A stretch of DNA of 64,000 nucleotides from the NCBI GenBank assembly GCA_016748015.1, contig JAAOMT010000435.1, forward strand, positions 62,001 to 126,000, in the 5' to 3' direction. The position numbers and the translations under genes were made by a program. Of the stretch, positions 1 through 64,000 are shown one piece after another; positions within the stretch are counted from its first letter, which is position 1; every line of letters begins with the position of its first letter. The DNA is from Geosiphon pyriformis uo1 (lineage: Eukaryota; Fungi; Glomeromycota). The notes below the pieces were generated by a model. That model was given only the letters and a program-made list of their open reading frames with translations. It did not search any database and was not told the DNA's origin.

Positions 1-167
1 AGAGTTCAAGAAATAATTTTAAATTGGATTTTGTTGATATTATTAATTGTTGGGCAATTAAGTTAGGTGTAAATAGTCAAGTATTCAAATTTTATGTAAA
101 ACTTTAAAAAAAAAAATGAAAAAAAGTAATTTCCAATTGATGATACAATTTAAATCTCGTACCGTGA

Positions 168-262
168 ACTAACCAACTAATCACAACCAACTAACTAATT
201 AACTAACTAATTAACTAACTAATTAACTAACTAATTGACTGACTGATTATTGATTAGTTATT
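168..262. repeat. Compound AACT / AACTAACTAATT tandem repeat
   Basis: Seen directly. Confidence 0.8.
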
Positions 263-1083
263 TCAATATCATATCTTTCCCTATCTGGCAATGAATAAGG
301 CTTTAAATAATATTGTTGTTAGTGTTTGTGGCTTAATTCTTGTTATGTTTTTCCGCGATACAAGTTACTTAGATTGAGAGTCACATTAAGAACGGGGAAT
401 CGTGGATTTTCTTGATTGGCTGAAAAAAAAAAGTAATAGTTAAATTTTTAGGTTTTTTTTAGGTTTTTTCTTCAGTCCCTTAAATAACTTTGAATGAGTA
501 AAAAATTGTACCAGATCGTTTTATGTATTAATCAAATCTATAAATCAATAAAGTTATTCTAATTATCTTCCTCTTTTAATAATTAGGTCAATAGATTCAG
601 TTAGCAGGAAAAGATAGGCTTCAAGACTGTACAGAATCTTTAGAAATTGATGTTGAGGAAAAATTTTGGGCAAAAATTTACAGATAAAGATCAATAATTT
701 AATAGATGAGTCAATATCCAAAAATTTTCAACATCTTTCTGCAAAATTAATGACAAGAAAAAAAATGAGAATTCAAAAAAAAAACCATTATTAAAAAAGA
801 ATCTCATATAAATTATAAAAACTTTCACACGACTACGACTATTTTTGTAATCAACTACAACTATTAATCAACTTTGTCAATACAATAAGATTTATCATAA
901 ACATGAAGAAAGGGTTTGTAGACAAAGGATACAAAGATAATCAATCCATTATTTCTAAAATTATTTCAAACTGTGACAACAGTAGGGGGGGCAGCATTTT
1001 TTTAAAGAAAATTGGTAACATACGAAGTAAAGTGTTCAAAAATGATTTTGGAGAAAAAATTTTTGCTGGTATTTTTAAATTAT

Positions 1084-2138
1084 TTATACTATGTAGAGAA
1101 CGGTAAGGGCAATTAAGATTAGAGGAGCGAATAGATTATAAATAATAGGCATGGAACTTGCAGCGTTGTTTGAGTTAGTGTTGATGTTACCGCCAGTTGC
1201 TCTGAAATGATAAGTGAGGAATTGTTAGGGGATCATTTAAAGATATATCTCTATCTCAATTTCAATTTCAATTTCAAAATCTCTTCCGAATCCTTACCTT
1301 GGAGATGTGGAAGTGGTGGTTGTGGATGAAGATTTTGAAGAACCAGCTGAGGAAGAGGTGGGAGAAGAAGATGAGGAACCAGAACTAGAAGAGGTGTTAG
1401 AAGTAGTGCTACCTTTACCAGTGCTAGTCGAAGGTCCGTTGGATTTAGAACCGCTGCTGCTGCTGCTGCTATTATTGTTATTATTATCATTATTGTTGGA
1501 GGAATTTGAACCGGCAGTGATTTGGAAATCACCAGAGTAGACATTTTGACTAGTACCCTGTAAAATTAAATTGTAAGTTCCTGGATCGGCATCCACGTTC
1601 CATTGATATGATCTTTGGTTGAGGAGAACATCTGACAAGAGTATTTGGCTATTCCCTGTATTCTTGTTACGGAGAAGGAGAGATCCTTTGGCATCATCTG
1701 GACCATCCCATGTCCACGTAATTGCTACTTTACTTCCTTTTGGTTGATTAAATGGTGTATTGATACTCAATTCTAAAAAAAAAGTCAATAAAATGTTAGA
1801 GGTTAGAATATACTTGTTAAGGTATCTTATGTGGTGGTACAGGGAAACGTCTTGAGAGTTATCAGTATTTTGGTGAAAAAAGGAAATTTAAATAATTTCT
1901 TCCTTCGCAGAGACTCAATATTTTTGGATATTACTTGAGGAAGAAACCAAAAGAACCGAAGCAAACATATGACAACACACTTTTCTCAGACATTTCGTTC
2001 AAACCAAAAACCGAAACTTTCTAACGTATGTAAAAACCTGTTGCAAAATATAATTTCATTTATTACTTTACCTGCACTAACTAACGCCAATAAAGTGAAT
2101 AATAAAGCAAGAAAAACAATAGGGCGACCCATTTTCAT
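1084..2138 (-). CDS. Secreted, probably GPI-anchored Ser/Thr-rich cell-surface protein (Kre9/Knh1-like N-terminal domain); exons 2138-2072, 1772-1298, 1201-1084
   Basis: Spliced across GT-AG introns it reads signal peptide MKMGRPIVFLALLFTLLALVSA, then ELSINTP..VAITWTW..YQWNV..GTYNL..YSGDFQI, an S/T/N-rich stalk and hydrophobic tail NAASSMPIIYNLFAPLILIALTVLYIV*. Confidence 0.85.
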
Positions 2139-2224
2139 GAAGAGGAAGAGTAAGTTCTTTTACAAATTATGCTCTAGAAAAAGAAAAGAGAGGGAAGGAA
2201 TATATATGTGAGGATGTGCGGGAG

Positions 2225-2290
2225 CGTGTGGGTCTGTGTGTATATATATATGTGTGTGTGTGTATGTGTCTGTGTGTGTATCTGTCTGTG
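2225..2290. repeat. (TG)n/(TA)n microsatellite upstream of the GPI-protein gene
   Basis: Seen directly. Confidence 0.85.
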
Positions 2291-3882
2291 TGGACAGGAG
2301 CGGTTTTCAAGTAAGGCCAAATGGGTTTCTTTCTTTATTTTTCTATTAGAATTTAATTGAAACAACAACAAAATAATAATATTAATAATAATGATAATGA
2401 TAATGGGAAAGGATTATCTCGCGAGAAAAAATGTTAACTAATGGGATGAAGACTGAAGTAATTTTCTTTTTTTTTTTCTTACTTTCAGAATATCGGAAAG
2501 GAAGGTAGGATCGAGCTTGGGTATTTATAATTATGATAGTGATAGCAAACAAAAAACTTGAAACTGTAAAGATGGGAATTTCTGAAACTTTATTGTATTT
2601 AGTAAACGAAAAATATATAATAGTTATTGTTATTGTTTCAAAATAAAAAAAATAAATAAAACTTTTAATTCTTTTACAGTTTTTTTTTTTTATATCAGTG
2701 TTCCCAATTTAAAAAAGGTTTTCTTTGATGGATAACCGATACATAACAGGGGACTATGTGTTAAACCAACAATGAAAAGGGAAATGACAACTCGGGGTCG
2801 ACACACAAATTTGGCGAGGCGCAAAAAAAAATCTTAAACTTGAGGTATGTAATATGATGTATGCATGTGCAGTAAGTAGGTTTACTGTTTACTTTGACTT
2901 CGATTAATGGAAAAGAATCTTCAAAAAAAGGTATTTTGGTATTTAATGGGATACTGTTGACTTTTTATGATTGATATATTAAATGATTTGGGGGGTGGGG
3001 GGGGGGGGGGGGGGGGGGGGGGGTTTTTTTTTTTTTTTTNNNNNNNNNNNNNNNNNNNNAAGAGGAGTTTTTTTTTTTTTTTGAATACATTTACTTTGAT
3101 TCTCTTAAATAAGAACACTGGAATGATGATATGCATATTTTCTAACAAAATGCATTGATCGAAATGTTGGGATCATGTAATAGGGATTTGTTAAAGGCCA
3201 AAAGATTAGCAAATTCATGAAAAGGGATAAAAAAATTTTTTTTCCAAAGGGTCTATAATTCTAAATGATCGATGTTCGATCGATCAGTTCGTCGGCCTTT
3301 GTTAATATAAAGCATACGTAATTAACAAAAAAACCAAAAAAGTGTAATAATAATAAAAACTTTTTAAAGTATTTCAAAAGACGTCAGCCTGCCCGAAATG
3401 TGAAATCAAGAATTTTTTTTTTTTAAAATTATTTAATTTATTATTACTATTACCAAAATCAAAATCAAAATCAAAACACCACCACCACTGCCACTATTAT
3501 TACAAAAAAAGTATTTTTTATTAATTTAGCCTGGTAAAGGCAACTAAAGAAAATTTTTTTTTAAGCGATTCAGGATTGCTAATAAAATTTATGAATCAAC
3601 CAAATATTTTTGGAAAATTATCATCCATTCAATTTCTTATACTCGAGAAATTTTTTTTTTTTTTTAAACTGTCTATAGAGATTAAAAGAGTTACATACAT
3701 ACAAACGTTTTTTCTCCACATTTTTTTTTGTATTCTGAAATTAATTATTTACGGAGGTCAAAGTTCGAAAAAAAGGTTATGTGAATGATGGATTAATTGT
3801 TTTCCATATTTTTTTTATTTTTTGTTAATAATTTCTAGTAGAACCTCGTTTTATTTTTAACACCAACTATTGCTAATAGTAA

Positions 3883-3905
3883 ACAACAACAATAACAACA
3901 ACAAC

Positions 3906-3963
<58 letters not shown>

Positions 3964-3975
3964 TTAATAATAATG
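3883..3975. repeat. (AAC)n(AAT)n microsatellite
   Basis: Seen directly. Confidence 0.95.
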
Positions 3976-4331
3976 TTATTACTATTATTATTAATATTAA
4001 CATCATCACCTTCTCTTTCAACCCATCAAAGCACAATGGCATATTAAATAATTGGTATAGTGTGGTGTTAAATCTCTTTTCCCTATTTGAAACATATTTT
4101 CCGCGTTAACCTCAAAAAGTTTTGGAAATTACTTCATGTTTAAAACTCGCGCGATATCTCATCCAATAATTTTCCCAAGATCCTTCAGATTTTTTAAGTA
4201 GCCGTTAATCTCGGGGTTGATTGATTGATTGGTTGGTTGGTTGGTTGGTCGGTCGGTTCTAGTGAATTACTCCTCGTTCTATTTTTATTTATTAAACATT
4301 TATACTAATTTACCCTCTTGGCATTCTATTA

Positions 4332-4366
<35 letters not shown>

Positions 4367-5827
4367 TAAAAAAAACACCAGTATTTGAAATGTGTTCTGT
4401 AGACTGTATTACGAGGGAGACCGACGTGTTGTGTCCCATTTATTTGTCTCATAATTTTGTTATTTCACATTAACCAGCATGAATTTTAAAAAGAGATAAT
4501 CCCAGCCAGCCAGCCAGCCAGCCAAGAAAAGATCTTGACTTTTTTAAGGTAAAAAAAGAATGACAAATTTCTAAAAGAAATGCTCGAGTTCAAGATTTTC
4601 TTTGAAAAACCAAAAATCAATTCCCTTTTCGGTGATTAAAAGTCGGGCTTTTCGAGTAACACGGGTAGTTTTCCAACGTTTCCTATGATCTACTGGTCAT
4701 TTGCCTTTAAACAAAGTTGGTTCAAAAGAATCAGGGGGTCAAGAATCTTATCAATTGCGTAACCTTTGAATCAGAAATTTCGGATCAAAGTATTTTCTGA
4801 AAATATAATGACGATAATATGATCAGTGACCAACATCTTGCATGTCCTAACCGTCTTACTAATTCTTTTTGTGCAATTTTCCCACAAACAATTTTAGTTT
4901 GAGAAACGGGTTTGACTTTACCGAGAATAGGCTACTCTAGATATTGCTGAAATCTTTCCAAATAAAATTAATACCAGAATTTTTTTTTGTTTACTTGAAA
5001 AACCAATTATAAATGGGTTTTAATAATGGAGATAAAAAAAATAGGTGGTCGAAAATAATTATCATCATCATCATCATCATTATTATTATTTTTAATTTTT
5101 TTTTTTGATACATGTATTATCATATTATGTTATTATATTATCATCTAAATGTCAAATATGATAATCAAAAAGAATTTCCGAAAACTTGTCTTATCCAAGT
5201 TGAATTCTTTTTTTTTTTTTTTAAATGTATAAAAAAAGGTTTACCTTATGAAAAACATTTAAAAAAATTATTATCCATGATGCTGTGAAATATTTATTAT
5301 TGTAAAAATTTGTAATTAACTAAATATTTGCATATACATTAAACTTTTTTAATAAAAACCAATTCTCCGTATAACGGGAATTCAAAAAAGATTTTGACGG
5401 TTTAAAATTTTAATTTATTTAACATTATAAAAAGAAATTAAAAATTTATATAAATTTCATGTTAAAAAAAAAAAACAACAACAACCAGACTCTTTGAATC
5501 TAATCGAATTAATTAATTTTTAAATAACCTACGATCCATTCCATATCACAATAAACAAAATTACATTTATCATTAAAAATAATAATTTATCATTTAATTT
5601 ATCATATATATGTATATGTATATATATATATATTAATAAATCATAATATTTTTTAAGTCCCAAAATATTGAAAATTCATTTTCTTTAAATAATTAAAATA
5701 ATATCATACCAAATTTCAAAATATCAAATTCAAAGATCTTTGACGATTGCCGATCAATTTCTAATTGAAAATTTGTCCCGACTTCCATCACTCATATCTT
5801 TTGCCTGTTTCTTTTAGCCAAAAAAGG

Positions 5828-7646
5828 ATGCTATTCAAAAATTCCTCAAAGCTACGGATACACTCTTTACCTTATACCTTCTCGACTACACCTCAAATTC
5901 AAAGACAACTTTGTTCACCCAATCTATTTTTAACTCACATAGGCCTCTCTACTCGACTCCTTTCTACAAAGACACAACAATCACGACCCATTACCACAAA
6001 GCTTCGCAACTTTTTACTTGGGACAACCGGAATCCTTTTTACCACCTTATTTATTGACTATTATTTTGACTCTCGCGCTGCCGTTCACAAATATGTCATT
6101 ACCCCGCTACTACGTGCTACTATTGATGTAGAGCAAGCACATAAACTAGCCATCTGGACAGCCAAATGGGGGTTGACTCCTCGTGATCGATTACCTGACG
6201 ACGAACGTTTGGCGGTTGAAGTATGCAATCGACGCCTCAATTATGTCTATCAACTGAAAAAAATCTCACTTTAATCGCCCCATTTAGGTATGGGGCAAGA
6301 AAATCTCCAATCCAGTGGGACTTGCTGCAGGTTTTGATAAAAACGGTGAAGCAATAGATAGCATGTTTGACTTGGGTTTTGGTATTGTGGAGATTGGTAG
6401 TATTACTCCTGAACCCCAGGTATTTGAGAGAAATAAAGTTCCTTGAACAAGTGCTCAATGCATTGCTCTTTCATCTTGGTATATACCTTCAAATCACTGG
6501 CGAATAGTTAAAGATCTAATAACCAACAAGGAACACGCGATAATTTAAAAATAGCCCGGAAATCCAAAACCTCGGGTATTTCATCTGAAATCGGATAGAG
6601 CCTTGGTCAATCGATATGGTTTCAACTCTGATGGTCATCGTCAAGTTGCTCTACGTCTTCGTGAACGACTTCGTCGATATTTTCACAGATCTGCTAAATT
6701 ATATCCGAATGAAACTGCTGCCTTATTAGCCGCCTCTACCGACGGATTTGCCTCTCTATCAGATGTCTTGGGAACAAATAGAAGTCTTCGACATGATCGA
6801 ATATTAGGGATCAATCTCGGCAAAAATAAATCAAGCTCCCCCAATTCCCATGAAGATTATGTGACGGGCGTCAAAACCTTGGGAAACTTTGCCGATTTTT
6901 TAGTAATAAATGTTAGTAGTCCAAATACTCCCGGTTTGAGAAGTCTCCAGCGTCGAGGTGTTTTGGAGGATTTATTGCGTAAGGTGTGGTCTCTTTTGTA
7001 ATATAAGCTGTTTGAATTCTAGATCAAGTTATTTCTTTCATGTTGATTAATTAAAACTACACCATAGGTAATGAATGCACGTGATACTCTTCAAAAACCG
7101 CGACCACCCCTATTGGTCAAAATTGCTCCAGATCTCTCCGATGAAGATTTGCGAGATATTGCATATGCCGCCTTAAAGAGTCGCGTCGATGGCATCATTG
7201 TTTCTAACACAACCATTTCAAGACCCGATACCTTAGAAAGTGGTAGATATTTTAAATTTGTATTCCTTTTTGAGTAATTCAGCCTAATTCCTGTTAAATG
7301 TAATATTCATGATTCAATTTTAATAATTTTAGATCCTGAATTGATTGCGGAAACTGGAGGATTATCCGGGCCTCCTTTAAAACCTCTTGCACTTCACGCA
7401 TTAAGGGAAATTTATAAACACACACAAGGGAGGTTGATTCTTGTTGGATGCGGAGGGATCAACGACGCTCGAGATGCATTGGAATATGCACGTGCAGGTG
7501 CAACCTTTGTACAAGTATATACTAGTTTTGGTTATGATGGTGTTGGGAAACCGAGAGAGCTCAAAGATGGTATTTTAAGAGAGCTAAAAGGGAAGCGCTG
7601 GATTGATGTTATTGGGGAAGATTGGCAACGTAAAAGGGAGATTTGA
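5828..7646 (+). CDS. URA9: Mitochondrial class-2 (quinone) dihydroorotate dehydrogenase, 5 exons
   Basis: Targeting peptide plus TM segment, then [62 protein letters not shown]; four GT-AG introns. Confidence 0.95.
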
Positions 7647-8501
7647 ATGTGATACTGTGCCACCAAATTACAGTATCTTGGTATATTGATACTTGGAAAT
7701 AATCAGACTTCATGTCGATGCGTCTATGGGGAGGTGATAATAAACGACATGATTTCGAGTTAAAAAAAACACAAACAGGGTCATTTACTTTTTTTACTAA
7801 GCTTCATCATTTTATAAAATTATATATTTAGAATTTACAATTTGATAAGTTTCAAATATATCAAGTTTTACATATAACATGTCTTTCTGAAATCAGAGCC
7901 CAATTCCGCATTCCTTTGGAAAATCGGGTAAAATTCCAATTTTATTGTTTAATCACCTTCTTACCAATCAAATATCGTCAGCCTGCAAAATTCGCTCTCT
8001 TGATCGTATCCTTCTTTTTTTTCCTCGTCGTTCATATTCACATTCTATATAACTTATTTTTAATTATGTTATTTCGGTGTTTGCGCTATTTGGACTATTA
8101 GTTCGCTTGCTCTCTTGCTTTTCTAATTGCTCTATACGGGCTTATTACCTCCCTAATATCCCTAATTTCTAATATAAAATTTTCACAATTGCTGCAATTG
8201 TCAATAATTGTTTTTTTTGGTTGGTTATAACTGGTATAATTGCCGTCGGGCTGGGCTATTTCGTGGTTCAGGTCTTTATATATGGCTTGGTCGCGCTCTT
8301 GGTCTAGTCTTTCGGCTGTAAATGTGTATTTAGTATTCATAATTGCTTGCTATTGGGACTCATTTCCTGAATCTAATCAATGATCTAAATCTTTTTTCCA
8401 AAGCCAATCAAATTCAAAGAACGGATCACGAGCTCAATACTATAGGCATATATAAAAAAATATAATATTGCACTGAGCGAGTGTCACAGGTCAATACCAA
8501 G

Positions 8502-9907
8502 ATGTCTTCTAATTTATCGGGACGAGTGGTCTTAATGTATTTAATATTCTTAATAAAAATCTATTTGATATAGGTTTAATCTTCATTATGGTTTTTTGAG
8601 CAGCACAGGTGCATCGTCAGGTATTGGGGCTGCAGCTGCGCTTGAGTTTGCAAAACACGGGTCAAATTTAATATCCTTTAATGATTAAAATCATAATTAA
8701 AATCATAATTAAAATCATAATTAAAATCCCAAGTTTATTGAAATTGTCTCCTTGCTACAAAATTACATTATTTTTGCAAGACGTGGTAAATGTCTCATCG
8801 AATTGCGCGACAATATCATTTCACAATACCCTTCGGTCCAGGTTCATCACAGTGTGGTTGATATTCGAAATAAGGATGAAGTTGATCAAGCGGTCGCCAA
8901 CCTTCCAGAGAATTTCAAAGATGTTGATGTGCTAGTGAATAATGTGGGTATCAGTCCATAGAATTTTAAATGTGAAAATTCGAACTGAGAATATTTTTGG
9001 AAAATCGATTTAAAATCGCTACAACTACTACCACCACTACTACTAGGCTGGCATAGCGATTGGGTTTGACCCTTTGGAAGAGAGTAAACACCAAAATGTT
9101 ATTGCTGTTTTGGAGACCAATATCAATGGTGCGATTTATATGATACAAGCTATTCTGCCCAGCATGAAAGCACGTAATTCAGGAGACATAATTAATATTG
9201 GTAGCATCTCAGGTATGTTGATTGCTTTACTAATTAATTTATATCTTTTTTATTTCCAAGGTCTAAATCTTTGAAAGGGAATCATCAGGGCAACAAACTC
9301 ATCAATATGGAAACGCAATTTATTCTGGGTCAAAATTTGCCTTAGAAGGGATAACACTGTAATTCTATTTCTTTCTCTGTTCTTGATGTAATTCGGGAAG
9401 CATTAATTCTCCCTTACTCACCCCCAAAAATTAGATCCATTCGTAAGGAACTTGTGGCTACCAAGATACGCGTAATATTAATTCGTCCAGGTGAGGAGAA
9501 TTTACCTTTCCAAATTATTTAAAATCAATTTTTCTTTAATCCGAATACGATTTATAATCGGTAGGCGCGGTTAAAACGGATTTTACAAGCCTAAGAGCTG
9601 GTGGAAAACCGGATTTTGACGATATATTTTACGCGGGATATGATCCACTTGTCGCCAAAGATGTTGGTGTGTATTTTCATTTCTCGATGACTAAGGGATC
9701 AATCTTAAAATTCATATCTAATTTCCGACATTTTGTTAATTTTTTGTATGTTCAGCGGATTGTATAATTTTCGCTGCTGCTAGACCAAATAACGTCGTAA
9801 TTTCTGAATTAACTGTGCTTCCAAATGCTCAAGCTGACATGACCCTCATTCATCGAGAAGGTAATGTAGGACCTATCCCGGCAAAAGATAAACCTAGGTA
9901 TCCGTGA
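8502..9907 (+). CDS. Classical short-chain dehydrogenase/reductase (YdfG/YMR226C-like), 8 exons
   Basis: Spliced product has ITGASSGIG, IIFARR, VLVNNAG, IINIGSISG, catalytic YSGSK, IRPGAVKTDF; stop TGA at 9905-9907. Confidence 0.9.
8671..8766 (+). other. AT-AC minor-spliceosome (U12-type) intron in the SDR gene
   Basis: Starts ATATCCTTT, has TCCTTG branch-like motif about 15 nt from the end, ends TAC; removal joins KHGSNL|IIFARRG, retention gives in-frame stops. Confidence 0.88.
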
Positions 9908-10684
9908 TTTTTTTATTACTTTTAATATGGAAAAAGTCTCCTCAACAATAAAAGAAATCTTCTGAGTTGTTTATGAAAATTGATCTATTTTAATCGAATC
10001 ATTTTTTGTATATGGTATTTGAGACCGGAACTCAAAATTGAAAAATATTTTCTCTATTTATGTAAAAGAAATTGATTTTAGCAGGCTAATTTGATGGAAG
10101 GCTACATATATTGACTCACTTGTTAAATACCGAATAGCTCATTGAACTTTCAGCTAGGTCCCGAGAACTTGGTTTCATTAACGTTTATCTTACCCAAGCT
10201 CATATGATTTTCTTTTTTTGCTTCTCAGAGTTTACAACCACAAAGTGATATACAAAAATCAAGGCAAATACTATTGCGCCGAGTGTATTTACCAAAGCCA
10301 TAAGGGTCGTGTCTTCCATCATTTTGTATAAAAGGTTTGATAAACAGTCAACTTTAACTGTTCTATTTGTATCGAAGTGGAAATTTCGGTTGCTGCAGCG
10401 CAGGTTTTTTCGTTTTCGACAAGATGGACTTTTAAATTGTAAACAGTTATTGAGTAGATCAAAGTCAAAAACTTAAACTTTCGTGTCCTTTACTTATCAC
10501 TTACAGTACAAAAAGCTAAAAACTGTGCCTGTTCAGTTGATTTTGATTACTCGTATTTACTATTTATATTATATTATCAATAAGAGTAACATCAGTTTGA
10601 TAATAGATCATATATAAAACACAGACCATTTACCTACAACACTTTGTGAACTGAACCCAAACTTCGGAATTCGATTCTTTCAAC

Positions 10685-12417
10685 ATGTCAACAATAATCG
10701 AAAAGATCGCCGAGAGTAAGTGTTTAAAGAATCACTTCTCAGCTCTACCTCAGTGCTGTTATATAAGCTGTGTTCTCTTTTGAACCTAAATAGTTGAAGC
10801 CGAAATGGCTCGGACACAAAAGAATAAAGCTACTTCTTACCATTTGGGTACATTAAAGGCGAAACTTGCAAAGCTGCGTCGAGAACTTATAACACCCTCT
10901 GGTGGAAGTGGAGGTGGTAGTGGCGGTATGTATTCGAAAGTTCATCTTAAACTCACTTAAAAATGACAAAAAGCAGTCAATTACAACTTTTTTATGAGTA
11001 CTTTTTCTCCTCTATAGTGGGTTTCGACGTTGCCAAGACGGGCGTGGCTCGAATTGGGTTTATCGGTTTGTATTTGCGATACAAATCATTAGCTCAATCT
11101 CCGGGTGAAATTAATTTCAATTATGAATTGTGGCTTTTCAGGATTTCCATCAGTGGGAAAGTCTACCTTAATGTCAAAGTTGACCGGTACTTTTTCGGAA
11201 GTTGCTTCATATGAGTTTACAACCTTAACGACAGTGCCCGGTGTACTTCAATATAAGGGTGCCAAAATTCAAGTAAGAAAGGTTTATATATGATTCGGAC
11301 CTTAATGGTCGATTTTCAATTCCTGATTTAATTCTTTTCTTTTAAGATTCTCGATTTACCTGGAATTATTGCTGGGGCTAAAGATGGAAAAGGGCGTGGT
11401 CGCCAAGTCATCGCCGTTGCCCGTACTTGCTCTCTGATTTATCTTGTACTTGATGTACTAAAACCATTAACACATAAAAAAATCATTGAGAAGGAATTGG
11501 AGGGCTTTGGTATTCGCCTTAATAAAAAACCACCAAGCATTTACTTTAAAAAAAAGGAAAAGGGTGGTATTAACATGACAAACACTGTACCATTGTCCTA
11601 TTTGGATTTGGATCAAGTCAAAGCTGTCTTGGGTGAATACAAAATTCATAATGCAGATCTCATGTTCAAATGTGACGCTACAGTCGACGAATTGATTGAT
11701 GTTATTGAAGGACGTGTATATATTCCCGCAATATACGTCTTAAACAAGGTACTTCACTATTTCTTATAATTGCGAGTTACAAACATTCTTTCGTTCAATT
11801 TTGAATAACAACTCTAACCAAGTTTTTTTAGATTGATCAAATTAGTATTGAAGAATTGGACATGATTTATAAGATCCCCCATGCGATACCGATTTCTGCT
11901 CATCATGTAAAACATTTTTTGTTTCAAAAATTTGTCCAAAATAAACACTCGCCTAAACATGTTCGACATTTCTGTATAGGAATGGAACTTTGATGAGTTA
12001 TTGGAAAAAATGTGGGAATATCTCAATCTTGTTAGAATGTAAGTTTTACACTGATTTAATTATCCCATTGCTATGCCCTCTGAGTGACTAACTCGTTGTT
12101 GTGTTATTAATCCTTCGCAGCTACACAAAACCAAAGGGACAACTCCCCGATTACAGTGCACCAGTAGTATTGCGAGAAAACATGCAAACAATTGAAGATT
12201 TTTGTAACAGCATTCATAAAGGAATTGTTAAAGAATTCAAATAGTAGGTATATCTCCGTTTTCTTGATATTCTTTTAAACCTATAAAGCTAATTATTTTA
12301 TGATATTCATATAGTGCACTAGTTTGGGGTAGTTCTGCTAAGCATCAACCACAAAAGGTTGGATTGAATCATGTATTGTGTGATGAAGATGTGGTGCAGC
12401 TTGTGAAATCCGGTTAA
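10685..12417 (+). CDS. RBG1: Developmentally regulated GTP-binding protein 1 (OBG family), 9 exons
   Basis: [42 protein letters not shown] and C-terminal TGS domain. Confidence 0.95.
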
Positions 12418-12707
12418 AGTGATTGGTCCACTTTTATCTTATGCGAGAAGGTATCTTCCATAAGATTATCTCACTTGCTGCCTTTTACTACTAATATATA
12501 TTTTTGCTTTTGACAATGATTGGCTTTACGAGCGGTAAACTTTTTCGCTGCATGAGAAAACCAATAAAACACAAAGGATCCCGGTACCTATTATCCAGCC
12601 TCTAATTACACAATCACTTCTTAAGATAAGTCACAATCAAGTTCAATTATGTCAAATCGATAGAAGATGGATTTTCGATCTCACCTGAAAGAATAATAAA
12701 TTCTTCT

Positions 12708-14366
12708 CTATTCAACTTTAACATCAGTTGCGTCCACTTTTTCAGGCTCAACAGCTTCCGTACTTTGTTCTCCTGCCTTTTTCTTCTTGTTTTTCTTCTT
12801 ATTAGGCCTTATGTTCGTAGATAATAATTTCAGAATCTCTTCGTTTTCCAATTTCTTATCACTTTTTATCACTTCTGAGTCATAAAGTGAGTTAGTGATC
12901 CTAAGGGAACCACTTTTGGTCAAAAGAACTGTAAAAAAGAATTGAGCGACAAATTCATCTATAAATTTCATTGAAATAACGTTAATCACGAGACTTATTA
13001 TCTTTAAAAGATTTCAATAAACAAAATTGAAAGGAACCTTCTTTTTCTTGATATACGTCGTATGCTGATACCAAACCATGCGAGGCACATTCCACTATAC
13101 CCATTCTTGCTTTTTTCTCATCCGCCAATGAACGTAAAGGGAATGGGAAAGAGCCAAATTTTTCCCGAACCTCATTGAAGACTTCACGTGAAGTCTTCAT
13201 CTTCAACAAATAAGTGACATCAGTTTTTTTGTAAATGGTTGTTCGCACACTCGAGTTCTTTGGCTAAATTAGACAGAAGAATAAAATTAAAGAAAGGATC
13301 TTAGTTTGGTATTTAAAAAATCCGAAAAATCAGCCATTACAAACCTTGCCTTCTCCTGACGAAATTAATATATCAACACCATAGACTTCATTCTCGGCGA
13401 ATTCGACGCGTTCAAACTCGCGTTTGTGAGTTTCGTTTGGATTAAGAATTATTTGTTTCTTACCTTCGATTTCGTTTCTCTCTTGTTGGTGAGACAGCAT
13501 TCCTACATCATAAATTAATTGAATACAGCTTGGATATTAAATATATAAGGTCTATAAGAGATTTCGTCTCTCGACTACCTTCTACGGAGGTAGCGTCAAA
13601 GGATTTCGCAATTTTTTGGATCGTTTCAGTCACAGCCATATTTTGCAAACCAGGCCTGATCAATCTAACAGCAGCCTCAGCGGCTAAATGCGCAGCGGTT
13701 ATCACATCTGCTCGGCGACCTCTAACAGGATTATCTTTTGATGAACCTACAACAAAAGTGGTGGCAGTGATAGCTGCATAGCCATCAATCTGTGCGCCCA
13801 ATTGAACTTTGACTAGATCACCATTCTTAAGGGTTAAGGCCGCCTCGGGATCAGATGGCAGGGGTGAAAAGTGGCAAATGATGTTGTTAACACATATACA
13901 TGTAGGAAACGCAATTCCTAGTCAAGTTCAACAGCATCCAATTAGATTTAAATGAACAAAATAGAGTGTAAGAAATGAAAAATCTCAACCTACCTTTTGG
14001 GATCTTGAGCTTTACATAAAGATCTTTGACACTATCTTCGATCTCCTTATCCCCTAATTTACAAAGATCAAGGATTTTCGTGCCATCTAAAGCAGCCCCA
14101 ACTACTTTCTTAAGAACTCCTATTAAATTGCGAGAGAGCAATTATTATTATAAACTTTAAAGATATAAAGTTTTGGCAACAAATAAAATATGCCTCTGAT
14201 GGTCTCCAAAAGCAGTTTTGACAAAGAAATAGAACTATATTCGAGAGGGAAGCTGAGAAATGGAAAACATACGGTTTGATATCTCAGCAGCTGTTGTATA
14301 TTTAGTAACAATTTCCGTGTTTTCAATGCTCGGTAGCTCCTCATTATCAGTGCTTTTGTCGGCCAT
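12708..14366 (-). CDS. PA2G4: Proliferation-associated 2G4/Ebp1 (Cdb4 curved-DNA-binding protein, inactive M24 fold), 6 exons
   Basis: VTKYTTAAEISN, GIAFPTCI, LGAQIDGY, GMLSHQQ, RTTIYKK, YLLKMKTSR, VAQFFFTVLL, Lys-rich tail. Confidence 0.92.
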
Positions 14367-14687
14367 GCTTTTTTAACCCGCAGAAGACAAAAGTGTGGCG
14401 TCTTATGTGAGATTTAATATTTTTAAAACCAATTAATTTCTTGCATTCATGATGACGTCACGTACTTTATATCAAAATTTTCTTATTTCTATGTTTGAGC
14501 AAAAAGTCAAACTATTTTAATTTTCAGAAGCTTAGACTCGTTAGCCCTGCTGGTAGAAAAATATTGAGGTGAAATTGAAATCGACTGAACAATTTCAATT
14601 CAAAAAATTTGTTCCTCTATTAAAATACCGTCTTATTGATACTCGCAGCTTGCAAATTTACATCCGAATTTATTGATCAAATAAAAA
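14367..14687. promoter_or_regulatory. Short divergent (bidirectional) promoter between PA2G4 and QCR8 with a CRE/ATF palindrome TGACGTCA at 14453-14460
   Basis: Head-to-head start codons 321 bp apart; perfect TGACGTCA followed by an overlapping CACGT. Confidence 0.5.
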
Positions 14688-14960
14688 ATGGGTGGTCCAA
14701 CACACCGTTGGTGGGGGAATTTGGGTGGACCTGTCCAACGTGGGATTGTCACATATTCTTTATCCCCATTCGAACAACGTGCGTTTGCTGGTGTTTTGAA
14801 ATATGGGATATTTAATGCCTATCGACGCATCGCAGAACAGCTTCCTTATTTTGGGATTCCAATGTTGTTGGCATATAGCGTTTATAGATGGGGGAATGCG
14901 CGATATCATTATTTACAATCGAAAGCTGGTCATGCCGAATTGGTGGCCTTAAGCGGTTAG
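14688..14960 (+). CDS. QCR8: Cytochrome bc1 complex subunit 8 (UcrQ)
   Basis: MGG..WWGNLGGPVQRGIVTYSLSPFEQRAFAG..FN..RR, one TM helix, YLQSKAG; intronless. Confidence 0.95.
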   Translation: MGGPTHRWWGNLGGPVQRGIVTYSLSPFEQRAFAGVLKYGIFNAYRRIAEQLPYFGIPMLLAYSVYRWGNARYHYLQSKAGHAELVALSG

Positions 14961-15320
14961 CTGTAGTGAAATGCTCGTTACTTAGAAAATGATCTTAGTC
15001 CTGATACTTTATATGGTCCATTATTCATCTTGGAACAAGTACTCATAATCAGCACTTAAAGTAATAATATTCGCGACGACAAGAATGATTAATATTTTTA
15101 ATAGATCCTTGCGCGAATATATTTCGAAAACAGAATATTACAAAAAGGCTATACATACGCAACCAACAAAAGAAAAAGAAATTTAAAAGTAAAAGCTACT
15201 TCGAATAGAGAATTTGGTTGTTCTTTCTAATGGCAAGCATTGAAGGACAACATAGATTTGCATCTCTTGCTAACGTGCTCAATAAATTTAGAGAAAAAGT
15301 CCTTCGAATATCATCTCTAT

Positions 15321-18300
15321 TTATGCCAAATAATTATATACCCGCCTGTCCAAAATAAAAGAAGCCATTAATACCATGTTAAAAAAAAATTCTCCCAATG
15401 ACTCTTACCTGTCCCCAGGTGCCCTTTCTAGATATTCTCTATCAATTAACGCTTCAATCCGCTTCTTAATCATCCCAGGATTGGGTACAAATCTTGGGTT
15501 TAGTTGTCGCGTTACTTCTGCGATTAACAGATTGTGTTCCATAGTTTTTCTGTCTTTCATAATCCTAACGATTGCCGCCTCGGTCTGATGCTTTCTAGCT
15601 TCTTCCACTTTTTCACGCGTATCCTTCCTTTCTCCGTCCGTTTCTACTTTACTAGCTACAGTTTGAATTTTAATACGCTGAAGAGGAGCTGAGAAATCCT
15701 TGTGGAAAAAAAACTTGTCTTGAGCATTGATCTCTTTGGATTTCGGCTCTTTTAGGAGGATCTTATATTTTGCACAAGCTAGTGATTGTAAATTTCGTTT
15801 CAAGTCTACCTCGGGAATGTCGCTTTCACCCTTTATTTGCTGTGAGATATTTGGATATTGTGAGTAATAGACTTGCCTTCTGCGTTATTCGGTAATTGAA
15901 TATGAATTGGACGCTTTTCCAACCTAACATAATTTCTAAAAGGAGACAAAAATATAGACTCCTGCCACAAACAAAAATTAAACAACAATACATACGTCAT
16001 ATGAAAGGCTTTGTCCTTCCGGTAAATCATTGAACATTAGCAAAACTACCATTTGATAGGTTGAAACATTAAGGTCATGCTTGCGAGTCTTGAAACTGGC
16101 ACGTATGTCGGCACTTCCCTACAAATTATATTATGTAAATATTTTTCGACGTAGATAGAATAGGTATTTTAACAGCATCTACCATATTAGACTGCCATGT
16201 TAGTCTACGACCACTATGGCGACCTAAATAGAATTTTTGGAAGGTCTCGCACGCTTTGGTAATTTCAGCAGGGAAGTTACATCGTGGACTTGCCGACAAA
16301 TTCATGGGCCAGAAAGTTGAAGTTAAAACCGTTACACTGAGATCCATTCTGGGCCGCTGATTTAAATAGGGAGCGTTAAAAGTGTATCTTGATTTGCAAA
16401 TATAACAAAATATTTCGAAAGAAAATACCTCCATATCTGGCTTATCTAAAAAGTCTTTGAAATCGGCCATTGTGTCGGTAGAAATTCGCATATCATTAAA
16501 CATTCCCTCTAGTTTTGTGGTGAATTGATACCCACACTCGATCTAAAGGGAGCCTTTGAATTTTATTGAAGATCGAGAAAATTACAAATAATTATAAGAT
16601 TTGATCAAATATTCACCTTGAGTTTCGCAATCATACCCCTCTCGGCGTCATCGCTCACACTACGTTGAAGAAGTAACCGTTTTGCTAAATGTTGTTTGTA
16701 ATATCTTTCAAAAACGTCTTTTTCATTTATGAAACGAAACAATGTAATAGTTTTATCAAGAACATTATCCACTTCTTCTTCTGTTTTCTACAAGATATAT
16801 AATTTAGAAAATCATAAGGAGTAAAAAGATTTTGCAGATTTTTTTCATTCCAAACATACCCCTTTGAGTCCTTTTTTCAAATTTTCATCAATAAACAGGG
16901 ATATAAATTCAGGAGATTTTGGATTTTTATTGATAAAATCTTCAAAAGCCTAATGAATCAAAAATATCAGATTTCATTTTGTTTCATCCAGGATAATCTG
17001 AATTTCAAGGCTGTACTTAATCACCTCGTTGAAAGATGTTTGAAAGGCCTTGTCATTCACTAGTGCTTGGCTTAATACTTTGTCGAATTTATCTTTGAGA
17101 TCTAAAACCTCTTGAACCCATCTTATTGCAACCGCAGTCCCAGTTGACTTGTCGCCCCCTGCTGAACTACTACTTCCTTCGGCTGAAGGTGACGTGATAG
17201 AACTTGATCCACTCGTGACAGTTTCATTGATAGCTTTACCGAGATCGCGGATATGTCCGCTAATAGCTCCCTTCATTTCCTCGTGCCCTTGTGGCACTCG
17301 ACCAAATAGTTTATACATCCGTGCAAGGTCTGTATCAATTCGTGAAAAATTATAGTGTATGCAAAATTTTGTACTGCTGCTTTCATCAACATTCAACGTA
17401 ACTAACCATCCATTTTCTCATTACTTAACATAGGAATTAACCCTGAATTTTCCATCTGAAAGAAATATCGACTTTTAACAATAATTATCTAAATTTGAGG
17501 GACATTCTTTGAAAATTCATACTTCAATCACTGTTTTAAGATGTTTCGAAATCAATTGTTCCTCAACAATGCCCCGAATTTTGGGTTCGGTTGTGGATGA
17601 TAGATAGTGACGTATCCGTTGCTCTTCTTCGTTCAAACGCTTTTCAACCTGGAACGAGGAGTAACATTCAGAATTTTGTATGAAAATCGGTTACTCACAA
17701 AAACGGACGATTAAAACCTTTTTCATATACTCGGGAGCGTCACACTTTTCAACAAGAGTTTGTCCTTCCAAATTATAATAATCGGCACTTGTTTCTAAAA
17801 ATTTATTTTCGAAATCGGTTGCATAAACAGTATCCCCTGTTTGGAGTGAATCTGTTAACTCCAACAACATATCCATAGCAGCTTTGACAGCTGATCGGTC
17901 AATTATTTCGTTTTCGCGCTCAAAATGTATTTGTTGCAAGAGAACATTCAAAAGATGATCTTGAATAGAATAATTAGGGGAGCGAACAATTGTATCTCGG
18001 AACAAATCTAACCCCAAATCATATACTAATGGAACGCTAGCGGTTTTGGCATATACACGGTCCTTTGAAAAAAAAATGAATTGAGGACTGAGCTTAATAC
18101 AGATATTATAAAGTCTCACATACAATAGTTTTCTTACCATGTACATTAGAATGTCTCTAATCATCAACATGCATGTAGTATGATCCTCCCAGACACTCTT
18201 TAATACTTTTAAGAAACTTGCACCACTTGCACCATTTGCAGTACCTCCATGAGAGCTGCTTGCACCAGACACGGGAAACGCTGGTACTATTTGTGCTTGC

Positions 18301-18893
18301 GCAACTTCTTCTAAATGTTGAGTAATGACCTCCTTAACCCCATTATACAATTTGTCGCCATTTTTATGAAGGACCATATTATAAGCATTACGGTATAGTT
18401 CTTCAAAACTGAGGATCGAGGCATTTTTTTTGTGAATTTCTCGAATTGCTTGTGCCAATCTATCCCAATTATCATTAAACTGGCTCTCCGTGGCATTCTA
18501 TTAAGGGAGAGGGTAAAGATAAAGTTGATGAATAGTTTTATCATTACCACATAAGAGATTATTCTCCCAGCCTAGGATCAATAGGTTGTTACGCGTGGCC
18601 TTGATTGAGATATCTTTTTCTCCCAGCCTTAAACAATTCTTCTTAATCTTGAGGTACTTGAACATCAATTATTGCACCAGTGGTTTGGACTCACACCAGC
18701 TGCGCCACTCGCAATGGTTGAAAGCAAATAGTAGTCAAATATTTTCCCGACAAGGCTTCTACTAGGGCCTCTGGCTTGGAACCAGATTGCTTGGGTTGAT
18801 TTCAAGGAGCAATCGCGTCAAAGTAATTCAAGGATTACTTACGGGCTTCTTTGGAGGCTTTATCTTTGCTTTTTGGCGCTTTGCGTTCATCAT
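15321..18893 (-). CDS. CUL3: Cullin-3, about 13 exons
   Basis: [49 protein letters not shown], neddylation motif [29 protein letters not shown]. Confidence 0.95.
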
Positions 18894-19589
18894 TTTGAAA
18901 ATTTCTTGAGCGGAGGTGAGCCTTAGGTTTTTTGTGGCAAATGGGGAAAATCCCGTTGTAAGAACCAGAAAGTAGAGCGAAAGGCTTATTAGGAAGCTTT
19001 ACTCAGTTTCATATATTAGTTTAGTTTTATGACCATGTATATTATGGTAACCCTAATTATGGAATGAATAAACAATGCTGACCACTTAAATGAGTTTATT
19101 CCTGCAACCTTACCATTCATGATTAGCTGTATTGTAAAAAATATTTGAATTAATTATTCACTTTTAAAACTAAAATTAATACACATAATAAAAATGGTTT
19201 TGGTTTTGGTTTTTTGTATATATAAACAATTTAAATTATTTAAAATAAAAATTACATAAAATACAACTAATAAAATATGTAAATATAATATTAATTACAA
19301 TTATTAAAATTATATTTTTAAAATATTTGTTCTAAATTAACTAAAAAAATGATTATTTATATAATTTTTAAGTTAAACAAATTTAATTATGTATTTTAAA
19401 TATTTTTTATAAATATTAAATAATTTAAATTATTATTTAAAAATAAAATTACAAATATAATAAATAATTTAAAAACACAATTAAATTACAACTTATCATA
19501 ATATGTTTTAAATATATAATTGGTTTTTTTAGTTAATTTAAAATCTTAAAACTATTATTTTATAATAATAATAATAACTTTTTTTTGTA

Positions 19590-19826
19590 TTTTTATAATT
19601 GTTTCTACTCTGGTATTTGGTACTACTTTTAAGATCAAATTGACTTATATTAAAATTGTTTTTCAATTAGTATATGGTTTTTTGGATGCAAAGTTAATAT
19701 TAAAGAACAATGTAAAACTCTTTTATATGGAGTTTATTTCTTAAGAGTCTTTGGAAGCAGTTTTTTTAATTAAGCTTACAAGTTCTGTTTATTTGACTAC
19801 TTTTAAAATTACTAAGTCTTTAGTAG
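19590..19826 (+). mobile_element. Degenerate LINE-like ORF1, 5' part, interrupted by element C
   Basis: Frame ...VYLTTFKITKSLV continues at 56550 (VSETGFFSV...) once element C and one GTAG copy are removed. Confidence 0.6.
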
Positions 19827-20309
19827 TATTACAGGTTGGAATAACAAGCTAATAAATAGCAAAGGAGAACAGAATTGTAGGGTAATAAAAAAAATCAAAG
19901 AGAATTCAACTTCAAAAAGTAAATTAAATAAGTATGAATTCAATGTACAAGATCAGTCTTATAAAATATCTCAGTCACTATACTTTTCAAAGATAACCAG
20001 AGAATCTGAAAGTAAAGGAATAGTCCATACTGTCAACAAATGATCATGCCTGATATAATTCTATGCCTCACATTGGCACTCTTAGAATTCAATATATATT
20101 TTTCAGTTATGCTTTATTCAATAATCTTCAAATACTACAATTATACAAATCAAGAAAAAGATAAGAAATAACCAACAAGTAATCTTTTATCTCAAGATGT
20201 TTAGATACTTGAAGGTAGGAAAAGAGAAATTAGTGATAAGAGAATGATTAAAATGAAAGTTGTTATTTTATTTATTTGATTTCCTTGATTTTTACATACT
20301 TTTCTACAG

Positions 20310-21155
20310 TGTTACGAGTGATTATTTGGAGTGTTGAATCAAATAACAAACCTGTAACTTGGTGCTAAAAGTTATTCACGTTGATGTTATTAATCTGAAG
20401 ATTTTGTATCTGAAAGTTTTGGTTTGAGTTCTTTGTATAATAGACAGAGATTCAATAGTTGTTTTATCTGTAGCTTCCCAGAATTGCAATTCTGTCAATT
20501 TTTTTTTCGGCATGATAGTCAGTAATCCTCTGGTAAGTATTCTGTATCTTTTGTACGTGTCCTATCCTCTCACAGAGGTCTTTTACCAAACCATCCTTGA
20601 TGTCAGTAATCTAGCACTTTATTTAACCAATTAATGCACAACAATAAAATCAAAATAAAATAAAGAAAAGAAATAAAAGAAAATTATAAATAAGCCAAGG
20701 CAATTTTGCAAGTCAATATCCCATCAATAGCCATGATCAAGAGTTATTATTCCAGTGAGTTTAAGTATCAATTACTATCAACATGAAGTATTGATAGTGG
20801 AATTTAGGTTTGAAATACCAAATAGTTATTTATTGTGTTTGGAAGATTGTCTAGATGAAATCTAAACTTGAAGGTCTGTTTTTTTAGCTTCTAATCCTAC
20901 TGCTATATATACATAATTGAGATTCCTCAATTTTTCAATTCTTTACCACAGGAATCCTGGGATTCCTGAAATCCTGCAATTTCTTTAAGAGGAATCCTGG
21001 AATCCTGGAATTCTGTGATTTCTTGTGAGAATCTTGTAATTCCTGGAATTCTGCAATTCCTGAGAGGAATCCTGGAATTTCATATTTTACTATGTCTACT
21101 TCTGATTAGCTAATAACTATGCTAATATATATTCCCTATATTTCTATGAATAACA
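20310..21155 (-). repeat. Element B 3' LTR
   Basis: TGTTA...TAACA; PPT adjacent; matches 39245-40090. Confidence 0.92.
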
Positions 21156-21169
21156 TTATTCCCTCTTTT

Positions 21170-21798
21170 TAATATTGAGCTCCATTAAAATCTAACTCTG
21201 TTAATTCCTCTTCTTAAAGTATTTTCTGAATTTCATTTTCAAGAATTACTTGTGTTATTTGAGTTTGTAATTCATTAAATTGAGTGTTGGTAATCTTTAC
21301 TAATTGATTACTGGTAACCATATCTATTGCTTTGTTGAATAAGATTTCTGGTCGATCCTGAAATGCTTTGTGTATTTGGTATATGGCTCAGACCTGTGTG
21401 AATAAGTTGTTCTTTCCCACAAAATATTCTAATTGTTGAAGTATTCTTGTATCGAATAATCACTTTGTTTTATCCATATATAGATTCTGGATATTCACGT
21501 ATTGTTCCAAGTAAAAATAACAATAGTTTCTTGGAAATTGTTGTATCTACCAATTTCAAGTTTCTTTAGTCAACTTTTGGTATAGTGACTCTTTTGTCGA
21601 CTTTTTTATTGCTAATTTTACTTTTGTCATGATTTTGTCAATAGTATTTTCTGTTTTCTTCTGTGTTTTATGTGGTAATGTCTTTTTAGTGTCTTGATAT
21701 CGGATGATTTGTTGATTAATTGTAATTTTCATTTCTTGGTGTTGAATCAATTGAAAGAGTTGTTGTGTTAGTAAGTGGATGTTGTCTGTAATTTCCAT
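21170..21798 (-). pseudogene. Element B extra ORF3, unknown function
   Basis: MEITDNIHLLTQQL..YCYFYLEQY..AIYQIHKAF..LVKITNTQFNEL, with frameshift and stops. Confidence 0.6.
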
Positions 21799-21961
21799 TT
21801 TTCTAATATGTCTTGTCACATTTACCATGTCTTTATATATTTTTTTGATGGATTAATTAACATGTTGTTGTCAATGATGATAATTGGTTCCAGATTTCGT
21901 GGAATTTCCTTTGGTTGGACTATTATCTTTTGTATTTCTAATTATAGAATATTACTGGTGG

Positions 21962-22923
21962 TGTTACTGGAGGTTTTTGGTCTCTTTTCTTGAATGTTGT
22001 TAATGTCTGTTTGTTGTGAATTCACATTTCCAGAAAGTAGTTGGACCTCCAGTAACTGAATTTATCTTCAAATTATCTCCTATAATTTGAACTTGCTGAG
22101 CTTATGAGTGAAATAGCCAATTCCATGCCAGTTGTTTTATGTAGTTACATTGTAGTAAACATCAACTCTTTCCCAGGAATTGCTTGTCTAGAAGCTCACT
22201 AAAAATGTGTAGTTATTTTGCTGTGAAAGTCAACTCTTCTACAGGAATCTTGTCTGTAGGCTACCTAATGATTGTAATAAAAAAAGAAAAGAAAAAATAA
22301 AAAAAATGTAAAAGAAATAGGATTTTATCAAGGGAAACGTTTTTTTATCCAGGCCTGGAGTCACTAACAGTTTACTGAAATTGGTAGCTAATCAATTTCA
22401 AAACGTTAGTTGGGTTTTGAGAATTTTCCAAGTACAATAATTTAAAGAGTTTGGTTTTTTTGAATTATTTGATATTTATTTCTTTTTGTGTGTATAGAAA
22501 TGGTTCTAAGTGATAAATTTAAAGTAAGATACATTTTTTTGAAGAGAAAAGCTCTTTTTTTATACAACTTGTCATAACACTATTCTATGAACTTGAACTT
22601 TGCTATTTTCTACAATTTTGCTAAACTAAAAATACATTTCGGCAAACTACAAGTTATTTCTGTGAACTATCAATTATTTCGGCAAATTTTTACAAATTTC
22701 GGCAAACTTTTGAATGTTATATAGTTCGGAGTATTGTATGATTAATCATCGCAATTAGGTTACATTTGTGTTGTGTACAAATTGGGTTATTAATTAAATG
22801 ATAATTTCAAACATTTTGCTAATATAATAAGTGATAATTTGAAATGATAATATATGCTAATTAATGATAGGAATTATAAAATAATTTCATGCTAAATAAT
22901 ATCTCTAATTTTGTCTGGTAACA
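21962..22923 (-). repeat. Element A1 3' LTR
   Basis: TGTTA...TAACA; near-identical to 30531-31513. Confidence 0.93.
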
Positions 22924-22929
22924 TAATCT

Positions 22930-23611
22930 CTTTCTTAAGACTGAGCTCCATTGAAGTCCAAGTACTGTCTGTCATTTCCAGATAATAATCCAAAATTATT
23001 AAAGAAACTTGGTCTGAAAATTGTTGAAATTTCAGTTCTGTGAGCTTTCCAATGTATTGAATCTTCAAAGATTGAAAAATTGGGTTTTGTAGTACATTTT
23101 CACAGGTGTGGAATAGGTCATAAAGTCTAAGAACAGCTCTAAGCCTGTAGCGACTATTTGTTGATCCAGCTGTTGTCTTGAATTTGTTGTGGAGTTGTTT
23201 CTAAATAGCTTCTTTTGTGAGATTTATTGTTGTAAATTCCAGTTTCCGTTCGTAGAGTGTTTTTCCAATGTAAAAATATCTATAAATTGGAGGATATTCA
23301 GTGTTTTCCTCATTGAGACACAGTTGAAGTCTTTGTTGAATTGTAGCATTTGGTGGAATACTAATTGGAGTGAGCATTAGGTTTTCTCTTAAAGCAAGCT
23401 TTAAAAGTTCTGGCAGGTGAATTCCAAAATAACTTCTTGTGTTCTTCTTATATGGGTGATATTTTTGTGAATTTGGGGCTAAATTTATAACTACTTCTGT
23501 TTGGGTATAATTAATGTGGTTTCTAGTAACAGTAATAGATAATTCGGGTATTGTTTTTAAAGCTAACATTAGTTTTTAAGATAATTGTTGAATGTTTTGA
23601 GGAATAGTTAT
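22930..23611 (-). pseudogene. A1 extra ORF3, unknown function
   Basis: TIPQNIQQLS*KLMLALK..YRYFYIGKTL..RAVLRLYDLF..IGKLTELKFQQF; N-terminus matches A2 ORF at 53832. Confidence 0.7.
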
Positions 23612-23736
23612 TATAAGAGATTTGAAATAAAAGAAAATTATTTTTGGTGTATGGGTTTTTATGTTATTTTTTTTTTTTTGTTTTGTTTTTGGTGAGATTG
23701 TTTCTAAATTATAAGGGAATAACTAGTAAAATTAAA

Positions 23737-25122
23737 TTAAGTGTTCAGGTTGGAAGGTTGTTTAATGACAACTATTGGTTCTAAGTTTTGGGGAATATCT
23801 TCGGAATTGACTAAAAGGGAATGTGTACCAATTTGTGGAATTAATGGTTCAGGATTGTTTCTAGAATTATAGTGTTTCAAATAATTTCCATGTGCAACTT
23901 TTGCTAGGATTTTGTCATCAAGTCTTAGCTTGTATGATCCATTGCCTAGGACTTCATGGATAAAGAATAGTTCATCTCATTTATTTTCAAATTTTCCACT
24001 TCATTGTTTTTCAGCCTTGGTTTGGTGTAAAAAAACTTTATTTCCAATTTTAAATTCGTTTGTAACTGGTGGCAGTTTGTTGTCATGTCTTTCTTTTTGT
24101 TGGGCTTGTGAATTTTCAATGTGGGTGGCTGCTATTCATCATTTTCCTTCCAATGTGCTAAGCAGAGTGTAAGCTCTTTGCTGAAGCATTTCTTGGAAAT
24201 TGTTTTCATCAATTGGTTGTGCTGGGTATGTTTTCACTGTGAAACTAATTGGTAATATTGCTGTTTTTCCATAAGTTAAATCAAATGGTATGTGTTTTGT
24301 GGTATCTTGTTTTAGTGTTCTGTATGCTAGCAACACTGATGGAATAAAGATATCTCACTCTTGCTCAAAATCGGTTGAGACTTTGGCTAATGACTCACAC
24401 AATGTTCTGTTAAAATGTTCTACAAGTTCGTTTGTTTGTGGATGGTAGGGCGAAAACAGAGGTTTTTTGACATTGAATTGTTTGTAAATTTCTTGTATCA
24501 GGTTGTTCACAAAGTGTGTCCCCTGATCAGATAAAAGTTCAATTGAACATTTGTGTCTACAAATGATGTCTTCATAAATGAAATTTGCTACTGATTTCAC
24601 ATCTGCTTGTTGAATAGCTCTGGCTTCAGGCCATTTAGTAAGATAGTCTACAGCTACTGCAATATAATGGTTTTTTTGAGTGGTGATAGATAGTGGTCTG
24701 ACTAAATTGATACCAACTCAATCAAAGGGTTGTCCAACTTTAATTAGATTTAATGGTTCAGTAGGGCATGTTCCTCCTCTTCTTTGACAACTATCACAAG
24801 ATTCGACATATTCATGAATGTTTTTTCTTATTCGAGACCAAAAGTAGTATTCTAGTGTTCTTTGGGTGGTGCTATCTTTTCCAAAGTGTGTTGATGAAGG
24901 ATCTGAATGCATGTTGTATAATATGGTCTTTTTTTTTTGTTCTTGTATTAGTCTGAGTGGTTTGTTTGGATTTTTGAAATTTCAATGATAAATAATGTTG
25001 TTGTGTAGAAAATATTGTTTGGCTTGTTGTTGTAGTTGATGTTTTTCATCTAAAGACCAATCTGTTAGGATTGTTAATGTTTCCAAATATTGTTTGAGAT
25101 TGTTATAGTTTTCTGAATTCAT
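23737..25122 (-). pseudogene. A1 integrase ORF
   Basis: MNSENYNNLKQYL start; H..H..CDSC; LLSDQGTHF; QTNELVE. Confidence 0.88.
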
Positions 25123-25173
25123 TGTTTGTTGGCTTTTTTGGTTGGTTAAATTGAGTGTTGGTTTTTGTGTTTT

Positions 25174-28100
25174 CTAATTTTGTTTCATTCTGGAGAGACA
25201 GTCAACATTGGTGTAAAGTTTTCCTGGTTTGTGATGTATTATGTATCGATAGTTTGCTAGAAATTCTGTCTATTGGGTTTGTTTTGCATTCAGCTGAGTA
25301 TTTTTGTTCTGAAGCCATTTGAGTCCAATATTATCAGTGATAATATCGAATTCTTTAGGCCTGAGATAAAGGTTGAAGTGGTATAGGGCCCAAATTACGG
25401 CTGCTGTTTCTAGTTCTGTGGCAGGGTAGTTTTTCTCAGCTGGTTTTAATGTTCTGCTAGCATAAGCAATTACTCACTCATTTCCGTTGTCATCTAGTTG
25501 TAATAAGATGACACCAAAGACAGTATACAAAGCATCTGTAGCTAGTCGAAATCAGTTGCTGAAATCCGAGTAGGCAAGAATTGGAGCTGTTGTCAGTTTT
25601 TCCTTGAGAATTTCAAAAGTTTTTTGGTGTTCGGTAGTTCATTTGTATTCAACGTTTTTGGTGGTGAGCTGGTTGAGGGGTTTTGTAATTTCTGAGAATT
25701 CTTTGATAAACTTCCGATAGTAGGATGCTAATCCTATGAATCCTTTTAGTTCTGTAGTGTTTCGAGGAGTTTTGAAGTTTTTGACAACACTGATTTTTCC
25801 AGGATTTGGTTTGATTCCATCTTTACTAACAATATGTCCAAGGAAGGCCAAGCTTGTTTTTCCAAAGTAGCATTTTTTGATGTTGAGTTTTAGTCCTGCT
25901 TTTCGTAATCGTTGAAAAACTTTTCACAGGTATTTTAAGTGTAATTTCCACTTTGGATGGTGAATGCTGTTTTGGGGCAATCTTTGAGATCCATAGCAAC
26001 TTGCCAGTAACTGCTTTCTAAATCTAGTGTTGAAAAATATTTGGATTTTCCAAGGGCATCTAACATGTCATCAATCTGGAAAAGGAGGTAGGCATCTCCA
26101 ATTGTAATACTGTTGAGTTGTCAATAGTCAACACAAAATCGGATCTTTTCATTTTTCTTTTTAATTAGCACTACAGGTGAAGCCCAAGGACTTATGGAGG
26201 GTTGGATGAGCCTATTGTTAAGCATTTGTTGTACTTCTTCTCAGATGAAATGGTGGCTTTCTGAAGCAACTCAATATGCTTGTTGTCTTCTTGGTTTGGC
26301 ATCTCCTGTATAAATTTGGTGTTGGACCAAATCAGTTTTTCCTAAGTCATTGTTGTTTTCAGTGAAAATATCGGCAAATTCTGCAATTAGCTTTTTGAGC
26401 TGGGTCTGTTGTTGTGATTCAAGTTGTCCCATGTTGATTCAAAATAGTTTTTCTGTGACAACATGGTAGTTTTCGGAGCTGGAGTTTGGGTTGATTTTTG
26501 GTAGTGAATGTCCAATAATTTCAGAGAAATTGGGGACTGTTTAGGGTAATTCTTGTTGAAATATATTACTGTGAATAACTCCAATTTCTAAATTATTTAA
26601 TAAAATTATGGGGTAATTATTGGGGTTGTAAAAAGTAACTCGGACTTTCTTTGTTCCTTCTGGAATATAAATGTTTGGGATTGAGATATTATGTTCCAAG
26701 CAGACTTGTTCATTGGACTCAAAAATTTGTTGTGTGGTTGTTGGCTTTGGGCAGGTGTAGATTTCTGGATGTTTTCCAAAGGGTGAGATGGTAATTGGTT
26801 GTGGAAGTCTAAGAATCTGGTGGGATTCATTCTGTGTGTTAAGAGCTATATTAACTGGAACTGTGAATTGTCCAGTTGAACCAAAACCTTGGGTTCCTCT
26901 ATCGCTTTTTCCTAATTGTTCTCTTTGATTGATTAGTTACAAACCTGAAATGTTGATTAGGGGTAGGTAAATAGCTTGGGCAATTTTTTCAGCATGTTTG
27001 ATCTTGAATGGTTTGTTAATTTCATTTTGAAACATTACTGTAATGTCTCCAGTATATCCAGCATCAATTATTCCTCCTCTGACATTGATTCTTTTGCTTG
27101 CCAGAGAGGACTGAAAGGTGATTTGAACCATTGCTCCTGGTGGAATTTCGAGTGCAATTTTGAAGTTGATTTTTGTGAAAGATTTGGGTTTGAGAACAAG
27201 AGTATCCTTGCCTAGATATTTTAGGTCATATCTAGCATCAATTTTATGTGCTTTTTCAGGTTTTATTCCTTGTTCATTGTTGTTGAAGTATTTAAGTTGT
27301 AAGACAGACTGATTTTCGATAAGGTAGATAGGTGTTGTTTCAATTTCTTCTATTGCTTCAGGTTCTTCAAATTCAATTTTGTTCTCATCATTTTCGCTGG
27401 GCAAGGGGATATTAAGAGCATAGCATTCAGGACACCACTGTTCATCACAAAGCATAATGCATTCTTCACATAGCCTAATGTTCATTTGCTCTAATTATTG
27501 AATTTGAGCTTCTTGGGTTGAGTAGATGTGACTTGCAATTTGGTGGTAGACTTCTACTTTATCTTTGTAATCGAATCCAGCTAATTCTATGGTGTATTCA
27601 ATGTATTCTGCTTCCTTCATTTGAACATCTTCTTTGGTAGCTCTATTAATTAATGCCATTGCTAGGTCAAAAATCATCTCAGCATCATGAGGGTAGTGAT
27701 AAAGTTTGTTGAGAGCATTGTTGTATGCTGCATTAAAGGGTGTTCCTCTTTTTACTTTTTCTGAAATTGATAAAGCATATTGGCAGGTCTGATTGCAGAC
27801 TCCTCCTCTTATGGCTACATCAATCTAATTGCATTCTTCCGGTAGCATATCTCCACAAGTCAAACAAAGAGTGTTGTCCCATTTTCCATTCCTTTTTATT
27901 AGATGGCCCCATCATTCTCTGTGACAAGCCTTGCAGTAATAACAAGTATGATTTTCATATTCTTCTTCAGGTGAAATGTAGACTCCCATTAACAATAGTT
28001 TCTTGTGGCAGTCCTTATATTTAAGAGGAATATAGGGGCGTTGTTTCCTTGGTTTGGGTTTTGAGTAAAGAATATTCCATCCAGAAGTTTCGAATTCAGA

Positions 28101-30484
28101 GTGTGGGGTAAAATGTTCTTGTTCTGTTTCATCAGCCCAGTTGGACGTTGATCCAAGAGCCATAAATGTTTCAATGAAGGGTTTTTCTTCTTCTGGTTTG
28201 AATTCAAAAGCCAGAGCTTTTTTAGAGCATTTGTTGAATGTACCACAAGTGGCAGGTACCCAGACATGTTGTCCTTGGTAAGAGATTGTTAACTTTTGTG
28301 TTTTCTAATTCAGATTAGCATTGGCTTTTTGAAGCCAATCATTTCTGATGAGAGCTTGGTACTGGGGTGCGTCCATTACAAGAACTTTGATTGGAATGGT
28401 AATTTCATCAAAAGTGAACAGAAAATTGTCAATTTCTTCTACTGGGGTCTTTTTCATGCCATTGGCAGTGATGATTACTGTTTGAGCTGGTCGGTTGACA
28501 TTTCTTTTCAACTGTTGCATTAACTGGTAGGTGATAATGCTTTCGGCGGATCCACTGTCTAGGATCAAGTGAATTGTTTTTTCTTCAACTTCTGCTTCAG
28601 TGTACATAGCCATGATTGCTTTTTGTTCATTGGCGGCTGCATTGCTAAGCAGGAATGGTGACTCATTTGCTTCAAACTCAAAAGGAAATATATCTGAAAG
28701 GTTAGCGTTTTCAGCAATTCTGGCTGGTGGGATTGTGGTGGAAGTATAGGAAGGGTTTTGTTGTTGTATTGCAGCTCTACCTTCCAAGGATGCAGTATGG
28801 TGAAAATCCTGTTCTTCTGGCATTGTTAAATAACTGGGTTGAGTGTGGTAGTGGTTGAGTCTTGGTTGAATGGAATTTTAGGGAACTAATTGGTTGTTTG
28901 AACTGATTTTATTGTTGTTTACTTGGTACTGGTTTTGTGGTGTGAATTGATTTTGTGTAATCAGTCTTAAAGCAGATACTTGATAATGTTGTGTGGGTGG
29001 TTGTTGGTATTGCTGTTGAATTGGCTGTGGAGCAGGCTGATAATAGTTATTTTGGTATTGGAGTCTTGGTAAATAGTAAGCTGGTGGTGGTAGTTGATAA
29101 TAAGATTGCTGTGGTAAAGGGTAATGTTAATTACTTCTATTTTGTTGGTCTCGTTGTAGCTTTCTGCAATCTCTTTTCCAGTGGTCAGAAATTTCACAGT
29201 AATGGCAATTCTAAGACTGGTTATTGGAAAGTAGTGCAAAGTTATTTTGATTTCGTCTTTGGAGTGGTTGATATCTTTGGAGTTGCTGTTGTTGTTGATT
29301 GGTGAAATAGTTTTCAATCTTCTTTGTGAGTTGGTCAATTTTTTCCTCAGCTGCTGAGCTGGTTTTTCCAATTGCCAAATTTACAAGTTTTGTGCGATTG
29401 GCCTCTTCCATGGCCATTTCATATCTTTTTGCATGCTGTATGGCAGAGTTTAAATCTTCTGGCACATGTGGGTGAACCTTTTTAATTAGTTTATCTTTTA
29501 GACCAGTGATAAATTGATCCAAGATTNNNNNNNNNNNNNNNNNNNNNNNNNNNNNNNNNNNNNNNNNNNNNNNNNNNNNNNNNNNNNNNNNNNNNNNNNN
29601 NNNNNNNNNNNNNNNNNNNNNNNNNNNNNNNNNNNNNNNNNNNNNNNNNNNNNNNNNNNNNNNNNNNNNNNNNNNNNNNNNNNNNNNNNNNNNNNNNNNN
29701 NNNNNNNNNNNNNNNNNNNNNNNNNNNNNNNNNNNNNNNNNNNNNNNNNNNNNNNNNNNNNNNNNNNNNNNNNNNNTATTGATTCTTCTTCAGATATTTC
29801 AGGTTTGTTTTCTTTGTTTGCTGCTGTCTCAGAGTGTTCACTTTGATTTTCAGCTAGAAAGTCAAGGAGATTGGAACTAGTTTGAAGAGGTTCTTGTTGT
29901 CTGATGGGACTTCTGAGTGATGTAAAATCTTCTGGTCTTGCAAATCAATTCAAGAGTGAATTAGGCATTTGTGCTTGTGCAAGTGAAGCTGGAAAAGGTG
30001 TGATAGTAAGTGGAAGTTTTGAACTGGTTCCTTGTTTAGGTGTTTGTAAATGTTTGGCAGTTGTTTTTGGTAGTATTGGAGTATTTGGTGTGGTTTTTGA
30101 GTATTGCTTTAATTTGTTTTTGCCTTTGTTGTTTGTTTCTGTTTCCGATTCAAAATCAATAGAGTATTGAGACTGCACTAGATATGTTTCTTCACAGTAT
30201 TTAATAATGTTAAAATTAAGTTTGTGAAAGTAAGTGGCAAGTGTTTCGCTATTAAGGTCTTCAGTTCCCAACTGTGAATAGTGTGCTAAATTATTGTAAA
30301 GATTGCTTTTAACTTCTGAGATATTGTAATTTCCAAAAAGATAATTGTTGATGTAGTTTTCAATGTATTGGTATACTGATTTCTTGACAACTTCAATTCC
30401 GTCTGAAATGTTGAATCTTTGCTTGCAGTGGGTGTAAATTGATTGGTAATACTCTAGAGTTATTGCGTCTGGTGTGGTCGTCAC
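25174..30484 (-). pseudogene. A1 Gag-PR-Cys-rich-dUTPase-RT-RNaseH polyprotein (RT core deleted; includes an N gap)
   Basis: LILDSGS; GIIDAGYTGDI; KIAQAI; FIGLASYYRKFI; colinear with A2 and A3. Confidence 0.9.
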
Positions 30485-30530
30485 TTTGAATTTTGTTGTT
30501 GCTGTGTTATTTCCGTGAGAGAGTACCAAA

Positions 30531-31513
30531 TGTTACCAGAGGTTTTTGGTCTCTTTTCTTGAATGTTGTTAATGTCTGTTTGTTGTGAATTCACGTTTTC
30601 AGAAAGTAGTTGGACCTCCAGTAATTGAATTTATCTTCAAATTATCTCTTATAATTTGAACTTGCTGGGCTTATGAGTGGAATAGCCAATTCCATGCCAG
30701 TTGCTTTATGTAATTACATTGTAGTAAATGTCAACTCTTTCCCAGGAATTGCTTGTCTGGAAGCTCACTAAAAATGTGTAGTTACTTTGCTGTAAAAGTC
30801 AACTCTTCTACAGGAATCTTGTCTGTAGACTACCCTAATGATTGTAATAAGAAAAGAAAAGAAAAAAGAAAAGAAATGTAAAAGAAATAGGATTTTATCA
30901 AGGGAAACGTTTTTCTATTCAGGCTTGGAGTCACTAACAGTTTACTGAAATTGGTAACTAATCAATTTTAAAATGTTAGTTGGGTTTTGAGGATTTTCCA
31001 AATGCAATAATTTAAAGAGTTTGGTTTTTTCGAATTATTTGATATTTATTTCTTTTTGTGTGTGTAGGAATGGTTCTAAGTGATAAATCTAAAGTAAAAT
31101 ACATTTTCTTGAAAAGAGAAGCTCTTTTTTTATACAACTTATTGTATCACTATTCTATGAACTTGAACTTTGCTATTTTCTATAATTTTGCTGAACTAAA
31201 GATACATTTCAGCAAACTACAAGTTATTTCTGCAAACTATTAGATATTTCAATGAACTATCAATTATTTTGGCGAATTTCTACAAATTTCGGTGAACTTT
31301 TGAATGTTACATAGTTCAAAGTATTGCATGATTGATCATTGCAATTTTGTTACATTTGTGTTGTGTACAAATTGGGTTATTAATTAAATAATAATTTCAG
31401 ACATTTTGCTAATATAATAAGTAATAATTTGAAATGATAATATATGCTAATTAATGATAGGAATTATAAGATAATTTCATGCTAAATAATATCTCTAATT
31501 TCATCTGATAACA
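30531..31513 (-). repeat. Element A1 5' LTR
   Basis: Adjacent PBS TTTGGTACTCTC. Confidence 0.93.
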
Positions 31514-32791
31514 GTGGATAGTGATGTGATGTTGTGATATAATTTCAGTCAATCTCTATGTGCTGCTTTGGTTAAGATTTTGTTATCCAGTCTTAATTTG
31601 TAAGCTTCATTCCCTAGAATTTCTTCTATGTGAAATAGTCCATCCCATTTGGGGTTGAATTTTCCACTCCATTGTTTTTCCACTTTGGTATGATATAAGA
31701 GTATTTTGTTTTCAATCTTGAATTCAACTGGTTTGTCTGGTAGTTAATTATCATGTCTTTCTTTTTATTTCTCTTGTGACTTTTGTATGTTATCAGCTGC
31801 TCTTTTTCATTTGTTTTCCAATGTTTTCATTAAGTCATATGTTCTTCTTAACAATGTTTCTTGAAAATTCTCTTCTGTTATTGGTTCAGTTGGATATGTG
31901 TTAACCTTTATCTCAATTGGTAATGTTGCTGTTCTACCATATATTAATTCAAATGGTATTGCTTGTGTGGTGTCTTGCTTCATTGTCCAATAAGCAAATA
32001 ATACTGATGGTATGAACAAATCCCATTTGTCCTGGTTTTCTTGGCTGAGTTTTGCTATTGCTTCACACAATGTTCTATTAAATCTTTTAACTAATTCATT
32101 GGTTTGTAAATGATATGGTGATGATAGTGGTCTCTTAATTCCGAATCTTTGGCTTAGTTCTGCTAATGTTCTATTCACAAAATGAGTTCCTTGGTCTGAT
32201 AATAGTTTTTTTGGACATCCATGTTAACAAATCAGATCTTAATGGACAAATTTGGCAACAGATTCTGCATCCGCTCTTTGAATTGCTTTTGCTTCTGGCC
32301 ATTTAGTAAGATAGTCCATAGCTACTGCAATATATTTGTTGCCTCTGTTGATAATTGTCAATGATCCGATTAAATTAATTCCAATGTGGTCAAATGGTTG
32401 TCCTACTTTGATTGGTCTCAATGGTTTGTTGAGTCTTGTTCCTCCTTTTCTTTGACAAGCATCACAATTTTGCACATATTGGATGATGTTTGGATATATT
32501 GATGGCCCAATAGTATCTCTTTCTGGTTCTTTCCATGGTTGCTTCTTTATGGAAATATTCTGCAGTTGAATCTGAGTACATGTTAAACAGTATTGTCTCT
32601 TTTTCTGATTCTGTAATTACTCTGGTTGGTTGATCTGAATCTTTTCTATTTTTCTGATAAAGTATATTTTGGTGAGTAATAAAATATTTGGATTGTTGTT
32701 TGATCCTCTTTTGTTCTGGTTGAGATAATTTCTCCTTGAACTGTTGAGTATCTATATAATATTGAAGTTGTTGATATTTTTGTGTGTTCAT
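31514..32791 (-). pseudogene. Element B integrase ORF; C-terminal tail continues at 21961-21822 beyond A1
   Basis: MNTQKYQQLQYY start; CDACQR; DYLTKWPEA; tail EIPRNLEPIIII matches the A2 integrase end. Confidence 0.88.
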
Positions 32792-32857
32792 CTTTTGTTA
32801 TATTTTCGTGAGTATTGTTCAGGTTTTGTTATATTTTTTTTTTGGGTTGAAATGTTC

Positions 32858-35800
32858 TTAGATTTGTCTCATTTGTGACAATCATTGGCATTTTCATTGT
32901 CTTTTCTCTTTTTATAATGTATAGTATAAGTATATGGTGCAAGTGCCATTTTCTATCTTGACTGTCTTCTGTCTCCAAATTCTTGTTTTTGGAGTGATGT
33001 CAATCCTTTGTGATCTGTGTACACCTCAAACTTTTGGCTCAAGTATTCTTTCTATTTTATAACTGCCCAATAGATTGCTAAATGTTCTAATTCTGGTATT
33101 CCATAGTTCTTTTTGACTGAAGTCAAACCTTGACTGGCATATGCTACTGGATGTTCTCTTTCATCTGGTCCTCTCTGAGATAGTACTGCTCCCAATGCTT
33201 GACCTGATGCATCAGTGGTAATAATGAATGGTTTACTATGATCTGGATAGATCAATACTGGAGCTTAAATAAGCTTTCTTCTTAAGATGTCAAATGCTTT
33301 TTGCTGGGTTTCAGTCTATTCATACTTTGCATTTTTGGTTTGAAGATCATTGAGTGGTTGTGCTATCTTTGAAAAGTTTTTTATGAAGTGTCTATAATAG
33401 CTCATGAATCCCAAGAATGATTTTAGCTCAGTTATGTTGATTGGTATTGGAAAGTTCTTTACTATCTCTATTTTCTCTGGATCTGTTTTTATGCCGTCTT
33501 TGCTAACTATGTGTCCCAAGAATTTTAGTTCTGTTTTGCCAAAAAAACACTTTATTGCATTTAATTTTAATCCTATTTGTCATAGTCTTTCGAACAATTG
33601 TTGGAGATGATGTAGATGATCATCAAATGTTTTTGAGAACACATTGGTGTTATCCAAGTATACAACTACTGATTTCCATAATAAGCCAGTATACACAATT
33701 TCCATTAGCTGTTGGAATATAGCTGGAGCATTGGTTAAGCTAAATGACATAACTTCAAATTCAAAGTTTCCCTCTCTTATGGTAAATGCCGTTTTTTCTT
33801 TGTCGGCTGGATCCATGGCTACTTGTCAGTAACCACTATCCAAGCCTAATATTGAGAACCATTTGTTTTTACTAAAAGTGTCGAATAGTTCTTGTATCTG
33901 TGGAGTTGGATAGCTGTCTCCACAAGTTACACCATTGAGTTTCCTGTAGCCTACACAAAATTGGATTTTTCCATTCTTCTTATGGACGAGTACTACTGGT
34001 AATGACCATGGGCTTATTGATGGCTGAATTAACCCATTGTCAAGTATTTGGTTGATCTCTTAATAGATAATTTCATGGCTGGCTGGTGGTATCCTGTATG
34101 CTTGCTGTTTGATTGGCATTGCATCTCCAGTCTTGATCTGATGCTGGATAATATCAGTTCTGCCAAATTCATTTTTACTGGTAAAGATGTCATTGAAATT
34201 ATTAAGTAACATCTTTAGTTGCATCTGTTGAAGTGGGTCTAGATTTCCCATGTTTATCTGTTCCAATTGTTCTGGCTGTAACAGATAACATTCATTTCGT
34301 CCGTAGATGGTTTATGATGTAATGTCCACATATTCACAAAGCTGTGGAAAATCTGGAATGTTGCTTGGTGCTTGATCTTCAATTTCTGTGGTTAAATATC
34401 TGAGAGTGGTTCCTTCTGGTATCTCTACAACATTTCTGGTGTTATTGTAGATGGGAATTTTGATATGGTTATGGCTCTTGGCTGGTATGTGTAGATTGAT
34501 AAGTCCAATTTCTCTTGATTCACAAAAGATTGCTTCTGCTTCAAAAATCTGTTCTTGCTCCTTCTCTCTCCTTTCTATTGCTAATATGTATTGGCTATAT
34601 GGTGGAATGGAAATTGTTTGACCAGTTGAGATAATTTTTTCTTGGCCAATAATTTTTTCCTCTACTATATTAACTAGTACATCTATTCTACCTGTGGATC
34701 TGAATCCCTGTATTTTTCTTGCTGTTATCCCTAGTTCTTTTCTGTTTTCCACTGATACTAATTGAGCTACTTTAACCAGAGGCAGGAAGATTGCTTGTGC
34801 TATCTTTTTGTTTGGCTCTATAATATAGGCTTTTTCTGAGTTATTTTGTAGTATGGTGATGATATTTCCTATATATCCCATATTAATTATTCCTCTTTTT
34901 ATATTTATCCCTCTTTTTGCTAGACTACTCCTAAATGCTAATTGAACCATTATTGTTGCCAGAATTTCCAGTGCTATTTTCAAATCAATACAGATACATG
35001 AATGTGGTTCCAATTTGATGGCATCTTTTTCTGGATACCTCAGATCAAATCCAGTATCAGTATCATGCATGCGTTCTGGCATAATCCCTTTATTATTATC
35101 ACTGAACCATTTAAGTTTCTGTTTCTTGGTAAGGTCAGGAAGTGCAATATATTGTTCATAGTTTGGATCGGTGTTTAAATCTAAGTTGGAATCATTGTCA
35201 TTGTTCTTGCCATATTGGATGGAGCTGGAACTGGTGTTTTCATCATCATTGTTGTCAGAGTTTGAATTGGGATTAAAAATCGATTCCGATTCTGATGCAC
35301 AGCTACTGATTGGTTTCTTTTCCTCTGGGATTGTATAGATCATACATGGTGGTGGATTGTAAATGAGGTTACACTCATTACAATATTGGAAGTCACATGG
35401 AATCAAACAGTGGTCACATAGTCAAGTGTTTATTTTTTCCAACTGTTGCTCTTGTTCTTTTTGAGTAGGTACCAACCATTGATAGTGCTCATGAAATTCT
35501 TCCAAATCATCCTCAATGTTGTCAAAGATATCAAAAGTTTGAATGTATTTGGGTTCAGGAAGAGATAAAGAATTGTTTTTTATTTTCAGTAATTTGCTGG
35601 TTGTTGTGTCTTTTGCTTTCGCATATGCCATTCTCCAAAGTTTATGTTCATTGTGAAGATATTCTTTCAATCATCGTAGTGCTTTTTTTCATGCATCATT
35701 GATTGGTGTTCCCTTACATACCCAGTTGTTTATCAAGATGGTGTACTGACATGTCTTGTCATACATTCCTCCCTGCCCAGAAATGTCATTTCACATTTCT

Positions 35801-38800
35801 TTGTCAAACAAGATAGTTTCACATGCAAGACATGGTTGATTGTCCCACTTTCCTTGTTGTTTTGGTTATCCAAAGTGCTCTATGATACATGCTCGGCAGT
35901 AGAATTTGGTGGTCATTAAATATTCTTTATCGTCACTACAGCATGCGCCCATTGATGACAATTTCTTGCTGCAATCAACACATATCAGCTTTGGTCAACG
36001 ATAATTAGTTGGTGGTGATGGATAAGTGTGTGAGTTATGAGTAGTGGTGTCAGTGAGTATTGTTTCTTCTTCCTTTTCTTTTCCCTTTCCTTTATTGCTT
36101 TCTTTGCTTTCTTTCCATTTCCAGCTTGATGTCAGTTTATCATTATTGGTCCAAGTCAGGTTATCTGTTTCTCAGGTAAGTTTTGCTCTTTGTTTTCCTT
36201 CTCCATTGTCATTGTCGTCCCAGGAAAGTATTGGCGGCAGTTTGTTTTGGTTGACATCAGCCCATAATACTTGATACACTTTCCACGTTGGTTTGTTTTC
36301 TTCCTCCTCAAATTTGATAAGTGGTGTTGTTGTCCTGACATTGCTGGGTTTGAAATGGTCACATATTGCTGGAACTCGTATGTATTAGCTATTTTGGCTG
36401 AGTTAGAGTTTCTGGGTGGTCTAGTCAAGCATTGTATTGGTTTTAGATAACCAATTGTTGCCAATAAATGCTTGATACTGAGTGGCTTCCATTACCAGAA
36501 CTTTAATGGGTATTGTGATGCCATTGACTTTGATGGGGAAGTCATCTATTTTGCCAATTAGAGTTTTGGTAGCCTCATCAGCAGTGATAATTCTTACACT
36601 GGCAGCGCGATCAACTCGGCAACCTAATTGGTCCATGAGTTGTCTTGTGATGATACTGCCAGCTGATCCACTATCTAGAATCAGTTTGATGGGGTGACCA
36701 TTGACTTTTGCATTAGTGTATATGGTGGTGATGGGTTTTTCCTTGAGTGCTGCTCCACTGAACAAAGGTGGGTTGATGGTTTCTTCTAATTTGAAAAAAA
36801 AGATGGCTGCGAGAGATTCATTTTCGGTGACCATTGCTGGTAAAATATTGTTGGTGAGTGTTGTTTGGGGTGAGTTGGATTCTGAGTTGTTGGTGGTGGC
36901 ATCTTCTGAGATAACCAGGAGACTTAAATAGTTCTGGGAATTCAGGTTTTGGGTAAAACCAGTACCCGGATTCTGCTAATGAGATCCTGATTGTTGGTGG
37001 GAAGAGCTGGAAATTGGTTGATGTACAACCATTGCTGATCTCTAGTTTTGGGTGATCCTCAATCTTGGGTTCCCTGATGTCATTTGAGCTGGGTTTGCTG
37101 GTAATGTTTGAATGATAGGTGTTTGATAGATTGCTGGTGGCTGTGGTTGATATATTACTTGTGGCTGTGCCTGATAAATTGCTTGTAGCTGTGGTTAATA
37201 AACTGGAGTTTGATAAACTGGTGGTTGATAAATTGGTTGGTGCATCATAGGCAGGTAAGTGGATTGGTATTGGTCTTGATTCGGGTGATGGTTTGAAGTC
37301 TGGAACTGGCAATCGGGTTTTCTATATTGATTTTCCAATTGTGAATTGTTATAAGTATGGCAGTTGGCTCTGATGTGCCCTTGTTTACCACAGTTGTGGT
37401 AGATGCGCGTCTCTGGCTGCCATGACTGATTGAATGACGATAATAGACATGATTGATTTTGGAAACAATTCACGTTTCTCTGATTGTTATGCCATTGAAA
37501 AGATTAATAAATTGTGCAATTGTCAGCTAAGTATCTCTCTAATTTCTGATTAATTGAATCACTAAATTGCTTCAATTTGGAATCCAATTCAGATGATCCA
37601 TTTATTGTTAGATTCAGAGCTTGAGCATGATTAGCTTTTAGTTCAACTGCTTCAAAATCCTTGGTGTAAGTGACTGCAGTTGGAAGGTCCACTGGGTGCA
37701 TTGGATGTACTCATTGTAGGATGCTACTGTGCAATCTTCTAATAAATTGATTTAAAATCTGTGGTGTTGTAAAATAGTCAGCTTGGATGGCTTGTATTTG
37801 GCATAGATTTCTATGAAAGCATCCCAAGTAGGTAGTGACTGCTTCAGTATCTCTTTGTCTGATAGTTGTAAAGGTGTTGGCTAATTTGTTGATACTATTA
37901 TTGTTGCTAAAGTACTGCAAGAATTCAGTTTTGAATTCATTAAAATTTTGGGGTTTGACAGTGAGGCTTTGATACCATGCATCAGCAGTATCCTGGAAAA
38001 AATAATAAATCACTTGCATCACTCTAGCATCATCCCAATTATTGGTTGTAATAGCTTTGGCTATGTTATTTAACCAGACTTGGGTGTTGTCTTTTTCATC
38101 ATTGAATTTGTCGAGTTTTGTGATGGGTGTATAAGTCATTTGTTGTTGCTGTGGTGGTGGAAGTTGTTGTTGTTGTTAAGACAATACTGGTAGTGGTTGT
38201 TGATTTTGTTGGTTCTGTGGTTGGATGGGCTGGCCAATTGGTTCAACAGATGGTTAATCGATGATGATAACTGAAGATAAGTGTTAATTAATTACTTTGG
38301 GATTTAGATTGTTCTGATTTGGTGAAGTTTGAATATTTGGAGTGTTATTTTCTTGATTGTCTAAATTTGGCTAGGTTTGAAAGTTCGGAGTTTCAATTTT
38401 GGGGTTTTTTTGATTTGGATTTCTCAGAGTTTGATTGTTTGGGGTTTCAAATTCTGGGTTTTCAGGGATTGGGTTTTGGTAAGTAAACTCTTGATCCTCA
38501 GATTTTTCTTCCTTTTTTTCTTGTTCCTCTTCTTCAGATAATTCCCACAGAGTAGCAGTGCCGAAATTTGGTGGTGATAGTGGTGATTGAAGTCCTAATG
38601 GTGTTGGCGATCATGATTTAAATCCTTCAAAATATGCACCATATGGTCCTAATAACTTCTTTTTTCTCTGTTTACTTTAGAACAAAAATCTTCCAAAGGC
38701 TGCTGTCATGTTTGATGTGGATGCACTGGTAGATGTAATATTAATGGCACTTCCGGGTATATAGTGGTATGATGGATTAGTTGGGGACTCAATTCTTGTT

Positions 38801-39183
38801 TTCTTCCAAGTAGGTGGTTGTATTTTTTGAGGTATTACTGCTGGTGTTTGTAGTTTTTCTTTGCCTTTACTTGTGTAAGTAATTGGGTATCTTTGTTGTA
38901 TGTGGTGTTCAATTTCTTTGTTAATCTCAGTAATGATGGATGCAAAATTATGATTTGTGGGTAGGCTGGTGTTTTGAATTAATTTGTTGTAAAAAGTTTC
39001 TCTCACTAATTCAATATTTATGGATGTTCTCAACAGATAAACAATCCTTTCATTAATGTAGAAATTGAAAGCTGATTCTGCTGATATGTGATTATGGGTT
39101 AATTCCAAATGTTAACAGTAATGTTGAAATAAGAATTTTGCAAATCCTAAATGGTTTGCTCCGATGTTTTCTGATTCTGCCAC
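32858..39183 (-). pseudogene. Element B Gag-PR-Cys-rich-dUTPase-RT-RNaseH polyprotein
   Basis: NCGKQGHIRANC; LILDSGSAG; DTGFDL..KIAQAI..QGFRSTG; KTAF; YLDN; TTDAS. Confidence 0.9.
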
Positions 39184-39244
39184 TTTTGGATGGGGTTGTT
39201 GATGCTGGTTCTCTGTAGGATTATACCTCACAAGGAGCACCAAA

Positions 39245-40090
39245 TGTTATGAGTGATTATTTGGGATGTTGAATTAAATAACAAATCTGTAACTTGGTGC
39301 TAAAAGTTATTTGTGTTGATGTTATTAATCTGAAGGTTTTGTATCTGAAGATTTCAGTTTGAGTTCTTTGTATAATGGACAGAGATTCAATAGTTGTTTT
39401 ATTTGTAACTTCCCAGAATTGCAATTCTGTTAATTCTTTTCTCGGCGTGATAGCCAGCAATCCTCTGGTAAGTATTCTGTATCTTCTGTACATGTTCTAC
39501 TCTTTCACAGAGGTCTTTTACCAGGCAATCCTTGACGTCAGTAATCTAGTGCTTTATTCAACCAATTAGTGCACAACAATAAAATCAAAATAAAATAAAG
39601 AAAAGAAATAAAAGAAAATCATAAATAAGCCAAGGCAATTTTGCAAGTCAGTATCCTGTCAATAGCCGTGATCAAGAACTATTGTTCCAGTGGGTTTAAG
39701 TATTAATTACTATTAACATAGAGTGTTGATAGTGGAATTTAGGTTTGAAATACCAAATAGTTATTTATTGTGTTTGGAAGGTTGTCTAGATAAAATCTAA
39801 ACTTGAAGGTCTGTCTTTTTAGCTTCTAATCCTACTGCTATATATACATAATTGAAATTTCTCAATTCCTTAATTCTTCACCACAGGAATTCTGGGATTC
39901 CTGGAATCCTGCAATTTCTTTGAAAGGAATCTTGGAATTCTGGAATCCTGCAATTCTTTGTGAGAATCCTGTAATTCCTGGAATTCTGCAATTTCTAAGA
40001 GGAATCCTGGAATTCCACATTTTACTATGTCTACTTCTAATTGGCTAATAACTATGCTAATATATATTCTCTATATTTCTATGAGTAACA
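39245..40090 (-). repeat. Element B 5' LTR
   Basis: Followed on the minus strand by TTTGGTGCTCCTTGTGAGG (PBS). Confidence 0.92.
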
Positions 40091-40279
40091 ACAGCTAAGA
40101 GATTCATTTCTTATATAACTGTCAAAAATAGTCAATGATCAGGTTAATAACTAGGTCAATGATCAGATCATTGATTAGGTCAATGATCACTTTTTAAAAA
40201 TAGAGTGACTAATTTATGTAACATTAGTGGCTAATATATGTAATAATTAATAAGAAATATAAGTTTCAATTATAATATT

Positions 40280-40903
40280 ATTCTCTTCAAAAAGATTGAG
40301 CTCTGGCAAAATTAAGCTATTCATAGTGTAATTTATTTAAAAAGTTTTATCTAATTCAAAGCTAACTAGTTTGTTGAAGTCTTTTGTGGATAGGGTATAT
40401 AATACTTGAAATAAAATGAGTTTTGTATCCAAGAGGCCAAATCTTTGTATTAGAGTTTTGGCTCTTTTAGCAATAGTTAAAACTCTTGAAACATTTAATC
40501 ATATAATGCCCAAAATTTCTGTCTGTATCTCTGAAGTTGTTTTCTTTATGAGTTTCATATCCTCTATGATTTCTCCAAGATGACTATAGAGTTCTAATTG
40601 CTTTTTATATGACAAGTTTTTGTCTATGGGTAAGATTTCTTGAAGTGTTTTTCCAATTGTGCTGGAAGGTAAAAGTATAGCTGCTGTTATATTTTCTAAC
40701 AGATATTTATCTATTTTGTTACCATTTTTTTCTCTTCTGGTAGTGGTTTTTTTTGGTCTAATAACAGTATGTGTTCCACTGTTATCAGTTATGGTGGTTT
40801 GTTTTCCAATGGTTAGGGTAGCATTTGAATAATTTTTAATCTAATGTTCATAGAGAGTATAGAAGATGTTTTGAATGTTTTGATCCAAAAAATAATTATT
40901 CAT
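40280..40903 (-). pseudogene. Element C extra ORF3, unknown function
   Basis: Nearly open sense-strand frame DQNIQNIF..LYSHLGEII..IAKRAKTL..LYTLSTKDFNKL between IN and PPT. Confidence 0.6.
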
Positions 40904-40944
40904 GTTGATTGAAGATATCTCTGTTTTGGGAATGGTGCATTTAT

Positions 40945-42258
40945 TTATACTTGATTTTTGATGATTAATTGAGTCGGTATTACCACAACAAGCAACCAAT
41001 CAGGTCGTTTATAATATTTTTTAAGTTATGTACCATAAACAAGACAATTATTGAAGATTGTTCTAGATTAATCTTAAAGAATATAAGAATCATTATTCAA
41101 AACTTTGTTGACTATAAAGGGTCTTTTTCATCAGCTAGAGAATTTATCACCATAAACATTGTTTTTGTCTGAGTAGTATTCCAATACTAAGTCACCAACA
41201 CTTAAAGAAAGTGTTTTATAGGTTTTTTTTTTCTTAAGCTTTTCTTGAAACTGTTTTATCTTTTTAAAAACAATTATTTGTGCTTCTACCAAAGAATCAA
41301 GAATGATATCAAGTCTTCTTTGCAAAATGTCTTTGTAATTTCCTATTGTAATCTCTTTAAAGGGTATTGTTTCAATGTTAGTTTCTATTAATAGTATTGT
41401 CATGTGTTCATAGAGCAGATAAAAAGGTTCATAACTTGTTATATCATAATTTACAGTTCTATAAGCAAACAAAGCTGAAGGCAGTACTTTGTCTCATAAG
41501 TTTGTTTTTTCACTGGTTTTGGTTAAGGTTTTACATAATATTCTATTAAAACATTCTACTAGACCATTTGTTTGGGAGTAATAAGAGAAGAAAAGTTTAT
41601 AATGTATTCCTATTTTTCTACAAAATTCTTCAACCAGTATACTGAAAAAAGCTCTTTTTTTATCAAATAAAAGTTCTTTGGGGCAACCATAATGACAAAT
41701 GATATCTTTATAAATAAAATTGGCTATAAAGACTGCTGTTTGGTCAGGAGTGGCTCTTGCTTTTACCCACTTTATAAGATAGTCAGTAGTTGTGATAATG
41801 TATCTGTTGCTATTAGGAGTTATTATTAAAGGTCCAACAACATCTATACCAATTCTGTTAAATGGTTGACCAATAGAGATTTGATGAATATCTTTTTTGC
41901 AATTGGATTTGCCTTTTTTTTGGCAAATATCACAGATTTTGATGTATTCAGCAATGTCTTTTCCCAAGGTAGACCAATAATAACGAGTTAAAGTTTTCTG
42001 AATTATTTTTGTTTTTCCAAAATGTCCAGCTAATGAGTCAGTATATATGTTGTATATTACAATTTCTCTTTCTTCAAATTTAATGATTCTTTGGAGGCAA
42101 TCAGGATCTTTTTTGTTTCTTTTGTATAATTGGTTCTGGTGGATTAAATAAAAATTTGATTATTTATGCAAATGTTTTCTTTGCTGTTGAGTGTATTCTG
42201 GTGGGTATTGTCATTTACTCAAAAATTCTATTAAGACAGAGTAGTTGTCCAAGTCCAT
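40945..42258 (-). pseudogene. Element C integrase ORF
   Basis: MDLDNYSVL start; CDICQK; IGIDVVGPL; QTNGLVE. Confidence 0.85.
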
Positions 42259-42322
42259 TATCGTGTTTGTTTATAAAGAAGTTATTAATAATTAAGTTGG
42301 TTTAGTTTAAGAGATTATAATA

Positions 42323-45300
42323 TCACTGAATGGTAAGTCTAGAGAGAGCATCTGCATTTTGATGATTTGCTTCTTTGTGGTGTTGAATATCATAGTCGAA
42401 TTCATCCAAGTAAAGTATCCAGTGAGTTATTTGTTTGTATTTCAGTTTCTTTTTATTGTGCAGCCAAACCAAGGCTTAATGATCTGTTACTACTAAGAAT
42501 TTTGCACCAAAAAGATATTGTTCCCAGTAACTAGTAGCCTAAACTACTGCTAAACATTCCTGTTCAATAACTGAATAGTTTTTTTTTGCTGGTATAAGAG
42601 ATCTATTGGCATATGCTATAGCATGTTCTCTGTCATTTTCATTTTTCTGTGAAAGAACAGCACCAAATCTATAGCCAGATGCATCAGTGTGAAGGATAAA
42701 AGATTGGTTCAGATTAGGTTGCTTGAGAATTGGTTCAGTAATAAGTTTTTCCTTTAGAATTTCAAAAGCTTTTTGTTGATGAACGTCTCAGTGATAATTG
42801 ACATTTTTCCTGAGTAGCTGATTAAAAGAAAAGGTGATTTTGAAGAAATTCTTAATAAATTTGTGATAATAAAAGACCAAACCAAGAAAAGAGTGTAGTT
42901 TAGAAACATTCATTGGTTGTCTAATGTTCTGAACTTTTTTAACTTTAGCTGGGTCAAAGAAGATTCCATCTTTTGTAATAAGATAACCAAGGAACTTGGT
43001 GGATTGGTGTCCAAAGAAAAATTTGATTGGGCTGATTTTGAGACCAGCATTTTTGAGCAGATCAAAAACCTTTTGTAAATGTTTAAGGTGTTCATTCCAG
43101 ATTTTTGAGTAGACTATTATGTCATCTAAGTAGACCAAAACAAAGTTTTCTTTTACTGATTTAAATACTTTGTCTATTAGGCATTGAAAAGTGGGAGGGG
43201 CATTGGTAAGACCAAATGGCATGACTGTGAATTCATAGGTGCCATATTTGGTAATGAAAGCAGTTTTTTTTCTGCTTTCTGGATCCATTTATATTTACCA
43301 GAATTCAGCAGTTAAGTCAATAGTTGAGAAGAAAGCAGCACCATTGAATTTATTTAGCATTGCATCAATTTTGGGGAGTGAGTACATGTCTCTTATAGTA
43401 ATGACATTTAATTGGCAGTAGTCAACACAAAAGCATAGGGTTCCATCTTTCTTGGATACCACTACAACTGAAAAAGCCTATTCATTCTTAGTTTTTTGTA
43501 TGAATCCAAGATCTTTTATCTGGTTTATCTCTTTCTTAATAAACTTATTATTGCATTAATTGGATTGATAGGGCTTCAAATAGATGGGACAAGTTTCTTT
43601 TGTAGTAATGGTGTGTTGTATTACATGGATTTGTCCAGAAGTATCACCTTCTTTTGAGATAACTGGGCTATTCCTAGTCAACAGATTTTCAATGTCAACT
43701 TTTTTTTCTTTAGGGGAAGATTCTCTTTGTTTTATAATTAGTAATTAGATTTCAGGTGGTTCACTCTTAAAGGACTTCTGTACTTTTTTTAGTTCTTCTC
43801 TGGATATCAAACTAATTGGCTTCTAATTTTTGTAATAGATTAAACAGAACTTGCATTCATTATTAGGAGAATACAAAGGTTTATTGCATCAACATCTGGC
43901 ACAAAGGCCATGCCACCAATAACTGTATTTTGCTTTCTTGCCAGGTTTTTTATCAAAGATTCTTCTGAGGATATCATAGTAGGGCCAGCAAATCAGCTTG
44001 TTATTTACCATGATCTTTTCTTTGTCAGCTTTAATATTGTCCAGTGGCTTGCCATTGCTGGTAAAAATAGTATAGGCGAGTTCAGCCATTTCTTTTTGTT
44101 CTTCTTGATCTTCTTTTTCATTGCTCTCATTATTATCTAATTCATCTAATTGTTCTTTTTCTTGGTTTTGCTTGGGTACTGGAGAGGTTGTTCAATAACA
44201 GTACTTAACCACAATGGGTTTTTTCACCACATCTGATGGTTAGTTCACAAAGCTCATAGTCAAGTAGTGCTTTAGCTTTCTTAAGCCACTTATTGCCAAC
44301 AATTATGGTATACTCTTTTGCTTCAAATACTTCCATATTAGTTTCAATGCTGATACCATTGATGTGGACAGGAATAGCTTTGGCTATGCCCAGGTCTTTC
44401 TTTTTGTTACCATGTACATTAGTTATTGGTCTTGTGGAAGGCTCATCAATTTTTCTGCCAATTGCTTTAAGAAAGTGTTTGGCAATTACACTAACAGATA
44501 ATTCACTATTTAGGATCAGATCAATGAAGTAACCAGCCACTTGGGCTTTACAAATCAGAGGGGTGACATTGCTATTATTAGCAAGTTTAGCTTGGCAAAA
44601 ATTTTTGTTGGTCTTTAGTGTCTTCTTCTTTGATATCAATGATTTGCAAAGATTTTTTCTGAACTGTGAATGGGTCATTAGTTGGCCAAATGTAATGTGT
44701 GCAGACATTTTCATGAGATCTTTGACAACAAAATAGGATTCAGATTTTTGTACAATTTTTGGAGATTCTAACTTTAGAGAATTTTTAAAAACTTTAGTCT
44801 TTGGTGGTTCATTATTATCAGCAATTGATGTAGAGGCTTTTTTTTGGATCTATAACGAAATCAACTTTGGCTTTCTTTTTCTTTCTTGTTGATTCAGAAG
44901 TGTTGATTACTAGTTCATCCATGTCATGGTCATTATCAGTTAAGTTAAAATATAAAAGAGGTTTTCTTCTAGTTGGCTTGTATTCTTACCCTTTGGAGAT
45001 ATATCTACCAGTTTAAAGACTGATAAATAGTGGCTTCAACTAAGGAATCCTCTTCAAAGAAATTAATGTTGGCATAATTGGGTCTTTGATTGAGAACATT
45101 GTTGTTGATAGTTTTGTTGTTTTGATTGTTATTGTTTCTGGAAACTGGAAGTGACAAAGGAGAATTTTTACAATTTCTGGAGAAATATCCAGTTAATCCA
45201 CAGTGATAACACACAGATGGGCCACAATTTTGTTGTCTTTAATAAGGGAGTTGCTGGGGCTGATTAAAGTGGAGTTCAAATCTGAGTCTTTGGGGTTGTT

Positions 45301-45421
45301 GATTCTCTTTGACTGCTTGGGCTAAGGGTTTTAATAACCAGGCAAGATTAGCTATAAGTTTATCTATTAATTGTTTATTTGGGTTTTGAGTTTGGGCAAT
45401 AAAAGAAGTAGCAGCCATTTG
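42323..45421 (-). pseudogene. Element C gag C-terminus, protease, RT and RNase H
   Basis: CYHCGLTGYFSRNC; LILNSEL (decayed DSG); KTAF..YEFTVMPFGLTNAP; YLDD; LHTDAS; NADALSRLTIQ*. Confidence 0.9.
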
Positions 45422-46627
45422 GNNNNNNNNNNNNNNNNNNNNNNNNNNNNNNNNNNNNNNNNNNNNNNNNNNNNNNNNNNNNNNNNNNNNNNNNNNNNNN
45501 NNNNNNNNNNNNNNNNNNNNNNNNNNNNNNNNNNNNNNNNNNNNNNNNNNNNNNNNNNNNNNNNNNNNNNNNNNNNNNNNNNNNNNNNNNNNNNNNNNNN
45601 NNNNNNNNNNNNNNNNNNNNNNNNNNNNNNNNNNNNNNNNNNNNNNNNNNNNNNNNNNNNNNNNNNNNNNNNNNNNNNNNNNNNNNNNNNNNNNNNNNNN
45701 NNNNNNNNNNNNNNNNNNNNNNNNNNNNNNNNNNNNNNNNNNNNNNNNNNNNNNNNNNNNNNNNNNNNNNNNNNNNNNNNNNNNNNNNNNNNNNNNNNNN
45801 NNNNNNNNNNNNNNNNNNNNNNNNNNNNNNNTTCAAAAATTCGCCGAAATTATGAATAGTTCACCCAAATTAATCAATAGTTCAGCGAAATAACTTGTAG
45901 TTCATCAAAATGTATCTTTAGTTTGCTGAAATTTGAGCAAAGAGAAAAAGTGCAAGTTCATAGACTAGTACTACAACAAGTTGTATAAAAGAAGAGCTTT
46001 TCTCTTCTGGAAAATATATCTTATTTTAGATTTATTACTTAGAACCATTCTTATACACACAAAAAGAAATAAATATCAAATAATTTGAAAAACCAAGTTT
46101 TTTAATTATTGCACTTGGAAAATCCCCAAAACCCAACTAACATTTCGAAATTGATTAGCTACCAATTTCAGTAAACTGTTAGCGACTCCAGGCCTGGATA
46201 GAAAACGTTTCTCTTGACAGAATTCTATTTTTTTTACATTTCTTTTATTTTTTTTTTCTTTTCTTATTACAATCATTAGGATAGCCTACAGACAAGATTT
46301 CTGTAAAAGAGTTGACTTTCACAGCAAAGTAACTACATATTTTTAGTAAGCTTCCAAATGAGCAATTTCTGGGAAAGAGTTGACATTTACTACAACGTAA
46401 CTACATAAAGTAACTGGCAAGAAATTGGCCATTCCACTTATAAGCCCAGCAGTTCAAATTATAAAAGATAATTTGAAAATAAATTCAGTTATTGGAGGTT
46501 TAACTACTTCCTAAAAACGTGAATTCACAGCAAATCAACATTACCAACATTTAAAAAAAGAGACCAAAAACCTCTGGTAACATTTGGTGCTCTTCCACAG
46601 AAATAACACAGCAACAACAAATTCAAA

Positions 46628-49600
46628 GTGGTGACCACACCAGACACAGCAACTCTAGAGTATTATCAGTCAATTTACACCCACTGCAAGCAAAGATTCA
46701 ACATTCCAGACAGAATTGAAGTTGTAAAGAAATCAGTATACCAATACATTAAAAACTACATCAACAATTATCTTTTTGGAAACTACAACATTTCAGAAGT
46801 TAGAAGCAACTTCTACAATAATTTAGTGCACTATTCACAATTAAGAACAGAAGACCTGAACAGTGAAACACTTGCTACCTACTTCCAAGAACTTAATTTT
46901 AACATTATTGAGTATTGTGAAGAAAAATACCCAGTACAGTCTAAATACTCTTTTGACTTTGAATTAGAAACAAAAACAAGCAACAAAGGCAAACAAGATT
47001 AAAGCAATACTTAAGAACCACTCCAAACACTCCAACACTACAAAAGACAGCTGCCAAACACTTGCAAATACCTGAACAAGGAACCAGTGTCAAATTACCA
47101 CTTTCTATTACACTATTTTCAATTTCACTTGTTCAATCACAAACACCAAGTTCACTACTTAGCCATTTCTCCAGACCAGAAGATTTTCAGTCACCTAAAA
47201 ATCCTACTCAACAGCAGGAACCAATATCAACAAGTGCCAATATCATTGATTACTTACAGGAAAACGAAAGTAATCACTTAGAAAGCTTGGAAAGTAAAGA
47301 AACTGAATCAGAACCAAAAGAAATTACAGAAAACGAAGAAAAAATGGCAACTGTTTACATTGCAAAAATCCCAGAATTCACTGGTGAAGACAATGATACC
47401 AGTCTTCAAGAATGGCTTGACAAGGTTCAAAAAACAAGAGATGCAAATGGTTGGATTGCAGCAAGAATGCTCAAAGCAATTCCCTACTTTCTCCAAGGAA
47501 CAGCAGGAGAATAGTTTGAAAATTTAGAAGAACTATTTGAAAACTGGCAAGCATTCAAAGATGCTTTTCTACAACAATTTACTGACAACAATATCTCTAT
47601 CACTCTCAGAAATCACTTTCACAATATCAAACAAGAAACATCTGAATCTGTTATGACCTATCTTGAAAGATTTAACAAACTTCTCAGATGAATCCGACAA
47701 TTAGAAACCAATGACTACTATTCTGATGCTTAAATTCTGGATTAGTTTATAGCAGGATTAAAAGACAAACTGATTAAAAAAGTCCATCCACATGCTCCAA
47801 CAGACTTAGCAACTGCTATTAGACATGCAAAGAGCTATGAAATGACAATGAAAGAAGCAAATCACACCAAGCTTGTAAACCTTGCAATTGGAGAAACCAG
47901 CTCAGCAGCTGAAGAAAAGATAGACCAACTCACAAAGAAAGTTGAAAGCTATTTTACAAACCAACAACAACAGCAGCAACAACCACAAAGATATCAACCA
48001 CTACAACAACACAACCAAAACAATTTTGGATTACCATCTAACAACCAATCTCAAAATTGTCATTATTGTGGAATTCCAGAACACTGGAAACGAGATTGTA
48101 GGAAATTGCAAAGAGACCAACAAAACAAGAGTAATCAATGTTACTCTTCACCACAACAATCCTATTACCAATCTCCACTACCAACCTATTATTCACCAAG
48201 ACCACAAAATCAAAACTACTATCCACCAGCTCCACAATCAATGCAGCAACAATATTAGCAATCTTTATCAATTCAGCCATATTAAACACCACCCACTCAA
48301 CAATATCAAGTACCAGCAAAAAAATTGGTTCAACATAACCAATTTACACCCCAAAATCAATTGCAAAATAACCACAACAGAATCAATTCAAATAACCAGT
48401 TGGTTCCCCGAAATTCGGGTCAGCAAAGACCCAATCACTATCACACTCAACCCAGTTATCTTACAATACCAGAGGAATCGGATTTTCAACAAACTGCACT
48501 TTCTGAAAATGAAGTTGCAGCGCTAAGATCAAACTCTTCCAATCACACCATTCTACCAGCTCAAATTGCCCAAAATGCTAATCTGTCAGATATATTTCTA
48601 TTTGAATTTAAAGCAAATGACTTACCATTTCTGCTTAGTAATGCAGCAGTCAATTAACAGAAAGCAATTACTGTAATGTACACAGAAGCTACAGTAGAAG
48701 GAAAACCCATTTGCTTAATCTTAGATAGTGGATCAGCTGGAAGTATCATCACTTACCAGCTGATGCAACAACTCAACAAAACGTAGACAGACCAGCTTAA
48801 ACAGTTATTGTCACACCTGATGATATAAAGAAAACTCTAGTAGGAGAAATTAATGATTTCTCCTTTTCAATTGATAAAATCATCATTCCAGTTAAAGTTC
48901 TTATTATGGATGCACCCCAATACTAAACTCTAGTCAGAAATGATTGGCTTCTTAAGGCCAATGCAAACCTGAACTGAGAAACTCAAGAACTTAAAATTTC
49001 ATACCAAGGACAATATACTATAGTACCTGCAACCTGTGGTATCTTTAACAAATGATCAGAAAAAGCTCCAGTATTTGAATTTGAAGAGGAGAAAGAAATG
49101 CCACTTACTGAAACCTATATGGCTCTTAGATCAACATCCAATTGGGCTGAAGAAACCGAACAAAAGATTTTTAAAAAATCAAGAAGATGGAAGAAAGTTA
49201 GATATTCTACACCAGAACCATGGAAACAACCACCCTATATTCCACTCAAATGCAAAGATTGCAACAAAAAACTTTCATCAATGGGAGCATGTATTTCTCC
49301 AGAAGAGGAATATGAAACTCGTACCTGTTACTTTTGCAAAGCATGCCATAGAGAACGATTTGGATCTCCAAAAAGAAGTGGAAAATAGAACAACACACCT
49401 TGCCTTACATGTGAAGAAATGCTACCAAAAGAATGTAATTGGATTGATGTCACAATGAGAGGAGGAGTATGTGATCAAATCTGTCAATATGCTCTATCAA
49501 TTTCGGAAAAAGTCAGAAGAGGAACACCATTTGATGCAGCATACAACAGTGCTTTCAATAAACTTTACCACTACCCTCATGATGCTGAAATGATTTTTGA

Positions 49601-52246
49601 CCTAGCAATGGCATTGATCAATGGAGCCACCCATGAAGATGTCTACCAAATGAAAGAAGCTGAATATATTAAGTATACCATGGAATTAGCTGGATTTGAT
49701 TATGAAGATGAAGTAGAAACCTACCACCAAATTGCAAGCCACACATATCTGACCAAAGAAGCTCAAATTCAACAATTAGAGCAAATGAACATTCAATTGT
49801 GTGAAGAATGTGTTATGCCTTGTGATGACCAATGGTGTTTAGAATGTTATGCTCTTAGCATTCCTCTGCCAAATGAGAATAATGAAAATGAAATCGAATT
49901 TGGAGTATCTGAACTAGTAGAAGAACTACCAACCACTCCCATCTATTTTCTTGAAAAGCAACCACCTCTACAACTTAAATATTTTAACAACCATGACCAA
50001 GGAATCAGACCAGAAAAAGCACACGAAATTGATGCTGGATATGACTTAAGATACCCAGGAAAAGATACTTTGATTCTCCAACCAAAGTCTTTGACAAAAA
50101 TCAATCTCAAAATTGCTCTTGAAATTCCACCAGGAACAATGATTCAAATTGCCTCCAGATCATCATTGGCAAGCAAAGGAATCAATATTAAAAGAGGAGT
50201 TATAGATACAGAATACATTAGAGATATTACCATCATGTTACAGAATAAGACAGACAAACCATTCAAAATTGAACATGCTGAAAAAATTGCTCAAGCAATT
50301 TACTTACTCTTAATCAACATTTCGGATTTACAATCAGTAAACAACAGAGAACAATTGGGAAAAAGTGAAAGAGGAACTCAAGGTTTTGGTTCAACTGGAC
50401 GATTTACAGTCTCAGTAAACATAGTTCTTAATACATAAAATGAATCTCACCAGATTCTTCAACTTCCTCAGCCAATTATCATTTTACTTTTTGGAGAATA
50501 TCACGAAATTTACACTTGCTCAAAACCCACCACTACACAACAAATCTTTGAATCCAATGAACAAATCTGTTTGAAGCATGAAATATCAATTCCAAACGTT
50601 TATATTCCCAAAGGAATGAAAAAATTTTGAGTTACATTCTACAATCCCAATAATTACCCTATTGTTTTATTAAACAAATTAGAAATTGGAATCATATACA
50701 GCAATATCTTTCAAGATGAAAACCCTCAAATTGTCTCTAATTTCATCGAAATTGTAAAGCACACTCTACTCCAAATCCAAATATCATTCCCACTACTGAA
50801 AACTACCACTTGTTGGAAGAAAAACTCTTTCGAATCAATATGGGTCCTTTAGAACCTTAACAACAAAGACAATTGAAACAATTAATAGCTGAATTTGCAG
50901 ATATATTTGCAAAAGACAACAATGACTTGGGAAAAACAGACATTGTTCAACATCAGATCCATACAGAAGATGCTCTACCAAAATGTCAACAAGCTTATTG
51001 AGTGCCACCTACCAGCCACCAATTCATCAGAAAAGAAGTCCAAAAAATGCTTAATAATGGATTGATTCAACTATCAAGAAGTTCTTGGGCCTTACCAGTA
51101 GTTTTAGTTAAAAAGAAAAACGGAAAAATCAAATTCTGTGTTGATTATAGACAACTAAATAGTATTATAATTAGAGATGCCTACTCTCTTCCAAGAATTG
51201 ATGACATGCTAGATGCTCTAGGAAAAGCCAAGTTCTTTTCAACTTTAGACCTAGAAAGTGGATACTGGCAAGTCGAAATGAACCCAAAAGATAGACCCAA
51301 AACAGCATTTACCACTCAAGGGGGAAATTATGAGTTTAATGTTATATCTTTTGGACTCTGCAATACACTAACAACATTCCAACAACTCATGGATGTTGTA
51401 TATAAAAGACTCTTATGGCAATTAGTAGTTGTTTACCTTGATAACACTAATGTGTACTCACCAAGCTTTGAAGCCCATTTCATTTACCTGCAAGAAGTTT
51501 TTCAACGATTACGGAAAGCAGAATTAAAGTTAAATATTGAGAAATATCACTTTGGAAAAACAAGCTTAATCTTTCTTGGACACATAATTAGTAAAAATAG
51601 AATCAAACCAAATCCAGAAACAATCAGTGCTGTCAAAAACTTTCAAATCCCCAGAAATACTACAGAACTAAGAGGATTTGTGGGATTAGCCTCTTACTAT
51701 CGAAAATTCATAAAAAGATTCTCAGAAATTGCCAAACCACTCAATTATCTTACCAACAAAAACGTACCATACAAATGGACTGAAGAACAACAAAAAGCTT
51801 TTGAAATTCTCAAAACAAAATTGACAACAGCCCCAGTTCTTGCTTACCCAGACTTCAACAAATGATTCCAATTAGCCACTGATGTCTCACACATAGTATT
51901 TGGTGCTATCTTATCACAATTGGATGAAAATGGCCAAGAACAAGTTATTGCCTATGCCAGCAGAACACTCAAGCCAACAGAACTCAAATATGGCTCAACT
52001 GAATTAGAAGCTGCTGCAGTTATTTGGGCTCTTAAACATTTTCAACAATATCTGAAGAATAGAAAAAAATTTGACATAATAACGGACAACATTGGCCTCA
52101 AATGGCTCAATAAAAAGAAAACTGAACAAAGTGCCAAACAGTCTCAATGGAATAACTTCTTAGCAGACTACAGATATATTGTACACCACAAACCAGGAAA
52201 ACTACATACCAATGTTGATAGCCTCTTAAGAATGAAACAAAATTAA
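46628..52246 (+). pseudogene. A2 Gag-PR-Cys-rich-dUTPase-RT-RNaseH polyprotein
   Basis: CHYCGIPEHWKRDC; LILDSGSAG; DAGYDL/ASRSSLA/ERGTQGFGSTG; FCVDYRQLN; YLDN; VIAYASR; stops and frameshifts. Confidence 0.92.
50020..50400 (+). other. dUTPase domain in A2; homologues at about 26870-27250 (-), 34690-35070 (-) and 62130-62510 (+)
   Basis: All five trimeric dUTPase motifs: AGYDL, RSSLA, GVID..Y..DI, IAQ, RG..GFGSTG. Confidence 0.92.
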
Positions 52247-52303
52247 TACCAACAACAATTCCACCACAACTTTCCAACTTACTAACAAAATAACCAAACA
52301 AGA

Positions 52304-53689
52304 ATGGATCCCAAAAACTACAGCAATCTTAAAAATTATTTGGAGACTCTTACTATGCCAGAAAACTGGTCTCCAAGTGAAAAACACTGCTTACAACACC
52401 AATCAAAACAATATTTTATACACCAGAACAAAATCTATTATAAAAATCACAGAAAACCAAACCAGCCACTCAGATTAGTACAAGAGAATGAAAAAGAAAC
52501 AATTTTATACAACATGCACACAGATCCGTCTTCAGCACACTTGGGAAAAAAAGAAACAATTCAAAGAACCCTTGAACATTATTTTTGGCCCCACATGCAA
52601 AAAGACATTCGACAATATATAGAATCTTGTAATAATTGTCAAAGAAGAGGAGGAACTCATCCCACAGAACCTCTAAATTCAATCAAAGTTAGACAACCTT
52701 TTAACAGAGTTGGAATTGATTTAGTCGGACCATTACCTATTACAACCCAAGGAAATCATTATATTACAGTTGCAGTAGATTATCTTACCAAATGGCCTGA
52801 AGCTAGAGCCATCCAAAGAGCAGATGCAAAATCAGTAGCAAATTTTATCTATGAAAACATTATCTGTAGACATGGATGCCCAATTGAACTTTTATCTGAT
52901 CAAGGAACACATTTTGTGAACAACTTGATACAAGAAATTTGTGAATGGTTCAATGTCAAAAGACCTCTATCATCACCTTATTATCCTCAAACAAATGGAC
53001 TTGTAGAATGTTTCAACAGAACATTGTGTGAATCTCTAGCCAAAGTCTCAACAGACTTTGAGCAGGAATGGGATATCTTTATTTCATTAGTGTTACTAGC
53101 ATACAGAACACTAAAACAAGATACTATGAAACACACACCATTTGATCTTACTTATGGAAGGACAGCAACATTACCAATTAATTTCACAGTGGAAACATAT
53201 CCAGTGCAACCAATCAATGAAAAAAACTTTCAAGAGACACTCCAAAGAAGAGCCTATACTCTTCTTAGTACACTAAGAGGAAAAAGAAGAATAGCAGCAA
53301 CTCATATTGAACATTCCCAAGCTCAACAAAAAGAAAGACATGACAACAAATTACCACCTATTACCAACGGATTTAAAGTTGGAAATAAAGTTCTCTTACA
53401 CAGAACTAAGGCTGAAAAACAATGGAGTGGAAAATTTAAAAACAAATGGGATGGACCATTTTATATTCACGAAATTCTAGGCAATGGATCATATAAGTTA
53501 AGACTTGATGACAAAATATTAGCAAAAGTTGCACATGGAAACAGATTGAAATACTATCATTCCAGAAACAATTCTGAACCATTAATTCTACAAATTGGTA
53601 TACATTCCCCTTTAATTAATCCTAAAGATATTCCCCGAAATTTAGAACCAATAATTATAATAGAACAACAACCAAACTTGAACACTTAA
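52304..53689 (+). CDS. A2 integrase, uninterrupted 461-aa ORF (HHCC, DDE core, GPF tail, no chromodomain)
   Basis: H..H..CNNC; VGIDLVGP; LSDQGTHF; QTNGLVE; WDGPFYI. Confidence 0.9.
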   Translation: MDPKNYSNLKNYLETLTMPENWSPSEKHCLQHQSKQYFIHQNKIYYKNHRKPNQPLRLVQENEKETILYNMHTDPSSAHLGKKETIQRTLEHYFWPHMQKDIRQYIESCNNCQRRGGTHPTEPLNSIKVRQPFNRVGIDLVGPLPITTQGNHYITVAVDYLTKWPEARAIQRADAKSVANFIYENIICRHGCPIELLSDQGTHFVNNLIQEICEWFNVKRPLSSPYYPQTNGLVECFNRTLCESLAKVSTDFEQEWDIFISLVLLAYRTLKQDTMKHTPFDLTYGRTATLPINFTVETYPVQPINEKNFQETLQRRAYTLLSTLRGKRRIAATHIEHSQAQQKERHDNKLPPITNGFKVGNKVLLHRTKAEKQWSGKFKNKWDGPFYIHEILGNGSYKLRLDDKILAKVAHGNRLKYYHSRNNSEPLILQIGIHSPLINPKDIPRNLEPIIIIEQQPNLNT

Positions 53690-54999
53690 ATTTTACAATA
53701 ATTCTCTAATAAAAACACAAAGACAAAAATAGTAAATAATTACAAAACACCCAAACCCAAAAACAAATAAAAACCCCATATCCAAAAATCATTTTCTTTA
53801 TTTTCTCTTTTCATAATTAGTCAATTTTATCATGATTATTTCCCGAAATATTCAACAAATATCCCAAAAATTAATGTTAGCCTTGANNNNNNNNNNNNNN
53901 NNNNNNNNNNNNNNNNNNNNNNNNNNNNNNNNNNNNNNNNNNNNNNNNNNNNNNNNNNNNNNNNNNNNNNNNNNNNNNNNNNNNNNNNNNNNNNNNNNNN
54001 NNNNNNNNNNNNNNNNNNNNNNNNNNNNNNNNNNNNNNNNNNNNNNNNNNNNNNNNNNNNNNNNNNNNNNNNNNNNNNNNNNNNNNNNNNNNNNNNNNNN
54101 NNNNNNNNNNNNNNNNNNNNNNNNNNNNNNNNNNNNNNNNNNNNNNNNNNNNNNNNNNNNNNNNNNNNNNNNNNNNNNNNNNNNNNNNNNNNNNNNNNNN
54201 NNNNNNNNNNNNNNNNNNNNNNNNNNNNNNNNNNNNNNNNNNNNNNNNNNNNNNNNNNNNNNNNNNNNNNNNNNNNNNNNNNNNNNNNNNNNNNNNNNNN
54301 NNNNNNNNNACTTGTAGTTCATCAAAATGTATCTTTAGTTTGCTGAAATTTGAGCAAAGAGAAAAAGTGCAAGTTCATAGACTAGTACTACAACAAGTTG
54401 TATAAAAGAAGAGCTTTTCTCTTCTGGAAAATATATCTTATTTTAGATTTATTACTTAGAACCATTCTTATACACACAAAAAGAAATAAATATCAAATAA
54501 TTTGAAAAACCAAGTTTTTTAATTATTGCACTTGGAAAATCCCCAAAACCCAACTAATATTTCGAAATTGATTAGCTACCAATTTCAGTAAACTGTTAGC
54601 GACTCCAGGCCTGGATAGAAAATGTTTCCCTTAACAGAATTCTATTTCTTTTACATTTCTTTTATTTTTTTTTTCTTTTCTTATTACAATCATTAGGATA
54701 GCCTACAGACAAGATTCCTGTAGAAGAGTTGACTTTCACAGCAAAGTAACTACATATTTTTAGTAAGCTTCCAGATGAGCAATTTCTGGGAAAGAGTTGA
54801 CATTTACTACAACGTAACTACATAAAGTAACTGGCAAGGAATTGGTCATTCCACTTATAAGCTCAGCAGTTCAAATTATAGAAGATAATTTGAAGATAAA
54901 TTCAGTTATTGGAGGTTCAACTACTTCCCAAAAACGTGAATTCACAACAAATCAACATTACCAACATTTAAGAAAAGAGACCAAAAATCTCTGGTAACA

Positions 55000-55744
55000 G
55001 TGCCCATTTAATGATTCTTTGGTGAGCACCAACATCAGTTTTTTGTGAGAACCAAGTAGCAGGAGAGCCTTGGAAGTAGCCACCAATGATTTGGAATTTG
55101 TATTCATTATCATATTGGTTTGCAGTAGCTGCTCTTTCAAAATCATCCAACCATTTAATTGGATCTTGTGTATCGTCTCTAAATAAGGGTAGTGGAGTGT
55201 TGTTTTTTTGTCCCAAAGCAGTTTGTATGCCTTGGAGGGCAATCAGAATATTTTGTTGTATGGGGTCATTAGTTATTGGTTCAGGAATAACTGTTTGTGT
55301 TGAATGTTCTGATTCACTTAAGAAAAGATTAAAAACAGAAGCAATTTGGTAGCTTTTTTTTTTTGTTTTAAGTGGAGTCTCAACTAATTGATAGGCAGCA
55401 ATCCAAAGGTGGATTTAATGATTCAAATATTCGAAATTAAAAGGCTGTTGTTCAAAGGTTATTGAATATAAAAGTTGATTAATGTTGTTGTTTCTTTCTT
55501 TAAAGTTGTCTTCAAAATAAGCTTGGTCAAAGTAGTAAGTTGTATAGGCTGTATAGGTTTCAGCTAAATGCTTGTTTAGAAACCAGTTCCAAAAGTTTTG
55601 GAATTGTCTGCTGAATTGTTTTTCAATAGAAAAGCAAATCAAGTAAAAGGGCAAAAGATTGAGTTCAATAAAGTCTTGATCATTTTTGTTATGTGTCTTA
55701 AAGTGTTTTTCTAATTGTTATAGCAGATATGAATAATCACCCAT
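55000..55744 (-). pseudogene. Element C gag, N-terminal part
   Basis: ATG just after the PBS; PLFRDDTQDPIKWLDDFERAATANQY capsid-like motif; cut by the A2 3' LTR. Confidence 0.75.
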
Positions 55745-55795
55745 ACAATAGAAACAAAGTGAAATTTGACAACCTCACAGAGAGCACCACTTTTA

Positions 55796-56545
55796 TGTTA
55801 TGGATTGAAGTAACAAGCTAATGGATAGCAAGGGAGAACAGAATTGTAGGGTAATAAAAAGAATCAAAAGGAATTCAACTTCAAAGAGCAAATTGAATAA
55901 GTATGGATTCAATGTACAAAATCAGTTTCATAAAATATCTCAGTCACTATACTTTTCAAAGATAACCAGAGAATCTGAAGGTAAAGGAATAGTCTGTACT
56001 ATCAACAAATGATCATGTCTGGTATAATTTTATGCCTCACATTGGTGCTCTTAGAATTTAATATTAGGTATCAGATGTATTCTTCAGTCATGTTTTATTC
56101 AATAATCTTTAAATGCTACAATTATACAAGTCAGGAAAAGTGTAAAAAATAACCAACAAGTAATCTTTTATTCCAAGATATTCAGATACTTGAAGGTAAG
56201 GAAAGAAAAATTAGCAATAAGAGAATAATTAAGATGAAAGTTGTTATTTTATTTATTTGATTTCCTTGATTTCTACATACTTTTCTACAGCTAAAAAATT
56301 CATTACTTATATAGCTGTCAAAAATGATCAATGATCAAGTCAATGATTAGGTTAATAATCAGGTCAATAATCAGATCAATGATCAGATTATTAATCAAGT
56401 TAATGATCAGATTAATGATCGGGTCAATAGTCAAGTCATTGATTAGATCAATGATCACTTTCTAAAAATAGAGTGGCTAATTTATGTAACATCAGTGGCT
56501 AATACATATAATAATTAATAAGAAATATAAGTTTTAACTGTAACA
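55796..56545 (-). repeat. Element C 5' LTR (750 bp)
   Basis: TGTTA...TAACA ends; homologous to 19827-20309 plus 40095-40277; adjacent PBS. Confidence 0.9.
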
Positions 56546-57691
56546 GTAGTTTCTGAGACTGGATTTTTTTCTGTTACTATTGTATTATATAATATGCTTT
56601 TGGGTGTATCTGTTGCTAATATCAAGACAGTTTTCAGTGTGTTTGGTGAAATTGCTTATGTTATGCTAAAATCTGCTGGCATTTGGCAATATATGATTGT
56701 TTATTTTAAAAAACTGGATTTTGCTGTGTCTGCTTTGAATCATTGATTAGTTCCAATAAATAAAAATAATATTAAAATCTTTTTTTTGGTAAATTAAAAT
56801 AAAACTATTATATTTTATGATAAATTTAAGACCAAGTTAGTCAACTTTTTTTTTGACTGTACTATCTTTGAAACCAGTAATATAATTTCTTAAATTAGTG
56901 ATTTGATGTGTTTTATTTTTTACTTTTTTGATTTTGGTCATTATTTTTAGTTTGTTCTGGTTATATTAAATCTCAAATTAATTTGAATACCACAGTTATC
57001 AAGACTAATATGCTAAAAAAATACTATATTTGATAAGAAACTTCTAAAAATTGATGCTGTTTTTAGTGCCAAAGTTTGGATTATCTGGTTTTAAATTGTA
57101 AAATATTTCTATTTTTCTCTTTCAAAGTTCTTAAAGCTTATATTTTTTGTGTTATTAACAACAAATCTTATGCTAAAGCTGCTACTTTTATACTTTTTTT
57201 GGCTTTTGGTCTTTTGGTTGGTTTAGCTTCTTCTGCTAATTTAATAACTAATAATTCTGTGGGTTTTTTTTGGTTAATTTCTTTAGAATATGAATTGGCC
57301 AAGCTTTTTGCTTTGGTTAATTCTATTGTTAAGTTAGTTGGTTTTATAATTATTGTGTTTGAATAATTTGTTAATGAAAATTTTGTTTCAAATAGTGCTT
57401 TTGGCCTTAGAGTTAATAAAATTTTGGTATATATGAATATTTTTAATAAGACTATTAATAAACTAAAATAAGAGATAATTGTTTTAAAAATTAAGTATAG
57501 CTATAAAAACATTAATATGTTTGGCTCTCATGTGAGTTTGTTTTTTGTTAATAATAATATATTTTCTAATTTGATGTTATTTTGAAAACATGAATCTGTT
57601 GTTATAAAGACTGATGCCTTAAAAACAGCTAAGTGGCTAGTTGAATTAGTTAATAATAGTGTTATATTGTTTGAAATTGTTCAAAGGATGT
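56546..57691 (+). mobile_element. Degenerate LINE-like ORF1, 3' part (RRM-like segments and decayed CCHC knuckle), interrupted by A3
   Basis: IKTVFSVFGEIAYV..WQYMIVYF (RRM-like); CF*CQSLDYLVLNC at about 57058-57099; many stops. Confidence 0.6.
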
Positions 57692-58678
57692 TGTTACCAG
57701 ACAAAATTAGAGATATTATTTAGCATGAAATTATCTTTATAATTCTTATCATTAATTAGCATATATTATCATTTCAAATTATCACTTATTACATTAGCAA
57801 AATGTCCGAAATTATCATTTAATTAATAACCCAATTTGTATATAACACAAATGTAACCTAATTGTGATGATTAATCATGCAATACCCCGAAATATGTAAC
57901 ATTCAAAAGTTCGCTGAAATTTGTAGAAATTCACTGAAATAATTGATAGTTCACTGAAATATCTAATAGTTCACTGAAATAACTTGTAGTTCACTGAAAT
58001 GTATCTTTAGTTCAGCGAAATTGTAGAAAAGAACAAAGTTCAAGTTCATAGAATAGTGATATGATAAGTTGTATAAAAGAAGAGCTTTTCTCTTTAAGAA
58101 AATGTATCTTATTTTAGATTTATCACTCAGAACTATTCCTACACACACAAAAAGAAATAAAATATCAAAATAATTCGAAAAACCAATTTCTTTAAAAATA
58201 TTGCATTTGGAAAATCTCCAAAAACCCAACTAACGTTTTGAAATTGATTAGCTACCAATTTCAGTAAACTGTTAGTGACTTCAGGCCTGGATAGAAAACG
58301 TTTCCCTTGACAGAATTCTATTTCTTTTACATTTCTTTATTTTCTTTCTTTTATTTTCTTATTATAATCATTAGGGTAGTCTACAGACGAAATTCCTGTA
58401 GAAGAGTTGACTTTCGCAGCAAAATAACTACACATTTTTAGTGAGCTTCCAAACAAGCAATTTTTAGAAAAGAGTTGACATTTACTACAATGTAACTACA
58501 TGAAGCAACTGGCATGAAATTGGCCATTCTACTTATAAGCTCAGCAGTTCAAATTATAGAAGATAATTTGAAGATAAAATTCAGTTATTGGAGGTTCAAA
58601 TACTTCTCATAGTCGTGAATTAACAGCACTACAACAAACATACAAAAGCTAAGAAGAGACCAAAAACCTCCAGTAATA
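57692..58678 (+). repeat. Element A3 5' LTR
   Basis: Starts TGTTACCAGACAAA; homologous to the A1 and A2 LTRs. Confidence 0.9.
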
Positions 58679-61600
58679 TTTGGTGCTCTCCCACGGAAAC
58701 AACACAGCAAAAACAACTTCAAAGTGATGACCACACTAGATGCAACAACTCTAAAGTATTACCAGTCAATTTACACCCACTGCAAGCAAAGATTTAACAT
58801 TCCAGACAGAATTGAAGTTGTTAAGAAATCAGTATACCAATACATTGAAAACCACATCAACAATTATCTTTTTGGAAATTACAATATCTCAGAAGTTAGA
58901 AGAAATTTTTACAATAATTTAGTACACTATTCACAGTTGGAAACTGAAAACCTTAACAGTGAAACACTTACCACTTACTTTCAAGAACTTAATTTTAATA
59001 TTATCAAGTACTGTGAAGAAACATATCCAGTGCAGTCTCAATACTCTATTGATTTTGAATCAGAGACAGAAACAAGCAACAAAGGCAAACAAAAATTAAA
59101 GCAATATTCAAAAACCACACCAAATACTCCAATACTACCAAAAACAACTGCCAAACACTTACAAACACCTGAACAAGGAACCAGTTCAAAACTTCCACTT
59201 ACTATCACACTTTTTCTAGCTTTACTTGCACAAGCACAAACACCTAATTCACTCTTAAATCGATTTGCAAGACTAGAAGATTTTACATCACCCAGAAGTC
59301 TTACCAGACAACAAGAATCTCTTCAAACTAGTTCTAATCTCCTTGACTTTCTAGCTGAAAATTGAAGTGAACACTCTGAGACAGCAGTGAACGAAGAAAA
59401 TGACTCTGAAATATCTGAAGAAGAATCAATAAACAGTGAAAACAAAGAAGATAAAATGACAGCATACATTGCAAAAATCCCTGAATTTAATGGAGAAAAT
59501 ATTGAGACCAGTCTCCAAAAATGGCTCGACCAAGTTACTAAAGCTGGAAATACAAATAGATGAAATGCTGCCAAAATATTAAGAACAATTCCCTACTTTC
59601 TCAAAGGAACAGCAGGCGAATGGTTCGAAAACTTGACCACCTCTTTTAATGACTGGACAGCTTTCAAAACTGTCTTCTTAGAACAATTCACCAATAACAA
59701 CACCTCAATCACACTTCAAAATTGTTTTCACAATATCAAACAAAAACCCTCCGAATCTGTTATGACTTATATTGAGAAATTCAACAAACTTCTCAGACAA
59801 ATTTGCCAACTTGAAACTAATGATTATTATTCCAATGCTCAAATCTTGGATCAATTTATCACTGGTTTAAAAGATAAACTGATTAAAAAGATTTGCCCAC
59901 ATGTCTCAGAAGATTTAAACTCTGCTATTCAGCACGCAAAGAGATATAAAATGGCCATGGAAGAAGCCAATCGTATAAAACTTGTGAACTTAGCTATTGG
60001 AGAGACCAGCTTAGCAGCTGAAGAGAAAATTGACCAACTCACAAAGAAAGTTGAAAACTATTTCACCAACCAACAACAACAGCAACCCCAAAGATATCAA
60101 CCACCCTAAAGATGAAATTAAAACAACTTCACATTATTCTCTAATAACCAGCCTTAGAATTGCCATTACTGTGGAATTCCTGGTCACTGGAAAAAAGATT
60201 GTAGGAAGCTACAACGAGACCAACAGAATAAGAGTAATTAATATTACTCTTTGCCACAACAATCTTATTACCAACCACTATTACCACCAGCTTACTATCC
60301 ACCAAGACCACAATATTAAACTGACTACTATCAACCTGCTCCATAGCCAATGCAACAACAGTATTGACAACCCATTCAACATTACCAAGTATCTGCTCGA
60401 AGATTGGTTCAACAAAACCAATTTGCACCACAAAACTGATTCACAACAAACAACAACAGAATCAACCCAAATAACCAATTAGTTCTCCGAAATCCAGCTT
60501 AGCCAAGACTCACCCATTATCATACTCAATCTAGCTATCTTATAATACTTGAAGAACAAAATTTTCACCATACTGCACTCTTGGAAGATAGAGCTGCAGC
60601 ATGACAACAAAACCCTTCCTATACTCCTACCACAATCTCACCAGCCAGAATTGCTAAAAACACCAACCTTTCAAATATATTTTTTTTTGAATTCAAAGCA
60701 AATAAGTCACCATTTCTGCTTAACAATGCAGCCACCAATGAACAAAAAGCAATTACTGCTATGTACACTGAAGCAAAAGTCAAAGGAAAGGCAATTTGCT
60801 TAATTCTAAACAGTGGATCTGCCGGAAGCATTATCATCTACTAGTTAATACAACAGTTAAAGAGAAATGTCAACTGACCAGCTCAAACAGTAATTGTCAC
60901 TGCTGATGGCATGAAAAAGACTCCAGTAGGAGAAATTGACAATTTTCTGTTTACTCTTAATGGAATCACTATTCTAGTCAAAGTTCTTGTAATGGACATG
61001 TCCCAGTATCAAGCCTTTGTCAGAAATGATTGGCTCCAAAAAGCCAATGCAAAATTAGACTGGGAAATCCAAAAATTACAACTCTTTTATCAAGGACAAC
61101 ATGTCTGAGTACCTGCTACTTGTGGTATATTCAATAAATGATTAGAAAAAGCCCCTGTCTTCGAATTTAAAGAAGAGGAAGAAAAGCCTGTAGTCAAAAC
61201 ATTTATGGCACTTGAATCAACATCTAACTGGGCTAAAGAAACTGAGCAAATGTATTTTGCAACAAACTCATATCCAGAGGAACCAGAAACTCCTGAATAG
61301 AACATCACATATTCTAAACCAGAACCAAAGAAACAACACTCTTACATTTTGCTCAAATGCAAGGACTGTTACAAGAAACTCTCCTCAATAGGAGCCTGTA
61401 TTTCACATGAAAAAGAATATAAAAATTATACTTGTTATTACTGCAAAGCTTGCCACAGAGAACGATGGGGCCATCTAATAAAAAAAAGCGGAAAATGGGA
61501 CAACACCCCTTGTTTGACTTGTGGAGATATGCTACTAGAAAAATACAATTGGATTGATGTAGCAATGAGAGGAGGAGTCTGTAATCAAACCTACCAATAT

Positions 61601-64000
61601 GCTTTATCAATTTCAAAAAAAGTCAAAAGAGGAACACCTTTTAATGCAGCATACAACAATGCTCTCAACAAACTTTATTACTACCCCCATGATGCTGAGA
61701 TGATTTTTGATCTAGCAATGGCATTAATTAATAAAGCTACCAAAGAAGATGTTTGTCAAATAAAAAAAGCAGAATACATTGAATACACCATAAAATTAGC
61801 TGAATTCAATTATGAAGATGAAGTAAAAGTGTACCATCAAATCGCAAGTCACACCTATTCAACTAAAGAAGCTTAAGCTCAACAGCTAGAACAAATGAAC
61901 ATTAAATTATGTAAGGAATGCATAATGTCTTGTGATGAACAATGGTGTTCTGAATGCTATGCTCTTAGCATTCCTTTGCCCAGTGAAAGTAATAAATACG
62001 AAATTGAATTTGAAAAACTTGAAGCAACAGAAGAAATTGAAACAACACCCATCTATCTCATCAAAAATCAGTCTGTCTTACAATTCAAATACTTCAACAA
62101 CAATAGACAAGGAATAAAATCTGAAAAAGCACATGAAATTGATGCTAGATATGATCTAAGATATCCAGACCAGGATACTCTTGTTCTTAAACTCAAATCT
62201 TTTACAAAAATCAACCTCAAAATTGCTTTCGAAATCCCGCCAGGAGCAATGATTCAAATTGCTTTTCAGTCCTCTCTGGCAAGCAAAGGAATCAATGTCA
62301 GAGGAGAAATAATCGATGCTGGATATACTGGTGACATAACAGTAATACTCCAAAACAAAACTGACAAGCCATTTAAAATTGAACATGCCAAGAAAATTGC
62401 CCAAGCCATTTATTTACCCTTAATCAACATTTCAGGTTTACAATTAGTCAATCAAAGAGAATTATTGGGAAAAAGTGAAAGAAGAACCCAAGATTTTGGT
62501 TCAACTGGATAATTTACAGTTTCAGTAAACATAGCCCTCAATGAACAGAAAGAATCTCACCAGATTTTATGACTTCTACAACCAATTACCATTTCACTCT
62601 TTGGAAAACACCCTGAAATTTACACTTGTGAAAAGCCAACAACCACACAACAAATTTTTGAGTCCAACAAACAAATTTGCTTAAAACATAATATCTCAAT
62701 CCCAAACATTTATATTCCAGAAAGAACAAAAAAAATCTGAGTTACTTTTTACAATTCCAACAATTTCCCCATAGTTTTATTAAATAACTTAGAAATTGGA
62801 GTTATTCACAGTAATATCTTTCAACAAAAACTACCCCAAATAGTTCCCAATTTCTTGGAAATCATTGGACATTCATTACCAAAAATCAACCCAAACCCCA
62901 GCTCTGAAAACTACCATGTTATTATGAAAAAACTATATCAAATCAATATGGGACAACTTGAACCACAACAACAGAGCCAGCTCAAAGAACTAATTGTAGA
63001 ATTTGCCAATATCTTTGCCAAAAACAACAATGACTTAGAAAAAACTGATTTGGTTCAACACCAAATCTATACAGGAGATGCCAAACCAAGACGACAGTAA
63101 GCCTACTGAGTTGCTCCAAAAAGTCACCAATTTATCCACAAAAAAGTACAATAGATGTTTAACAATGGGCTTATTCAACCATTAATAAGTCCATGGGCTT
63201 CACCTGTGGTCTTAGTTAAAAAGAAAAATGGAAAGATACAATTTTGTGTTGATTATTAACAACTTAACAGTGTTATCATTGGAGATGCCTACCCTTTTCT
63301 CTGAATTGATGACATGCTAAATGCTCTTGGGAAGTCCAAATACTTTTTGACATTAGATTTAGAGAGTGAATACTGACAAGTTGCCATGGATCCCAAAGAT
63401 TGCCCCAAAACAGCATTTACTACTCAAGGAGGAAATTACAAGTTCAATGTAATGCTTTTTGAATTATGCAATGCACCAGCAATATTTCAAAGACTCATGG
63501 ATGTTGTTTACAAAGACCTCCTTTGGAAATCAGTAGTTGTCTATCTCGATGATACTGATGTTTATTCACTATCTTTTGAATTACACTTAAAACACCTGCA
63601 TAAAGTTTTTCAATAATTACGGAAAGCAGGATTGAAACTAAACATCAAAAAATGCCACTTCAGAAAAACGAGTTTGGCCTTTCTTGGTTACATTGTTAGC
63701 AAAGATGGAATTAAACCAGATCCCAGAAAAATCAGCACTGTCAAAAACTTTAAGACTCCAAGAAATACCACAGAATTAAGAGGATTTATTGGATTAGTAT
63801 CCTATTACCAAAAATTTATTAAAGGATTCTCAGAAATTGCAAAACCCTTTAACCAGCTCACTACTAAAAATGTCGAATACAAATGGATGAAAAAACACCA
63901 AAAAGCTTTTGAAATTCTCAAGGAAAAGCTGACAACAGCTCCAATTCTCACCTACCCAGACTTCAGTAACCGATTTCGACTAGCTACAAATGCTTTTTAC
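57692..64000 (+). mobile_element. Ty3/gypsy LTR retrotransposon A3 (dUTPase-bearing, degenerate), runs off the window
   Basis: 5' LTR 57692-58678; PBS 58681-58698; single frame from 58724 through gag, PR, dUTPase and RT (YLDD). Confidence 0.92.

Follow-up and report, generated by a model that had tools for sequence, protein, structure and literature searches.

ORF3, an accessory gene between integrase and the polypurine tract of Ty3/gypsy retrotransposons in Geosiphon pyriformis

The window analysed here, a stretch of 64 000 nucleotides from Geosiphon pyriformis, is AT-rich eukaryotic DNA that contains, from about 19.8 kb onward, a nest of LTR retrotransposons (Table 1). Self-BLAST and reading of the junctions place A2 and B inside C, and A1 inside B; a third copy of family A starts at 57.7 kb and continues past the window edge. 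A, B and C are Ty3/gypsy LTR retrotransposons (Metaviridae), as given by their order of gag, protease, RT, RNase H and integrase, and the hallmarks of the class are present: LTRs of the form TG...CA, a primer-binding site (PBS), a polypurine tract (PPT) and a target-site duplication. Self-BLAST finds no similarity among the LTRs of the three families, in agreement with an earlier sequence-only reading of this DNA that had called them unrelated. Families A and B carry a dUTPase between protease and RT, with a Cys-rich motif before it; none was seen in C, unlike A and B. A PBS starting TGGTGCTC, which may resemble the 3' terminus of tRNA-Ile, is common to the three families, with one mismatch in A1, and each LTR family has its own short tandem array in U3, with units of 38, 12 and 20 nt. 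The CpG observed/expected ratio is 0.06-0.25 in the elements (0.21 in the related contig L001, described below) as against 0.96 in flanking host DNA, and CpG is not depleted in a host cullin gene lying about 1.3 kb off the nest end.

Table 1. Positions of elements, genes and signals in the window; entries for L001 and L005 refer to those contigs
Feature	Position	Strand	Remarks
Element A1	21962..31513	-	LTRs 30531-31513 and 21962-22923, 6.7% divergence; 4-bp target duplication; order gag-PR-dUTPase-RT-RH / IN / ORF3; inserted at the end of the B integrase
Element A2	45832..54999	+	inside C gag
Element B	20310..40090	-	LTRs 39245-40090 and 20310-21155, 9.3% divergence; 4-bp target duplication; order gag-PR-dUTPase-RT-RH / IN / ORF3; inserted in the C 3' LTR
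Element C	19830..56545 (approximate ends)	-	outermost; interrupted in gag (by A2) and in the 3' LTR (by B); 4-bp target duplication
A1 ORF3	22892..23611	-	239 codons; ATG decayed to ATA
A2 ORF3	53832..53886	+	first 18 codons, then N gap from 53887; second A subfamily
B ORF3	21169..21798	-	209 codons; ends just short of PPT
C ORF3	40247..40903	-	218 codons; reaches into 3' LTR
A1 integrase	23737..25121	-	own ATG 51 nt past RNase H stop; several stops
A2 integrase	52304..53689	+	open 461-codon ORF, own ATG; H2C2, rve, weak Tf2-like SH3 match
RH-IN spacer, A1	25122-25172		51 nt
RH-IN spacer, A2	52247-52303		57 nt
RH-IN spacer, B	~32790-32860		66 nt
RH-IN spacer, C	~42258-42322		64 nt
RH-IN spacer, L001	775-798		24 nt
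RH-IN spacer, L005			153 nt
GAGCTC motif and PPT before 3' LTR	22923..22948	-	common to A, B, C, L001 and L003
U3 tandem arrays	20950-21079, 39885-40016, 56328-56457, 57907-58004		putative transactivator binding sites
dUTPase (A and B)	26940-27494, 34315-35421, 49389-50435		
PBS	~30512-30530, 39225-39244, 55778-55794		
Host cullin gene	16974-18497	-	

Between integrase and the PPT these elements carry a further sense ORF with its own start codon, ORF3, which is a real accessory gene; its position, strand and motifs are as the sequence-only reading gave them (sense, in the env slot, in all families). That reading had also described them as ORFs of about 200-230 codons, but in the window the frames are not open: those of A1, B and C contain 2, 5 and 3 stops, and most of A2 ORF3 falls within a gap. 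The remaining five frames have 12-20 stops each, and at this composition the probability of 230 codons without a stop arising by chance is about 4e-8. Intact full-length ORF3 proteins (209-239 aa) were found among more than 400 database matches. The A search gave 192 matches from 272 candidates, and among the 120 matches listed 23 are of 239 aa and 26 of 221 aa; the C search gave 127 from 317, with 20 of 218 aa among the 120 listed; the B search gave 107 from 140, mostly fragments, with P0156 a full-length protein of 209 aa. These counts of open copies are not the share of all copies, because gene callers favour open ones. All of the close matches listed are hypothetical proteins of Geosiphon pyriformis, with up to 91% identity for A. 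One gene model, P0093, joins an A-type to an E-type ORF3, which fits an element-in-element insertion, and many other Geosiphon gene models are similar chimeras of element pieces.

The position at which ORF3 ends varies: it lies inside the LTR in A, C and L001 and ahead of the PPT in B and L003, and in A1 the frame crosses the PPT and continues for about 10 codons inside the 3' LTR. A conserved C-terminal tail was considered as protein evidence and rejected, since it is the PPT DNA signal, which A and B translate in different frames.

In every element inspected (A1, A2, B, C, L001 and L005) the RNase H frame closes with a stop, and the integrase begins anew from an ATG of its own, as a separate ORF. 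Five of the intervening spacers (A1, A2, B, C and L001) are short, at 24-66 nt, free of ATG and of predicted structure, contain 0-6% G and have an A at -3; five of all six keep the reading frame, and four contain additional in-frame stops. A splice joining RNase H to integrase was rejected, the spacers having no GT and no common acceptor. Pfam gave no chromodomain hit in the open A2 integrase (to E 0.1) or in that of L003 (to E 1), and by the presence of a chromodomain at the integrase C-terminus these elements would not be classed as chromoviruses. The spacers measured between integrase and ORF3 are 45-316 nt long and mostly pyrimidine-rich close to the ATG; AG is absent from the L003 spacer, and no acceptor position is common to the others. 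An env-style splice into this spacer is therefore disfavoured, and ORF3 is probably expressed from an internal promoter or by reinitiation. A literature search by title and abstract opening found no paper describing the split integrase layout. The RNase H of L003 runs on (2-1146) into a long acidic, Cys/His-rich extension without a Pfam family before the separate integrase, which is annotated as a Bacteroidetes transposase, and extra coding sequence also precedes the integrase in L002. Contigs L002-L005 are fungal-type LTR retrotransposon contigs within bacterial genome records, including an assembly of Candidatus Glomeribacter gigasporarum, and are probably eukaryotic contamination.

A relationship between the ORFs of families with unrelated LTRs, proposed earlier from spaced motifs, was borne out for A and B by profile-profile comparison (hhalign; probability 87%, E 3.8e-6, 181 columns, near full length). 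An A profile run against 1.84 billion representative proteins returned 35, with neither B itself nor C among them; the most distant six were P0152/P0153 and P0154/P0155, representing two Geosiphon variants, and the unnamed metagenomic proteins P0150 and P0151, at E-values of 4e-15 to 6e-4. Identity between ORF3 groups is 17-34%, and leave-one-out z is 33-47 for each of B, D, E and P0151 against the rest. We judge from these comparisons that the A and B ORF3 proteins are homologous, and likewise the two further Geosiphon variants and the two metagenomic proteins. As judged from the protein sequences, the tails of P0150 and P0152-P0155 fit the PPT-side signal. P0151 was traced to contig L001, which carries in succession RT-RNase H, a stop, an integrase starting at its own ATG, 316 nt of spacer, ORF3, a PPT and the start of an LTR; this ORF3 is open, 230 aa long and 28% identical to A1, and the neighbouring integrase is 60% identical to that of A2. 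The arrangement RT-RNase H, integrase, ORF3, PPT and LTR thus occurs beyond a single assembly.

Across 40 loci, L001 alone scored with the ORF3 HMM. The more distant L003, from a bacterial bin and with an integrase 44% identical, has an open 146-aa ORF in the ORF3 slot with a similar motif order and position, yet the match is non-significant (hhalign E 0.06, z 1.3); this ORF does not appear to belong securely to the family and remains a lead. Another lead comes from searching the Atlas with the P0151 core: the best two rows are clusters of hypothetical proteins with mostly Mucoromycota members (scores 0.95 and 0.94, with 178 and 173 shared features), and the family may be wider than the present alignment. 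The same search with full-length P0004 was weak, at best 0.90; scans of viral contigs with ORF3, integrase and the PPT pattern found no relevant locus, and a first genome-contig scan gave no matches. Trees of integrase and ORF3, built from the sequences of this analysis without named reference elements, are mostly unresolved, and we therefore make no claim of co-evolution.

The suggestion that all three families share ORF3 holds for A and B and more weakly for C, through a shuffle test. Semi-global alignment of four C copies gave shuffle z values of 3.8, 3.9, 4.7 and 1.8, with a reversed control at -1.3, and a low-confidence model of the C protein has the same order of a helix, two strands, a linker and five helices. 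The spaced motifs named earlier align in register between A and B, and the first two also align in C, where the last two are ambiguous. C ORF3 is thus probably, if weakly, homologous to those of A and B. It would be rather unlikely for C to have acquired its ORF independently and to resemble A and B through composition and position alone, although profile-profile comparison of C with A and B is not significant (hhalign E 0.12 and 0.29), nor is BLAST of B against C, and the family HMM gives C at most 8 bits, a score equalled by at least 11 of 1987 shuffles. On the side of homology, the integrase of C has the longest branch of all the close ones; a separate origin would bear on C membership alone and is compatible with any proposed function. 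An ORF3 family in a tricistronic fungal Ty3 clade is secure for A, B and their relatives, and probable for C.

Several comparisons, all within family A, bear on selection. Between its two ORF3 subfamilies, a and b, identity is 64% (81 pairs, range 60-68%), and the 18 residues at the start of A2 ORF3 resemble subfamily b. For the A1 and A2 integrases, dS is 0.77 and dN 0.15 over 322 codons. Neutral simulation gave about 30% protein identity and several added stops at d=0.7, a value close to that dS and assuming that A2 is in subfamily b and that integrase and ORF3 have not recombined, and 40% at d=0.5. The 17 codons comparable between A1 and A2 ORF3, a very small sample, give pS 0.56 and pN 0.12. 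Contigs (set X1) aligned to A1 ORF3 reveal 33 variable sites at a share of at least 25%, with third-position changes at 14 of 24 copy-shared sites (p 0.010) as against 1 of 9 sites private to A1 (Fisher p 0.018); the 90% cut dividing shared from private was set after viewing the table, and a 70% cut gives 12/19 (p 0.007). Selection while lineages were active, and then neutral decay of the A1 copy, would be expected to leave this pattern. As judged from these sequence comparisons, family A ORF3 shows purifying selection; for B and C the corresponding observation is of open frames. Cross-family dN/dS from forced codon alignments (0.43-0.74) is uninformative, off-frame controls giving 0.55-0.63. 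The proposal of an old, non-Env accessory gene kept by selection can therefore be retained for A, B and the outside relatives, with purifying selection measured in A.

The ORF3 protein appears to be small, soluble, mostly helical and not an Env. Hydropathy plots of 8 proteins show no TM segment or N-terminal hydrophobic signal (highest 19-residue value 0.27-1.29), confirming what had been noted by eye, and the proteins have 0-3 cysteines. The missing hydrophobic segment and few cysteines argue against both an Env and a FAST-like fusogen: an Env of errantivirus or retrovirus type is ruled out by the lack of a signal peptide and transmembrane anchor, and an sORF2/FAST fusogen by the lack of both a single TM segment and an N-myristoylation motif. 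AlphaFold2, with a 14-row alignment, predicts for A (mean pLDDT 66, core 80-90) an N-terminal helix and beta hairpin at low confidence, then a basic linker without order and, at about residues 80-200, a helical core modelled with confidence; the C model has a pLDDT of 45. The basic linker is found in A, B, C, P0150 and P0151, and net charge is not consistently basic (pI 5.4-9.4). Conserved positions comprise an aromatic-x-hydrophobic-Gly motif, an Asn, an Arg-hydrophobic-aromatic-x-x-Phe helix and a late Ile/Leu-Thr motif, and no catalytic residue set is evident among them. Pfam searches to E 1 with 9 proteins gave nothing beyond noise, and Pfam, PHROGs and PDB-sequence searches gave no match naming any family or DNA-binding domain. 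Fold searches with the A model were likewise without a clear match (Foldseek best E 0.32 in PDB and 0.08 in BFVD; VIA-align best Z 5.3, to generic helical bundles), and for the low-confidence C model the highest score was Z 7.7, covering 67 residues of a three-helix fragment. A match to a characterised accessory family, which would have undercut the original proposal, was not seen in profile searches, and the fold searches do not show that the predicted models represent a new fold. A homodimer prediction, in which the alignment was not used, scored 0.00 and speaks neither for nor against a dimer.

An extra ORF between pol and the 3' LTR is a known kind of gene, and ORF3 is an undescribed, unnamed family within that kind. 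A survey of fungal Ty3/gypsy elements (PMC2864245; Novikova et al. 2010) reports, in its available text, elements bearing a dUTPase between protease and RT, as here, and draws for some an 'additional ORF' of unknown function; it covers ascomycetes, basidiomycetes and one chytrid, with no Glomeromycotina, and the text available assigns the added ORF to no sequence family and describes Pol as a single polyprotein. The plant elements Retand/TRP28, Grande and RIRE2, also non-chromoviruses, have a conserved accessory ORF between pol and the 3' LTR whose function is given as unknown and which has been proposed to be nuclear, DNA-binding and regulatory; in the accessible part of that account the plant ORFs are antisense and have TRP28, whereas ORF3 has the sense orientation, adjoins or overlaps the PPT and matches no Pfam family (PMC11963269). 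Errantivirus Env occupies the same position, and sORF2 lies downstream of pol in some elements, but ORF3 lacks the TM segment, signal and MGxxxS/T motif of these proteins, as far as they are described in the text available, and has few cysteines (bioRxiv 10.1101/2025.03.14.642691). Captured ORFs between pol and the 3' LTR are also described for rotifer elements in the portion consulted of PMC5408684. No paper describing ORF3 was found in a search by title and abstract opening, with Repbase, subscription papers and Geosiphon genome papers outside its scope, and ORF3 is not described in the available parts of PMC3248453, PMC6431247 and PMC11952901.

With membrane roles excluded by these data, a small trans-acting factor remains. 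We tentatively favour a nuclear trans-activator or anti-silencing factor over a reinitiation factor like the caulimovirus TAV, because of the CpG loss, the silencing reported in Rhizophagus, the basic linker and the last-cistron position. ORF3 would be made, as the last cistron, from a short subgenomic RNA begun in or before the pyrimidine-rich spacer between integrase and ORF3; its basic linker would direct it to the nucleus or to nucleic acid, and it would act in trans on element DNA to turn or keep expression on in a host that methylates repeats. Such a role would be that of Tas/Bel1 in foamy viruses or VANC in VANDAL transposons, which have transactivator and anti-silencing roles. For Rhizophagus, mCG and small RNAs on Gypsy elements are described in the available text of PMC8647823. 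The absence of a DNA-binding match in Pfam, PHROGs and PDB-sequence searches and the variable net charge count against this reading.

The TAV/P6-like alternative, in which ORF3 would be a translational transactivator for reinitiation at the integrase cistron after gag-pol, seems unlikely to us even though it would account for the split integrase. TAV is about twice as long as ORF3, and no sequence match between them was found (no Pfam hit to E 1, 9 proteins). The separate integrase start in all six elements, five with short, ATG-free and G-poor spacers, is consistent with reinitiation, as is the joint presence of a split integrase and an ORF in the ORF3 slot in 5/5 element types whose 3' end could be read (A, B, C, L001 and L003). 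This co-occurrence lacks, however, a comparison with split integrases without ORF3 or fused integrases with it, and with 5/6 spacers in frame read-through or ancestry may explain the layout. To our knowledge, termination-reinitiation in caliciviruses and non-LTR retrotransposons needs no viral transactivator. The text available of PMC5902531 presents that process as a separate mechanism shown in those elements, and describes TAV/P6 as an ORF that comes last, after the RT gene, is made from its own subgenomic RNA and is needed for downstream ORFs; the element is a reverse-transcribing one, and the genes upstream of TAV/P6 form separate cistrons. We are more doubtful still of an extended version, in which a clade of Mucoromycota Ty3 elements would have become tricistronic (gag-pol, integrase and ORF3) like a plant pararetrovirus, and ORF3 would be a fungal reinitiation factor, evolved independently and with a new fold, through which integrase is made once translation of pol ends.

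It is also doubtful that ORF3 is an RNA-binding particle or counter-defence protein, serving in packaging, in movement within the coenocytic hypha or in suppression of RNA silencing. The basic linker fits such a role, Gypsy elements are a main small-RNA source in Rhizophagus according to the accessible text of PMC8647823, and Atlas leads include a closterovirus coat protein cluster (0.86 and 0.93, the latter with 158/256 features) and a phage translation repressor (0.91), but these rows fall below the 170 or more features usual for same-family matches and the Pfam closterovirus coat model (PF01785) gave no hit. It is improbable that ORF3 partners integrase and, standing in for a chromodomain, anchors the pre-integration complex to chromatin: the two genes adjoin, the integrase ends with a weak SH3-like match and no chromodomain hit, and the nesting of elements suggests targeting to repeat-rich DNA, but nesting is expected by chance where LTR elements make up 41% of the genome, the figure for Geosiphon in the available text of PMC11952901, and Pfam offers no reader-domain match.

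For Geosiphon, hundreds of annotated 'hypothetical proteins' are this single retrotransposon gene, for which a definite place in the elements can now be given. Should ORF3 act as an anti-silencing factor or transactivator, the reading that we favour, it could explain the expansion of these elements within a methylating host; were it instead a driver of reinitiation, fungi would have their own equivalent of TAV, which might also serve in expressing polycistronic constructs.
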